Translations under genes and position numbers: made by a program
Origin: Cyanobacteria bacterium P01_A01_bin.123
GTDB lineage: Bacteria; Cyanobacteriota; Cyanobacteriia; Phormidesmidales; Phormidesmidaceae
Reading direction: 5' to 3'
Length of the DNA: 57,469 nucleotides
NCBI GenBank assembly: GCA_039815185.1
Contig: JBCBZT010000047.1
Span: 1-57,469, forward strand
In this document: positions 1 to 57,469 of the stretch, one piece after another
Position numbering within the stretch: the stretch's first letter is position 1
Layout of the letters: each line of letters starts with the position of its first letter
Notes under the pieces: generated by a model
Seen by the model: the letters and a program-made list of their open reading frames with translations, nothing else
What the model was told of the DNA's origin: nothing
Databases searched by the model: none

Positions 1-114
1 AAACCTAAGATGCAGGTGGTTGGCGCGATGATGCATAAGCTCATTCGGGTCATTTATGGCGTGCTTAAATCAGGCCAGCCCTTTGACCCAGACAAACTGC
101 TTCCAGCGACTTGA
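1..114 (+). CDS. IS110-family transposase/recombinase, C-terminal fragment (runs off the window start)
   Basis: Frame 1 reads KPKMQVVGAMMHKLIRVIYGVLKSGQPFDPDKLLPAT*, matching the typical IS110 C-terminal pattern (K.KM..vgA.MhKL.r.iygvLKsg.pFDP). It is absent from the ORF track because it is partial. Confidence 0.85.
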   Translation, partial: KPKMQVVGAMMHKLIRVIYGVLKSGQPFDPDKLLPAT

Positions 115-138
115 CAGACACTGTTCAAAACAGTATCT
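1..138 (+). mobile_element. IS110-family element, right end (short RE ending ...ACAGTATCT)
   Basis: The transposase stop overlaps a perfect TTGACA (111-116). ACAGTATCT follows at 130-138, ending in a CT core. No terminal inverted repeat is visible. Confidence 0.7.
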
Positions 139-178
139 ACATTTGAATTAGCCCAGCTACTTATTCGACAAGCCTATC

Positions 179-204
179 TTTTTAGATACGATTTTTAGAT
201 ACGA
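179..204. repeat. Perfect 13-bp tandem duplication (TTTTTAGATACGA x2)
   Basis: Copies at 179-191 and 192-204, abutting the stop codon of the gene at 205..1392. Confidence 0.9.
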
Positions 205-1392
205 TCAATCGGTTGCCTTCAGGGGCAGATCCGCATTGATGCAGTCAATTTCCTGCTGTTCAAGCTGGTTGACCTCACCGATGTAGTTCATCAAAACCGA
301 CTGTAGCTTCGGATCGTAGAACCGATGCAGGCTGTAGTTGGGGCTAGCTGGAAACCCACGACGCTTTTTGTGCCGTCCGCCAGCCCCGGGATCAAAAAGC
401 TGAATGCCTTGGCTAATCGCCCACTCAATGGGTGTGTAGTAACAGGCATTGAAGTGCAAATTACTGTAATCCTCAAAAGAGCCCCAGTAGCGACCATAGA
501 GGCGATCGCCCTTGGTTAAGCAAAACGACATCCCAACAGGATTCGGACTGTCATCACGATAGGCAGCTGCCAGCACCACCCGATGACGATAATCTTTGTG
601 GAGCTGCTCAAAGAACTTACGGGTTAAATATTTACTCCCCCACCAGCCAAATTTGTCGCAGGTGTCACCATAGAAGCGATACATCTGAGTGCATAGGGCC
701 TTGGTGATGTCATCCCCGGCATGAATCACCATGCGCAAGCCGGCTTTATCAACCGATTTTCGTTCTCGCTTGATATTGCGTCGCTGGTTGGCATTAAACG
801 CTTTGAGATAGTCATCAAACGTTTGATAACCCTGGTTTTGCCAGATATAGCTGTGGTGCAGCCAGGCGCGGAAACCGAGAGCCTCCATCCGCGATTTCCA
901 GCTTGGATCCACATAGAGGAAATTGCAGCCCGAGATGCGATTGCGATCGCAAAATTCGTCAATCGCCTGCACCATCACCCGCGTCAACGCATCCTCATTC
1001 TCATCAGCGGCGATTAAAAACCGATAGCCCTCTGCTGGGGTAAACGGCGACATTCCCAGCAGCTTGGGATAGTACTGGACATTCAGCCGGGCAGCGACAT
1101 CGGCCCACTGATGATCAAACACAAATTCGCCATAGCTGTGGCCTTTGAGATAAAGGGGCGCGGCCGCCACTAAAGTGCGATCGCCACCCTGCTCTCGCCA
1201 AATCGTGAGGTGGTTAGGCAACCAACCCGCATTCGCCACCGCACTTCCAGAGGACTCCATATTGTGCAGCCAAGCCCACTCAAAAAAAGGGGTGGTTAAT
1301 GGCATGGCCAACATATCCCAAGCGGCTTGTGGGATTTCGGCAATGCTTCGAATCCAGGATACTAGGTAACAAGCCTTCACAGATTCCGCCAT
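205..1392 (-). CDS. FemAB-like GNAT-fold N-acetyltransferase (DUF482 family)
   Basis: Motifs PLYLKGHSYGEFVFDHQWA, YYPKLLGMSPFTPAEG, LYGRYWG, LHFNACYY, FDPGAGG.HK..RGF. Confidence 0.9.
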   Translation of the reverse strand: MAESVKACYLVSWIRSIAEIPQAAWDMLAMPLTTPFFEWAWLHNMESSGSAVANAGWLPNHLTIWREQGGDRTLVAAAPLYLKGHSYGEFVFDHQWADVAARLNVQYYPKLLGMSPFTPAEGYRFLIAADENEDALTRVMVQAIDEFCDRNRISGCNFLYVDPSWKSRMEALGFRAWLHHSYIWQNQGYQTFDDYLKAFNANQRRNIKRERKSVDKAGLRMVIHAGDDITKALCTQMYRFYGDTCDKFGWWGSKYLTRKFFEQLHKDYRHRVVLAAAYRDDSPNPVGMSFCLTKGDRLYGRYWGSFEDYSNLHFNACYYTPIEWAISQGIQLFDPGAGGRHKKRRGFPASPNYSLHRFYDPKLQSVLMNYIGEVNQLEQQEIDCINADLPLKATD

Positions 1393-1520
1393 AGATAGAG
1401 TTGAAAGGGAACTAGCACTGCTGAAAAAGACACCGTTCTAGCCTAAACCACATCTAGTTTGAAAGCTTGAGTTTCACCGCAGCAGTAGCCACAGAGTCTA
1501 GATGGGTTCAAGGTCTAAAT

Positions 1521-2231
1521 TCAATTCTCCGATGGGCACGGGTTGCGCTGAACACGGTAGTGCAGAAACACTTCATCAGCGATCGCGCGGGTTGAAAGCA
1601 GCTGCAAGCGGGGCGCTTGGGCTGATAACCAACCGGCACCATCCACTGGCGTTGGGGATGTTGCCCCACCCAGTAATAGCGGGCAAATCGTCAGTTGGAG
1701 TTCGTCCACTAAATCAGCAGCCAGCCACTGGGCAACCAAGGTGCCACCCCCCAGCAAAGCCAAGCGCCGAATATCCAAGTCAGCTAGGGATTCAACCATC
1801 TTGGGCCAATCCATGGTTCCTTGCCGAGCGATCAACAGGTGATCAAATCCGGGGCGATCGCCCCAGGCGATCGCCCCGTCCGGCGTTGTGATTAGTCCCC
1901 TCAGAAACGGTTGCTGAAAAAATCGCCAGTCGGGCTTCAATTGCCCCGAGCGAGAACATACAAAGTGTATGGGTTGCTCGGTAAAACCTCGGCGAACACG
2001 GTCTTTGATCAGGTCAGGAGATTTAATCAGCACGCTGGTGCCGTAGGCCCGCAGGGTACCTGCGCCAAACACGACAGCATCGACTGAGGCGATCGCAGCT
2101 TCTAAGTGCATCCGATCTTGAGCTGAGGGAAACCTTGCAGGCGATCGTTGATAATCTGCAATCTTACCGTCGGCACTTATGGCCAAAATAACCGTCGTAT
2201 GCACCAAACGAGTTAACTTTGTCCCACCCAT
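1521..2231 (-). CDS. RibD C-terminal reductase-domain protein
   Basis: Motifs LAISADGKIA, DAVVFGAGT, LLGGGTL, LVDELQLTICPLLLGG...PTPVDG. Confidence 0.85.
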   Translation of the reverse strand: MGGTKLTRLVHTTVILAISADGKIADYQRSPARFPSAQDRMHLEAAIASVDAVVFGAGTLRAYGTSVLIKSPDLIKDRVRRGFTEQPIHFVCSRSGQLKPDWRFFQQPFLRGLITTPDGAIAWGDRPGFDHLLIARQGTMDWPKMVESLADLDIRRLALLGGGTLVAQWLAADLVDELQLTICPLLLGGATSPTPVDGAGWLSAQAPRLQLLSTRAIADEVFLHYRVQRNPCPSEN

Positions 2232-2470
2232 GCGTTACCGAAACCAGTAGGCCATAATAGGAACGTTCGCCAACATCATTAAAACTCTAGGCTATAGATT
2301 TTCTCTGATGGTGTCTTGATATCTGATTTAAGATGTCTTGACATTTGGTTTGCTAAGCTCTCAATCAGGTATGTATCGCTTACGCTTTAAGCTTTTCAAA
2401 TCGGATATCCAATACCGATGATTTCCAGGTTATGGGTCATTCCATTTATATGGCGCTTCACTGAGTTCCA

Positions 2471-4696
2471 ATGTCACGATCCCGTCCTCGCTCATTTCGG
2501 CGTATCTTACTGCTGCGGATTCTGCTGCTAAGCTTCCCGATCTTATTGATTGGGCAGTACGCCACCCTGCGGAAAGCCCGAACAAGTTTGCTAGATACTG
2601 CTCGGCAGAACCTTGCCAGTAGCGCCATCCGCAAAGCTGAAAGCTTTGATCTGAGTCTCCGTGCCTTAGAGAGCCACTTACAAACGTTGACTCAAACAAC
2701 CGCATTACAAAGCGGCTCCGCATCAGATATTGAGGCATCCCTCACCAACTTTAGCGATACCTTTCCATTTTCAGTGACTTGTCTTCAGCTCACTGATGTT
2801 CAATCTCAGACCCTGGTTATCGACACTTGCCCCACTGCCTTACCCGACCCTCCCGAGCCCTTACCCTGGCTAACTCAATCTGGGCAGAATGCAATCCCCA
2901 ATCAAAGCTTTTATTTGATTGCCGCAGGACAGGCTGCTGATATGTTTCCGGACAGCACCTCCAGCAGCCAAACCAAGATCGATCCCCTGACAGAGTCTCC
3001 AGAAGACAATCCAGTTTTGGGCACAGACACCAACTATACCCAAGCCCACCTAGACGTTGTCGTCGCCACTCCGGTTTATGGTTCGGACAGCACCTTACGC
3101 TATACCCTCTCTGTCCATGCCATGATTGACCAGCTCCAAAATACTGACCCCCGATCCCTGGTGGGCGATACGGTGATAGTCGATGAGCAACTCCGCATTT
3201 TGGTTCACCCTGATCCCACTCAAATCGGCAAGACTGCTCCTGAAGTCAATGGTGGCGATCGGCTACAGAGCCTCGTTGGCAACGTTTGGGCAGGCAACAA
3301 CGGGACGTTGCATCTGTTTAACTTTATGTCCAATCAGCAGGAGTGGTTAGCCGGATATACAGGGCTAGATGTTTCGGTTGCCCCGGATGAAACCCGACGA
3401 TGGACTATTTTGGCTGTTACCCCGCTAGACCATGCTCTCCAGGCACTTTGGGATATTCGCACAATCCTGATTGTGCTAACCCTAGGTCTATTGGGTGCTA
3501 ATGCAGTCTTAGCCCTTTATATTGCCCGCAGTCTCTCATTACCGATTGAGAAACTGGGACAGTATGCTGAACAAATTCAAGATCTGTCGCAGTTGAAAGA
3601 AGCCCCCCAAGATCTCAAGATTTGGGAACTTAACCGCCTTTCCCTGGTGCTGACCCGGATGATGAAGCGCCTTGAAGACCGCGCTAGAGAACTCCGCCAT
3701 GCCTGGCAAGATGCCCAACTGGCCAATCAGCTTAAAAACGAGTTCTTGGCCAATACATCCCACGAATTGCGCACACCACTCAACGCCATTATTGGTTGCC
3801 TACGGTTAGTCAAAGACGACTGTTGTGATACTCGTGACGAAGAACTAGATTTTTTGGAACGGGCTGATCATGCCGCCATTCACTTACTCAAAATCATTAA
3901 CGACATTCTGGATATTGCCAAAATTGAGTCTGGGACGTTGGCCCTTGAATCAGAAACCGTCAATCTGACCCAGGTGATTACAGAAGTGATTGATCTGCAA
4001 AGCGTCCAGATTCAAGATAAGGGGCTGACTTTACAGCGGCCTGATTTGTCCACCCCGATTTTAGTCCAGGCCGATCGGGCCAAGTTAAAACAGGTACTGC
4101 TGAATATTACCTATAACGCCCTTAAGTTTACAGAACAGGGCAGCATTGCCATTGAGTTGAACCGTCAGCTAGCCCCCCCCCTCACAAAACAGCTCAACTC
4201 GACATTGAGCCCAACCAACCCAGATCAAGCCGGGCTAGACCCGGCAAACCATGAGACGATTACCAATGGGAGCGTCAAGCCCAGCACGCCATCTCAGGTT
4301 GCGATTGTGATTCGCGACACCGGCATTGGTATTGACCCAAAACAGCAGCACAAGCTCTTTCGCCCCTTTGTCATGGTTGATGGCAGCACTACCCGTCGAT
4401 TTGAGGGCACCGGTTTAGGATTGGCAATTTCCAAAAATCTGATGTCATTGATGGCAGGCACCATCAGCTTGAGCAGTGAAGGAATTGGCAAAGGCACGAC
4501 AGTCACCTTAACGTTGCCGATATTGGCCATGACCCCTGACTTGACGAATGCCGTAGATGATCTCAAAGCAAGCGATGGGATGAAGGCATCTAACGAGTTT
4601 GAGAAAAATGGACTGAAGGGCGATCGCGATGATTTTGCCATCAGCCACGCTCCGGGCAATGTCCCCCAGGCAAATGCTCGAACAGACGAAGGCTAA
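2471..4696 (+). CDS. Membrane sensor histidine kinase (Cache-like, HAMP, HisKA, HATPase)
   Basis: Two TM segments, H-box FLANTSHELRTPLNAI, N-box NALKFT, DTGIGI and GTGLGLAI. Confidence 0.92.
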   Translation: MSRSRPRSFRRILLLRILLLSFPILLIGQYATLRKARTSLLDTARQNLASSAIRKAESFDLSLRALESHLQTLTQTTALQSGSASDIEASLTNFSDTFPFSVTCLQLTDVQSQTLVIDTCPTALPDPPEPLPWLTQSGQNAIPNQSFYLIAAGQAADMFPDSTSSSQTKIDPLTESPEDNPVLGTDTNYTQAHLDVVVATPVYGSDSTLRYTLSVHAMIDQLQNTDPRSLVGDTVIVDEQLRILVHPDPTQIGKTAPEVNGGDRLQSLVGNVWAGNNGTLHLFNFMSNQQEWLAGYTGLDVSVAPDETRRWTILAVTPLDHALQALWDIRTILIVLTLGLLGANAVLALYIARSLSLPIEKLGQYAEQIQDLSQLKEAPQDLKIWELNRLSLVLTRMMKRLEDRARELRHAWQDAQLANQLKNEFLANTSHELRTPLNAIIGCLRLVKDDCCDTRDEELDFLERADHAAIHLLKIINDILDIAKIESGTLALESETVNLTQVITEVIDLQSVQIQDKGLTLQRPDLSTPILVQADRAKLKQVLLNITYNALKFTEQGSIAIELNRQLAPPLTKQLNSTLSPTNPDQAGLDPANHETITNGSVKPSTPSQVAIVIRDTGIGIDPKQQHKLFRPFVMVDGSTTRRFEGTGLGLAISKNLMSLMAGTISLSSEGIGKGTTVTLTLPILAMTPDLTNAVDDLKASDGMKASNEFEKNGLKGDRDDFAISHAPGNVPQANARTDEG

Positions 4697-4791
4697 ACCA
4701 GATCCGATTTGAAAATTTGCGTCTTGAGCTCAGAAGCGCTGGGAACCCTCGTATAAACAAGATTTCAAGATTTAAATTGTGATTGCCTGGA

Positions 4792-5853
4792 TTAAAGACT
4801 CAGATCAATGGGGGTTCCCCCCTGAGCTAATGAGCAGGACAGCGCTTCTAAAATCCGCACTAAATCCGCACCTACTTCTCCAGAAGAAACCGTAGATGGC
4901 GTTTGCTGCTGTACGCAGGTGACAAAATGCTCACAGACCTGCTTGAGCGGTTCCGCTTTCGGTAGGGCGATCGCCTCAGTCTCTAGCCCTACCGGAACAA
5001 ACCATTGCCCCTGCCGTTCAAACTGTCCCTGTTGCAGGGTGAGCGGAGATTCTGTGTTAATCTCATCAAAAATTAACGTGCCGCGATTGCCAACGATCCC
5101 TAAACGTCTCTGTTTATCTGGGTTCAGCCAACATAGATGAATATGGGCCTGAAACCGATTGGCATAGGTCAAGGTCAACCAGACTAAATCAGCGAGCCCC
5201 TTGGCAAAGTGGGGCGGCTGGTTCACCTGGGGTTGCAGCCAGGCCTGCCCCTTGGCCTCAACTCGGCAGGGCATTTGCCCCAACCAGTGGTTAAAGATGG
5301 CAATATCATGAATTGCCAGATCCCAGAGGGCATCAACATCGAGACGAACCGGGCCGAGATTGCTGCGGGTAGCATATCCATAGCGCAAATTGCCCAAACG
5401 CCCTGTATCAAGCACCTGTTTACCTTCCTGTACCGCTGGATGGAAGAGGTACGTGTGATCGACAACGAGTTGACGCTGGGTATCGCAGGCTAGACGGCAC
5501 AGTTCCAAGCTTTGCTCGCTGTTGAGCGTCAGCGGCTTTTCTGCCAGGACATGAATGCCCTGAGTCAATGCTGCCGTAATTAGCTCATAGTGGGTTACGG
5601 CAGGGGTGGCGATCGCGATCGCATCGAGCCCTGGCAACGCCAATGCTGCAGCCCAGTCTGGCGTCAACTTAACCGCTGACGGCAAATCAAAACGCTGCTG
5701 CACTTGGGCCAACTGCTCTGGGCGCGGGTCAACCACCGCAATCACCTCAACCTGGGGTAAGGCTAAAAAGTTGCGTAGTAAATTCACACCCCAACGACCA
5801 ACACCAAAAACAGCCAGTTTTAGAGCAGGGGAAGTCATGGTAAGTCTTGTCAC
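4792..5853 (-). CDS. Gfo/Idh/MocA family oxidoreductase
   Basis: Rossmann motif GVGRWG, IATPAVTH, HVLAEKPL, WDLAIHD. Confidence 0.92.
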   Translation of the reverse strand: MTRLTMTSPALKLAVFGVGRWGVNLLRNFLALPQVEVIAVVDPRPEQLAQVQQRFDLPSAVKLTPDWAAALALPGLDAIAIATPAVTHYELITAALTQGIHVLAEKPLTLNSEQSLELCRLACDTQRQLVVDHTYLFHPAVQEGKQVLDTGRLGNLRYGYATRSNLGPVRLDVDALWDLAIHDIAIFNHWLGQMPCRVEAKGQAWLQPQVNQPPHFAKGLADLVWLTLTYANRFQAHIHLCWLNPDKQRRLGIVGNRGTLIFDEINTESPLTLQQGQFERQGQWFVPVGLETEAIALPKAEPLKQVCEHFVTCVQQQTPSTVSSGEVGADLVRILEALSCSLAQGGTPIDLSL

Positions 5854-5920
5854 ATGCGTCAGTCAGTTCCACCAAGCCCAGCATGCCCAGGTCAAGCTAC
5901 TCCACTAACGACTGGCCAAT

Positions 5921-6646
5921 TTAATCCGACAAATGTTTAAGCAACGTCCCATAGGCTTTGCGGGCGGCGGCTTGTTCAGCCAGTTTCATCGATCGGCCTT
6001 TGCCCGCGCCCCAAGCACGCCCCTGCACCCAGACCTCAGCCCCAAACCGTTCACGATCCCCGTGGGCTTGGCTCAATTCTTGGGTGCGATAGTCGGGCAG
6101 AACTTTGTAATGGGCTTGGGTGAGTTCTTGTAGGGCCGTCTTGTAATTTTCTAAGGCCGGGTCTTGCAAGATTTGCATCGCCAGGGTTTGAAAATGGGAA
6201 TCCAGCCAACCATGAACCAGTTGAGTATCCTGAGTAGCGCTGTAAAGGGCCCCAAGAATCGCTTCTAAGCTATCAGCCAAGCGAGACTGACGGGCAGCCA
6301 AGTCATGGCGGGCAGCTACGGAAAAGATCATGTAGCGTTCTAAATCGTATTGGGCGGCAATTTGGGCCAGCACATCATCACTCACTAAGCGCGATCGCGT
6401 CGCCGCCAGTTCACCCACCGTAGCATCAGGAAACTGAGACATCAAAAACTCTGCTGCCGCCAAACGCAAAGCAGCATCACCGAGGAATTCGAGCCGTTCA
6501 TAGTTGCGATCGCCACTGGCAGAAGGATGGGTCAGAGCCCGGTCTAAGCAGTCCCAATCCAGGCGATCGTCCTCCGGAATACCCAGATGTTGCAATAACC
6601 GCTTGAGTTGATCTAATCGCGTCGAATCCACTAACACCCTTCTCAA
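5921..6646 (-). CDS. rnc: Ribonuclease III
   Basis: Signature NYERLEFLGDAAL and ADSLEAILGALY, plus a C-terminal dsRBD (NYKTALQELTQ...GKGRSMKLAEQAAA). Start codon is uncertain. Confidence 0.95.
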   Translation of the reverse strand: MRRVLVDSTRLDQLKRLLQHLGIPEDDRLDWDCLDRALTHPSASGDRNYERLEFLGDAALRLAAAEFLMSQFPDATVGELAATRSRLVSDDVLAQIAAQYDLERYMIFSVAARHDLAARQSRLADSLEAILGALYSATQDTQLVHGWLDSHFQTLAMQILQDPALENYKTALQELTQAHYKVLPDYRTQELSQAHGDRERFGAEVWVQGRAWGAGKGRSMKLAEQAAARKAYGTLLKHLSD

Positions 6647-6698
6647 GAAAAACCGTTACTAAACTAATCAATCCTTCATCCCAAAAGCGGGTCGAAAA

Positions 6699-7133
6699 GA
6701 AGGAAAGAGCCAGACATAAGCCGGGTTCTGTTCTTTAGGGAATCCCCAAAGGGCAGTTATCTATCTGGGACGGCTGTTACCAGACGCCTCAAGCGGTACT
6801 CACAAGCGGGACTGGGAAAAGACCAACCATTGCCCCTCGACCTTGCTCCCAACCGGGGTTTACCTAGCCAACACCTCTCGATGTTGCTGGTGCGCTCTTA
6901 CCGCACCCTTGCACCCTTACCTGCGAAATTTTGGATTTTGAATTTCGGATTTTGGATGCAACCAAAATCTAAAATCGCCAATCTAAAATCGCATCGGCGG
7001 TATGTTTCTGTGGCACTCTCCTCACGGTCACCCGCACTGGGCGTTACCCAGCAAGTCTGGTCTTTCGGGAGCCCGGACTTTCCTCAAGCCGAGTAATCTC
7101 GACCTGTAACCGCCTCGCCGACTCTTTCCTTCC
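6699..7133 (-). ncRNA. rnpB: RNase P RNA, bacterial type A
   Basis: The minus strand has GAGGAAAGTCCGGGCTC, AGTGCCACAGAAA, GGTAAACCCC, GAGCAAG and ACAGAACCCGGCTTA. The ends pair as P1 (GAAGGAAAGAGTC / GGCTCTTTCCTTC). Confidence 0.96.
6928..6990. repeat. STRR-like heptamer repeats arranged as an inverted pair inside rnpB helix P12
   Basis: (ATTTTGG/ATTTTGA/ATTTCGG/ATTTTGG), a short loop, then (CCAAAAT/CTAAAAT/CGCCAAT/CTAAAAT). Confidence 0.85.
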
Positions 7134-7165
7134 ATCCAGTCTAGTGAATCCCGGTGGCTTTAGGG

Positions 7166-7939
7166 TTATCGACTAAAAATCCACCGCAGCACGAAAAAGG
7201 CAGGTTCATCAGGCAATACTTCCATGGTGAAGTTAAAAGGAATCAGCAGTCGCATCGCCTGGGCATCTTCTTCTATTGTGCGTTTTAGCCAAACCAACAA
7301 CCGCAATGAATAGGTCTTAGGAATCTTATCCGGTAATTCGATCACCTGTTCAAAGTTGATCAGAGCCGCCTTGGCTTCTAGGGTTTGGTTCTCAGCATTT
7401 CGAGCAAACAATGACTCTGGAAAAATTGTGGCATTGAGCGCCTGTTCTGGATTGACCACACTAAACACCTGGGGTTGCAATAAATCCAGCGGCATTCCAG
7501 GAATTTGGCGAATCACCCGTTCGGTCTGCCCCTGCATCCGATTGATGGAACTGCGATCCCAATCGATATAAATCTGGACATCTGGATTACGGTTAGCCAC
7601 TTGCACCACCAAGGCCTGCAGTGGCGGGTTAAGTGGTTTTCTACCCTGGGGCAGAACCTGAATCTCAACAGTGCCATTGGGCTTTTCCCCTTGGGGTGAA
7701 GTCCACAGAGACAATACTAACGATCGGAGACCATTAACCGCTTCTACTACTTCAGCAGTCATCCGGTTAGTTTTACCCTGCTGTCCAATTTGCCCAGTCA
7801 CTTCGGTCTGTAAACTATCTGAATCAAGATGGATAGCGATTTGATCTTCAAATCGCTTTTCCAATGAAAGTGCCATCTGGTAGAGCACATAACCCACGCA
7901 GATGAAGTAAACCGTCAAAATCAGCAAGTCGGTGGACAT
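7166..7939 (-). CDS. Hypothetical protein with an N-terminal membrane anchor
   Basis: Long ORF. The likely start is ATG 7939 (MSTDLLILTVYFICVGYVLYQM, a hydrophobic helix) rather than 8026. Confidence 0.7.
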   Translation of the reverse strand: MSTDLLILTVYFICVGYVLYQMALSLEKRFEDQIAIHLDSDSLQTEVTGQIGQQGKTNRMTAEVVEAVNGLRSLVLSLWTSPQGEKPNGTVEIQVLPQGRKPLNPPLQALVVQVANRNPDVQIYIDWDRSSINRMQGQTERVIRQIPGMPLDLLQPQVFSVVNPEQALNATIFPESLFARNAENQTLEAKAALINFEQVIELPDKIPKTYSLRLLVWLKRTIEEDAQAMRLLIPFNFTMEVLPDEPAFFVLRWIFSR

Positions 7940-8148
7940 AGCAGAGGGAAAGCGCCCCAGACCAAAAATTGCAGTCACATAAACCTTAGCCACATCCAGA
8001 TTCCTAGCTAGCTCTCCTGAGCTCAAAGCTCAAAGGTTTTTCCTTAAGCTAAAAATCAAGTCTTTAAGTTGGATGTGGTTTGGATGCCTAAGGATAGACC
8101 GTTTTTTGTCCATCGCTTAAGATTTTATTAGAAGCTTTGCGTTCAACC

Positions 8149-8484
8149 ATGTTAGATTCTTTAGCCTCACTGTTGGGCCGCCGTCCTCAACCCGTCAACG
8201 CCCAAGTCGAAATCTACACTTGGCAAACTTGCCCCTACTGCATCCGCGCCAAGCTACTGCTGTGGTGGAAGGGGTCGAGCTACGCCGAATACAAAATTGA
8301 TGGTGATGGCGCGGCTCGATTGCGCATGGCGGAAAGGGCTAATGGACGCAAAAGCGTGCCTCAGATTTTTATCAACGATGAGCACATCGGTGGCTGTGAT
8401 GATCTGTATGCTTTGGATACTCAGAATAAGCTTGATTCGCTTTTGGCCGCTGCCCCTAGCCGTTCATCATCGTCGTCTATGTAA
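8149..8484 (+). CDS. grxC: Glutaredoxin 3
   Basis: CPYC active site, SVPQIFI, HIGGCDDL. Start moved to ATG 8149. Confidence 0.93.
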   Translation: MLDSLASLLGRRPQPVNAQVEIYTWQTCPYCIRAKLLLWWKGSSYAEYKIDGDGAARLRMAERANGRKSVPQIFINDEHIGGCDDLYALDTQNKLDSLLAAAPSRSSSSSM

Positions 8485-8644
8485 GAAGCAAGCTGAACCT
8501 CAGCAACCCATAGTGCTTTGAGCGCGCAAACGGTGCGGAGATGCAAAGTTTTTGTGAAACGCACTCATTTTCCTGTAAGTGATGCCCTGGGATGGGAAGT
8601 ATAAAAATGTGACTCATTCACTTATGGGTATTCCATCCAACATC

Positions 8645-8995
8645 ATGGCAAAAACATTTTCTTTCCGGGCCGTTTCCACTGCAATTGCCCTAGCAATTCC
8701 GACTCTCATGGTTGGCGTGCAGGCCGCTTTGGCTGAAGCGCTTGAATTCACGCTAATTAACGACTCTAGTCAAGACATTTATTATTTGTACGTTAGCCCT
8801 TCTGCTTCTGACAGTTGGGGTTCAGACATCCTCGGTAGCGACATTATTCCCAGCGGCACGTCTAGCATAGTCACCATCGATGATGGCTTAGACACTTGCA
8901 ACTATGACTTATTGGCTGTTTCTCCAAGTGGGGACGAAGTTGAGGACTACAACCTTAATATGTGCGAAATTTCAACCTACACGGTGACTAACTAG
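8645..8995 (+). CDS. Small acidic secreted protein, paralog 1
   Basis: Signal peptide ending AALA-E, then FTLINDSSQDIYYLYVSPS..DSWG.D.LG and two conserved Cys. Start 8645 is set by alignment to paralog 2. Confidence 0.85.
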   Translation: MAKTFSFRAVSTAIALAIPTLMVGVQAALAEALEFTLINDSSQDIYYLYVSPSASDSWGSDILGSDIIPSGTSSIVTIDDGLDTCNYDLLAVSPSGDEVEDYNLNMCEISTYTVTN

Positions 8996-9069
8996 GCTTC
9001 AAAGGAACCTAAGTTTCTGCATAAAGTCAGTTAATGATACGTCGGCTACTAGTTGAGCCAGGTCAGCGC

Positions 9070-9120
9070 TTGGTATTGTCAGCCACGTTGCCGCTTTTGC
9101 GATATGGCCGACAATACCAA
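9070..9120. terminator. Long inverted repeat between the two paralogs (terminator or stabilising hairpin)
   Basis: TTGGTATTGTC (9070-9080) pairs with GACAATACCAA (9110-9120), with further inner pairing. Confidence 0.55.
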
Positions 9121-9265
9121 ACCACTCAGTTCACATTCTGACGTATCATAAATAACACTAGAACACTGAAAAGTTTTATCGGAAAAGTCCCCAGTTTTCC
9201 GTAAATGATACCCTCAAGGTAGAAGTTCTATAGTGGCCCGTTAATCTACAGGTAATCCCAACACT

Positions 9266-9616
9266 ATGACAAAAGCATTTTCCTTCCGTGCCGTTTCCAC
9301 GGCGATCGCCCTAGCGATCCCAACTCTGATCGTTGGCGTGCAAGCAGCTCTGGCTGAAGCACTGGAATTTACGCTGATTAATGAGTCTAGCCAAGACGTT
9401 TACTACCTTTATGTTAGCCCCTCCTCCTCTGACAGTTGGGGTGAGGATGTTCTCGGGACTGACACTATTCCGAGCGGCGGGTCTAGCGTCATCACCATCG
9501 ATGATGACATGGATACCTGTGATTATGATTTATTGGCGGTTTCCCCAACAGGCGACGAAGTTGAAGATTACAGCGTCGATCTGTGCGAGATTTCAACCTA
9601 CACCATTACTGACTAG
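9266..9616 (+). CDS. Small acidic secreted protein, paralog 2
   Basis: Same length (116 aa) as 8645..8995 and colinear with it at high identity. Confidence 0.85.
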   Translation: MTKAFSFRAVSTAIALAIPTLIVGVQAALAEALEFTLINESSQDVYYLYVSPSSSDSWGEDVLGTDTIPSGGSSVITIDDDMDTCDYDLLAVSPTGDEVEDYSVDLCEISTYTITD

Positions 9617-9786
9617 ACCTGAAGTTAAGCTGATGTGTGCATCGATTCGGTAATGGATGCATCAGCTATGGTGCAAACGATTAAATCAAGCACTTAAATA
9701 TAAAGATTCAGATATTCCCCACGATGACGTTGTCTCCTTGTCGTGGAGCAGCCTAAAGTCAACTATGTCTTAACTTTAGGCAGCAC

Positions 9787-9954
9787 TCAAATCGAACGGA
9801 GTGCAAATTCGTTTGAGGAGGTCTTTTGGGTCAACACCGTTTCTTGGACTTTGCATCGTTTTAGCTTGGCAAGCATTGCCTCTAGCTTCGGATCGCGTTG
9901 CGCTAGAGACGCAGGTAGACAGCGCCTCTTGAGCCCACAGGTTTGACAAAGCAT
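9787..9954 (-). CDS. Putative small Cys-rich protein (55 aa), not in the ORF track
   Basis: MLCQTCGLKRRCLPASLAQRDPKLEAMLAKLKRCKVQETVLTQKTSSNEFALRSI*, with a CxxC-x5-C-x21-C pattern. It lies in an otherwise empty ~1-kb gap. Confidence 0.5.
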   Translation of the reverse strand: MLCQTCGLKRRCLPASLAQRDPKLEAMLAKLKRCKVQETVLTQKTSSNEFALRSI

Positions 9955-10608
9955 TAATTTGAACGACCTTAGGTGACGATTAGAGTGTTCTTACGCTTTC
10001 CATTGTTGCGTCTTTTTTCTCCTTTGCGAGAGATTTTTCGTTAAGGCAGACTAAGATTTGATGTTGAATTGTTGACTTTTAAAGCATTGATTATTAAACC
10101 TATACAGATTTCAGCTTGTATCTGAATCGCTGATTGTCAAAGGCTTACGCTGCGAGCGCGGCAAACCGCGGACAAGTGTGGGTTACGCTGAATCTCTTCT
10201 GGGAGATACGGTTTACCCCCCTCGCGAAAAATATTGAGCGTTATCATAAACCTATAGAAACTTCACCTAAGCCTCATCTGGTTTAGAAACTTGTTCGCGC
10301 AGCGTCTCCGAAGGAGAAATTTTGAGTTCAAGGAGAAACAATGGTTTTGGCTAGCTTGGATATGGACGAGGTTTGAAATCTTTCTTTGTCTTAATCGCTA
10401 CATTGTTCTGAATGTGGACAAGGTTTATTTCAAGACTTTCGTAGCTTGGCCTGGTTGAGCTTTAAGTTAGTTGAGTTTTAAGTTGTTGCTGAATGTCAAG
10501 CTTTATTCGTTAACTGAGTGCCTTAGGTAATGACCGTGTGGGGATAGTTTGACCGCCGCGATCGCGCGATATCAATCACACTTTGAGTCAAAAACGGGAG
10601 GGAAAACG

Positions 10609-11064
10609 ATGAAACTGATGAGTGCAGCCGCATTATCTTTGCTGTTCCCCTTGATGGTTGCCAGCACTGCCCAGGCTGAAAACCCAGAACATGTCCGACG
10701 TTTATTAACCACCAATGCCTGCTATGGCTGTGATTTATCAGGAGCCATACTCAGCGATGCCCACTTGATTGGGGCAGATCTACGAAACGCCAATCTCTCT
10801 GGGGCTCAGCTAGTGGGTTCAAATTTGGAAGGGGCAGATCTGACCGGAGCTAATTTGGAAGGGGCAAACCTGACCGATGTCATGCTGACCAATGCCAGTC
10901 TTAATAACGCTGATCTAGATGGCGTCAACTTCACTCGCGCAATGCTTTATCACGTAGACGTAGCAGGTGCTTCTCTCAACAACATTGACCTGACCCAAGC
11001 CCAAGTGGCGGGTACCCCGATCAGTGTTGGCGGTCAGTATCCTGAGGGCTGGGAGCAGGAGTAA
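10609..11064 (+). CDS. Secreted/lumenal pentapeptide-repeat protein
   Basis: GGAGG RBS before ATG 10609, signal peptide ending AQA, the ENPEHV..LL.T..C.GCDL cap and A(D/N)LxG repeats. Confidence 0.9.
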   Translation: MKLMSAAALSLLFPLMVASTAQAENPEHVRRLLTTNACYGCDLSGAILSDAHLIGADLRNANLSGAQLVGSNLEGADLTGANLEGANLTDVMLTNASLNNADLDGVNFTRAMLYHVDVAGASLNNIDLTQAQVAGTPISVGGQYPEGWEQE

Positions 11065-12001
11065 GCAAAACGGGCTGGGGTAATGGTGTTTCTGCCAAAA
11101 AGGCCGTTACGCGATCGCGAGTGGGCAAAGATGACTGCGCCCCAGCTTGGGTGACTGACAACGCGGCCACAGCGCTGCCCTGCAGCATGGCCTGAAGCAG
11201 AGCCTGATCTTGACATAACGCTGCGGCCAATCCGCCATTGAACGCATCCCCTGCAGCTACCGTATCCACTGCGTCAACCTTATAGGCTGGCAAGAGAAAG
11301 GATCCCTCTGGGCTGCTACAAACACACCCTTGGCCCCCTAGCTTGACGATGACGGTTTTGACGCCGCGCGATCGCAGGTGTTGTGCAGCCGCCAACGCTG
11401 ATTCTGGTGTATCTACCGGAAAGCCAACTAGTTGAGCCGCTTCGGATTGATTCGGCGTCAGAATATCAATACTGCGATAAAACTCATCGGGTAACGCTGA
11501 TTGGGCCGGAGCTGGATCAACAATCACCTTGATACCCTGGGTTTGGGCTAACTGGGCAGCTCGCTGCACCATCGGCAAGGGAATTTCAAACTGCAATAGC
11601 AATACTTGAACATGCTGGAACCGAGCACTTAGTCGCTCTATATCGGTGTCGTCAATCGCTGTGTTCGCGCCTGGAACAACGATGATGTGATTTTCACCAT
11701 TAGCTGCGACTGCGATCGCGGCAACGCCCGTCCTATTGTCTCCATCAATACTCACATCCACTGTATTCACCCCAGCAGCATTCAAACTTTTAAGTAGATC
11801 TTCTCCAAAGCTATCCCCACCGACCCGTCCAACCATGGCTGTGGAAACTCCCAATCGAGCTGCCGCCACGGCTTGGTTTGCGCCTTTACCGCCGGGCACA
11901 ATTAGGAAGCGATCGCCCAGTAATGTCTCTCCGGGTTCAGGCAATCGCGATACCTGTGTAACGAGATCCATGTTGAGGCTACCGAAGACCAGAATTGACA
12001 T
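11021..12001 (-). CDS. rbsK: Ribokinase
   Basis: GSLNMDLV, PGGKGANQAVAAARLG, TPNQSEA, DTVAAGDAFNGG. Confidence 0.93.
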   Translation of the reverse strand: MSILVFGSLNMDLVTQVSRLPEPGETLLGDRFLIVPGGKGANQAVAAARLGVSTAMVGRVGGDSFGEDLLKSLNAAGVNTVDVSIDGDNRTGVAAIAVAANGENHIIVVPGANTAIDDTDIERLSARFQHVQVLLLQFEIPLPMVQRAAQLAQTQGIKVIVDPAPAQSALPDEFYRSIDILTPNQSEAAQLVGFPVDTPESALAAAQHLRSRGVKTVIVKLGGQGCVCSSPEGSFLLPAYKVDAVDTVAAGDAFNGGLAAALCQDQALLQAMLQGSAVAALSVTQAGAQSSLPTRDRVTAFLAETPLPQPVLLTPAPSPQDTDRQH

Positions 12002-12319
12002 AGCCGTTCAAGTTCAAGGTTTGACAGTCAGCGTTGGGTTGTAGCCGTAGCATCTCTGGCTATGCTAAACGTAACCGTCAGGAATACCCACAAAGAAATA
12101 TGTCTTGCTAGCGTTCTGTAGCAAAGTTCTACAGATTTCTTAAGTTTTAATTGCATCAGAACTTCGCTCTGAAGGAGCATCTATGATGTAAACAAGTCAG
12201 TTGAAAGTTTGACTCTAGCCCAACCAAACTTTCAATAAACGATCAATTCGTGAAAGGCTTTCAATTTCTAGCCATACTTAAAATTCCAATCAGATATCAG
12301 AGAGTCATCATGTGAATCA

Positions 12320-12904
12320 ATGAGCACAATGATAGATGAGCCATTCAAAGTAGGAATTATCGGGCATTGTAATCTGGGCAGCGTCGAGAAGCATTCATAT
12401 ATCCATTTTTATTGTCACCGATTATTAGCTGAATTAAAACAGAAATATTCAGACATGATAGCTATCTCAGCCATTGCTGACGGTGCTGACTCCATCTTTG
12501 CTCAGTGCGCTGTATCATTAGGCATTCGCTTAGAGTCAATCATACCTTTCAAGAAATTTGATTCTGACTTTCAAGAGGACACTACCTATGAAAGGTATAA
12601 ATCCTTACGAAGGAAATCGAAATATGAAACTAGAGTTAATTTCTCAGAAAGAAGTAACCTAGCCTATAAGAGAAGTATGGAATGGTTAGTTTTTAAGTCT
12701 AATATGATTTTAGCTGTATGGGATGGTAGGGAAGAAGGGACAATAGGGGGTACTTGGGAGGCAGTATCGCTAAGCAGGAGAATCAGGAAGAAGATGATCC
12801 ATATTAACAATAAAAGCAGAAAAATAAATTACTATTTTTGTAAAGGCAATGAATACGAGTTGCGGAAAGAACTCTCCTTGGAACAAGTCATAAAGCATCT
12901 TTAG
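12320..12904 (+). CDS. SLOG-superfamily (YspA/DUF1273-like) protein
   Basis: VGIIGH, ISAIADGADSIFAQ, IIPF, LAVWDG....GGTWEAV. The DNA is visibly AT-rich. Confidence 0.7.
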   Translation: MSTMIDEPFKVGIIGHCNLGSVEKHSYIHFYCHRLLAELKQKYSDMIAISAIADGADSIFAQCAVSLGIRLESIIPFKKFDSDFQEDTTYERYKSLRRKSKYETRVNFSERSNLAYKRSMEWLVFKSNMILAVWDGREEGTIGGTWEAVSLSRRIRKKMIHINNKSRKINYYFCKGNEYELRKELSLEQVIKHL

Positions 12905-12906
12905 AA

Positions 12907-13908
12907 ATGAGTTTCAGATTTAAAGAAGGATTAAATACGGTAAGCATCATTGGCTTACTAGGCACGACTTTATCTTTAATCTTATTAGTCACTTATGGTA
13001 CACAGTATTACATTGACAGAGATGTTGTCGTTTCTAGCGAAACACTTGCCGACAAAAAAACTGAGTATGAAATTACAAAGCTAGATGCTGAGATCAGCAG
13101 AATTCGAAGTGACACTGCTGGCAGCTTATTTTGGCTAAAGCTAATTGCTTTATTTGTAACAGTAGGAGGGGCAATTGGCGGTTATTTAATCGGCCAAAGT
13201 CGCACAACCATAGCCAAATTAAACTTCGAGAATCGAAAAAATGTTGATGAGGTATATCAATCAATTGTCCAAGAGTTAGCCAGTGAATCGCCTATTTTGA
13301 GAGCAGCAGCGGCTGTAAAGCTAGGCGCAGTCCTTAGGTCATTTCCTGCAGAGTGGAATGTCAGCGACGCGAGAAAAAAACAACTTATCCAGTTAACCAA
13401 ACAAGTTTTGGCTGCCAGCTTATCAATTGAAACAGATCCAAAAGTTTTAAAGACGCTAACGATTAGTATTGCTTTACATAAGCCGGAGTCTAGCGACGGG
13501 CTAGTCAATTTGCGAGAGCTTGATTTGTCAGGTGCAAAGGCTTCAGATGCATACTGGGCAAAATGTAACTTCGAGTATGCAGACTTCTATTCAGCTAATC
13601 TTTCTCAAGTTTCCTTCAGAAAATCTAATTTATCTAGTGCTCAATTCAGGGAGTCATATTTACAGGGAGCGGTATTTGATGAGGCCATCTGCATAAAAAC
13701 AAACTTCAAACTAGCAGATTTACGAGGCGCATCATTTGAGCAAGCCAGTTTAGATTCAGTTAATTTTGAGAATGCTAAAGTATATGCTGTAAGAATAGAT
13801 GAAGCACACTTTTCAAACACCCCTGATTGTCAAGTGGATATTTCGGTAGATGGGGATGGCTCCCAATTAATCTCAGTAGATGACTGGCTAGCTGGAGAAC
13901 AAAGTTGA
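12907..13908 (+). CDS. Two-TM membrane protein with a helical linker and C-terminal pentapeptide repeats
   Basis: Hydrophobic segments at about aa 12-30 and 74-95, the IVQELASESPILRAAAAVKL helix, and repeats such as ADFYSANLSQVSFRKSNLSSAQFRES. It starts 2 nt after the SLOG gene. Confidence 0.8.
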   Translation: MSFRFKEGLNTVSIIGLLGTTLSLILLVTYGTQYYIDRDVVVSSETLADKKTEYEITKLDAEISRIRSDTAGSLFWLKLIALFVTVGGAIGGYLIGQSRTTIAKLNFENRKNVDEVYQSIVQELASESPILRAAAAVKLGAVLRSFPAEWNVSDARKKQLIQLTKQVLAASLSIETDPKVLKTLTISIALHKPESSDGLVNLRELDLSGAKASDAYWAKCNFEYADFYSANLSQVSFRKSNLSSAQFRESYLQGAVFDEAICIKTNFKLADLRGASFEQASLDSVNFENAKVYAVRIDEAHFSNTPDCQVDISVDGDGSQLISVDDWLAGEQS

Positions 13909-14043
13909 CTAGGGTTTACTCTAAGTAATTATCTATGTCAATTAAGGATGCTGTCTCAGATCTGATCTGTTAATGAGCGGGACACTCAGCTCGTCCAACG
14001 AGTTAGATCCCTTTACTTGTCTCTGACATCCGCGATTATGATG

Positions 14044-14970
14044 TTAGAGTCGCAATGTTAATTGGCGCATCATCACAAATTTCAGTAGATTAATTTTCTG
14101 AGACGAGCCCATCCAAACGGGCACCCGCAAATATTTCCCTAGCAGCAATCGTCCTAAACCTTTAATCCGGGCATAGGCTCGACTTTTGAACCAAATGCTG
14201 AGTTCAGTTGTACCTGTCGCAGCCGCATACATCGGTGGAAAGGCCAACTTGCCGTAAAGCACATCGGCGCGGTGAGCTTTGCTGAGTTTATTTTGCTGAT
14301 GTTCAGGGTTGGGTACTCCACCATGTTCACCGTAGTTGCGAAAGGGCACATAATCCATAAAGCCGCGATCGCGCAAATAGTAATCAATCCCAGAATCCCA
14401 AGGCGTATAGGCCTGGGGTCCCGGATCAGCTGCGACACCATCGGCGAGTTCAATCAACAGCTTGGCACTTTTAGCTGTAATGACGTAGGCCACCATTGAA
14501 GTCGAGTAGCCTTCTGCATAGCCGCGATCGCTAATGTTATAAACCTGCGGCGCACAGGTATATAGCCAAGCAATCCCCAACTGGTCGTCTTCCGGGTCAA
14601 ACGGCGGCGGCAATCTACCAAAGTTTTTAACGGGTATAAAGTCGGCTTCCACAATCAGCGTCGGCTGATCTGAGGTCAAAGCTCGCTCCCATGCCGCTTT
14701 ATGATTCAGCAAACACAAATAGCTGCGGGAATAGTTGTGATATTCAGGCTGATGAACTTGGCGTAGCACCTCACACTTGCAACCCGCCTGAATCAGCCAC
14801 TCTTCTAAGAGTTGCGTCTCTTCCTTATAAGCCAGAATAAACGTTTGCCCGATACAGTCTACTAAACGGGTAGCCTGGACAACAGCGTTGAGTGTGGTAG
14901 CCACAGCAGTCTTCCAATACGACAGCAATTCAATAATTTCAGCCCTGAGACTCAGAAGGCTCATCAGCAA
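14044..14970 (-). CDS. LPS/polysaccharide glycosyltransferase (GT25-like)
   Basis: LCLLNHKAAW, LIVEADF, STSMVAYVIT. Start codon is uncertain. Confidence 0.65.
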   Translation of the reverse strand: MLMSLLSLRAEIIELLSYWKTAVATTLNAVVQATRLVDCIGQTFILAYKEETQLLEEWLIQAGCKCEVLRQVHQPEYHNYSRSYLCLLNHKAAWERALTSDQPTLIVEADFIPVKNFGRLPPPFDPEDDQLGIAWLYTCAPQVYNISDRGYAEGYSTSMVAYVITAKSAKLLIELADGVAADPGPQAYTPWDSGIDYYLRDRGFMDYVPFRNYGEHGGVPNPEHQQNKLSKAHRADVLYGKLAFPPMYAAATGTTELSIWFKSRAYARIKGLGRLLLGKYLRVPVWMGSSQKINLLKFVMMRQLTLRL

Positions 14971-15196
14971 AAGGCTTTGGCATCAAGTCACTCCTCTCAA
15001 ACGGCAGTCGCCTTCTTTGGCAAGCCTAACCTGTCCCTGTCAAAATCGTCTCTCGATGATCGAGTCGATCAAGCTAACTTCAACTTACCCAAAAGTTAAG
15101 ACATTGCCGCAACTTCTCTACCAACGCGTTGGCGGCTTGAGTCCCCGTAAACCCTTCGATCCAAATTAAACCTTTGTGGGTTCATGCATGGGCTAG

Positions 15197-16276
15197 CTAA
15201 CTGCCCTGACCAAATCCTTTAGCACGGTGGGAGACTTGCCAGATTCGCAACTCACCCGCAGTACCGCCTACCGCCAAGCGATCGCCCGATACAGACCAAG
15301 CCAAACAGGTTGCCCCTCCGCTAAATCCCTTCAGGGTTTGAGACAGTTTCTGGGCATTCTGCCAGAGTGCGATTCGACCATCCTGGCCTACCGATGCCAA
15401 AGTAAGTGAGTTGGGTTGAAACGCGATCGCATTCACGCGATCTTTGTGGTGCTCTAATACCCGCGATCGCCAGCCCACCTTAGTCTTATCATGCCGTTCC
15501 CAAACGGTGATGGCTTCAACACAGGCAGCTGCAATCAGAGGAGTGCCAGAGGCAGTCATCGGGGTAGACCAGGCTACTTGCCGCACTTTTCCAGGGAAAC
15601 CCTGCATCAGCCAAGGAGGCGGACTGTTCCACTCCGCTACGGTGAGGGTGCGATCTAAATTTCCCGACCCGAGATAACGTCCATCATCAGACCAAGCCGC
15701 ATACAAACTGGCCCCCGGCACAGCGATCAACTTAGGCCCTGTGGTCCAATCATCTCCAAACCAAACCTTGATGCCGCCATGACCACTGACAGCAAGGGAT
15801 TCCCCGTTGGGATGCCAGGCCAGATGCAAGATGGAAGAATCTTGAAAGTCAAGGTTAGCAACCCGTACGGATTCAGCCACGTCCCAAATGTGGACTTGGG
15901 AGCCGACACCATAAGCTAGATAGCTCTGACTGGGGTGCCAGGCCAGTCGATCAATCCAAATACTGGGATGGTCGTGGTGTAAAACGATGTGACAGTCGGG
16001 CGATTTCACGCCCCAGACCATAACTTTTCCCGACTGTCCACCAGCAGCTAAAAACTGACCGTCCGCAGAAAATCCCAACCCATTGATGGCTTGTCCGCTA
16101 GCAGCTTGAAGGGTTACAGTTTCACCTATCGATCGCGTCAAGACGACCTCCCCCGCTGCCGAAGCCACCGCCAGCCATTCCCCATCTGGCGACCAGGTTA
16201 TAACGGTTACATAGTCTGTCAGGTTATCAGACGCCTGGGGAGTGAATTGTAACAGTGCACTTTTCACGCCAGACAA
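15197..16276 (-). CDS. WD40-repeat protein
   Basis: Repeated W/FSPDG..LA.G...G.V.IW units. It overlaps the upstream COG0523 gene, so the start is approximate. Confidence 0.9.
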   Translation of the reverse strand: MSGVKSALLQFTPQASDNLTDYVTVITWSPDGEWLAVASAAGEVVLTRSIGETVTLQAASGQAINGLGFSADGQFLAAGGQSGKVMVWGVKSPDCHIVLHHDHPSIWIDRLAWHPSQSYLAYGVGSQVHIWDVAESVRVANLDFQDSSILHLAWHPNGESLAVSGHGGIKVWFGDDWTTGPKLIAVPGASLYAAWSDDGRYLGSGNLDRTLTVAEWNSPPPWLMQGFPGKVRQVAWSTPMTASGTPLIAAACVEAITVWERHDKTKVGWRSRVLEHHKDRVNAIAFQPNSLTLASVGQDGRIALWQNAQKLSQTLKGFSGGATCLAWSVSGDRLAVGGTAGELRIWQVSHRAKGFGQGS

Positions 16277-17232
16277 GTCCGAAATCCGTGACGCAATTCG
16301 GCTTCATCCAGATTGCGGCCGATGAATACTAGCTCACTGCGGCGAGTTTCGCTAGGTTTCCAGGGACGATCGCCACGACCATCAAAAATCATGTGAACTC
16401 CCTGAAACACATAGCGGTTAGCCTCCCCCGCCAAGTTAAGGATGCCCTTCATGCGAAAGATATCTGGGCCTTTGGTTTGCAGCAGATCATTCACCCAGGT
16501 ACTGAGCTTGTCACTATCTAGGGGTTGATCCTCCACAATGGCAAAAGAATAGACCGATTCATCGTGTTCGTGGGCATCTTCATTGAGGAATTCTGGATCG
16601 ACTTGTAAAGCGCGATCCAGATCAAAGGCTTTGACGCCCAAAATCGACTCAATCGGTAGTTCAGAATTCTGGGTGCGGTAGAGCTTCACCATCGCATTCA
16701 TATCGAGGATGCGCCGTTCTAGCTCTACCAATTCTGCTTCAGAGACCAAGTCAACTTTGTTAAGCAGGATAACGTCGGCAAAGGCAATTTGCTCCTGGGC
16801 TTCATCGCTGTCCCAGTGTTGCCAGATGTGCTTAGCATCCACCACAGTAATCACGGCATCCAGTGCCAGCTGCGACTGAATATCCTCATCTACAAAAAAG
16901 GTTTGAATCACCGGGGCTGGATCAGCCAAACCAGTCGTTTCAATCACCAGATGGTCAAACTTATCGCGTCGCTGCATCAGATTGCCAATGATGCGAATCA
17001 AATCCCCACGCACTGTACAACAGATACAGCCGTTGTTCATTTCAAAAATTTCTTCGTCGGCATCAATCACCAGCTGATTATCAATGCCCACCTCCCCAAA
17101 CTCATTCACGATGACCGCAACCTTCTTGCCATGCTCATGGGTCAAGATGCGGTTGAGCAGCGTGGTCTTCCCTGCCCCCAAATAGCCCGTCAATACGGTC
17201 ACTGGCATACCCGCTGTTGCTGTCGTCACCAT
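16264..17232 (-). CDS. COG0523/CobW-family G3E metallochaperone GTPase
   Basis: GYLGAGKTT, NEFGEVGID, GCICCTVRGDL, IETTGLADP, NKVD, short HEHD linker and CobW_C domain. Confidence 0.95.
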   Translation of the reverse strand: MVTTATAGMPVTVLTGYLGAGKTTLLNRILTHEHGKKVAVIVNEFGEVGIDNQLVIDADEEIFEMNNGCICCTVRGDLIRIIGNLMQRRDKFDHLVIETTGLADPAPVIQTFFVDEDIQSQLALDAVITVVDAKHIWQHWDSDEAQEQIAFADVILLNKVDLVSEAELVELERRILDMNAMVKLYRTQNSELPIESILGVKAFDLDRALQVDPEFLNEDAHEHDESVYSFAIVEDQPLDSDKLSTWVNDLLQTKGPDIFRMKGILNLAGEANRYVFQGVHMIFDGRGDRPWKPSETRRSELVFIGRNLDEAELRHGFRTCLA

Positions 17233-17773
17233 GGCCTTTTATTTACCTGAAAAACATTATGGCTTCGGCATTATCTCTGATGCCATTTGCCTATAAAAGT
17301 TAGTGGTGAACATTTCAGGCCCTAGTAAAGATGTGCATCTATCCTTACTGCCGACAGATCTACAGGCAAACCGTAGAGTAGGCCGTTTAAGCCCTGTCAA
17401 ATCTGTAGCCTATCGGTTTTAAGCCAAAAGGGCCTGCTAAGCGTCACTCAAAATTCTCTTTAATGGTCAGGACAGCTTATGGTCAAGACAGCAAGACCTA
17501 GCCCATGTCCCCATCTACCGATTCCATCAACTATAGTGGCGTCACAGATGCACAGGTCTATCATCTATTGGTTTCAAAACTTTTAGAGAACTTAATCTAG
17601 GCCACTAACACGACTACTTAAAATCAGTAATTATTGCTGATACGCAGTCAGAATAAAAAACAAAGATCCAACCCATAGGCTGATTTTATTAACTCGCGAA
17701 TATCAGCTTATTACTTCACCAAAATATTTAAGCTTGAGTGACAATTAGTGCTTTTACACCTTTGTCTATGGAT

Positions 17774-17827
17774 TCATAAATAATCCATATTGATTCAATC
17801 AAGACTTTTATGGATAAAAGCTCTGAT
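17774..17827 (+). promoter_or_regulatory. Candidate LysR-type operator upstream of the ABC operon
   Basis: ATAAATAATCCATAT (T-N11-A, 17776-17790), followed 22 bp later by ATCAAGACTTTTAT and then ATAAAAGCTCTGAT. It resembles the boxes at 23596-23631. Confidence 0.45.
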
Positions 17828-17912
17828 TAATCCAAGATGTATATCTATTTACAGTTCCTTCTGTAGATTGATGGATTAAATAAATCTAACAAGCGTTGAG
17901 GCAGATAAAGTT

Positions 17913-19427
17913 ATGCAGTATTTACTGGGTTTGTCTAAGCAAAAAATTGCGACCGGTTTTCTAGCCACATCAATACTTTTCATAGGTGCTTGTTCTGCCA
18001 GCACTGTTAGCTCTGATGCTGAAGGGGAGAGCTCTTCAGGGGGTTCTGGAGAAGTTATTCGGATTGCAATTGGTACGCAAGATCAGGTAATCAATACAGC
18101 TGTTGGTGGAGCCACAGTTCGAGAGTTAGAACTATTAGAAAAACACCTGCCAACCGATGGCAAATATGAAGGGGTTGAATACGATATTCAATGGTCTAGT
18201 TATACATCTGGTCCACCCATTACTAATAAAATGCTGGCCGATCAGATTGATATTGGTCTCATGGGTGATTTCCCAGCTGTCATTAATTTGATTAAATTTC
18301 AGCAAGAAGCCCAGGATGCCGATTCGGTTTTTATCGGTACCTTGGCCTACAGTCCAAATGGGGCTGGCAACGCCGTTGTTGTCCCTAAAGATAGCGATGC
18401 AACGTCCCTAGAAGACTTAAAAGGCGGCACGGTTTCGGTACCTTTTGGCTCCGCTGCCCACGGCATGGTACTCAAGGCTTTAAATGACGCAGGGATTAAT
18501 CCAGAAACCGATGTAGAGCTGATCAGCCAGGCTCCTGAAGTGGGGGGCTCAAGCCTACGCACCGGGCAAATCGATGCCCATGCTGATTTCGTCCCCTTTG
18601 GTGAACTGTTCCCCTTCCGGGGCTTCGCCAAGAAGATCTTTGATGGTGCTCAAACGGGTGTCCCCACCCTGCACGGTATCGTTGTTCGGACGGACTTTGC
18701 TGAAGAACACCCTGAAATTGTGGTGGCCTACCTAAAGGCTATGTTAGAAGCCAATCAAATGTTCCAGGCAGATCCAGAAGGCATCTCTGCTCAAATTGAG
18801 GAATGGTCTGGCATCGACAAGGAAGTGGTCTACATGTTCTTAGGCCCATCTGGACTCCAACCCCTCGACCCTACCATTCGTGAGACCCAGGTGAGTGCCC
18901 TGAAAAACAGCATTGCGACCCTGACTAGCCTGGGTAAAATCGAGAACCCGGTTGACCCCGAAGAAGTCACTGGCTGGATTGATGAAAGCTATCTCCAAAT
19001 GGCGATGGAAGAGTTGGGCTTAGATTACGACGAGGTGATTGCCACCGCTGAGGCTTATCAGATTAAGGGTGAAGATGCCCTGACCGGAGAAGCCATTGAA
19101 GATCCTAAGTTGGCTGCTCAGTTCTGGGTGCAAGAAGAAGAGACTGTGACAAACTTCGCGTCTATCCCCAACATGTTAGAGGCATTGGCAGCTTTGCAAG
19201 CTGAGGGTAAGGCAGCGGATGTGATGTTTGTTCACGATCGCAACAACGGCTGGAAGTTATTTGCCGAGAATTCCCATTTTGTCAGCAATGGCGATGAAGT
19301 CTCAGCATTCCTACTGGAGTCGGATGCTGAGGCCTACGCTTCAGAATCTGGGGGGCAGGTGACTGCTTTCAAAGGTCTACAGGATCTCTATGCAGCGCAG
19401 CAGCCCGTACTGGTAGGCACCCGCTAG
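17913..19427 (+). CDS. ABC transporter substrate-binding lipoprotein (SsuA/TauA/NMT1-like) with a C-terminal NosL-like extension
   Basis: Lipobox IGAC, SGPP, IDIGLMGDFP, SLEDLKG..VSVPFGSAAHG, and an extra C-terminal domain of about 120 aa. Confidence 0.88.
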   Translation: MQYLLGLSKQKIATGFLATSILFIGACSASTVSSDAEGESSSGGSGEVIRIAIGTQDQVINTAVGGATVRELELLEKHLPTDGKYEGVEYDIQWSSYTSGPPITNKMLADQIDIGLMGDFPAVINLIKFQQEAQDADSVFIGTLAYSPNGAGNAVVVPKDSDATSLEDLKGGTVSVPFGSAAHGMVLKALNDAGINPETDVELISQAPEVGGSSLRTGQIDAHADFVPFGELFPFRGFAKKIFDGAQTGVPTLHGIVVRTDFAEEHPEIVVAYLKAMLEANQMFQADPEGISAQIEEWSGIDKEVVYMFLGPSGLQPLDPTIRETQVSALKNSIATLTSLGKIENPVDPEEVTGWIDESYLQMAMEELGLDYDEVIATAEAYQIKGEDALTGEAIEDPKLAAQFWVQEEETVTNFASIPNMLEALAALQAEGKAADVMFVHDRNNGWKLFAENSHFVSNGDEVSAFLLESDAEAYASESGGQVTAFKGLQDLYAAQQPVLVGTR

Positions 19428-19525
19428 TCATCGCTGCGATCCGACTATTTCAGCTCATTGGGGGGTTCCATTCGATTGAATAGGGCTGCCAATGAGCTGG
19501 ATTTAACGTTGTTGAGAGGGACAAA

Positions 19526-20380
19526 ATGGTAGTTACGGCTTCAAAGGTATCTAATCTGAGCTGGGGGAAACAGGTCGGGAAAGGGCTGCAAGCTTTCTTC
19601 TTGGCCAATCGCCCTGCAAGACGGTTATTGGCGCTAATGCTGTTCTTTGGGGGATGGCAGATACTTTGCACGATTAACTTTGATTTTTTTATCAACTTTC
19701 AACTGATTCCTTCTCCCATTGAGGTCATTAAGGCCACTATCCAGTTTTTGACGAGTTCGCCGTGGGTGCATTTTAGATCCAGCATTATGCGGGTGCTGCT
19801 GGGCTATGCGATCGCGTCCTGTTTCGGTGTGATCTTGGGGATATTAATTGGCTGGTTCGAGGTGGTTGAAGATCTGATGCTTCCCCCCCTAGAGCTGCTG
19901 CGCCCGATTCCGGCAGTCGCCTGGATTCCCTTAGCCATTTTGATGTTTCCCAATGCCGAAAGTGGCATGGTTTACATCACATTTATTGGCGCTTTTTTCC
20001 CAGTGTTGATTAGTACCGTCAGTGGCGTAGAGAGCACCCTCAGCGATACGGTGCTGATTCGGGTGGGGCAGTGCCTAGGGGCTAGATCTTGGCATATTTT
20101 CAAAGACATTGTGGTACCAGGGTCCCTACCGAGCATTGCCAGCGGCCTAACCATTGGTATGGGCAATGCTTGGTTCTGTCTGGTGACTGCTGAAATTTTG
20201 GCGGGGCGCTACGGCGTGGGTTATATCACCTGGGAATCTTACGTCACGTCCAACTATCCCCCGATTGTGATGGGAATGTTGCTGATTGGTTTGATGGGCG
20301 CGTTAAGTTCCTGGGCCGTGAGTCGGGCAACGAGTGCCCTAATGCCCTGGCGAGTGATCAAGAAGCAGGGCAACTCATAG
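19526..20380 (+). CDS. ABC transporter permease (SsuC/TauC-like)
   Basis: LLRPIPAVAWIPLAIL, EAA-like loop GQCLGA, WFCLVTAE. Confidence 0.92.
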   Translation: MVVTASKVSNLSWGKQVGKGLQAFFLANRPARRLLALMLFFGGWQILCTINFDFFINFQLIPSPIEVIKATIQFLTSSPWVHFRSSIMRVLLGYAIASCFGVILGILIGWFEVVEDLMLPPLELLRPIPAVAWIPLAILMFPNAESGMVYITFIGAFFPVLISTVSGVESTLSDTVLIRVGQCLGARSWHIFKDIVVPGSLPSIASGLTIGMGNAWFCLVTAEILAGRYGVGYITWESYVTSNYPPIVMGMLLIGLMGALSSWAVSRATSALMPWRVIKKQGNS

Positions 20381-20422
20381 CAGTAGCACATTTATACAGT
20401 TGGCAAAAGGAATGGGAGAAAC

Positions 20423-21241
20423 ATGTTGACTCAGCAACTGAAGACACGACAGACGGTAAAAGGTTCTGTCCAAGTGGAAGGGCTCTCGGTGACTTTCCGC
20501 CGTCGGGGCCATGAAAACTGTGTTTTAGATTCAATTCAACTGGGTATTCAACCCGGTGAATTCGTTTGTTTACTAGGCCCTTCAGGGTGTGGTAAATCAA
20601 CGCTGCTAAACGTCATTGCTGGGTTTTTGAAACCCTCGGCGGGCTACGTCATGGTGGATCAAGCTGCGGTGACTCACCCCGGTGCCGATCGCGGGTTTGT
20701 GTTTCAACAATACTCACTGTTGCCCTGGAAAACAGCCTTTCAAAATGTGGAACTGGGACTCAAAATTCGGGGCATGCCCAAAGCTGAACGCACCGAGTTG
20801 GTCAATGACTACCTGACTCGTGTAGGGCTTTACAAGTACCGCAATAACTATCCCCACCAGCTGTCAGGGGGAATGCAGCAGCGCGCCAGCATCATTCGCG
20901 CGCTGGTTAATTCACCGTCAGTGCTGTTGATGGATGAGCCCTTTGCAGCCCTGGATGCCCAAACCCGGCACATGATGCAGGAAATGCTGCTGGACATTTG
21001 GGAGGACTTAAAAACCACGGTTATTTTTGTCACCCACGATATTGAGGAGGCAATTTTCTTGGGCGATCGCATTTTTATTATGGGCGTTCATCCCGGCCAT
21101 ATTAAAGCTGAGTTACCGATTCGGCTCAGTCGCCCGCGCCACTTCGATACCACCCTCACACCAGAGTTTGTCAATCTATCCCGCCAAATCTTTGAGTGCA
21201 TTCGAGAAGAAACGCTGAAGAGTATGGAGGGCAGTTTTTAG
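20423..21241 (+). CDS. ABC transporter ATPase (SsuB/TauB/NrtD-like)
   Basis: GPSGCGKST, LSGGMQQR, LLMDEPFAALD, FVTHD. Confidence 0.95.
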   Translation: MLTQQLKTRQTVKGSVQVEGLSVTFRRRGHENCVLDSIQLGIQPGEFVCLLGPSGCGKSTLLNVIAGFLKPSAGYVMVDQAAVTHPGADRGFVFQQYSLLPWKTAFQNVELGLKIRGMPKAERTELVNDYLTRVGLYKYRNNYPHQLSGGMQQRASIIRALVNSPSVLLMDEPFAALDAQTRHMMQEMLLDIWEDLKTTVIFVTHDIEEAIFLGDRIFIMGVHPGHIKAELPIRLSRPRHFDTTLTPEFVNLSRQIFECIREETLKSMEGSF

Positions 21242-21371
21242 CACCGATCGTTCAGCTCATCATAAAAGACGACCAGCAGCGATCGCGCTTCTAAACCACA
21301 TCCGATTTGCAAACCTTCGGTTTTAGCCGAAGGAAAAACGACGGATCTGGATGTGGAAGCGGTGCACATGA

Positions 21372-23411
21372 CTAAATTGACGCCATCGCCTTTTCCAAAA
21401 ATTCTGGCTGCATCCAACGATCTAAATTGATATGGCCCATATGCTCTTGCCCATTAATCTGGCTGAGCTTATGGATATGGGCTTGCAGCCAATCAGTCCG
21501 GAGCTGGGTTCCAGGTTGGTACACGGCATCTGCAGGGCAACCTTCACTGGACATTAGCGTTTTCGTAACAATGGCCGGGTCAATATTGACCCAACGGCTG
21601 ACCAAGGTAGCGGCAATTGATTGAGTACTGTACCAATATTGTGCTGCGATTAGGGCTTTTAGATAGGCAATCGTGATTTCAGGGAATTGCTCAACAAAGT
21701 CATCGGCCATGACAACGCCATGGAAGGTCGGTAACTCATCAAGACTATCCTGAAGCAAACGACGAAACTGGCCTTTATGCTTGGCAATTTCGTGGAAAGG
21801 GGCGAAATAAGCATAGCCATCTACTCGATCAGCATTCTTCGTCAACCGTTGGGTATTTAGGGTGTCAATTGAGGTCAGGGTAACCTCATCTAGGAGTTGC
21901 CGATTGTGGAGCGATCGCATCACCATGCCGTGGGCAGCGGAGCCAAAGGGAACTGCAATTATTCTGCCTTCCAAATCTTCAATGCAGTTGAGCTGAGACT
22001 GTTGGGGCACGATGATGTCGTTACCGGTGCCATCTAGATTACTGGCAACAAAGCTAATCAACCGCGTATTCGCAGTCAGAGACGTGCTATCGCTCGGCGG
22101 CATGGCACTTAGCAGTAGCGGATAATCCCCCAACACACCAATATCAATCTGCCTTGCCGCCAACCCCGCCACAATCGGAGCCCCCGAGCTATAGTTCGAC
22201 CACCGAATCTGATATTGGGTACCACTGTAGCGACCCTCACGGGGGAGAAAATGCTCAAGTAACCCCAGTCGCTGAATAATCAGTCCGGCGGTCACGGTTT
22301 GAATCGTTTGGTTCTGGGTGCCAATGGTAATCGTGATGGTCTCTGAAGGGCTGGTTGACCCACTTCGCATTAAGAAGTTGGGAGCCTGAAATTGAGGAAT
22401 TTTTTGTCCCGCAGCGGGTGTTGACTCAGCACGGGCAGGCACATGGGGTGCGCCAAACTGCCCCCGAGTCGCTCGCTGACGTTCTAGCATCGTCACAAAC
22501 TGCTGAATCGGTTCTAGGGCCTGCCGGCCTCGAAAAGGTTTTTGTTGGCGATTACTTAAAGCCCGCTCCAGACGCTTTGGCATCAGCAGAAATAGCGGCA
22601 TCGCCAGAGCAAACTCGGCTAGCGGCACATCGCGAATCAGCCCCGCCTGCCGTTCGAGCTGAAAATCAAAACTCGAGACAAAACTCACATAGTGGCCTTG
22701 CAGCAAATAGGTGCGAACTAAACTGGGCGCATCAACAATTTCAACATGGGCGAAATCTGACAGGCTAAGCCCTAATTCCTGCATGCGTTTCTGTAGAATA
22801 ATCCGGCTGGGAAAACCTTCTGGCAACAGCACCCAGGGTTGATTGATTAAGTCTTTCAAGCTGAGCCAGTGATGCTGAGCTAGCCCGTGACTACAGGACA
22901 TCACCACAGAGTAGTGGACGGTGTCAATGATGGCTTCTGAAATTTCGTCAAAGGCAGAAAAACTAAGATTTGAAATCCCTAAATCAGCCTCTCCATTCTT
23001 AATGGCACGATATAACTGCTCAACCGAATTTAATGGGAGACAATTCGTCTTAACATCTGGGTAGATGCGGCGATAATCATATAGTTTTGACGGTAGCCAG
23101 TGATCCAGAATATCTGCCATACAGCCAATTTTCAGACTGCTAAACTTCCCCTGCTTGATTGCTTCAACTTCTGTAACCAGTTGCATTTCCAGATCAACTA
23201 ATTGAGGCCCCTCTTCCAAAAGGTACTCCCCAGTTTGTGTCAGTTCAATGCGGCGTCCTAAGCGCCTGAACAAGGCGGTATCCAAGGCGGATTCTAAGGA
23301 TTTTATTTTCGCACTAACCGCTGGCTGAGTGAGATTTAGCGCGTCAGCAGCTTCGGTAAAGCTAAGGCAACGAGCAACTTCTAAAAAGACCTTAAGTTGA
23401 TAAATTTCCAC
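21372..23411 (-). CDS. LysR regulator fused to a C-terminal SsuA-like binding-protein domain
   Basis: LysR HTH (SFTEAADALNLTQPAVSAKIKSLE), LysR effector domain, a linker, then a domain homologous to the 17913 product. Confidence 0.88.
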   Translation of the reverse strand: MEIYQLKVFLEVARCLSFTEAADALNLTQPAVSAKIKSLESALDTALFRRLGRRIELTQTGEYLLEEGPQLVDLEMQLVTEVEAIKQGKFSSLKIGCMADILDHWLPSKLYDYRRIYPDVKTNCLPLNSVEQLYRAIKNGEADLGISNLSFSAFDEISEAIIDTVHYSVVMSCSHGLAQHHWLSLKDLINQPWVLLPEGFPSRIILQKRMQELGLSLSDFAHVEIVDAPSLVRTYLLQGHYVSFVSSFDFQLERQAGLIRDVPLAEFALAMPLFLLMPKRLERALSNRQQKPFRGRQALEPIQQFVTMLERQRATRGQFGAPHVPARAESTPAAGQKIPQFQAPNFLMRSGSTSPSETITITIGTQNQTIQTVTAGLIIQRLGLLEHFLPREGRYSGTQYQIRWSNYSSGAPIVAGLAARQIDIGVLGDYPLLLSAMPPSDSTSLTANTRLISFVASNLDGTGNDIIVPQQSQLNCIEDLEGRIIAVPFGSAAHGMVMRSLHNRQLLDEVTLTSIDTLNTQRLTKNADRVDGYAYFAPFHEIAKHKGQFRRLLQDSLDELPTFHGVVMADDFVEQFPEITIAYLKALIAAQYWYSTQSIAATLVSRWVNIDPAIVTKTLMSSEGCPADAVYQPGTQLRTDWLQAHIHKLSQINGQEHMGHINLDRWMQPEFLEKAMASI

Positions 23412-23595
23412 GCTTTATCACTCTGATACAGCCAGATTTAAACACTAATCGTTAACCGCTTTCTACTTATTTAATGAAAACAACTATGGATTTGATCGGG
23501 GTCAGGAATAATTTTGCCGACGCGAAATAAGAATCTAAAAAATCAACACCAGCACTGATTTCTGCACAGTAGCATCACGAGCAAACAGCTATCCC

Positions 23596-23631
23596 ATGGA
23601 AATTATTTATGAGTTTATAGAAGGCTTTGAT
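23596..23631. promoter_or_regulatory. Candidate LysR operator pair in the divergent promoter
   Basis: Two T-N11-A dyads 21 bp apart, ATGGAAATTATTTAT and ATAGAAGGCTTTGAT. The reverse strand shares TCATAAATAAT with 17774-17784. Confidence 0.5.
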
Positions 23632-23793
23632 TGGCAAACAGTAGCTATGGTTACAAACCCTATTGATGGGCTCCATAGGTGTCCTCTAAGATTCTGAAAA
23701 TGCATCAAAATCAGTGGTTTCGTTGCCATTGTTTTGACCCTCACAAATCTTTTCAATTCGATCTCACTGCTGTTTAAGCCGAGGACACAATTA

Positions 23794-25497
23794 GTGAACA
23801 CTCAGTATTTGAAAACTGACTTCCTGGTAGTGGGTGGTGGCACTGCCGGAACCATGGCTGGGATTAAAGCCAAACAGGCTAACCCCGAGAGCGAAGTCCT
23901 GATTTTAGAGAAAGCAAATATTCGCCGCAGTGGCGCGATCGCGATGGGGATGGATGGCGTCAACACTGCTGTTATTCCGGGTAACTCGACTCCAGAGCAG
24001 TACACCCGCGAGATCACCATTGCTAATGATGGCATTCTCAACCAGAAGTCCGTGTATGAAACGGGCCGTCTAGGCTTCGAGGTCATTCAGGAGCTAGAGA
24101 GTTGGGGGGTCAAGTTTCAGAAAGATCACGAAGGCAACTACGACCTCAAACAGGTACACCGGGTCGGTAAATATGTATTGCCCATGCCCGAAGGCAAAGA
24201 CCTGAAGAAAATTTTGGCCCGCCAGGTGAAGCGTCACAAAGTCAGCGTCACCAATCGCGTCATGGCAACTCGGGTGATGGTACAAAACGGTCGGGTGACC
24301 GGGGCTGTTGGCTTCGATGTCCGCAATGGTGATTTTGTGGTGATCCAAGCCAAAGCGGTGGTACTCTGCACCGGAGCCTGCGGTCGACTGGGGCTACCTG
24401 CCTCGGGCTATCTCTACGGCACCTATGAGAACCCGACCAATGCTGGAGATGGGTATTCCATGGCCTACCACGCTGGGGCAGAACTCACTAACATCGAATG
24501 CTTCCAGATTAATCCGCTGATTAAAGACTACAACGGCCCTGCCTGTGCCTATGTTGCTAGCCCCTTTGGCGCTTACACCGCCAATGCTGAGGGCCACCGC
24601 TTCATCAGCTGCGACTATTGGAGCGGCCAAATGATGTTAGAGGTGTGGAAAGAGCTCAACTCGGGTAAGGGGCCAGTGCACCTAAAGATGTATCACCTCG
24701 ACAACGATACCATCTCAGAAATCGAGACCATCTTGTGGGCCAATGAGCGTCCTAGCCGGGGCCGCTTCCACGAAGGGCGGGGAGAAAACTACCGCACCGA
24801 CGGCGTAGAAATGAACATCTCCGAAATTGGTCTCTGTAGTGGTCACAGCGCCTCGGGGGTCTGGGTAAACGAACGAGCAGAAACCACAGTGCCTGGCCTC
24901 TATGCTGCTGGCGATATGGCTAGCGTTCCCCATAACTATATGATTGGCGCGTTTGTCTATGGCCGCATCGCTGGGGAAAATGCCATGACCTACGTGCACG
25001 ATTTAGAACACCTGGAACCCGATGCCGACTTTTTGGCAGCGGAGAAAGCCCGCATTTACCAGCCCCTCCAGCGGCCTGAGGGGGTACCGCATACCCAGGT
25101 TGAATACAAGTTGCGACGGTTGGTGAATGACTATCTACAGCCACCCAAATCGCCCCACAAAATGGATATCGGGTTAGAGAAGTTCGTCGCTTACAACAAT
25201 ACCCTTAACGATATGGGGGCCTGTGATCCGCACGAACTGATGCGCTGTATGGAAGTCCACTTTATCCGTGACTGTGCCGAAATGGCAGCCCGTGCGTCTC
25301 TCTACCGCAAGGAAAGCCGCTGGGGGCTGTATCACTACCGCCTCGATTATCCCGAGAAGAACAACGACGAGTGGTTCTGCCACGTCAATCTCAAGAAAGG
25401 CGCAAACGGTGAGATGGAACTCTTCAAGCGTGCGGTTGAACCCTACATTGTGGATGTGAACCTAGAGCAAGAAGTGTACGACGTTGCCATCCGCTAA
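23794..25497 (+). CDS. Fumarate reductase/APS reductase alpha-like FAD flavoprotein (AprA/AsfA-like)
   Basis: VVGGGTAG, EKANIRRSGAIAMGMDGVN, NAGDGYSMAYHAGA, GLYAAGD, RKESRWG..HYRLDYP. GTG 23794 follows a GAGGA RBS. Confidence 0.88.
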   Translation: MNTQYLKTDFLVVGGGTAGTMAGIKAKQANPESEVLILEKANIRRSGAIAMGMDGVNTAVIPGNSTPEQYTREITIANDGILNQKSVYETGRLGFEVIQELESWGVKFQKDHEGNYDLKQVHRVGKYVLPMPEGKDLKKILARQVKRHKVSVTNRVMATRVMVQNGRVTGAVGFDVRNGDFVVIQAKAVVLCTGACGRLGLPASGYLYGTYENPTNAGDGYSMAYHAGAELTNIECFQINPLIKDYNGPACAYVASPFGAYTANAEGHRFISCDYWSGQMMLEVWKELNSGKGPVHLKMYHLDNDTISEIETILWANERPSRGRFHEGRGENYRTDGVEMNISEIGLCSGHSASGVWVNERAETTVPGLYAAGDMASVPHNYMIGAFVYGRIAGENAMTYVHDLEHLEPDADFLAAEKARIYQPLQRPEGVPHTQVEYKLRRLVNDYLQPPKSPHKMDIGLEKFVAYNNTLNDMGACDPHELMRCMEVHFIRDCAEMAARASLYRKESRWGLYHYRLDYPEKNNDEWFCHVNLKKGANGEMELFKRAVEPYIVDVNLEQEVYDVAIR

Positions 25498-25507
25498 TTC
25501 CCTTTCC

Positions 25508-25592
25508 CCATAGACTCAGCCCTATAGACAGCCGCCCCATAGATATCCGATAGAGCAAAGTCCCCATAGGGGCACGGAAACTTTGCCCCTAC
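25508..25592. repeat. Degenerate CC(C)ATAGA repeats followed by a REP-like hairpin
   Basis: About five CCATAG/CTATAG/CGATAG units spaced roughly 12-16 nt apart, then TAGGGGCA-N9-TGCCCCTAC (25567-25592). Confidence 0.55.
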
Positions 25593-25647
25593 ACAATCCC
25601 TACCCTTTTCCCCCTGTTGTTTTGCCCATTAAACCCAAGGAAATTTC

Positions 25648-25875
25648 ATGGCCCTAACGACCCAACGCGTAGACGTTCCTGTAATTGTGGACGAATCAAA
25701 ATGCTTAGAGAAATGTGTGGCCTGCATTGAGGTCTGCCCCCTAGATGTGCTGGTGAAAAACCCCGAAACTGGCAAAGCCTACATGAAGTACGACGAGTGC
25801 TGGTTCTGCCTACCCTGCGAGAAGGAATGTCCGACCAACGCGATCACGGTACAGATTCCGTTCATGCTGCGATAA
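25648..25875 (+). CDS. 2x[4Fe-4S] ferredoxin (AprB/AsfB-like)
   Basis: CLEKCVACIEVCP and CWFCLPCEKECP, with an AAGGA RBS. Confidence 0.93.
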   Translation: MALTTQRVDVPVIVDESKCLEKCVACIEVCPLDVLVKNPETGKAYMKYDECWFCLPCEKECPTNAITVQIPFMLR

Positions 25876-25928
25876 GGATCTTCACCGAGTCGCTGTCATC
25901 TCGCTGCTGTCATTTTGGAGAACCCCCT

Positions 25929-26906
25929 ATGTACACGACCGATATGGATCCAGAAGTTGCTCAATGGGTTGAAATGCTGCGATCGCCGGTGCTAGAAGAG
26001 CGTCTGGTCGCAGTCAAAACCTTGCAACATTTGGGGGATGAAGACGCCATTGAGCCCTTAATTGGAGCGCTGAATGACGAAAACCCCACAGTGCAAGAAA
26101 TTGCCATTACCACCCTCTGGGAATTTGCTACTCCAGTCGCCATTTCGCCCCTAATTGAGTGCCTTAGTTCATCCCATGAAAACGTGCGGAATGAAGCATT
26201 ATCTGCCCTGAAGGAGCTGGTGTCGACCAACGACCTAATGAAGCTGCTGGATCTGTTGCAGGTGGGCAATCCTCACGCCCAACTCAATGTATTAGTCCTG
26301 TTACGCAAGATCCACGACGCTCAAGCCCTGCCATTCATTCTGCCGTTCTTTGAGTCTGAAGACGCCAAATTACGGGAAGCAGCGGTCATTACCCTGCGCT
26401 ATTTAAATCAGGTCGTGCGCTGCCCACCCGCCCTGTCCCTAGCCCAGGATCCTGATGCATCGGTGCGGCGAGCAACCACGCTAACCTTGGGGCATCTCAA
26501 TGATGAAGCTATCGTACCGCTGCTGTGTGACTTGTTGACCCGTGATGCTGACTGGCAGGTACGGCGTAATGCAGCCCAGTCGTTAGATTTGATTGCCAGT
26601 CCCGATGCTATTGCAGCCTTGATCACGGCGATGGCCGATGGGGAATGGCAAGTGCGCAAATTCACAGCTCGAGCCCTGCAAAAAATCGCCGATGAGCAGG
26701 CCCTACCAGCACTGATCAAGGCACTGGCTGATGAGTATTCTGATGTGCGCCGGGATGCCGCTACTGCACTAGGGAACTTGCAAGAAGCCAATGCTTTACC
26801 AGCCTTGCAGCAAACGCTGAACGATCCCGACATGGATGTACGGATTTTCTCTCAGCGGGCGATCGACAAAATTCAGAAGTCTTTGCCGGAGAACTCTCAT
26901 GCCTAG
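25929..26906 (+). CDS. HEAT-repeat (PBS lyase-like) protein
   Basis: Repeated L..AL.D....VR..AA.ALG units. GGAG RBS precedes ATG 25929. Confidence 0.9.
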   Translation: MYTTDMDPEVAQWVEMLRSPVLEERLVAVKTLQHLGDEDAIEPLIGALNDENPTVQEIAITTLWEFATPVAISPLIECLSSSHENVRNEALSALKELVSTNDLMKLLDLLQVGNPHAQLNVLVLLRKIHDAQALPFILPFFESEDAKLREAAVITLRYLNQVVRCPPALSLAQDPDASVRRATTLTLGHLNDEAIVPLLCDLLTRDADWQVRRNAAQSLDLIASPDAIAALITAMADGEWQVRKFTARALQKIADEQALPALIKALADEYSDVRRDAATALGNLQEANALPALQQTLNDPDMDVRIFSQRAIDKIQKSLPENSHA

Positions 26907-28011
26907 CCATTCTTCTCCCTTCCATCGAGCCGATGAGTCCATCCCCGAAATGTCCACCCCCCCTAGTCCTGAAACGCAGGCCCGTAAAGCGGTGGTGATT
27001 GAACAGCTCAAGGCGCTTCAAGAACCCACTTTGCAGAACGATCTGATTAGCCTGGGCATGGTGCGTAATCTGCAAGTCGTCGGCGATTATATCTACCTGC
27101 GCCTCTATGTTGGTTGCCACCAACTTGGTTTACAAGCGCAAGTGCAGCACACCTTGGGGCAACTGCCCTGGTGCAAAAAAGTCTATGCCGAGCTTTGCAC
27201 GATTCCCAACGTGCGCACCACCTTAGCGGTCTCTAGTGGCAAGGGCGGTGTGGGCAAATCTACAACGGCCGTTAACCTGGCAGCAGCCCTGACTCGAACA
27301 GGGGCGAAAGTGGGCCTGCTAGATGCTGATATCTACGGACCTAATGTGCCTCAGATGCTGGGTTTGGGCCAGTCTCAGGTACGGGTGGTCGATACACCTG
27401 ATGGTCAGCGCTTTATCCCGCTAGAAGCCCACGGCATCAAGCTGATGTCAGTGGGGCTATTGGCAGAACGAGACCATCCTTTAGCCTGGCGTGGTCCGGT
27501 GATGCACAAGATTCTGACCCAGTTCATCCATGAGGTGGATTGGGGAGCGCTGGACTATCTGCTGATTGACCTCCCCCCTGGCACAGGTGATGCTCAAATC
27601 ACCATCGTCCAGGAAAGCCCGATCTGCGGGGTCGTGATGGTGACAACCCCCCAACAAGTGGCGGTCTCAGATGTGCGTCGCAGTGTCTATATGTTCCGGC
27701 AAGTGGGGGTACCGGTGTTGGGATTGGTCGAAAACATGAGTTATCTCTTGTGTGGTCATTGCGGCGAACCAACGCCAATTTTTGGGGCGGGCGGTGGCGC
27801 TCAGATTGCCACGGAACTGTCGGTACCTTTATGGGGACAAGTGCCAATTGACCCGCGCATCTGTGCCCAGGGTGATGCTGGCGAACCCCTACCGTTGAAA
27901 GTACCTAATGCCCCGCTCAGCCAAATCTTTAGGCAAATTGCGACGGGCCTAAATCACACTTTCGGATTGACGCCAATACAGCGAGAGTTAGCCTTGCAGA
28001 CCCTGGCCTGA
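26899..28011 (+). CDS. apbC: Mrp/NBP35 (ApbC) Fe-S cluster carrier ATPase
   Basis: N-terminal DUF59-like region, SSGKGGVGKST, DADIYGP, WRGP, DLPPGTGD, ENMS..CGHC. The start overlaps the HEAT gene stop. Confidence 0.9.
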   Translation: MPSHSSPFHRADESIPEMSTPPSPETQARKAVVIEQLKALQEPTLQNDLISLGMVRNLQVVGDYIYLRLYVGCHQLGLQAQVQHTLGQLPWCKKVYAELCTIPNVRTTLAVSSGKGGVGKSTTAVNLAAALTRTGAKVGLLDADIYGPNVPQMLGLGQSQVRVVDTPDGQRFIPLEAHGIKLMSVGLLAERDHPLAWRGPVMHKILTQFIHEVDWGALDYLLIDLPPGTGDAQITIVQESPICGVVMVTTPQQVAVSDVRRSVYMFRQVGVPVLGLVENMSYLLCGHCGEPTPIFGAGGGAQIATELSVPLWGQVPIDPRICAQGDAGEPLPLKVPNAPLSQIFRQIATGLNHTFGLTPIQRELALQTLA

Positions 28012-28208
28012 GTGGTTCTGGGTGCAAGACATGGCAAGGAGCCTAACCCCATGGCCTTTGCCGACTCAATCCTGCGACAAAATTCGTGGGATAGATCGGT
28101 CGTGCCTGGCAGCCCGCTTGGTTTCAGCATCCCCTAATCATCCCTTACTCCTGACGTGATCCGGCACTGGGGATGGTTTTCTAAGTTGACAATTGACAGG
28201 GCAGATTC

Positions 28209-28931
28209 ATGGGCATCGAAACGTGGCTGATTGGCTTGGGCATTGTTGCGATCGCAGGCTTTATTCGAGGCTTTGCCGGCTTTGGTTCAGCCATGATTCT
28301 AGCCCCTGCTCTCAGTTTGCTGTTCGAACCTCAGCAGGCCGTTGCCACGATTATTTTGCTAGAAATGACCGCTGGTGCAGGTCTGGTGCCAGAAGCCAGC
28401 AAAAAGGCTAAATGGCAAGCGGTGCTCCCCCTCGTATTAAGCGCAATGGTGATGGTGCCGGTGGGTGCCCATTTCCTGTCACTGCTGGAACCCAATTTGA
28501 TTCGCCGCATCATGGGTGGACTGATTTTGGGGTTTGTCCTGTTGTTAATGATTGGCAAAAGCCACTACAGCAAACCTCACCTGATGTTGACCTCAGCAGT
28601 GGGTGCCCTCAGTGGCTTCCTCACCGGCCTCACCAGTATGGGGGGCCCCCCAATCGTGCTGTATGAAATGTCGGGGGAAAACTCCGCTGCTGCAAATCGG
28701 GCCAATTTCATTATTTTCTTTGCCCTGACCCAATTCATTGCCCTGATGTCGTATTGGACTAGCGGCATTTTAACGATCGCGATTTGGCAGCTCTTTGCCA
28801 AATTTGTGCCCGCTTTTGGGATGGGGCTACTGGTAGGACGCTTTTGCTTCAAACAGGTCAATGAAGTCCTATTTCGACGGTTTGTACTCGGCCTATTGCT
28901 GGTAGTCGCAGTCATGGCGTTGGTGGTGTGA
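28209..28931 (+). CDS. TauE/SafE-family sulfite exporter
   Basis: AGFIRGFAGFG and SGFLTGLTSMGGPP internal repeat, about 8 TM helices. Confidence 0.88.
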   Translation: MGIETWLIGLGIVAIAGFIRGFAGFGSAMILAPALSLLFEPQQAVATIILLEMTAGAGLVPEASKKAKWQAVLPLVLSAMVMVPVGAHFLSLLEPNLIRRIMGGLILGFVLLLMIGKSHYSKPHLMLTSAVGALSGFLTGLTSMGGPPIVLYEMSGENSAAANRANFIIFFALTQFIALMSYWTSGILTIAIWQLFAKFVPAFGMGLLVGRFCFKQVNEVLFRRFVLGLLLVVAVMALVV

Positions 28932-29998
28932 TTCTCAGGATTCAAACAATGAAGTTATCGTCAAAATCGAAGGCTAGCGACGCTACCTCAGCGTATGCCA
29001 GCTGGCTAACCCAGGGATTGACAGTGCTTCCCGGACTGGGACTCACGGCACTCATCGCTGGCCTCTCAATGACTTTCAGTGGTGCCCTGGGGATAGATAT
29101 CTTGAATCCTCTACTGATAGCAGTATTGCTTGGCATCGGTTTGCGACATCTGGTGAGATTACCAGAAATGTACCGTCCCGGCATTCAGTTCTCAATGAAA
29201 CGCGTTTTGCGACTGGCAGTGATTTTGCTAGGGCTACGGCTCAGCATGGCTGAAGTTCTAGCAGTGGGGCCAGTAGGGTTGATTATTGTGGCGTCTAGTA
29301 CGGTCAGTACGTTCTACCTCACCTGTTGGCTAGGGCGTTGCTTACAGGTTAATCGAAAACTAACCCAGTTGATTGCGGCAGGCACCTCGATTTGTGGGGC
29401 CTCAGCGGTGGTGGCGACAAATGCAGTGGTCGACAGTCCGGAAGAAGATATGGCCTACGCGATCGCAACTATCACTGGGTTCGGCACCTTAGCCATGCTG
29501 GGTTATCCCCTCGTCTCAAATCTGCTGTCACTCAGCCCTCAAGCCTTTGGCATTTGGTGTGGGGCCTCGGTGCACGAAGTCGCTCAGGTCATTGCCACTG
29601 CGTTCCAAGGTGGCACTCTCAGCGGAGAGTTGGCCACGGTAACCAAGCTATCACGAGTGTTGCTGGTGATTCCGATCATGCTTAGTCTGGGTTGGCAGGC
29701 AAACCAAGCTGGCGCAGCCAACAGCGATCGCCCCCGCCAAATCCCTATCCCTTGGTTTGTCTTGTTTTTTAGTCTGCTGGTGGTGATCAACAGCTTTGGC
29801 ATCGTTCCAGAAGCCGTTAAAGTACCGATTCTCAGCGGCAATAAACTGCTACTTTGCATGGCACTCGGGGCCATGGGGCTAGAAACCAACGTATCCCGCC
29901 TGACGCAATTGGGGATGAAACCCATTTATCTGGCCGCAGCCTCCTGGCTATTTTTAGCGGTGACTAGCCTGGCCTTGATCCACCTGTTGCTAGCTTAA
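28928..29998 (+). CDS. YeiH family putative sulfate exporter (PSE)
   Basis: LRLAVILLGLRL, LIAAGTSICGASAV, GASVHEVAQV, TKLSRV. It overlaps the previous stop (GTGA). Confidence 0.9.
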   Translation: MILRIQTMKLSSKSKASDATSAYASWLTQGLTVLPGLGLTALIAGLSMTFSGALGIDILNPLLIAVLLGIGLRHLVRLPEMYRPGIQFSMKRVLRLAVILLGLRLSMAEVLAVGPVGLIIVASSTVSTFYLTCWLGRCLQVNRKLTQLIAAGTSICGASAVVATNAVVDSPEEDMAYAIATITGFGTLAMLGYPLVSNLLSLSPQAFGIWCGASVHEVAQVIATAFQGGTLSGELATVTKLSRVLLVIPIMLSLGWQANQAGAANSDRPRQIPIPWFVLFFSLLVVINSFGIVPEAVKVPILSGNKLLLCMALGAMGLETNVSRLTQLGMKPIYLAAASWLFLAVTSLALIHLLLA

Positions 29999-30018
29999 CT
30001 TGTGGGTCGCTCAAGCAT

Positions 30019-30294
30019 TTAGTCATCCGGGTGGTCTAGGCCAGCGGCGATCGCTTGCTGGATGTCTGCGTAGACAATCTCCCCAGCGGCAGCATGAATT
30101 TTGAACGTCTGCGGGGGTTGTGTCATCACCGCGATCGCAGTTTCAATCGGGGAGCAACCCGGTTTATGGCACTGGAGCTGGCTAATGGAGATGGGCACAT
30201 CATCAGACAAGCTGAGGATTTCGGCAGTCCAGGTTTTGAGGTGTTGAATATGCTCGGGATTTGCAGTGGGGCGTTGTTGTTTAAACAGGTTCAT
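30019..30294 (-). CDS. Small conserved protein with a CxxPGCxPxET motif
   Basis: LKTWTAEILSL...ISISQLQCHKPGCSPIETAIAV. Likely start is ATG 30294. Confidence 0.7.
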   Translation of the reverse strand: MNLFKQQRPTANPEHIQHLKTWTAEILSLSDDVPISISQLQCHKPGCSPIETAIAVMTQPPQTFKIHAAAGEIVYADIQQAIAAGLDHPDD

Positions 30295-30320
30295 CGGTCT
30301 CGAAGAGATAGGCGGATGCG

Positions 30321-31247
30321 CTATTTTACCGCCACTGGCTGGCAAATTAGCCCGTAATGCTCGGGGCAGCGGTGGGCGGAAAAATTAAAAATGGTGCGCT
30401 TGTAGGGCAACCCCGCATCCAGGTCGCAGCAGGCGACAATCAGCTCATCCCCCACAGTCAGCGCTTTGGCAATAATCTCCCCGGAGGGGGCAATGATGCA
30501 GCTATCACCAATCATGTCGCAGCCTTCTTCACGTCCGGCTTTGGCCACCCCGACCACCCAGGTGCCATTCTGGTAGGCTCCAGATTGCATAGAGAGGTGA
30601 TTGTGGAAATGGTTGAGGTGATCGCTGCTGGGGTCGTGGGGGTTATGTTGGGGCGTGTTGTAGCCTAGCAGTACCATCTCGACACCCTGGAGCCCCATGA
30701 CGCGGTAGGTTTCGGGCCAGCGGCGATCGTTGCAAATACACATGCCGAGAATGCCGCCAAAGGCTTGCCAAACTTTAAACCCCAGGTTGCCAACTTCAAA
30801 ATAGCGCTTTTCTAAATGTTGAAACGCTCGCCAGGGTTCATGTTCTGCGTGTCCTGGCAGGTGGATTTTGCGGTACTTGCCAATAATCTGGCCGGCTTGA
30901 TCGACCAGAATCGCGGTGTTGTAGGGGTGGACTTCGCCCTGTTCTACAATCCGTTCGGCGTAACCCAGATGAAAGCCGATACCTAATTGCTGCGCCAGGT
31001 CGAATAAAGGCTGGGTAGCGGCATTCGGCATCTCGAACTCAAAGAACTGATCGATCTCAGCCGGATCCTCCATATACCAACGGGGGAAGAAGGTAGTCAG
31101 GGCGAGCTCGGGGTAGACCACTAGGTCACAGCCTCTGGTGTGGGCTTGGTGCATCAGAGCCATCAGGCGCTTGACGACGGTGGTGCGGGGTTCATCGCGG
31201 GCAATGGGGCCAAGCTGGGCGGCTCCGACGGTCAACATTCTGGGCAT
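30321..31247 (-). CDS. N-carbamoyl-D-amino-acid amidohydrolase-like enzyme (nitrilase superfamily)
   Basis: Catalytic E-K-C triad in PELALTTFFPRW, YRKIHLPGH, HLEKRYF and CICNDRRWPE. Confidence 0.9.
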   Translation of the reverse strand: MPRMLTVGAAQLGPIARDEPRTTVVKRLMALMHQAHTRGCDLVVYPELALTTFFPRWYMEDPAEIDQFFEFEMPNAATQPLFDLAQQLGIGFHLGYAERIVEQGEVHPYNTAILVDQAGQIIGKYRKIHLPGHAEHEPWRAFQHLEKRYFEVGNLGFKVWQAFGGILGMCICNDRRWPETYRVMGLQGVEMVLLGYNTPQHNPHDPSSDHLNHFHNHLSMQSGAYQNGTWVVGVAKAGREEGCDMIGDSCIIAPSGEIIAKALTVGDELIVACCDLDAGLPYKRTIFNFSAHRCPEHYGLICQPVAVK

Positions 31248-31303
31248 ACGAGTAGCTCTTGAAGGCTTTCGCTAAGCCTATGGTATCGATAGCGGTAGGG
31301 GTG

Positions 31304-31777
31304 TTATGCCTGATGGGACGATGAGTCAGAAGACTTTAACCTCTCCATCATTTCTGTTAGCTCTGCAAGCAACTCCCCATGATTTTTCCATTCATCAACT
31401 GTGCCATCGCGATAAACCTTGGCAATAAACGGTGCTGGATTTTCACGGGCAAATGCTTGCATCTTAGAAAATGCTGCGAGAAAAACATTAACCGTATCCT
31501 CGCCTGCAAGATTTTGGGAAACTAAAACGAACATTTTTACGCCTGCATTTGCTACTGCTATACGTTCAGTCGTCCTTTTGGCAATCCTGGCATCCTTGGT
31601 TAAAACAATCCAGCCCTGCTTACCCACCTCAGGCAGCCAATCTTCATCCTGAGCAGATGGGGCAAAGTGATCATCATGAATTTCAACTGTAATACCAGAC
31701 GATCGTAGTGCAGAAGCAAGCTGAACACTGCCTAGACAGCGATCAATGAAAAAAACAGATTGATGGAACTCTGTCAT
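31304..31777 (-). CDS. PIN-like toxin (VapC45-like)
   Basis: FFIDRCLG, HDDHF....DEDWL..VG..GWIVLTKD.RI. It overlaps the antitoxin stop (ATGA). Confidence 0.85.
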   Translation of the reverse strand: MTEFHQSVFFIDRCLGSVQLASALRSSGITVEIHDDHFAPSAQDEDWLPEVGKQGWIVLTKDARIAKRTTERIAVANAGVKMFVLVSQNLAGEDTVNVFLAAFSKMQAFARENPAPFIAKVYRDGTVDEWKNHGELLAELTEMMERLKSSDSSSHQA

Positions 31778-32475
31778 GCAGCATTCGGAAGCTCACAGCG
31801 AATTCCTTCTTCTATCTTGAGGCGATCGCAGTTGTAGTCAGCTGCTAAATAGTCGATAGAGTCACCTGCGCGATAGCGTTCTACCAGAATGCTAGTCGGA
31901 ATACCAGTTCCTTCAATGACTAAGCGACCAAATGCAACGCGCGGGTCAATAACAACTATACGAGGATTATTGTCTTCGTGAGAACGAGTAAATGGATAAA
32001 GTTTGATAGCCAACCCTGTATCATCAGGTTCAATGCGGGCCAGATGTGCAGCGAGAGATTCTTTGAGTTCAGTTTGACCCGCTGCCGAAGCATTGATAAG
32101 TTGGCCATATCTCTCGATAAACAAATCCACACCATCTGTTCGAAATTCTTCTCGAGCAAGGGGATGGGAAACCTTCAGATTCTCTCCTATGAAATCGAGT
32201 GCACTACGAACTTTAGCGAGATTAATATTGTGATGTTTACGAATAGCTCGCAAAACATGAACCTCGACCATATTTGAGAACGAGATAAGGCGTGGTTTTC
32301 TTTCAGGGATGGAAATCAGTGGCGGGAAGAAGCCCTCTCCGTCAGTCTTTGGGTAGGTTCGCCCGACTGTCCAGGAGCGAATCGTCGCTGCTGGAATCCT
32401 CAAATAGCGGGCAGCGTCGCTAATTGAGTATGTTGGTATATGCCTAGGATCCAGTTTTCCGTACAGCCTACTCAT
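31774..32475 (-). CDS. HTH-DUF433 antitoxin (VapB45-like)
   Basis: YSISDAARYLRIPAATIRSW HTH and VVIDPRVAFGRLVIEGTGIPT...YRAGDSI..LA.DY. Confidence 0.88.
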   Translation of the reverse strand: MSRLYGKLDPRHIPTYSISDAARYLRIPAATIRSWTVGRTYPKTDGEGFFPPLISIPERKPRLISFSNMVEVHVLRAIRKHHNINLAKVRSALDFIGENLKVSHPLAREEFRTDGVDLFIERYGQLINASAAGQTELKESLAAHLARIEPDDTGLAIKLYPFTRSHEDNNPRIVVIDPRVAFGRLVIEGTGIPTSILVERYRAGDSIDYLAADYNCDRLKIEEGIRCELPNAA

Positions 32476-32642
32476 ACAGACTTTTCTCCAACTGACTCAT
32501 TGCACCAATGTCGGATGACACCATCATTCCGTGAAATGGAAGACAACCCTCCAAACCTGTCAGTGACCAGTTCATATTTAGAATGAGTAATGGTCTAATC
32601 TCAATTATCTCGCCTATTCAAGGCTGATACCTACTAACTATC

Positions 32643-33917
32643 TCAGTAAGTTAAGTTATTTGAATGGAGATTGCCATAACTTCCAAATTCCATAGGTAAC
32701 CTCACCATAAACGTCGTCCCCCGCTCCACCCGACTCGTCACCTCAATCGTGCCGTTCTGCAACTCCACAAACTGCTTCACAATGCTCAAACCCAAGCCAG
32801 TCCCAGGAATATTGCTCACATTCTGCCCCCGATGAAATGGCTCAAACAATTGACGCTTATCCTCAGGGGGAATGCCAATCCCTTGATCCTGCACCTGAAA
32901 AATGAGCTGATTTTGCCGCTTAGCCAATTTCAAGCAAATCCCTTTGTCATCTGGCGTGTAGCGAATTGCATTCGACAGTAAATTACTCAAAATCGATCGC
33001 AACAGCCGCTCATCCAAACTGACAACGAGCTGACGACTGCGGCAGGAAAACTGAATCTTACTTTGCGGCCTGAGATACTCCCGCTCAGCCAGCAGGTTTC
33101 GACAGAAAGTGACCAAATCTAACGGTTCAGGCTTAACTTCCAGCACCTTCGCTTCAATTTTGCCAATCACCAGAATGTCGTCAATCATCTGAGTCATGCG
33201 TTCGACGCTGGCTTTGATATTCAGCAGGTAGTCTGTTTTTTCTTCGGGTCGCAATTGGGCGTCATAACGATTGAGGGAAGACACCGATAGGGCAATGTTA
33301 TTCAGCGGATTACGAAACTCATGGCAGACCATGGCCACAAAGCGCGATCGCATTTCGCTCAATTCCCGCAGTTGATGATTCGCCTGTCGCAGTTTAGCCG
33401 TGCGCTCCTGCACCTTCAATTCCAGTTCTTCATTAGTGCGCTGCAACACCTCTTCTGCCCAACGTCGTTGGGTGATATCCCGAAACGTTACCACAGCGCC
33501 AATCAGCCGCCCTGCCTCATCGTGCATCGGCGTGCTGATATATTCCACCGGAAAGCTCGTCCCATCTTTGCGCCAAAACACCTCATTCGTCACCCGACGA
33601 ATACTGCCATCTTGAAACGCAGCGTAAATTGGACAGTCTTCTCGAGGATAGGCCGTCCCATCGGGATGGGAATGGTGCAGCACGGCATGCATGGATTTAC
33701 CAATCAACTCATCCATCGGCCAATCGATCATCGACGCGGCTGCCGGATTGACGAAGGTAACGTTGCCATTTAGATCTAGTCCGTAAACCCCTTCACCCAC
33801 CGCATTGAGAATCAGCTGGTGCTGGCGGCGGAGTTGGTCTAGGGTTTGGCCGATCGGAGCGTTGACGGTGGGCAATTCGGATAATTCAGGGGCAGACAAC
33901 CAATAGTCTTTTGTCAT
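32643..33917 (-). CDS. Soluble PAS/PAC sensor histidine kinase
   Basis: PAS domain (ILNAVGEGVYGLD...HHSHPDG..YP.EDCPIY...FWRKDG), H-box VCHEFRNPL, NAIRY, DQGIGIP, GTGLGL. No TM segment. Start is ATG 33917 or GTG 33923. Confidence 0.92.
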   Translation of the reverse strand: MTKDYWLSAPELSELPTVNAPIGQTLDQLRRQHQLILNAVGEGVYGLDLNGNVTFVNPAAASMIDWPMDELIGKSMHAVLHHSHPDGTAYPREDCPIYAAFQDGSIRRVTNEVFWRKDGTSFPVEYISTPMHDEAGRLIGAVVTFRDITQRRWAEEVLQRTNEELELKVQERTAKLRQANHQLRELSEMRSRFVAMVCHEFRNPLNNIALSVSSLNRYDAQLRPEEKTDYLLNIKASVERMTQMIDDILVIGKIEAKVLEVKPEPLDLVTFCRNLLAEREYLRPQSKIQFSCRSRQLVVSLDERLLRSILSNLLSNAIRYTPDDKGICLKLAKRQNQLIFQVQDQGIGIPPEDKRQLFEPFHRGQNVSNIPGTGLGLSIVKQFVELQNGTIEVTSRVERGTTFMVRLPMEFGSYGNLHSNNLTY

Positions 33918-33943
33918 AGTCACCTTGTGTCATAGTCACCTTG
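33912..33943. repeat. Perfect 16-bp tandem duplication over the kinase RBS and start codon
   Basis: TGTCATAGTCACCTTG x2 (33912-33927 and 33928-33943). Confidence 0.9.
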
Positions 33944-34293
33944 CACCATAGCAACATTGCTTAACGTTTAAAGAATAGTGGGGCTAAACCCTTGATGAGA
34001 TAGGGGTTTGGCATGATTTAACGCGCGCGATCGCCAGACAAAAATGTATCGCACTACACCACAGAGCTGTGCTTCAAAGATTAATTAATTAAGAGGATAA
34101 ACCCTAGCTACATCCAGCGCCTCCGCTTTTCCCCAGCTAGAAACTCAAAGTTTTTAGCTCGGATAGGGTTTAACCAGTGCAGGGAATCTTTGGGATTTGC
34201 TTCTTCCTGTTTATAACTATTGATTTGAAGCAAGTTTTTTTTATCAAGATAGTCACTTTTTAATCCTCCTGAAATTCAATTTCTGGAGTCGTC

Positions 34294-35103
34294 ATGCGAA
34301 CAGTGCTGGTTATTGAAGATGAAATTCAAACCCGTAACATTTTTCTCAAGTGTTTAGAGTTTGAAGGATTTCGCGCTTTCGGGGCGAGCGATGGCTCAAG
34401 CGGTATAGCATTAGCCCATAGCCATCACCCCGACCTAATTGTGTGCGATATTACCATGCCCAAAATGGACGGCTATTCAGTCCTATCAGCCCTACGTCAT
34501 TCCCAAGATACTGCTTCGATTCCTCTAATTTTTTTAACCGCTAAAGTCACCATGGCTGACCTCCGGCGGGGCATGGAAATGGGCGCTGATGACTATCTCA
34601 CCAAACCCTGTACCGTCGAACAGTTTTTAGCGGCTATCAATTCTCGCCTCAAGCGCCAGGAGGAATTGTCTCGACTGTATCAGCAAACACCTATTCACCC
34701 AACTAGACCCGAACCTCCCACTCCTCAATGTCTAGCAGTTACTGACGAACATGACTTCTTCCCTGATTTTCCCAAACTAGCTACGGTTTTCCGGTTTATT
34801 GAATCCCATTACGACCAACCCATTAACCTACATGACGTCGCTCAAGAAGCGGGCTATTCTCCGGCCTACCTCACCAGTCTGGTGCAAGAGCAAACTGGGC
34901 GTACGGTAAAGCGATGGATTATCGAGCGACGGATGGCCCAAGCGCGAACCCTATTAGCAAATACAGCTCAATCGGTGCGACACATCGCCGAATCCTCAGG
35001 CTACAACGATGCGGGATATTTTACTCGTCAATTTCGCCAGTTTCATGGGATTTCACCTCAAGCCTGGCGGCAACAATCTGTAGCAGAATTAACAGATCGA
35101 TGA
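34294..35103 (+). CDS. Response regulator, REC plus AraC-type HTH
   Basis: VIEDE, CDITMPKMDG, FLTAK, YLTKP, then an AraC domain (INLHDVA..AGYSPAYL...IA..SGYNDAGYFTRQFR..HGISP..WR). Confidence 0.93.
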   Translation: MRTVLVIEDEIQTRNIFLKCLEFEGFRAFGASDGSSGIALAHSHHPDLIVCDITMPKMDGYSVLSALRHSQDTASIPLIFLTAKVTMADLRRGMEMGADDYLTKPCTVEQFLAAINSRLKRQEELSRLYQQTPIHPTRPEPPTPQCLAVTDEHDFFPDFPKLATVFRFIESHYDQPINLHDVAQEAGYSPAYLTSLVQEQTGRTVKRWIIERRMAQARTLLANTAQSVRHIAESSGYNDAGYFTRQFRQFHGISPQAWRQQSVAELTDR

Positions 35104-35123
35104 CTATTTCAGTCCTAATTTCT

Positions 35124-35193
35124 AAGTTCTAAAGAAAATCCTATCAAGTTCCAAAAAACATCCAATGTGATTTGGATTCAGGCTTGATATTGT
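35124..35193 (+). promoter_or_regulatory. Candidate AraC-activated cyn promoter
   Basis: Direct repeats AAGTTCTAAAGAAAATCC (35124-35141) and AAGTTCCAAAAAACATCC (35146-35163) with a 22-bp period, next to a poor -35. The -10 is TATTGT at 35188-35193. Confidence 0.55.
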
Positions 35194-35269
35194 ACAAAGC
35201 AATATATCGGCTAGCTCATAACCAGTTTGCTGAGAGCTCTCTGTAGTCGCGTTTAGTTGGACTAAATTT

Positions 35270-36919
35270 ATGGTTTTTGTATCGACACCCTCGACCACCC
35301 AACGATGGGACAATTTAAACTGCGATCGCGGAGAGCTCTCTGATTTGCAGCTAGCGTGCATCGTCTGTGGTGGTCAGCACTTGACCCGTGACCATTGGGA
35401 GTTCATGCAAACCATGCCCAAAGACCCGGTCGACATGGTAGACGACCTGGTCAAAATGGGTGTCTACAAAGAAAATCAGCTGCGCGCTGCTGATACCGTT
35501 AATGCCTATGAATTGCGAAAAACCCTGTTCTTAAAGCGGGTTGGCCGTGGTGATCCCAAGCGAGAAAAGCTAATTCTGGGCCTTTGCCAACAAGCAGGCG
35601 GTTTGGACAATGCGTTCGCGGCTGCCTTTGGCCCCCAAGCAGGCTTGTTCTTCTCTGATTCCATCCGCAACAGCGGTGCAACTCGACGGGAATTTCTCCG
35701 CAACATGGCGGTTGGGGCAGCGCTGGTAGCTCTATCAAGCTGTGCTGGCGGGGGCGGTGGGGGAGAGCCTGCTGCCGAAGATACGCCTGATGAACCCGTC
35801 TCTACTGAAGGCTTAGAGAAAACCGAACTCCAAATTGGGTTTATTCCTATCACCTGTGCAACACCGATCATCATGTCGGAACCCCTAGGCTTTTATCAGA
35901 AATATGGCTTCAATGCCAAAGTCGTGAAAATGCCAAGCTGGGGCGCGGTGAGAGACTCCGCGATCGCAGGGGAACTCGACGCTTATCACATGCTAGCCCC
36001 CATGCCCATTGCCATGACCCTCGGCCTTGGCTCTGCTGCCTTTGGCGTGAAGCTGGCCAGCATTGAGAACATCAACGGTCAGGCAATTACCGTAGCCGAG
36101 CGCCACAAAGGCAGCGTCAACGGCCCCGCCGATTTCAAAGGCTTTACCATCGGCGTGCCCTTCCCTTACTCCATGCACAATCTGCTGCTGCGCTATTACC
36201 TGGCAACAGGCGGCATCGATCCAGATGTGGATGTAAAAATCCGCCCCGTCCCCCCGCCAGACAGCATCGCTCAAATGGTGGCAGGCGACATCGACGCCTA
36301 CCTAATGCCGGATCCGTTTAACCAACGGGCCGTGTTTGAAGGTGCTGGATTCATCCACTTAATTACCAAAGATCTCTGGCCAGGGCATCCCTGCTGTGCC
36401 TTTGCCGCCAGCGATGAATGGATTAGCGAAAATCCCAACACCTTCCGGGCACTCAATAAATCCATCATTGAGGCCGCTGGCTACGCTCGGGATCCCAATA
36501 ATCGGCCTGAAATTGCCGCAGCGATTTCCGAGCGAGCCTTTTTGAACCAGCCCGTGGAAGTCGTCGAAGCAGTTTTGACTGGCAACTTTGACGACGGCAA
36601 CGGCAACACCCTCAGCGTCCCCGATCGGATTGACTTTGATCCTTATCCTTGGCAAAGCTTTGCTAACTGGATTTCTTCCCAATTGGTGCGCTGGGATCTC
36701 CAGGGTGACGGCTTGGCCGCAAAGGCCATTCCTGAACAGGGCTACGATACAGTCGGCCAAGATATCTTCCTGACCGACTTAGCCAGAGAGCTAGCTGAGG
36801 AATTGGGCCAAACCCCGCCCTCAGAAATCTATCGTACTGAGGAGCTGAAGTTTGACTCCTTTGATCCCGCTGATCCAGACGCCTATATCAAAGCGCAGAC
36901 TGACGAGTATGGCGTTTAA
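35270..36919 (+). CDS. cynA: Cyanate ABC transporter substrate-binding protein (NrtA/CmpA family) with a long N-terminal extension
   Basis: IGFIPITCATPII, HMLAPMP, ENINGQAI, PFPYSMHN, WPGHPCC. Tat motif TRREFL and lipobox LSSC. It is in an operon with cynS. Confidence 0.85.
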   Translation: MVFVSTPSTTQRWDNLNCDRGELSDLQLACIVCGGQHLTRDHWEFMQTMPKDPVDMVDDLVKMGVYKENQLRAADTVNAYELRKTLFLKRVGRGDPKREKLILGLCQQAGGLDNAFAAAFGPQAGLFFSDSIRNSGATRREFLRNMAVGAALVALSSCAGGGGGGEPAAEDTPDEPVSTEGLEKTELQIGFIPITCATPIIMSEPLGFYQKYGFNAKVVKMPSWGAVRDSAIAGELDAYHMLAPMPIAMTLGLGSAAFGVKLASIENINGQAITVAERHKGSVNGPADFKGFTIGVPFPYSMHNLLLRYYLATGGIDPDVDVKIRPVPPPDSIAQMVAGDIDAYLMPDPFNQRAVFEGAGFIHLITKDLWPGHPCCAFAASDEWISENPNTFRALNKSIIEAAGYARDPNNRPEIAAAISERAFLNQPVEVVEAVLTGNFDDGNGNTLSVPDRIDFDPYPWQSFANWISSQLVRWDLQGDGLAAKAIPEQGYDTVGQDIFLTDLARELAEELGQTPPSEIYRTEELKFDSFDPADPDAYIKAQTDEYGV

Positions 36920-36989
36920 GGCAATTTGGTTTAAAGCGGGTTGAGAGAGGTCGGTTCAATCAAGGCCCATTTGATGGAGGTATCGCACC

Positions 36990-37829
36990 ATGGCGGTGAG
37001 TAAAACAACGCTCGGTTCGTTCAAACAAGACACTGGCGAATCGTTTTTTCAAAACGAATTTGTGCAAGTGGTTGCACTTTTCATGTTCTCCCTGGCTATT
37101 TTCTTGGGGTTTTGGGAGATCGGGGCTCGGGCAGGTCTGTTCGCCAAGGGCATGCCCACGGCATCGGCAACGTTGAAAGAGTTTTGGTGGTGGACAACCC
37201 ATCCCTTCTTTAACAACGGCCCCAACGATTTGGGCATTGGTTGGAACCTTTTAATTAGCCTCCGCCGGGTGGCCATTGGTTACATCTTGGCATCGCTAGT
37301 TGCAGTTCCCCTGGGGATTTTGATCGGCATCTCACCCGTCGCTTATAAGGCTTTCAACCCTTACGTGCAGCTTTTGAAGCCTGTTTCTCCATTAGCTTGG
37401 CTGCCTCTAGGTCTCTATATCCTGCGGGATTCTGAACAGACGGGTATCTTTATCATTTTCATTTCCAGTATTTGGCCTACGTTGATCAATACCGCATTTG
37501 GGGTGGCCAACGTCGATCAGGACTATCTCGATGTTGCTAATACCCTAGGGGCCTCTCGCCTGCGCACGATTTTCAAGGTAATTATTCCGGCGGCGCTACC
37601 CAACATTGTGTCAGGTCTGAGAATCAGTATGGGTATCGCCTGGCTGGTGATTGTAGCGGCGGAAATGCTGCTGGGGACTGGGTTGGGCTATTTCATTTGG
37701 AATGAGTGGAACAACCTGTACATTCCTAATATTCTGGTCGCGATCTTGATCATTGGCATTGTGGGTTTGGTGTTGGATAGCATTTTTGGTGCTCTGGAGA
37801 AATTTGTCGCGTTTGGTCGCAACTCATGA
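36990..37829 (+). CDS. cynB: Cyanate ABC permease (NrtB family)
   Basis: PFFNNGPNDLGIGW, LKPVSPLAWLPL, WPTLINTA.GV, WLVIVAAEML. Confidence 0.85.
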   Translation: MAVSKTTLGSFKQDTGESFFQNEFVQVVALFMFSLAIFLGFWEIGARAGLFAKGMPTASATLKEFWWWTTHPFFNNGPNDLGIGWNLLISLRRVAIGYILASLVAVPLGILIGISPVAYKAFNPYVQLLKPVSPLAWLPLGLYILRDSEQTGIFIIFISSIWPTLINTAFGVANVDQDYLDVANTLGASRLRTIFKVIIPAALPNIVSGLRISMGIAWLVIVAAEMLLGTGLGYFIWNEWNNLYIPNILVAILIIGIVGLVLDSIFGALEKFVAFGRNS

Positions 37830-38716
37830 GCTTAGCCTCTGTGAACGGATTTACACCCCCTATGGATCAGGTCTCTGCTTCGTCTCAGTTGTCAATTCGC
37901 AATGTGACGAAGGTCTTCCGTGGCAAAAAGGGCTTATTTAATAAGCTCTCAGGCAAAACCAGCCGAGACTTTATCGCTATCGAAGACATCAGCATGGAGA
38001 TTCAGCCCAACACCTTTGTGTCCATCATTGGGCCATCGGGCTGTGGCAAATCAACCCTGCTCAACATGATTGCCGGGCTGACTTCGATTACCAGTGGCGA
38101 AGTTTTGCTAAATGGGTTGCCGATCATCGGCCCGGGCCCAGACCGAGGCATGGTATTCCAAAACTACGCCCTCATGCCCTGGATGACGGTGGAAGAAAAC
38201 ATCCGCTTTGCGGTTGAGACCGTCCATCCCAAGATGCCAGCTAAGGCAATGGGCCGATTGATTAAAGAGAACATCCAGCTTGTCGGATTAGAAGGTGCTG
38301 AGCAAAAGCATCCCCATGAACTCTCGGGCGGTATGCGCCAGCGGGTCGGCATCGCCCGTGCCCTGGCTATTAACCCCCAGATTTTACTGATGGATGAACC
38401 TTTCGGTGCCCTGGACGCGCTGACACGCGGGTTCTTACAGGAGGAAATCGAGCGCATTTGGGAACAGCAGCGCAAGACCGTAATCATGATTACCCACAGC
38501 ATTGACGAAGCACTGCTGTTGTCAGACCGCATCGTCATGATGACTCGAGGCCCCGCCGCACGCGTAGACGAGATTCTGGAGGTGCCTTTCCCCCGGCCCC
38601 GGAATCGAGAAACTATCGAACAGCACCCGGCTTACCACGGCCTTAAAGCAGAGATGGAAAGCCACCTGTTTAGAGAAACCCGTGCCGTTGAGGCAGCCAG
38701 GATTAGGGGGAAGTAG
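37826..38716 (+). CDS. cynD: Cyanate ABC ATPase (NrtD family)
   Basis: GPSGCGKST, PGPDRGMVFQNY, LSGGMRQR, DEPFGALDALTR. Confidence 0.85.
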   Translation: MSLASVNGFTPPMDQVSASSQLSIRNVTKVFRGKKGLFNKLSGKTSRDFIAIEDISMEIQPNTFVSIIGPSGCGKSTLLNMIAGLTSITSGEVLLNGLPIIGPGPDRGMVFQNYALMPWMTVEENIRFAVETVHPKMPAKAMGRLIKENIQLVGLEGAEQKHPHELSGGMRQRVGIARALAINPQILLMDEPFGALDALTRGFLQEEIERIWEQQRKTVIMITHSIDEALLLSDRIVMMTRGPAARVDEILEVPFPRPRNRETIEQHPAYHGLKAEMESHLFRETRAVEAARIRGK

Positions 38717-38752
38717 TTGAGTTTGACTGACAATACCTAAGAGGATTTAAAC

Positions 38753-39196
38753 ATGGCAATTCCAGAAATCACTGAGAAGCTCTTGGCCGCTAAAAAGGCA
38801 GCGGGGTTAACCTTTGCTGATTTAGAAGCCAAAGTGGGCTGCGACGAGGTGTGGATTGCATCGGTTTTTTATCGCCAGGCCAGTGCTTCGACCGAAGAGG
38901 CCACCAAGATTGTGGAAGCGATTGGAGCAGACGCTTCGTTGATTGAGGCGCTAACTGAGTGTCCCGTGAAGGGTTCCCTAGAGCCTGTGATCCCAACGGA
39001 TCCGCTGATCTACCGCTTCTACGAGATCATGCAAGTCTACGGGATGCCGATCAAGACGGTTGTGCATGAGAAGTTTGGCGACGGCATTATGAGCGCTATC
39101 GACTTCACCATTGATGTTGAGAAGGAAGAAGACCCCAAGGGCGATCGCGTCAAAATCATCATGTGCGGTAAATTCCTGCCGTATAAGAAGTGGTAG
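38753..39196 (+). CDS. cynS: Cyanate hydratase (cyanase)
   Basis: [29 protein letters not shown]...GKFLPY. Confidence 0.97.
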
Positions 39197-39226
39197 CGTC
39201 GTCCTGCCATAGTTCCTCCACGTTCA

Positions 39227-39320
39227 AGATTGCTTAACGCACTAAGTATCTCTGGGATGCTCAGCACATAAGCAATCTGGCTCGCCGTAGCCCACAAAGC
39301 TTTGTGGCTACGGCTATATC
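39227..39320. repeat. 94-bp two-hairpin dispersed repeat, copy 1
   Basis: Ungapped match of 78/94 nt (hand count) to 48696-48789. Confidence 0.9.
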
Positions 39321-39347
39321 GGCCATTTACCAGACTGAAGCATACCT

Positions 39348-39818
39348 ATGACTGCGAAAAAGTTAGTACCGCCGTTTGATCGGGACATCGCGATCGCGAA
39401 AGTTCGCATGGCCGAAGACGCCTGGAATAGCCGCGACCCTGAGCGAGTTTCGATGGCTTACACCGAAGACAGCCACTGGCGCAACCGGGCTGAAGTCTTC
39501 CAAGGACGGGAATTGATTCGCGCTTTCCTCCGTCGTAAGTGGGACAAAGAACTGGACTATCGCTTGGTCAAGGAAATGTGGGCCTTTGGCGAAAATCGCA
39601 TTGCGGTGCGCTTTCAGTATGAATGGCATGACGATGGTGGCCAGTGGTACCGGGCCTACGGCAACGAAAACTGGGAGTTTGACGAAAGCGGTCTAATGCG
39701 GCGGCGAGAAGCCAGCATTAACGACTTGCCAATTAAAGCTGAAGATCGTCGATTTGACTGGTCAGCCCCAGGCCCTAGACCGCAAGATCACCCAGGTTTG
39801 ATCAATTCCCCCGTGTAA
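39348..39818 (+). CDS. DUF1348 (SnoaL/NTF2-like) protein
   Basis: PPF...[56 protein letters not shown]. Confidence 0.92.
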
Positions 39819-39881
39819 TCAGCCTGCGAGCTATCCTTTTCCTCCACAATAGAAAAATAGTGGATACAGATCAGGAAACTC

Positions 39882-41390
39882 ATGACAGTCGGCATTTGGG
39901 TATTGGGTGACCAGCTTTGGACCGGACAATCGGCTTTGGCGAGTCAAGCAGATCAAAAACAAAATACCCCTGTGATTTTGATCGAAGCGCTTGAGCACGT
40001 CCGGGCGCGTCCCTATCACCCGCAAAAGCTTGTGCTCGTATGGTCAGCCATGCGGCACTTTGCTGAAGAACTGCACCAAGCTGGGTGGTCTGTCACCTAT
40101 GAGCTGGCCGAGACCTTTCAGACCGCGCTGGAGGAATGGGTCAAGGTCAATGCCATCAATACTCTGGTAGTGATGACCCCCAGCGATCGCCCCTTTGCCC
40201 AATACCTCTCAACCCTTGATCTCCCTTGCCAGTTGACCCAAACCCCAAACAATCATTTCCTTTGGAGTACTGACGATTTTCACCAGTGGGCCAAAAAGCG
40301 CAAAAGCTTGCTGATGGAAAGCTTTTATCGCGAGGGTCGAAAACGATTCAATGTGCTGATGTCAGGCAAAGATCCGATCGGGGGCACGTGGAACTTAGAC
40401 AAAGAAAACCGTAAACCGCCCAAAGACGACCTCGCCACCCCAGAGCCTTGCTGGTTCACCGTTGACGACATCACCCAACAGGTGATCGAGCGGGTTCGAG
40501 GCCTAGAAATCCCAACCTTTGGCAACGTTGAAAACTTTGGCTGGGCAGTCACCCGAGATCAAGCCCTGCAAGTCCTCAACTATTTTGTCTCAGTCCGGCT
40601 ACCCACCTTTGGCCCCTATCAAGACGCCATGGTCACCGGAGAAGACACGATGTGGCATGCGCTGCTATCGCCTTATCTTAATCTGGGCTTGCTGCAACCC
40701 CTGGAAGTCATTGGGGCTGTAGAGGACGCCTATCACCAGCAAGATCTGCCCCTTAATAGCGTAGAGGGCTTTATCCGCCAGGTGTTAGGCTGGCGGGAAT
40801 ACATGCGGGGGCTCTACACCTACGTTGATGAAGACTATCCCCAACGAAACTATTTTGATCACACCCAACCACTACCTGAGTTTTTCTGGACAGCAGAAAC
40901 AGAGATGAACTGCTTACATCAAGTGATTGATCAGGTGCAGCGCACGGGCTATGCCCATCACATCCAGCGGCTGATGATTCTAAGCAATTTTTCGCTAATT
41001 GCCGGCTTATCGCCCCAGGCAGTCGAAAACTGGTTTCATGCTGCGTTTATCGATGCCTACGACTGGGTGATGCAAACCAACGTGCTGGGCATGGGGCTGT
41101 TTGCCGATGGTGGTGTGCTGGCGTCTAAACCGTACGCTGCCTCAGCAAACTATGTGAATCGGATGAGCGACTATTGCCAGGGATGTCGCTATAATCCCCG
41201 CGATCGCGTGGGAGAAAACGCTTGCCCCTTCAATTTTTTCTACTGGGACTTTATGGATCGCCACCGCGACAAACTGCAAACCCAAGGCAGAATGAGCTTT
41301 TTGCTCAAAAATTTAGACAAAATGGACGCAACAGATCTGAACCGAATTCGGCAGCAAGCCACAGAGTGGCATCAACAACAGTCGTCTTAG
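39882..41390 (+). CDS. FeS-cluster bacterial cryptochrome/(6-4) photolyase (FeS-BCP, PhrB-like)
   Basis: LGDQL, HPQKL...SAMRHFA, FGPYQDAM, GYAHHIQRLM, and four Cys (MNCL, DYCQGC, ACPF). Confidence 0.9.
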   Translation: MTVGIWVLGDQLWTGQSALASQADQKQNTPVILIEALEHVRARPYHPQKLVLVWSAMRHFAEELHQAGWSVTYELAETFQTALEEWVKVNAINTLVVMTPSDRPFAQYLSTLDLPCQLTQTPNNHFLWSTDDFHQWAKKRKSLLMESFYREGRKRFNVLMSGKDPIGGTWNLDKENRKPPKDDLATPEPCWFTVDDITQQVIERVRGLEIPTFGNVENFGWAVTRDQALQVLNYFVSVRLPTFGPYQDAMVTGEDTMWHALLSPYLNLGLLQPLEVIGAVEDAYHQQDLPLNSVEGFIRQVLGWREYMRGLYTYVDEDYPQRNYFDHTQPLPEFFWTAETEMNCLHQVIDQVQRTGYAHHIQRLMILSNFSLIAGLSPQAVENWFHAAFIDAYDWVMQTNVLGMGLFADGGVLASKPYAASANYVNRMSDYCQGCRYNPRDRVGENACPFNFFYWDFMDRHRDKLQTQGRMSFLLKNLDKMDATDLNRIRQQATEWHQQQSS

Positions 41391-41596
41391 CAGCGTTTAT
41401 GGGCTTAACCCGTTGCATCAGGAAATGTAACAACTCTCGGTGTACACCAGCAGACCCCAGTTGAGACACCCGTATTTTCAGGTAGAGTCATATGTTATTT
41501 AGCGAAACTTGCGTATGTTAACGATTCCAGGCAACCTGAGAATCCCCTAAACTCGGTAAGGCAAATACTTAATTTTATGGATAGGTCAGTCAACTC

Positions 41597-43435
41597 ATGC
41601 GCTTTCTCTCGTGGCAGGGACCTAAAAATCTACCGCTGCGTTGGGTACTCATCGTCCCCTTCGTGATCGAGATCTTCTTGAGTGTAGGTCTGGTGGGTTG
41701 GCTTTCCTTTCGCCACGGTCAAAAATCTGCCAATACGCTGGCTAATGACCTCAGCCAAGAGGTCGCCCTCAGCATCGAAAAACACATATTAGACTTTGCC
41801 GATACCCACCATTTGTTTTTGCAGATTAACGCGGCAGCAATTCGCACTCAAAATCTGCGAACCGAAAACTTTGATCAGCTAGAACAGTACTTCTGGGAAC
41901 AGGTTCAGCTAACAGAAACCGTCGCAGCCCTTTACTTTGCCGATCGCGACGGTGACTTTGTCTTAGTCACTGTGGATGAAGAACCCCAGGTTTACATTCG
42001 AGATCAGAGCACGGCTCCTTGGCGTCACATCTACAGGTTAGACGAGTCTGGCAACCGGGCTAACTTGATTAAAACGCAAGCTTATGAGCCCCGTGAACGT
42101 CCTTGGTATCTGGCGGCGGCTGCCTATCGTGATGCCACCTGGTCTGAGATTTATACCTTTGCCGCTCGCCCGGTATTGGGAATTACACCGGCACTGCCGA
42201 TCTACGATGACGACGGCACCCTGCAAGGGGTCTTAGCAGCAGATATCACCCTGCGCCAAATCAGCCAGTTTTTGCAGGGCTTAGACATTGGCAAAACTGG
42301 AGAGGCGTTCATTATCGAGCGCTCTGGTCACTTGGTGGCGAGTTCTTCCCTTGAAACCCCCTTGATAGCGGTTGAAGTCTCTGCCAATCGTCGACTGGCT
42401 GTACAAAGTCATACCGATAGCATTAGCGATACGGCTGCTTTTGTCAGACAACACTTTGGTGGATTCGATCAGATTCAATCCCCCCAGCGTTTAGTCGCTT
42501 ACTTTGATGGGGTTAAACATTTCGTGCAGGTGGTGCCGATTCAAGACGAACGCGGGCTGGACTGGTTGATGGTGGTCGTGATTCCAGTGACTGATTTTAT
42601 GGATACGGTCAATGCGAACGCCCAATCTTCCTTGATTTTGGGGGCGATCGCGATCGCCATTGCCATCGGCTCAACCATTCTGATTACCTACTGGATCACC
42701 AAACCCGTACTGATCGTCGGGAAAGCCGCCCAAGCGATCGCCGCAGGCGAACTCGATCAGCACGTTCCTGTAGACTGCGTAGCCGAAATCAATCAGTTGA
42801 TTGGGTCATTCAACGACATGTCGAGCCAACTGAAAAGCTCGTTTACCGCCTTAGCCCAAGCTAACCAAACCTTAGAGAGCCAGGTTGAACAACGCACGGC
42901 TCAGCTACAAACATTGGCGCTGACCGATAGCTTGACCCAAGTCTTCAACCGTCGGGGTTTCGACTTTTTCTTGCACAGCACTTGGGAAGACCATGGCCAG
43001 ACTCAGCAACCCTTAAGTCTCATTTTTTGCGATGTAGACTATTTCAAAGCCTACAACGATACCTACGGTCATGTCGCTGGGGATGAATGTTTAAAGGCAA
43101 TCGCTGCAACTTTGAGTCAAAAGGTGAGGCTCTCTTCTACCCTAGTCGCCCGATACGGCGGTGAAGAATTTGTGATTGTACTCCCCAATACCCCAGCAAC
43201 TGATGCAATCCAGATTGCAGAACGGCTCCGAACCAAAATTATTCAAATGGCGATTCCCCATAGCGCCTCACCCGAAGGATATATCACCGCCAGCTTTGGT
43301 ATCGCCAGCCAAATCCCCAACGCTAGCAGCAGCCCCGTTAATCTGGTGAGGGAAGCGGACAACGCCCTCTACACCGCAAAACATCGAGGCCGGAATCAAA
43401 TTGTGGGTGCAACAGTAGAGACATCATATACCTGA
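41597..43435 (+). CDS. Diguanylate cyclase (TM-dCache-TM-HAMP-GGDEF)
   Basis: TDSLTQVFNRR, DVDYFKAYNDTYGHVAGD, ARYGGEEF, AKHRGRN. Confidence 0.93.
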   Translation: MRFLSWQGPKNLPLRWVLIVPFVIEIFLSVGLVGWLSFRHGQKSANTLANDLSQEVALSIEKHILDFADTHHLFLQINAAAIRTQNLRTENFDQLEQYFWEQVQLTETVAALYFADRDGDFVLVTVDEEPQVYIRDQSTAPWRHIYRLDESGNRANLIKTQAYEPRERPWYLAAAAYRDATWSEIYTFAARPVLGITPALPIYDDDGTLQGVLAADITLRQISQFLQGLDIGKTGEAFIIERSGHLVASSSLETPLIAVEVSANRRLAVQSHTDSISDTAAFVRQHFGGFDQIQSPQRLVAYFDGVKHFVQVVPIQDERGLDWLMVVVIPVTDFMDTVNANAQSSLILGAIAIAIAIGSTILITYWITKPVLIVGKAAQAIAAGELDQHVPVDCVAEINQLIGSFNDMSSQLKSSFTALAQANQTLESQVEQRTAQLQTLALTDSLTQVFNRRGFDFFLHSTWEDHGQTQQPLSLIFCDVDYFKAYNDTYGHVAGDECLKAIAATLSQKVRLSSTLVARYGGEEFVIVLPNTPATDAIQIAERLRTKIIQMAIPHSASPEGYITASFGIASQIPNASSSPVNLVREADNALYTAKHRGRNQIVGATVETSYT

Positions 43436-43487
43436 AGGAAATGACACACCACGCTAGGAAGACAGCGAAGCTGCACCTCATAAATAT

Positions 43488-43520
43488 GCATTGCATCTTC
43501 AAGATTTAAAGATGCAATGC
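43488..43520. terminator. Inverted repeat after the diguanylate cyclase
   Basis: GCATTGCATCTT pairs with AAGATGCAATGC in a perfect 12-bp stem. Confidence 0.5.
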
Positions 43521-43593
43521 CTCTAAAGTTGACGGAAACATGAAACGGGTCTGAAATTAATTAAAACGGTTAGCCGCCCCCAGCAATCTGTGA

Positions 43594-46500
43594 TTGATGA
43601 ACCTATCCCTGCGATCGCTACTCCTGATTCCGTTTGTACTACAAGTGGTTGGCATTACCGCTGTCATCGGTTACTTGTCCCACCGCAGTGGGCAACAAGC
43701 CGTTGAAGATTTGGCCCAACAGTTAATGAGCGAAACGGGCGATCGGATCACGCTCAAATTAGACAATTTTCTCAGTCGGCCCCATCAGGTCAATCAGATG
43801 CATATTTCTGCTCTGGAGTCTGGGGCAATTAGTCTACAAAATCTCGATCAACTCCATCGCTATCTGATTCAGCAACTTCCCAACCATCCCGAAACCACGA
43901 CATTTCTATTGGGCACCCCCCAAGGAGAGTTTCGGCTGATCCATCGAGTCAGCCCTAATGAGTTTGAAGATGGTGTCACTCGCCTAGCAGCCAGTGATTT
44001 ACCCTTTGAGGCAGGCGTTTCTATCCCCAGCGATCCCTCTCAAGTGGAGGTCTACAGCATCGATGAGGCCGGGAATCCGATGCGGCGCATTGAAATCACT
44101 CAAAATGTAGATGTCCGCGATCGCCCCTGGTATCAGCTTGCAGTCAACACACAACAGTCAGGTTGGAGCGAGCCATTCCAGATCGGTGCCAGCAATTTGC
44201 TTAGCCTGAATGCCTATGCGCCATTTTTTGATGACGCCCAGCAGTTGCAGGGCGTCTTTTCGGTCAACATCAGCCTCAATCAACTGAATGATTTCCTAGA
44301 AACCCTAAACATTGGCGAAACCGGGCAAGTTTTCATCATTGATGCCAAGGGGCTATTAATCGCAAACTCGGCTGGAGAAGCATCTTACACCACCTCAGTT
44401 GAAGCTTATGGCAGTGATGTTACAACCCCCGGCGGAGAGTTTAACCAATTGGCGGCTGATGAGAGTTCAAACGCCCTAATTTTGGCCGGGAACAAAGCGC
44501 TAGAAGACAAAATTGACCTGAACCAGATAGATTCCCTAGAACCAACACTCCTGACTTTTACAACTGACAGCGATCGCCACTTTCTCTACATCGTTCCCTA
44601 CCAGGATGACTATGGTCTAGATTTGCTGATTGCCGCAGTTGTCCCCCAGTCCGACTTTACAGGCGCAATCCAAGCGAATTTTCAGCGCACTGTGATGCTT
44701 TGCGGATTAGCCTTTCTGGGGTCTATTAGCTTTGGTCTATGGGTCGTTCGCCGCTTAACACGCCCCTTACAACATCTGAGTCAGGCAGCCCAGATATACG
44801 CCACCGGAGGCATTCCACCCCGTGCCATTAAAACAGGGATACGGGAAGTCGATGGACTCGGACGGGCCTTCGAGCAAATGATGACGGAACTGAATACTCG
44901 AAAGCATGAAGCAGCAAGATTCCACGCCAACTACAAACAGACATTAGAGCAAAAGGTAGCCGAGCAAACTGAGACACTCACCGACACAGCCACCAAACTT
45001 AAAGCAGCCCAACGGATTGCCCAGGTTGGCAGTTGGGAATTAGACGTCGTAACGGGGCAGGTGACTTGGTCAGAGGAACTGTTTCGTATTTTAGGGCACA
45101 CGCCTAATCAACCCGAACCCACCTATCTTGAAATCCTTGACATCTGTCATCCAGCCGATCAGGACACAATACGCCAAGCAGTCGAGGCAGCGATCGCCCA
45201 CGGCACTCCCTACGAAATAGAACATCGTATTATTCGTCCTGATGGCACCATTCGCTATCTCGTGAGCCGAGGAGAAGCCATCTGCAATGACCAAAGCCAG
45301 GTGATAAAGCTAGCCGGAACCGTGGCTGATATTAGTGCATATAAACAGATTGAAATCATGCTGCGGCGGTATGAGCGAATTGTCTCAGCGACGGCTGATG
45401 GTATCTCATTGATTGATCGCAACTACACCTATCAGGTTGTTAACCAAACCTATCTCGACAGAACAGGCAAATCCCGTCATGAAATTGTTGGGCACTCCGT
45501 TGAAAATTTGCATGGAGAAGCAGTTTTTCAATCACAGATTAAACCCAAACTCGACCAGTGTTTATCGGGTGAGGTGATTCAATACGAAGACTGGTTTGAT
45601 TATGCCGGGTTTGGGCAACGATTTGTCAGCGTTAACTATGCGCCCTATCGTGACCTAGATGGCACCATTTCTGGGGTAATCGTCAGCACACACGATATTA
45701 CCGAACGCAAACAAATTGAAGACGCAATCCAACGACAAGAAGAACAGCTACGATTGCTCACAGATAGCTTACCTGCATTCATTGCCTACGAAAGTACAGA
45801 ACAACGCTATCAATTTGTCAATAAGAACTACGAAACCTACTTCGGAAAAACCCGTGAAGAAATTTGTGGTATGCAGGTTCGTGAGCTGATTGGGGAGGCA
45901 AACTACGCCGTAGCTCGTCCTTGGATTGAACGAGCATTATCAGGTGAAGCGGTTAGCTATGAGCTCACTCCAAACCCCCACCACAGAGAACTCCATCTTT
46001 CAGTTAACCTGATTCCTGATCGCGATGCCAATGGATCCATTAGAGGTTTTTACAGCCTAATTATTGACATTAGCGATCGCAAACGGATTGAACTTGAATT
46101 ACAACAAGCCAAAGAAGCCGCTGAAGCAGCAAATCAGGCTAAAAGCCGATTCATTGCCAATATTAGTCACGAACTGCGATCGCCCCTAAACGCCATCCTT
46201 GGCCTTGCGCGTATCCTCAAAGAGGAGCCTAATCTATCCAAAGAGCACCAAGAACACACGCGAATTATTGAGCAAAGTGGGGAATATCTACTCACCATCA
46301 TTAATCAGGTTCTAGATCTCGCCAAGATTGAATATAACCAAGCCACCTTCAACCCTACCCAGGTTGATCTTTGGAGCTTGCTGACCAACCTAAAGAATCT
46401 ATTCTCCCTCAAAGCCAAAGCTAAAGGTCTTGACTTCACGGTTGATCACGATCCAGCTCTCCCTCGCTACGTTTTTACCGATGACATGAAGCTCCGGCAG

Positions 46501-47310
46501 GTGTTAATTAACCTCCTCGATAACGCCTTTAAATTTACCGAACAGGGGCAAATCACGGTAACTGCAACAAGGGTGTCCACTGTCGAGACTCAACCCCTGC
46601 GGCTTCAGTTTTCAGTTGCAGATACAGGCCCTGGTATCGCAGCTGAAGAACAAACTCTTTTGTTTCAACGTTTTAGCCAGACCCAATCTGGTCAAAGCAA
46701 GCAAAGCGGGACTGGTCTTGGACTCGCCATTAGTCAGGAGTTTGTACAGCTCATGGGCAGCAACCTCACGGTCAACAGCTCATTAGAGAACGGCAGTATC
46801 TTTCAATTTGAAGTTACAGCCCCCAAAATCGAGCCAGATATATCATTAGAGAAAACCCACCCCAATAAAGTGATTGGCCTTAAATCTGGCCAACCTGCTT
46901 ATCGGCTCTTGATCGTAGATGACAGCCTTGTCAATCGTCGGATTATCATCCGCATACTCTCGATACTCAATTTAGACATCAAGCAAGCCGAGAATGGTCA
47001 AGAAGCATTAGAACTTTGGCAAAGCTGGCTTCCTCACGGAATACTGATGGATTTACGAATGCCCCTCATCGATGGCTACGAGGCAACTCGGCAAATTCGA
47101 CAACAGGAAACGTACAGCTCTACGCACACTCAAACCGTCATTATTGCAGTTTCTGCAACAGTGCCAGAGACAGGCACACAACAACTGCTTCAGCTGAACT
47201 CAGATTTTGATGGCTATATATCAAAGCCCATCAAACCCAACGATATTTTTGACGCACTCCACCACTTGCTGGGGCTCGAGTACCGCTATAGCAATTCTCC
47301 ATCACTCTGA
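43594..47310 (+). CDS. Hybrid histidine kinase (dCache-HAMP-3xPAS-HisKA-HATPase-REC)
   Basis: SHELRSPLNAI, NAFKFT, DTGPGI, GTGLGL, and a receiver domain (IVDD, LMDLRMP, SKP). Confidence 0.93.
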   Translation: MMNLSLRSLLLIPFVLQVVGITAVIGYLSHRSGQQAVEDLAQQLMSETGDRITLKLDNFLSRPHQVNQMHISALESGAISLQNLDQLHRYLIQQLPNHPETTTFLLGTPQGEFRLIHRVSPNEFEDGVTRLAASDLPFEAGVSIPSDPSQVEVYSIDEAGNPMRRIEITQNVDVRDRPWYQLAVNTQQSGWSEPFQIGASNLLSLNAYAPFFDDAQQLQGVFSVNISLNQLNDFLETLNIGETGQVFIIDAKGLLIANSAGEASYTTSVEAYGSDVTTPGGEFNQLAADESSNALILAGNKALEDKIDLNQIDSLEPTLLTFTTDSDRHFLYIVPYQDDYGLDLLIAAVVPQSDFTGAIQANFQRTVMLCGLAFLGSISFGLWVVRRLTRPLQHLSQAAQIYATGGIPPRAIKTGIREVDGLGRAFEQMMTELNTRKHEAARFHANYKQTLEQKVAEQTETLTDTATKLKAAQRIAQVGSWELDVVTGQVTWSEELFRILGHTPNQPEPTYLEILDICHPADQDTIRQAVEAAIAHGTPYEIEHRIIRPDGTIRYLVSRGEAICNDQSQVIKLAGTVADISAYKQIEIMLRRYERIVSATADGISLIDRNYTYQVVNQTYLDRTGKSRHEIVGHSVENLHGEAVFQSQIKPKLDQCLSGEVIQYEDWFDYAGFGQRFVSVNYAPYRDLDGTISGVIVSTHDITERKQIEDAIQRQEEQLRLLTDSLPAFIAYESTEQRYQFVNKNYETYFGKTREEICGMQVRELIGEANYAVARPWIERALSGEAVSYELTPNPHHRELHLSVNLIPDRDANGSIRGFYSLIIDISDRKRIELELQQAKEAAEAANQAKSRFIANISHELRSPLNAILGLARILKEEPNLSKEHQEHTRIIEQSGEYLLTIINQVLDLAKIEYNQATFNPTQVDLWSLLTNLKNLFSLKAKAKGLDFTVDHDPALPRYVFTDDMKLRQVLINLLDNAFKFTEQGQITVTATRVSTVETQPLRLQFSVADTGPGIAAEEQTLLFQRFSQTQSGQSKQSGTGLGLAISQEFVQLMGSNLTVNSSLENGSIFQFEVTAPKIEPDISLEKTHPNKVIGLKSGQPAYRLLIVDDSLVNRRIIIRILSILNLDIKQAENGQEALELWQSWLPHGILMDLRMPLIDGYEATRQIRQQETYSSTHTQTVIIAVSATVPETGTQQLLQLNSDFDGYISKPIKPNDIFDALHHLLGLEYRYSNSPSL

Positions 47311-47313
47311 AAC

Positions 47314-47342
47314 AAAGCAAGAGGCCTGAAGCCCCTTGCTTT
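47314..47342. terminator. Bidirectional intrinsic terminator between convergent genes
   Basis: AAAGCAAGAGGC-ctgaa-GCCCCTTGCTTT. Confidence 0.65.
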
Positions 47343-47415
47343 TCCAAACGCATACAGATTATTGATGTTATGGAACATCAACTGGCCTATCTCAAACACC
47401 GACAAGCAAGTCGTC

Positions 47416-48546
47416 TCAAACCTCAGATCGGAAAGCGAAATCTGTAAACCCTAATTCTGAGCTAGAGAACCAGCGGTTAGAGGCTTCGCGGAATTCCTTC
47501 CAGGCGGTGTAGATCTTGTTATAGGAAGAATCAGCAGCAGCGAGTTCTTCATACAGTTCAAAGGCAGCGGATTGAGCCGCGGCCATAACCTCATCAGGGA
47601 AACGCTTGAGTTCAGTCCCTTGCTCTAATAAGGCTGCCAGGGCACCGGGATTGCGCGCATCATAGCGGGCCATAATAATCGCATGGGTTTCTGCCGCTGC
47701 CGTTTTTAGCGCTTGCTGATAGTTGGCGGGTAAATCGTTCCAGGCATCTAGATTGAAGTAGAAAGAATACTGGGATCCTGGCTCCCACCAACCCGGATAG
47801 TAATAGAATTGCGCCGCTTTGTTTAACCCCAGCTTTTCGTCATCATAGGGGCCAACCCACTCAGCGGCATCAATAGTACCTAGTTGTAACGCCTGGAAAA
47901 TTTCGCCCCCAGCTAAGTTCTGCACATTTACCCCCAGCCGTTCAAGCACAGAACCACCCAATCCAGGAATGCGCATATTCGTACCGCTCAAATCGGCTAC
48001 GGTGCCAATTTCTTTGTTCCACCAGCCGCCCATCTGCGCCCCGGTGCTTCCCCCAGGAAAGCAAATAATGTTGAAATCCGACAACAGTTCATGCACCAGA
48101 TCCAAGCCGCCGCCCTCGTAGAGCCATGCTGTTTGCTGGCGATAGTTAAAGCCAAAGGGCACTGCTGTATCGAAGGCCAGAGCCTCATTCTTACCTCGAT
48201 AATAGTAAGAGTTAGTATGTCCGGCCTGAACAGTACCTTGCTGCACAGCATCTAACACCTCTAGTCCAGGCACCAATTCCCCAGCTGCCGAGAGGGTAAT
48301 TTGGAAGTTGCCGTTGGTCAGTTCGTTGATTCGCTCAACAAAGACTTCACTACCCCCATAAACCGTATCAAGGCTTGGGGTATAGCTAGAGGCCATGCGC
48401 CATTCAACACTTTGACTCTCATCAGTTTGTACCACGGGGCCACTACTACTGCTGGGCTGCTCCTGGGCGCAAGCTGCTAACCCAGCGGTAGTTGCTGCAC
48501 CCAGGGCTGCTCCTGTTACAAATTTTCTACGTTTCATAAGCACCAT
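47416..48546 (-). CDS. dctP: TRAP transporter solute-binding lipoprotein (DctP/TakP-like, Tat signal)
   Basis: KRRKFV Tat motif, LAAC lipobox, QMGGWW.KEI, MRIPGLGG, EWVGPYDDEKLG, YYYPGWWEPG. Confidence 0.9.
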   Translation of the reverse strand: MVLMKRRKFVTGAALGAATTAGLAACAQEQPSSSSGPVVQTDESQSVEWRMASSYTPSLDTVYGGSEVFVERINELTNGNFQITLSAAGELVPGLEVLDAVQQGTVQAGHTNSYYYRGKNEALAFDTAVPFGFNYRQQTAWLYEGGGLDLVHELLSDFNIICFPGGSTGAQMGGWWNKEIGTVADLSGTNMRIPGLGGSVLERLGVNVQNLAGGEIFQALQLGTIDAAEWVGPYDDEKLGLNKAAQFYYYPGWWEPGSQYSFYFNLDAWNDLPANYQQALKTAAAETHAIIMARYDARNPGALAALLEQGTELKRFPDEVMAAAQSAAFELYEELAAADSSYNKIYTAWKEFREASNRWFSSSELGFTDFAFRSEV

Positions 48547-48609
48547 ACCGACAACTGTTCACTCGGCGATGAGACTCCGGCTTGTCATCCCATCGCATCA
48601 CACAATTAA

Positions 48610-48623
48610 GTAGCGTACTATAC
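48610..48623. promoter_or_regulatory. Candidate NtcA box upstream of dctP
   Basis: GTAGCGTACTATAC fits GTA-N8-TAC. Confidence 0.45.
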
Positions 48624-48638
48624 ATCTTCAAGGTAAAT

Positions 48639-48799
48639 TGCGTTGCCTGATACTAATTCATCTCACTGGTGAGATGAATTAGTACAGCGCCGGCCAGATT
48701 GTTGAATGCACCGAGTATCGCCAGGATGCTGAGTCCACAAGCAATCTGGCTCGCGGTAGCGCACAAAGCTTTGTGGCTACCGCTACATCAGGCAACGCA
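48639..48799. repeat. 161-bp nested-palindrome element with 13-bp terminal inverted repeats, containing copy 2 of the 94-bp repeat (48696-48789)
   Basis: TGCGTTGCCTGAT (48639-48651) pairs with ATCAGGCAACGCA (48787-48799). There is an internal perfect 16-bp inverted repeat at 48651-48684. Confidence 0.8.
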
Positions 48800-48805
48800 G
48801 CATTT

Positions 48806-51196
48806 CTACAAAGGTTGAAACCGCTGCGACGCCGCTGACCACTGCCAAAGTTGGTAGGATCCTTGGGTATAAACGATCAGCGCGATCGCGCCATTTCCTT
48901 CTGATTGGGTCACTGCTACCAGCTGATAAGGCGCTTGCAGATCGCTAAACAGGACGCCGCCGCGAGAAGAGATAATCATCGTGCTGGGCTGGCTCAATTG
49001 GCCAGTGATCTCATCTCCCCAGGTCGATAGACTCGCTGCATTCACGTTGACAATGGTTTCAAACACGCCATCCCCGGTGACATCCAAAAACGCCATCGGC
49101 AATTCGGGCGATGGCGCAGGGGTAGTCACAGCGGGATCCTCAGTCACAGCCAATAAAACTTCTGGCAAAAGATCAAGGCGCTGCTGTAGCTGGTTGGCAA
49201 TTTGATTGGCGGGTTCTGGTTGGGTTTGACTCAACTGTGGTATTGACAGTTGCCGGCTAACCGTCAACTGATTCAAGGTGTTAGGAGAAGCAGCAAGCAA
49301 TGATCCTTGATTGGCCATCGCAGGGAACCCACTCGCCAAAAGCCACAGATTACCATCTTGGCGCTGTAGTCCTTGAATGGTGAGTCGATCGGCTGAGAGT
49401 AAGCCCTCAGGGCTCAAGGTAAACAACTGTAGCCCCCGATTTTGATTTAACCCCAGTGCTTGCCAGAGTTGTGCAGGCGACAGGTTGCTGGTGGGAGCAG
49501 ATCCCCGCTGCCAAGTCCCCTCAACTTGCAGGGTTGAGATCGGAATTTGAAACCATTGGGGAACTTCCGGGGGCATTGTTGCCAGTTCGCTGGGGCGATA
49601 CCATCGGGAAGCCACGATATCAGCGATTGGACTGGGGGCACCGATGAGGGAACCCAACCTAACCGACGCGATCGCCGTGGATTCTGCCTGGCTCACGGGG
49701 GTCGCCGTGGGAGTCGCGATCGCGGCGATGGGCTGGTCTTGATTCTCCATAATGGCTTGGTACTGCTGCTCAGCCGCCTCAGTATCTGACTGTCGAGCCA
49801 GCCAAGCCAACGCGGCTGGGCGATCTTGCTGGGCAGTCAGCAATAACAGGCCCCAAACCTGAGGGGCTTGCTGTCGGGGATTCACCTGTAAAACCGTAGA
49901 AATGCGCTGCCAAAGCTGACCGGGGTCGGCTGCCAGTAGATCCAACATGGGTTGCTGCACTTGGGGCGCGTCTTCCATCAGTTTTAGCGCCGCCTGCCAA
50001 CGACCATCCACTAGATAAGCCAGAATCTGCTGAGCCCCACTGCCCCAAATTTGATTAGCTTGGGCTTGGGTGACCCGGGCATGGAGTCTGATAAACGCCA
50101 ACTGTGCCTCTGCTTCTAATGGCCATTTTTGATCATCGGACTGTTTAATCTGCTCCAGCGACTGCAGCGCCGACGACCATAGCCCCGATCGCGCCAACAG
50201 CAGCGCTTTCTCATAGCCAGCCACCTTATCTTTTTTATCAAAGACAGGATCCAGCAGAGAAATGGGCTGCAGGGGTCTAAGGCTAAAGGCCGCCGTTTGG
50301 GGGTTGATGCGATAGGCCAAAAAGTTAGGTTCTAAGCCAACTCGCTGATCAACTAATAGTTCTGGTAGGGCAACCCCATCGAGTTGCCGCCATTGGGGCA
50401 ATCGATCGGCAGGGCTGGTCCAATCTGTGAGTAAAGCCAAACGGGCATGCTTGGGGTCATAGCGCAGCAGTTGACCGTAACGGATGCGCTGGTTATTACG
50501 GCTCCAGGTTCCTTGCAGCGTCAGCCAAAGATGGTCATCTTGACCGTTGGGTAACTGGCTTACATCAACCAGCGGTAGGGGACGATGCACACCGGATGTC
50601 TCTAGCAGAGTGCCCACCAGAGGAGCCAGCACAAACGCCTCTGGCGGGCCAGACACGGCAATGCGATCGCGCAGTCTATATCGCGCTGGATCATGAGACA
50701 CCTGGCGATAGAGGCGCAGTTCACTAATCGCTTGACACTGGCGTCGGCAGGGTTGACGCTCAACCAGCACAGGCACCAGCCAATCTTCTGTAGAGTGGTG
50801 CTGGGATTGCAAACTCTGTATGGATCCTAAGCTAAAACCAGCGGCTTCTAGCTCTGTTTCGATGTCTGCTAAGGTCTGTGGTTGATCTTGTCCCAAATCA
50901 CCCGGTGCATGGGGCAAGAACCATACCAATAACCGGCTAGATTGGGGCATGATCAAGCTTTCAAACCCAAGCCACACCACCCCCACGCTGAGCACAGAGC
51001 CCGTGAGTAAGCTGCTCCAAAACCCCATACCCCATAAAAAACGGAGCCAAGGTGCACGGCGCTCACGGCGCGATCGCACCCATACCTTTGCCTGCAGTTG
51101 CCCTCGCGGGGGCCGCCGCAGATAGTCAAAAAATCGACCAGAACTGCGGGAGGCAGCTGAAGGCTGCTCGACTTTTCCCCACAAAAGCTTAGCCAT
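48806..51196 (-). CDS. Large hypothetical protein with an N-terminal membrane anchor and a helical middle region
   Basis: 796-aa ORF with one TM segment around aa 52-80 and a DVTGDG..E.IV motif near the C-terminus. Confidence 0.75.
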   Translation of the reverse strand: MAKLLWGKVEQPSAASRSSGRFFDYLRRPPRGQLQAKVWVRSRRERRAPWLRFLWGMGFWSSLLTGSVLSVGVVWLGFESLIMPQSSRLLVWFLPHAPGDLGQDQPQTLADIETELEAAGFSLGSIQSLQSQHHSTEDWLVPVLVERQPCRRQCQAISELRLYRQVSHDPARYRLRDRIAVSGPPEAFVLAPLVGTLLETSGVHRPLPLVDVSQLPNGQDDHLWLTLQGTWSRNNQRIRYGQLLRYDPKHARLALLTDWTSPADRLPQWRQLDGVALPELLVDQRVGLEPNFLAYRINPQTAAFSLRPLQPISLLDPVFDKKDKVAGYEKALLLARSGLWSSALQSLEQIKQSDDQKWPLEAEAQLAFIRLHARVTQAQANQIWGSGAQQILAYLVDGRWQAALKLMEDAPQVQQPMLDLLAADPGQLWQRISTVLQVNPRQQAPQVWGLLLLTAQQDRPAALAWLARQSDTEAAEQQYQAIMENQDQPIAAIATPTATPVSQAESTAIASVRLGSLIGAPSPIADIVASRWYRPSELATMPPEVPQWFQIPISTLQVEGTWQRGSAPTSNLSPAQLWQALGLNQNRGLQLFTLSPEGLLSADRLTIQGLQRQDGNLWLLASGFPAMANQGSLLAASPNTLNQLTVSRQLSIPQLSQTQPEPANQIANQLQQRLDLLPEVLLAVTEDPAVTTPAPSPELPMAFLDVTGDGVFETIVNVNAASLSTWGDEITGQLSQPSTMIISSRGGVLFSDLQAPYQLVAVTQSEGNGAIALIVYTQGSYQLWQWSAASQRFQPL

Positions 51197-51250
51197 CGAC
51201 AGGCGAATCAGGACAAGGGTTCAACAACAAACATTCAACACCGAGCAACC

Positions 51251-52477
51251 TTAAGCAGAAAGCACCCGTTCATACTTTTCCCCGGCTCGCTCCCAAGTAT
51301 AATCAGCTTCGATCATGGCGCGCGCGTTGCGAGACAATTCTGCACGCAGTTCAGGGGTTTCAAACAGTCTGGCAATCGCCTCGACAAAGGCTTGGGGCGT
51401 ATTCGCACGTAACGCACGTAGAGGCACACCCGCTTCGTCCACGGTAAGACCTTCTAAACCGCGATCGCTGGCCACAACTGGAATGCCTGACGCCATGGCC
51501 TCCAGGGTTTTAGTTTTGATCCCGAGCCCGACCCTGAGGGGCACGACGCATACCGTCGATTGATGCAAATAATCCGTCATTGACGGTACCCGACCCGTCA
51601 CCGTTACTCCCGGCAAGTCATTCAGCACTTTGACTTCTGCCACAGGGCGCGCGCCCACCAGACTCAGGGTCGCATCCGGGTAGCGCTGACGCACCAAAGG
51701 AAATACCTCCCGGGCAAAGTAGGTCGCCGCATCAATATTGTGGGAAGAATCCATCGCGCCCACAAAGATTAATCGCTGCCCATCGGGGTCGACCGGACGA
51801 TAAGGAAAGGTGTCTAAGTCCACACCGTTAGACACAATCGCAATATCAGCGTCAGGAACCAACGCTAACAACTGTTGGCAATCGTCTTTAGTTGTGGCAA
51901 TTAAGCCAGAGAACTTACGGCAATAGCGCTTTTCATAGCGAGCAAGCATGGGCAAGTAGACGCGATCGCGACTTGGGTTTTCCGACGCTCCCATTTCTAG
52001 ATGGTTCAAAACCCAGCCGTAGACAGAACTGTGAATATCAACCACAGTCCGCACTTTATGTCGAAACTCTGGCCGAATATAAACCTCATTTACACTATGC
52101 TCACACACCACCACATCACACTTACCAGCCGCAATAAATTGGTCTACCCAAGTTTGCACCGCTGGCGCAAAACGATGACGAATATTGGGCGGTGTAGCCG
52201 TGACAACAAAGCGGGCCAATCGCCCCATCTGTGCTAGCCGACCCGCAAAGTTTTGTGGCAACTCCGGATTCGCAGGGGCAGGCAAAATCTCCAAATGATC
52301 CACCCATTCCCGTAACGCAGCCTCATCCTCATCCGTCACCGCACCATGGCGATGGGTTACCACAGTGACCGAATGCCGTCCATGGAGATACTTAATCAAG
52401 TTCAAAGTTCTACCCTCAGCCGCCCCCCGACTGGCCGGGTAGGGAAAGGTATTCAGGGAGAGCATGAGAATATTCAT
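51251..52477 (-). CDS. Glycosyltransferase family 4
   Basis: VSNGVD, LIFVGAMD, VVPLRVGLGIKTKTLEAMASGIPVVAS. Confidence 0.92.
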   Translation of the reverse strand: MNILMLSLNTFPYPASRGAAEGRTLNLIKYLHGRHSVTVVTHRHGAVTDEDEAALREWVDHLEILPAPANPELPQNFAGRLAQMGRLARFVVTATPPNIRHRFAPAVQTWVDQFIAAGKCDVVVCEHSVNEVYIRPEFRHKVRTVVDIHSSVYGWVLNHLEMGASENPSRDRVYLPMLARYEKRYCRKFSGLIATTKDDCQQLLALVPDADIAIVSNGVDLDTFPYRPVDPDGQRLIFVGAMDSSHNIDAATYFAREVFPLVRQRYPDATLSLVGARPVAEVKVLNDLPGVTVTGRVPSMTDYLHQSTVCVVPLRVGLGIKTKTLEAMASGIPVVASDRGLEGLTVDEAGVPLRALRANTPQAFVEAIARLFETPELRAELSRNARAMIEADYTWERAGEKYERVLSA

Positions 52478-52652
52478 GGGTTCAATGGGAAATTACTAGT
52501 TAATGGATAGCGAGAGGCACAAGGGGGTTGATTTGTGCCCGGCGGCGAGAGGAATCATGAAGTATACGCAGGTAAGATGCCCCCACTAAAAGCAAAATTT
52601 TGAACACATCTACAAAAACTAGCCTTTGGTTTTACCGCTTGCGCCTTACCTC

Positions 52653-53711
52653 TCACCCTGAACCCCTTACGTTTTCTGACGCCTGCCCCCTCTCTTCTCC
52701 CTTCTCCCCTACCCTAAAAGGCTCAATTTCCCTGGCCTCTTTCGGCATCTGAGCCTGTCGCTGTCCAGTTTCCCGGGCTTTAGCACAGTACAAATCCAGT
52801 AGAGGAGCCACAAGTTCGACCGGGGCGGCTTTGCCTTGAATTAGACGGAATCCAGCTTTGGGAAACTCTTTCAGCGCCCAGCGACCTATACGATGGGCAG
52901 TATCTTTGCGATTCAGGTTGCGTCTGAGGCGTACACCATGTAATTCATGCAAGTAGTTGTTAGAACGGCCATAGCGCCGCCACTGGCTAGCCAATTCCTT
53001 TAGGGTGGAACGGTGGCGATGCTGAATAATGGCATCTTCGGCAAAAATCACTTGCCAAGGATGCTGTTGTTGAATACGCCAGCACAAATCAGCATCGCCC
53101 CCAGTGGTCAAATAGGGTCGAAATAAGCCAACCCCTGCCAAAGCTTGGCGACGCACAGCAAGGTTTGCGGTTTGCCCGTAGGGATAAAATTCATGGGCCA
53201 TGGTAAACCGCTGGGTCATCATATTCCGCTGGTTCGCGTAGTGTTCTAGCCAGCTGTCACCCGGTAGGGCAGCGATTTCACCAATCACAAGCCCCACAGC
53301 GGGATCATCAAACGGCGCAATTAATTTCTCCAGCCAGTCGTGATTTGGCCGACAGTCCGCATCGGTGAAGGCTAAGAGTTCCCCTCTCGCAGCACGAATG
53401 CCGCGATTGCGGGCAGCATAGGAACTTTGAATGTCGGCTTCGCTTAAATATTGCCAAGTTAAGCCCTGGTTGCTGGCAGTTTTTACCCAGTCTTTCAAGA
53501 GGGATGAGGTGCGATCGCGGCTATTATTATCAACCAGCAAATATTCCACCTGATCTGGAGGAAAGGTTTGGGCCAATAAACAAGCCGCTAAATCAGGAAT
53601 ATCTGCTGCGCCGTTATAAATCGGCACAATCACCGACACTTTGGGCAGACTTTGTGTGGCGGGCACTGACGCCTCGGCAGCAGTAGGGGAACTTGATGCC
53701 ATCGCACTCAC
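52653..53711 (-). CDS. Glycosyltransferase family 2
   Basis: VSVIVPIYN, VDNNSRD, SYAARNRG, FTDADC, GGDADLCWR, QWRRYG. Confidence 0.92.
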   Translation of the reverse strand: MSAMASSSPTAAEASVPATQSLPKVSVIVPIYNGAADIPDLAACLLAQTFPPDQVEYLLVDNNSRDRTSSLLKDWVKTASNQGLTWQYLSEADIQSSYAARNRGIRAARGELLAFTDADCRPNHDWLEKLIAPFDDPAVGLVIGEIAALPGDSWLEHYANQRNMMTQRFTMAHEFYPYGQTANLAVRRQALAGVGLFRPYLTTGGDADLCWRIQQQHPWQVIFAEDAIIQHRHRSTLKELASQWRRYGRSNNYLHELHGVRLRRNLNRKDTAHRIGRWALKEFPKAGFRLIQGKAAPVELVAPLLDLYCAKARETGQRQAQMPKEAREIEPFRVGEKGEERGQASENVRGSG

Positions 53712-53739
53712 TCAACTGGGGACACTCAACAGCAAAACA

Positions 53740-54360
53740 CTAAACCAACTCTTCCTTCACCTTGACGCCATTACGACGCACAATGTAGGCCGGCACCCCA
53801 ACAACAACGCAATCATCAGGGACGTTTTTAACCACAACGGCGTTTGCACCCACGGTGACATTATTGCCAATTTTGACCCCGCCAATGACTTTAGCCCCGG
53901 CAGTGATGCGCACGTTATCTCCAATCCAGGGGCGACTCGATTTATCGCGATAGCCAATGGTGACCTGTTGATTAATCCAGCAGTTTTCACCCAAATCCGC
54001 CATGATAATCGTGCTAAAGGCATGTTGTAGAAATAACCCTGGCCCAATGTTGCAGGTGCGATCGATAAACAGGGTTGCACATCCCGGATAGAAAACCTTA
54101 AGCACCTGCATCCCTAGCCGCACCCCTAAACTACCCTGCTCTAGACGGTAGTAATAGAGATTGCGAAACTCAGGACATTCTGAAAATAGTCGCAGCAGCG
54201 CGGTTTGCGGAGAGGAATTAGGCCAGCTTAATAATTTTGCCCACCGCTCCACATCAGCAATAATCAGCGATCGCCGATCACTCAACCCATATAAAATCAG
54301 CAGCGGTGCAAACCAGGCCATCTGCAGAGTTTTTAAGGCATGTTTGACAAACTCTTTCAT
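53740..54360 (-). CDS. CysE/WcaB-like hexapeptide O-acetyltransferase
   Basis: IGPGLFLQH, INQQVTIG, IGDNV.I.AGAKVIG.V.IGNNV.VGANAVV.KNVP...VVVGVPA. Likely start is ATG 54360. Confidence 0.85.
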   Translation of the reverse strand: MKEFVKHALKTLQMAWFAPLLILYGLSDRRSLIIADVERWAKLLSWPNSSPQTALLRLFSECPEFRNLYYYRLEQGSLGVRLGMQVLKVFYPGCATLFIDRTCNIGPGLFLQHAFSTIIMADLGENCWINQQVTIGYRDKSSRPWIGDNVRITAGAKVIGGVKIGNNVTVGANAVVVKNVPDDCVVVGVPAYIVRRNGVKVKEELV

Positions 54361-54681
54361 GCGTAAATCAAGATAGCGCAATGGAGCAGTGAGACTCGGG
54401 GTTTCCACGCAGAAACTGTGAAGTTCATTCTTCAGATTGCCCATTTTAGGGATCAAAGTAGCCGCCTCCATCAACAATCTAGCCGAATCATTGAGACATC
54501 GTCTGCTTTCCCTTACTCAAGCCGACTCAAGGCTCAGGAAAGTCTCAACCCAATACACTATTTCCGTTTGCTAATGCTGCCAATATTCAAGCACTAGCAA
54601 AGAGCGCACAGCTAGCTATACGCTCCTGCTGTCATGTGCGCTCCTACATTGGTAAGCCCTTGGCCCTATACGTCTTAAAGC

Positions 54682-55620
54682 TTAGTCAATGCGTTCCAGT
54701 TGCCAAAGAATCTGATTCCCCTCACGCTTCACCCGCGACACGGTCCAGTTGCGCCACGCCCAATATTCACCTCGGCTGGTTACAGCACTGGCGTTGACAT
54801 CCATCAAATCGGCTAGCTCTGAACTGGTAATCAGATACCCTTGCTTGGCAATTTCATCAGCCATGTGGAGCGTATCAACCACATTACGCAATTGGGCAAC
54901 CCTTGCCTCACGGGGAAGATTATCCGAACCATTCTCAATCGGGGCCGTTGCCACATTCACTGCCATAGCTTGCTCAGAAATTACTTGCTCAGAGGACGGG
55001 GACAAATCAAACCTCCCTATTATCCCTTGAGAGCAATCGCCTTGGGGAGTCGATTCATCAAAAATTTTTGGGGCATCCTTAGATAAAGATCTATGGTTTG
55101 AATTTACAAGCATTAGATTCAAGTTTTGATGCTGCTTGAGTTTTGCCGAGCGATTAGCGGTAAACGATCGGGCAATTTGATCACAGCGTTCATTGCCCAC
55201 GACCCCTGCATGCCCCCGAACATATTGCCAAATCAACGGTTTCCCTAACTGCGCCTGAATTTGGCAATTCAAGTCGTCGAGCTGTTGCCACAGGTCACGG
55301 TTTAAGACAGCCTTCCCCGTCGAGGTCTTCCACTGTTTTCGTTTCCAACCTTTGATCCACTTAGTGATCCCGTTTTTGACGTATTCACTATCGGTGTAGA
55401 GGGTAGTCGGACTCTCGGGGTGGATTTGAGCGAAGAGCTCAAGCCCTGCGATCGCAGCTTGCAGTTCCATCCGATTATTCGTCGTTTGAGACTCGTAGCC
55501 TCCCAGTTCATGCACCGTTCCGTCATCAAAATAAAAGACAGTGCCCCACCCCCCTGGCCCCGGATTACCCGAGCAGGCACCGTCGGTGTAGATCGATTCA
55601 ACTTTAGGTAAATCCGTCAC
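54682..55620 (-). CDS. rnhA: Ribonuclease HI with a C-terminal extra domain
   Basis: IYTDGACSGNPGPGGWG, TTNNRMEL, TDSEYV, VRGHAG..GNERCD. Confidence 0.93.
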   Translation of the reverse strand: MTDLPKVESIYTDGACSGNPGPGGWGTVFYFDDGTVHELGGYESQTTNNRMELQAAIAGLELFAQIHPESPTTLYTDSEYVKNGITKWIKGWKRKQWKTSTGKAVLNRDLWQQLDDLNCQIQAQLGKPLIWQYVRGHAGVVGNERCDQIARSFTANRSAKLKQHQNLNLMLVNSNHRSLSKDAPKIFDESTPQGDCSQGIIGRFDLSPSSEQVISEQAMAVNVATAPIENGSDNLPREARVAQLRNVVDTLHMADEIAKQGYLITSSELADLMDVNASAVTSRGEYWAWRNWTVSRVKREGNQILWQLERID

Positions 55621-55660
55621 GGGTTTATTTCCTTACACAACCAATTAGCCTTTCAAAAAT

Positions 55661-55699
55661 AAACCGCCAGGGAAGTCAAAGACACCTCCTAGGCGGTTT
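55661..55699 (-). terminator. Intrinsic terminator after the Tic20 gene
   Basis: AAACCGCC..GG/CC..GGCGGTTT stem with A- and T-tracts on both sides. Confidence 0.6.
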
Positions 55700-55784
55700 A
55701 CTTTTTTGAAGTTTGTAGATAAAAATCTAATGGCAAGCTCAGATTCAATTACGACAACCAACGCTCGGTTCAGATCCTTAGACC

Positions 55785-56261
55785 TCAGCGCACCTGCATG
55801 TGAACGGCTTCAGAAATCGTTGGGATCTCGGCGTAGCGACCCATCAAAGACTGAACAACAGAATAACCAACAGCAGCGAGCGTACCGAGGAAAATCACGT
55901 TAGAGAGTGTTTCGACCACTAAGCCACTGCCCAATGCCCCACCCAACAAACCAAAGATCAGCCGGCATAGCACCAACACAATATCTAGCAGTATTGCCTG
56001 CATTGTATTGAACCGAATGAAATGGCTAATGTTGGGGTTACGCACCACCAGTAAAAACAGCAGGAAAAAGATAATTAAGCCCGCAAAGGGAAACCCGTAA
56101 ACAATCTGTAGCAAAGGCGCAAGCGGGACAAACAAAAGCTGGGTTATCGGAAACTGATTAAAGAGAAATCTGCCAAATTCAATCCCATAGACTAGTGGCA
56201 GCAGGTAAGGAAGAACAGCAAAAAATCGGTCAGCAGTAGTATTTGCGCCACGCCAAGTCAT
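55785..56261 (-). CDS. Tic20/Ycf60 family membrane protein
   Basis: LPYLLPL, VVRNPNISHFIRFNTMQAILLD, G.YAEIPTISEAV.MQV. Confidence 0.92.
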   Translation of the reverse strand: MTWRGANTTADRFFAVLPYLLPLVYGIEFGRFLFNQFPITQLLFVPLAPLLQIVYGFPFAGLIIFFLLFLLVVRNPNISHFIRFNTMQAILLDIVLVLCRLIFGLLGGALGSGLVVETLSNVIFLGTLAAVGYSVVQSLMGRYAEIPTISEAVHMQVR

Positions 56262-56430
56262 AACAACGGACTCCTAAACAATAAAGCCGGACAGTCATCT
56301 TTTAAGAACGACACAGACAGTCTAACGCTATGCTCATTAGGATAACGCATCTGCCAAAAGTAACGACGAATACAAGGATTTGCGCCATCCTGATCTACCA
56401 GGGTGTCACCCGCAACACCGAGCTAACACT

Positions 56431-56628
56431 TTAATCAATATTGGCCACCCGAAACCCCATTTGACACTCGTATTGATTGGGCTGCTCCTCTCCAACACAG
56501 TCAATGCGTTTGCCGCAAAACAGTTGTCCTCGCCGCCAACGGGGTTGCCCGCTTTGATCAGCCATCAGACAGCTTTTGCAAACGGCTTGAGGAGAAATCA
56601 GTTGATCTTTCATTAAGATAACTACCAT
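56431..56628 (-). CDS. Small Cys-rich hypothetical protein
   Basis: 65 aa, VCKSCLMAD..GQPRW..GQL.CG...YECQMGF, preceded by a GAGGAG RBS. Confidence 0.8.
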   Translation of the reverse strand: MVVILMKDQLISPQAVCKSCLMADQSGQPRWRRGQLFCGKRIDCVGEEQPNQYECQMGFRVANID

Positions 56629-56845
56629 AGCTCTAGTCTCCTCTCTGAAACAATCAGGATTTAGGGAATAAGTTTGACCTCAACCGCAGCCAAGGATGAT
56701 CTTCCGTAGGAAGCATCATCCTTTTAACGGTTAAATGCCATTGATACCCTAAACCCTATTTTATTTCAGCTATTTTTAAGCAGTGTGATTTAGCATACAC
56801 AGCTTAATCTGGACGAGGCATCCTCACCGGCATCTTTGCCACAAT

Positions 56846-57469
56846 CTAATCCTTTCTGGACACAGAATGTTCGGATCGAGCCTTGCGGGGCGCTCCCTTA
56901 CGGACTTTTTTCGGTGGTGGTGCTTTAGGAGATTCATCTTGGGGATCAACCCGCATCCAGGCAGGACGAGTTTGATCGTAAGCCATCTGAAGCGCCGCAG
57001 CTGCAATAGTGCGCAGATCATAGTTCTCATTAAGTTGAGACACAATCGGCAGGAAAGACGCCATACGCTCTCCAACAATTGCCGCCTGCACTTGATTTTG
57101 CAGGTTTTCCAGGTGATGAGCTGCTATTTCGGCTCGGGTTGGAATATTGCCGTACTCAATTTTTTGGCGTATGTGCTTTTCGATTTGGCGCAGTTTGTAT
57201 TTGTCCAAAGGGCTGACAAGGGAAATCGCCATACCTTGCTTGCCTGCACGACCAGTACGACCGATGCGATGAACGTAATTTTCTGGGGTATCGGGCAGTT
57301 CAAAGTTAATTACATGGGTCAAATCGTCCACATGTAGCCCTCGAGCGGCAATGTCCGTCGCCACTACCCAACGCACTTGCCGCTGTCGGAAACGAATCAG
57401 CAACCGCTCCCGCTGGGATTGAGTCAAATCACCGTGGTATTCATCAACGCTGTGTCCCGCAGCTTGGAG
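56846..57469 (-). CDS. DEAD-box RNA helicase (CrhR/DeaD-like), C-terminal part; runs off the window end
   Basis: YHGDLTQSQRE, VATDIAARGL, YVHRIGRTGRAG and a basic tail. Confidence 0.92.
   Translation of the reverse strand, partial: LQAAGHSVDEYHGDLTQSQRERLLIRFRQRQVRWVVATDIAARGLHVDDLTHVINFELPDTPENYVHRIGRTGRAGKQGMAISLVSPLDKYKLRQIEKHIRQKIEYGNIPTRAEIAAHHLENLQNQVQAAIVGERMASFLPIVSQLNENYDLRTIAAAALQMAYDQTRPAWMRVDPQDESPKAPPPKKVRKGAPRKARSEHSVSRKD

Follow-up and report, generated by a model that had tools for sequence, protein, structure and literature searches.

A conserved cyanobacterial LysR regulator with an appended importer-derived domain and a probable partnership with NtcA

LysR regulators are textbook two-domain factors. 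In the stretch of cyanobacterial DNA analysed here (the window; 57,469 nucleotides), one gene of this type, lying between an ABC importer and a flavoprotein operon, encodes a protein that continues into a binding-protein domain (Table 1). This raises the question of whether such a fusion is genuine, where its extra domain came from, and to which signal it might respond.

Table 1. Coordinates of the fusion gene, its domains, the flanking operons and the promoter elements in the window
Feature	Position	Strand	Evidence or remarks
Tandem LysR-type dyads, importer promoter	17776..17811	+	17776-17790 and 17797-17811; end 27 bp before NtcA box
NtcA-type box, upstream of importer	17839..17852	+	GTA-N8-TAC, flanked by T and A
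Importer binding protein	17913..19427	+	N-terminal signal, lipobox-like IGAC (sequence reading), SsuA-like core
ABC permease	19526..20380	+	PF00528
ABC ATPase, convergent with fusion gene	20423..21241	+	PF00005
LysR-type regulator with TauA/SsuA-fold binding-protein domain	21372..23411	-	679 aa; AlphaFold2 pLDDT 85.9, pTM 0.81
Appended cytoplasmic binding-protein domain, residues 357-679	21375..22343	-	BLASTP, fold matches, pocket alignment
Variable linker, about residues 318-345	22377..22460	-	pLDDT <50 at 318-335; dN/dS 0.52
LysR effector-binding domain, residues 91-281	22569..23141	-	PF03466, E 1.8e-21
LysR helix-turn-helix, residues 5-62	23226..23399	-	PF00126, E 3.1e-21; dN/dS 0.038
Tandem LysR-type dyads, divergent region	23596..23631	+	23596-23610 and 23617-23631; end 9 bp before NtcA box
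NtcA-type box, upstream of flavoprotein operon	23641..23654	+	
PRK08275-family flavoprotein, APS/PAPS-reductase-alpha-like	23734..25497	+	NF006131, 1009.7 bits, cut-off 587
4Fe-4S dicluster ferredoxin, beta-subunit-like	25648..25875	+	
HEAT-repeat protein	25797..26906	+	Resembles C-terminal part of PRK13800 flavoproteins
Mrp/NBP35 Fe-S carrier ATPase	26836..28011	+	
TauE/SafE-family anion (sulfite) exporter	28209..28931	+	PF01925
YeiH-family putative sulfate exporter	28928..29998	+	PF03601 above cut-off; TIGR00698 200 bits, below 232.6

A LysR protein with a third domain

The open reading frame is uninterrupted from its GTG start, and the Pfam models HTH_1 (residues 5-62, 75.5 bits against a cut-off of 26.6), LysR_substrate (91-281, 76.9 bits against 28) and NMT1_2 (402-602) each exceed their own cut-offs. 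The first-pass annotation had read a complete LysR, a linker and a second domain here, and both reading frame and Pfam agree, with residue 359 at base 22337 as claimed. A linker helix followed by a two-lobed effector domain is supported by the model and by fold matches, while the end of the linker (339-348) is predicted to run along the effector domain. These parts and the HTH are shared with canonical LysRs (CcmR/NdhR 5y2v/5y2w, CynR, YeiE, BenM), which lack the 320-residue binding-protein domain; with 679 residues and a second binding domain, the protein departs from the single-effector LysR of about 300 residues and represents a variant architecture.

The fused state was found at 47 of 48 genome loci, and 118 of the best 120 homologues listed, the window's own protein included, cover at least 98% of the query, identities ranging from 51 to 76% once that protein is set aside; the normally split homologues that the first-pass annotation had named as a sign of artefact are thus not the rule among those listed. 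The lone non-fused locus was assembled from nanopore reads only, and its flavoprotein gene also carries a frameshift; L047 and L128 are the two frameshift-ridden loci, and metagenome contig L139 has one in-frame stop, located in the linker. A search among shorter proteins for split homologues returned 21 matches, many of them partial or from short contigs. Assembly artefact and chance fusion are ruled out by the fused loci and the near-full-length coverage, and the dN/dS of the whole fusion (0.087) indicates purifying selection. The fusion is real and conserved, and a LysR carrying a third, importer-derived domain is a conserved cyanobacterial transcription factor. Among 61 related genomes, the fusion and the flavoprotein occur in the same 17, of which 15 also encode the importer binding protein; a divergent flavoprotein gene was found at 43 of the 48 loci, the remaining five stopping at a contig edge. 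Strains carrying the fusion gene and the flavoprotein include Leptolyngbya sp. BL0902 and Pseudanabaena galeata CCNP1313.

Origin, pocket and predicted docking of the appended domain

BLASTP aligned residues 359-676 of the fusion with residues 49-365 of the neighbouring importer binding protein at 106 identities in 322 positions (33%, E 1e-55), which confirms the paralogy proposed in the first-pass annotation; the motifs it quoted are all present, and VPFGSAAHGMV is identical in both proteins. Its description of a copy of the transporter's own binding protein holds only at the level of the family; the neighbour shares 49-50% identity with proteobacterial binding proteins, more than with the fused domain. 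These identities rule out a recent duplication of the neighbouring gene, and together with two quick trees they mark the appended domain, as judged from sequence, as an old paralogue of the importer's binding protein rather than a fresh local copy. No signal peptide was found in the appended domain, which has also lost the importer-specific QxPxVG motif and the NosL-like tail; the corresponding C-terminal domain of the neighbour is itself weak (23.5 bits against a cut-off of 24).

Fold matches of the appended domain (VIA) were led by SsuA 3e4r (Z 28.3, rmsd 3.0, 283 aligned) and TauA 6ssy (Z 27.1, rmsd 2.8, 276 aligned), followed by the CmpC C-terminal domain 9uai (Z 25.4, rmsd 3.3, 294 aligned) and NrtA 2g29 (Z 24.7). 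A sequence search of solved chains gave four matches, all TauA or SsuA and none NrtA or CmpC. Likewise, NMT1_2 scored 29.5 bits in the fusion against 257.8 in the NrtA/CynA-type protein at 35270. Both window proteins fall below the SsuA and TauA cut-offs, TIGR01728 giving 60.9 bits for the fusion and 133 for the importer protein (cut-off 163.5), and TIGR01729 giving 83.9 for the latter (cut-off 304.25).

In the accessible part of the TauA study, Gln30, Gly61 and Gly79 contact the sulfonate and Glu106 and Asp205 bind the amine (PMC6906117). The appended domain combines a class II binding-protein fold with this Gln/Gly/Gly site, as in TauA (6ssy) and SsuA (3e4r, 2x26), the equivalents being Q366 (through a G-x-Q motif), G410 and G428. 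Unlike TauA, the domain is cytoplasmic and fused, and the two acids align to N464 and H564, which makes taurine an unlikely ligand. The pocket region further comprises D429, S491, H494 and F536. By alignment at hand-chosen positions, the appended domain shares 20 of 26 pocket-region residues with the neighbour, where overall identity is 33%, and core members share 23 of 26 with a sulfatase-linked binding protein, again at 33% overall identity. The duplicated pocket suggested in the first-pass annotation is thus largely retained in core members, as part of an old paralogue and not of a recent duplicate, whereas it drifts in divergent clades, where four picocyanobacterial-type rows show G410 to A, N464 to S or A and H564 to Y. 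H564 is kept in just 51% of 29 core rows, and the second-lobe motif is altered in P0129/P0131.

Docking of the appended domain on the LysR effector domain was predicted with a score of 0.72, the best control reaching 0.02; the mark applied is passed by 116 of 157 solved pairs and 2 of 215 mismatched pairs. The runs share at least 27% of contacts with partner pLDDT of at least 80, although one of three scored just 0.01, and the Atlas model of the fusion has a pTM of 0.48. The predicted patch on the effector domain comprises R209, E212-G214 and E266-L269 and is missing from the canonical LysRs; R209, E266 and F267 are also absent from eight ordinary LysRs of the same genome, except for a lone F at 267 in three. 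Core contact residues are conserved at 0.89 and 0.91 against domain means of 0.62 and 0.70, whereas all 31 listed effector-domain contacts together are ordinary (0.63 against 0.62). On the other side, the fusion has H387, A589 and W593 where free binding proteins have K, E and M. The model therefore predicts that the appended domain packs on the effector domain through fusion-specific conserved residues.

The pattern suggests that the appended domain is probably a ligand sensor. A different and unlikely explanation is a structural role, in which the domain steadies the LysR tetramer, alters its shape, or touches RNA polymerase or NtcA, the inducer being read by the ordinary cleft or not needed. 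Divergent clades do keep the docking residues even though their pocket drifts, a same-family domain is joined to LysR in an unrelated dimethylsulfone cluster, and the available part of a study of NtcB describes its effector domain as itself touching RNA polymerase (bioRxiv 10.1101/2022.10.10.511513). Against this stand the pocket positions kept in core members despite 33% identity, and several variable columns of the ordinary cleft region (98 is T in 26 and M in 15 of 50; 200 is T in 25, S in 10 and F in 8). The same variation tempers the two-input factor of the first-pass annotation, which the conserved fusion, kept pocket and predicted docking otherwise favour; the second input is likely nitrogen status, delivered through NtcA on the DNA.

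NtcA boxes and tandem dyads at both promoters

The NtcA consensus core is GTA-N8-TAC, as given in the accessible part of PMC8042125. It occurs in 30 of 32 importer promoters (shuffle mean 3.1, maximum 8) and 36 of 63 flavoprotein promoters (mean 5.8, maximum 13), the latter divided into 33 of 48 fusion loci and 3 of 15 non-fusion loci; at 15 of the 48 fusion loci a scan of 330 bp at the flavoprotein found no core. The full TGTA-N8-TACA within 120 bp is confined to 10 of 4540 upstream regions of the host genome, in which C115, a Crp-family gene, is presumably NtcA-like. Tandem 15-bp dyads, 6 bp apart, precede the box by 27-28 bp in 27 of 29 importer promoters, and by 8-9 bp in 32 of 33 flavoprotein promoters. 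These predicted sites are ATA(A/G)-N7-T(T/G)AT-like and conform to T-N11-A tandem dyads; since these very promoters had been inspected by eye to define the pattern, its shuffle test is post hoc, and since the loci are kin, the counts overstate independence. A matrix built from importer promoters of other genomes ranked the host importer promoter 1st and the flavoprotein promoter 7th of 4540, and its 99th percentile was passed by 24 of 48 fusion-locus flavoprotein promoters against 1 of 15 non-fusion ones. The reverse cross-test was weak, with the host importer promoter at rank 683 of 4540 and 9 of 32 passing.

A comparable arrangement is known for NtcB (8h3z), described in the available part of its study as the cyanobacterial LysR co-activator of nirA-nrtABCD-narB, with ATGC-N7-GCAT boxes occurring twice, 7 bp apart and 15 bp from the NtcA box (bioRxiv 10.1101/2022.10.10.511513). 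In both cases an NtcA box and a tandem pair of 15-bp LysR dyads stand ahead of genes for an importer plus a reductase, and the NtcB effector domain matches that of the fusion in fold (Z 18.9, rmsd 2.5, 195 aligned). NtcB differs in having no appended binding domain and other target enzymes, and the dyads differ in sequence as well as in spacing (6 bp apart and 9 or 27-28 bp from the box here); an NtcA box stands alongside in both. Conserved boxes with dyads at fixed spacing, as for NtcA and NtcB at nirA, make the locus look nitrogen-controlled, and the fusion very probably co-regulates both flanking operons with NtcA.

Candidate ligands and the proposed circuit

The nearest solved relative of the flavoprotein (whose true start may be GTG at 23797) is the PAPS reductase of M. 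thermolithotrophicus, 8a8o (E 1.3e-68); as in that enzyme and in AprAB, a fumarate-reductase-family FAD subunit is paired with a two-cluster ferredoxin. The window flavoprotein differs in falling below the AprA cut-offs (192 against 641.75; 316.8 against 557) and in aligning Leu to AprA Arg265, which we take to be the active-site arginine; this counts against the assumed chemistry. For the PAPS reductase, the accessible part of its description has FAD N5 attack the sulfur and sulfite released (PMC10322725).

The importer binding-protein family stands beside either this flavoprotein or a sulfatase of about 455 aa with a formylglycine-generating enzyme. GntR regulators of the two settings are full-length homologues (52% over 241 aa; 45% over 233 aa), and sulfur-anion exporters often adjoin either pairing, with SulP in some. 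At 16 non-fusion cyanobacterial loci the flavoprotein is 81-85% identical, sits behind an SsuA-type gene in 13 and in several adjoins methionine/cysteine-synthesis genes; no TauE, YeiH, LysR or long binding protein was found there. One flavoenzyme in nitrogen-controlled and sulfur-linked settings fits a substrate containing both elements. Nitrogen-scavenging neighbours above cut-offs are allophanate hydrolase (L119) and formamidase with UrtBCD (L099), and further ones are UreD (L124) and UreF (L099). The whole module is present in picocyanobacterial-type loci, and the PRK08275 flavoprotein/ferredoxin/HEAT/ABC cluster occurs in proteobacteria, actinobacteria and cyanobacteria under generic annotations only. 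A second LysR-binding-protein fusion family adjoins sfnG/sfnB in Nostoc, where a related domain serving a dimethylsulfone (sulfur) cluster counts against the reading favoured below.

On balance, a ligand containing both nitrogen and sulfur is slightly favoured. From the panel of the first-pass annotation, the conserved NtcA boxes rank sulfamate-like compounds above sulfonates, sulfate esters and thiosulfate; sulfamate, listed there, would be our tentative first guess. In the literature searched, with most subscription papers and supplements outside it, nothing tied the locus to sulfamate and no title concerned a LysR/binding-protein fusion, and the available cTFbase text does not mention one. 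A sulfamate hydrolase has reportedly been described in Mycobacterium in one study and carries no weight here.

Three other ligands were weighed. It is improbable that the domain reads the products sulfite or sulfate, for feedback or to turn on TauE and YeiH, although exporters accompany fusion loci and none of the 16 non-fusion loci, and the oxyanion-binding backbone positions are the best-kept part of the pocket; the same dyads at the importer promoter are consistent with substrate induction, and a pocket resembling importer binding proteins should not suit a waste product. Quite improbable, too, is a regulator that answers sulfur starvation and serves the use of sulfonates or sulfate esters. 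SsuA and TauA are the nearest folds, the same flavoprotein occurs in sulfur contexts elsewhere in cyanobacteria, and the asfRABC module of Pseudomonas putida S-313, compared by description, likewise clusters a binding protein, ABC transporter, reductase/ferredoxin and regulator; asf, however, is under sulfate-limitation control and serves aryl sulfonates, according to the available part of PMC4267179. Opposed to such a role are the conserved NtcA boxes, co-located sulfur-anion exporters, nitrogen-scavenging neighbours and replaced amine-binding acids, as well as a fusion-type protein in a marine picocyanobacterium. Sulfate is plentiful in sea water. A sulfur-free nitrogen oxyanion (nitrite, nitrate or cyanate), read by a fused NtcB-plus-NrtC-type sensor, agrees with NtcA control and the CmpC and NrtA fold matches and is very improbable given the exclusively TauA/SsuA sequence matches, the low NMT1_2 score and partner enzymes that do sulfur chemistry.

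Reuse of a periplasmic-binding-protein fold as a cytoplasmic regulator is known in NasS, which controls a separate antiterminator, while the regulatory domains of NrtC and CmpC control an ABC ATPase. The CmpC-type domain (9uai) also acts near an importer (PMC8042125, in part); the present module differs in being joined to a DNA-binding LysR and in its TauA/SsuA-side origin, so that the similarity is one of fold only.

We lean, narrowly, towards the fusion being an NtcB-like, pathway-specific co-activator of a nitrogen-scavenging module that senses an imported N-SO3 nitrogen source. Under nitrogen limitation, NtcA would occupy its boxes ahead of the importer and flavoprotein operons, and the importer would take up a small X-SO3 anion, X bearing nitrogen, of which sulfamate is the simplest. 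The appended cytoplasmic domain would close around the imported ligand and, being docked on the effector domain through the predicted co-conserved patch, would thereby shift the LysR tetramer on the tandem dyads, leading to stronger NtcA-dependent transcription. By family chemistry, flavoprotein and ferredoxin may split the N-S bond reductively into ammonium and sulfite, with TauE and YeiH discharging surplus sulfur. Possible, though rather doubtful, is the larger proposal that cyanobacteria as different as mat-forming filaments and marine picocyanobacteria draw nitrogen from sulfamate or a closely related N-sulfonated compound, whose N-S bond an APS-reductase-like flavoenzyme would cleave reductively in a reaction not described so far. 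In this proposal the docked importer-derived domain would serve as allosteric sensor of a three-module LysR, and the architecture would have been redeployed for dimethylsulfone sulfur scavenging in Nostoc.

In conclusion, a conserved LysR family with a third, importer-derived ligand domain and a dedicated interface would reveal a new means by which such regulators gain an input, and offers a ready biosensor template. Regulator, promoter and exporter evidence narrows the substrate of the PRK08275 cluster to a nitrogen- and sulfur-bearing anion, and the NtcA link makes the annotation gap of this cluster testable. Sulfamate is a breakdown product of acesulfame unused by the degraders themselves, according to the available part of PMC10413263; if it proves to be the substrate, cyanobacteria would gain an extra nitrogen source and this product a fate.

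Architecture, distribution and ancestry of the fusion protein

The 679-aa protein is encoded by an uninterrupted reading frame and is a LysR by its HTH and effector domains, in a variant architecture. The first-pass annotation described a complete LysR, a linker and a second domain paralogous to the neighbouring lipoprotein; this was confirmed by the open frame, the domain matches (table) and an alignment of residues 359-676 with the importer's binding protein (106/322 identities, E 1e-55), and all the motifs it quoted are present. In an AlphaFold2 model with 50 homologues (pLDDT 85.9, pTM 0.81), residues 318-335 form a low-confidence linker. Structure comparison showed that the N-half resembles full-length LysRs, while for the C-half the matches are SsuA (Z 28.3, rmsd 3.0, 283 aligned), TauA (Z 27.1, rmsd 2.8, 276 aligned) and the CmpC regulatory domain (Z 25.4, rmsd 3.3, 294 aligned). 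The fusion is neither NtcB nor a member of NrtC/CmpC, nor by score of TauA/SsuA; database labels name its domains only, and no description of it was found in the literature searched.

Features of the fusion, its surroundings and related loci
Feature	Location	Strand	Remark
Fusion	21372-23411	(-)	679 aa
HTH_1	fusion residues 5-62	(-)	domain profile match
LysR_substrate	fusion residues 91-281	(-)	domain profile match
NMT1_2	fusion residues 402-602	(-)	domain profile match
Importer's binding protein	17913-19427	(+)	lipoprotein-type
NosL-like domain	19038-19424		C-terminal in binding protein
NtcA-type box GTA-N8-TAC	17839-17852		upstream of importer; consensus match
NtcA-type box GTA-N8-TAC	23641-23654		upstream of flavoprotein operon; consensus match
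Divergent operon			flavoprotein, ferredoxin, HEAT protein, Mrp, TauE, YeiH
Small secreted paralogues	8579-9616		tandem; 138 and 116 aa
Low-GC island (39%)	12320-13908		YpsA/SLOG-like protein, membrane pentapeptide-repeat protein
CobW-type GTPase, WD40 protein	15197-17232		divergent from importer
Carbon-nitrogen hydrolase, 108-aa protein	30019-31247		convergent with yeiH end of operon
Two-gene pair	31304-32475		presumed toxin-antitoxin
PAS kinase	32643-33923		precedes NrtA/CynA-type importer
AraC-type response regulator	34294-35103		precedes NrtA/CynA-type importer
NrtA/CynA-type ABC importer	35270-38716		NMT1_2 257.8 bits
Second fusion family	L097:9864-11957; L213-L219		~670-700 aa
GntR, sulfatase, maturation enzyme	L105:6990-15061; L110; L111		plasmids

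The concern that homologues are normally split is not borne out in the genome loci, where the appended domain is joined to LysR in 47/48, the sole unfused case being a frameshifted nanopore-only assembly. Query coverage is at least 98% in 118 of the best 120 of 392 homologues (the window's own protein included). Fusions were scored in 25/75 metagenome loci (75 of 80, five N-terminal-only matches being excluded), one of the 25 frameshift-ridden; a further locus, L139, has a single in-frame stop in the linker with both halves intact, either a genuine split or an error of sequencing. The family is patchy, found in 5/401 cyanobacterial genomes and 17/61 relatives; the flavoprotein occurs in the same 17 relatives and the importer's binding protein in 15 of them. 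The window is cyanobacterial: the closest named homologues among the matches listed are Leptolyngbya/Nodosilinea-type, all named members seen are cyanobacterial, and a divergent clade includes a protein named Cyanobium sp. NAT70. On contigs L125 and L187, of just 30% GC, the whole module occurs with picocyanobacterial-type fusion proteins. Median dN/dS over 34 fusion sequences, from saturation-filtered, non-independent pairs, is 0.038 for the HTH, 0.061 for the effector domain, 0.087 for the appended domain and 0.52 for the linker; the free binding protein has 0.034 (20 sequences).

The appended domain had been taken for a copy of the transporter's own binding protein. Paralogy stands, at 33% identity, but a recent duplication of the neighbour is ruled out: the neighbour has higher identity, 49-50%, to proteobacterial binding proteins, and a quick tree of 82 rows, reduced from 280 for redundancy, groups 33 fused domains in a single clade (support 100) inside the long-binding-protein family (support 97), without a resolved sister. 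These comparisons mark the domain as an old paralogue within the importer family. It has no signal peptide and is also missing the NosL-like tail and the QxPxVG motif, which free binding proteins keep. The NosL-like domain of the importer's binding protein is conserved (dN/dS 0.053), scoring slightly under cut-off in the window protein and above it in P0132 and P0133. A 779-aa protein, P0141, joins the importer's binding protein to a HEAT-repeat protein, without LysR.

A second family combines a LysR HTH with a binding domain (697 aa in one member, 26% identical to the appended domain), the latter falling within the same binding-protein family and forming a clade of its own; no LysR_substrate match was found in the protein. 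It has 113 homologues at E <=1e-30, mostly from Nostoc, and the family is present in 10/401 genomes; in the 7 of these 10 examined for context sfnG/sfnB-type genes adjoin it. Its neighbours include sfnG, sfnB and ssuD/ssuE of dimethylsulfone sulfur scavenging, with ssuE and a flavin monooxygenase in genome G158.

Elsewhere in the window, the NrtA/CynA-type binding protein has an unusual ~130-aa N-terminal extension, and its importer lies behind genes that, as read from their sequence, encode the kinase and regulator. The 108-aa protein has no family match, and its gene pair was not seen in 48 homologous loci; the CobW/WD40 pair is likewise not conserved beside the importer (one weak WD40 match in 48 loci). 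SLOG genes are often found with defence systems, and the low-GC island was possibly acquired. The pair at 31304-32475 we take to resemble a VapC45-type PIN/DUF433 module.

Predicted docking of the two halves

With the halves modelled as separate chains (1-320 and 338-679), the docking score was 0.72 (runs 0.72, 0.80, 0.01) against 0.02 for the best control. This mark was attained by 116/157 solved pairs and 2/215 mismatched ones, counts that hold roughly, as our own alignment was used. The runs share at least 27% of contacts, with partner pLDDT at least 80. The tightest predicted contacts join W182, R209, E212-G214 and 265-269 to 381-389 and 589-593; the nine-residue contact sets are conserved at 0.89 and 0.91, where the domains average 0.62 and 0.70, while all 31 effector-side residues listed together show ordinary conservation (0.63). 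H387, A589 and W593 of the fusions are K, E and M in free binding proteins, and the R209/E266/F267 patch is absent from the 8 ordinary LysRs of this genome compared. The Atlas's own fusion model has lower confidence (pTM 0.48). The modelling supports a predicted docking of the appended domain on the LysR effector domain.

NtcA boxes and LysR dyads

The NtcA consensus excerpted from PMC8042125, GTA-N8-TAC, occurs upstream of 30/32 homologous importers (shuffle mean 3.1) and 36/63 flavoproteins (5.8), the latter in 33/48 fusion loci versus 3/15 non-fusion loci. In this genome the core lies within 330 bp in 201/4540 upstream regions, and the full TGTA-N8-TACA within 120 bp in only 10/4540. In picocyanobacterial-type loci the core is found in the divergent region in 5/10 and upstream of the importer in 2/3 with sequence there. 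Two 15-bp dyads, 6 bp apart, lie upstream of both boxes, at 27-28 bp in 27/29 importer promoters and 8-9 bp in 32/33 flavoprotein promoters, by a pattern devised post hoc. A matrix built on the importer promoters of other genomes placed this genome's importer promoter 1st and its flavoprotein promoter 7th among 4540, and it separated flavoprotein promoters of fusion loci (24/48) from non-fusion ones (1/15); the reverse test was weak (rank 683; 9/32). The placement of dyads beside an NtcA box is similar to that of NtcB at nirA, as excerpted from bioRxiv 10.1101/2022.10.10.511513, but the dyad sequence differs.

Ligand pocket and imported substrate

In excerpts of PMC6906117, TauA contacts sulfonate through Gln30, Gly61, Gly79 and Thr132 and the amine through Glu106, Thr132 and Asp205. 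Gly61, Gly79, Thr132, Glu106 and Asp205 align with G410, G428, A492, N464 and H564 of the fusion, and Gln30 corresponds by motif, outside that alignment, to Q366; the oxyanion site is retained, but not TauA's ammonium-binding acids. When both domains were aligned, as the first-pass annotation proposed, 20/26 positions chosen by hand around TauA-equivalent sites were shared with the neighbour, and 23/26 with a sulfatase-linked Paraburkholderia protein; against this, the pocket changes in the divergent clades, with G410A, N464S/A and H564Y in four rows, and of 29 core rows only 51% keep H564.

The best solved relative of the PRK08275-family flavoprotein is an APS-reductase-like PAPS reductase, a class in which FAD N5 attacks sulfur and sulfite is released (excerpt of PMC10322725). 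Outside cyanobacteria the same binding-protein family occurs with GntR or Crp regulators, adjoining the flavoprotein or a ~455-aa sulfatase with its formylglycine-generating enzyme, and the GntRs of both contexts are homologous along their whole length; because of this pairing the imported ligand is plausibly an X-SO3 compound cleavable by hydrolysis or reduction. Plasmids of Paraburkholderia, Gordonia and Mycobacterium carry the GntR, sulfatase and maturation enzyme (L105, L110, L111), with the same importer at L105 and L110 and SulP at L105 and the related L111 locus; these sulfatases (51.7 and 51.5 kDa) are candidate sulfamate hydrolases. Many high-GC metagenome contigs (L143-L192) have the importer with neither flavoprotein nor sulfatase nearby, several adjoining a biotin-carboxylase-like gene.

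The flavoprotein occurs without the fusion in 19/401 genomes. Among 16 such loci (15 of those genomes and one plasmid) it stands behind an SsuA-type gene in 13, methionine/cysteine synthesis genes lie near several, the NtcA core precedes the first gene in 2, and no TauE, YeiH, LysR or long binding protein was found. Fusion loci carry exporters, and several also have nitrogen-scavenging neighbours (allophanate hydrolase, formamidase, UrtBCD, UreD, UreF). Some lineages use a near-identical enzyme under nitrogen control together with sulfur export, and others have it in sulfur contexts, which points to a substrate holding both nitrogen and sulfur. Sulfamate is the simplest candidate, a tentative one, and no report linking it to such a locus was found in the literature searched.

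Of the proposed two-input sensor, the fusion is real and conserved and a ligand-sensing role for the appended domain is plausible, but the sulfur logic is revised to nitrogen by the NtcA boxes. On balance, we slightly favour a reading in which the protein would act as a co-activator similar to NtcB, with the importer-derived domain docked on it, serving nitrogen rather than sulfur logic.
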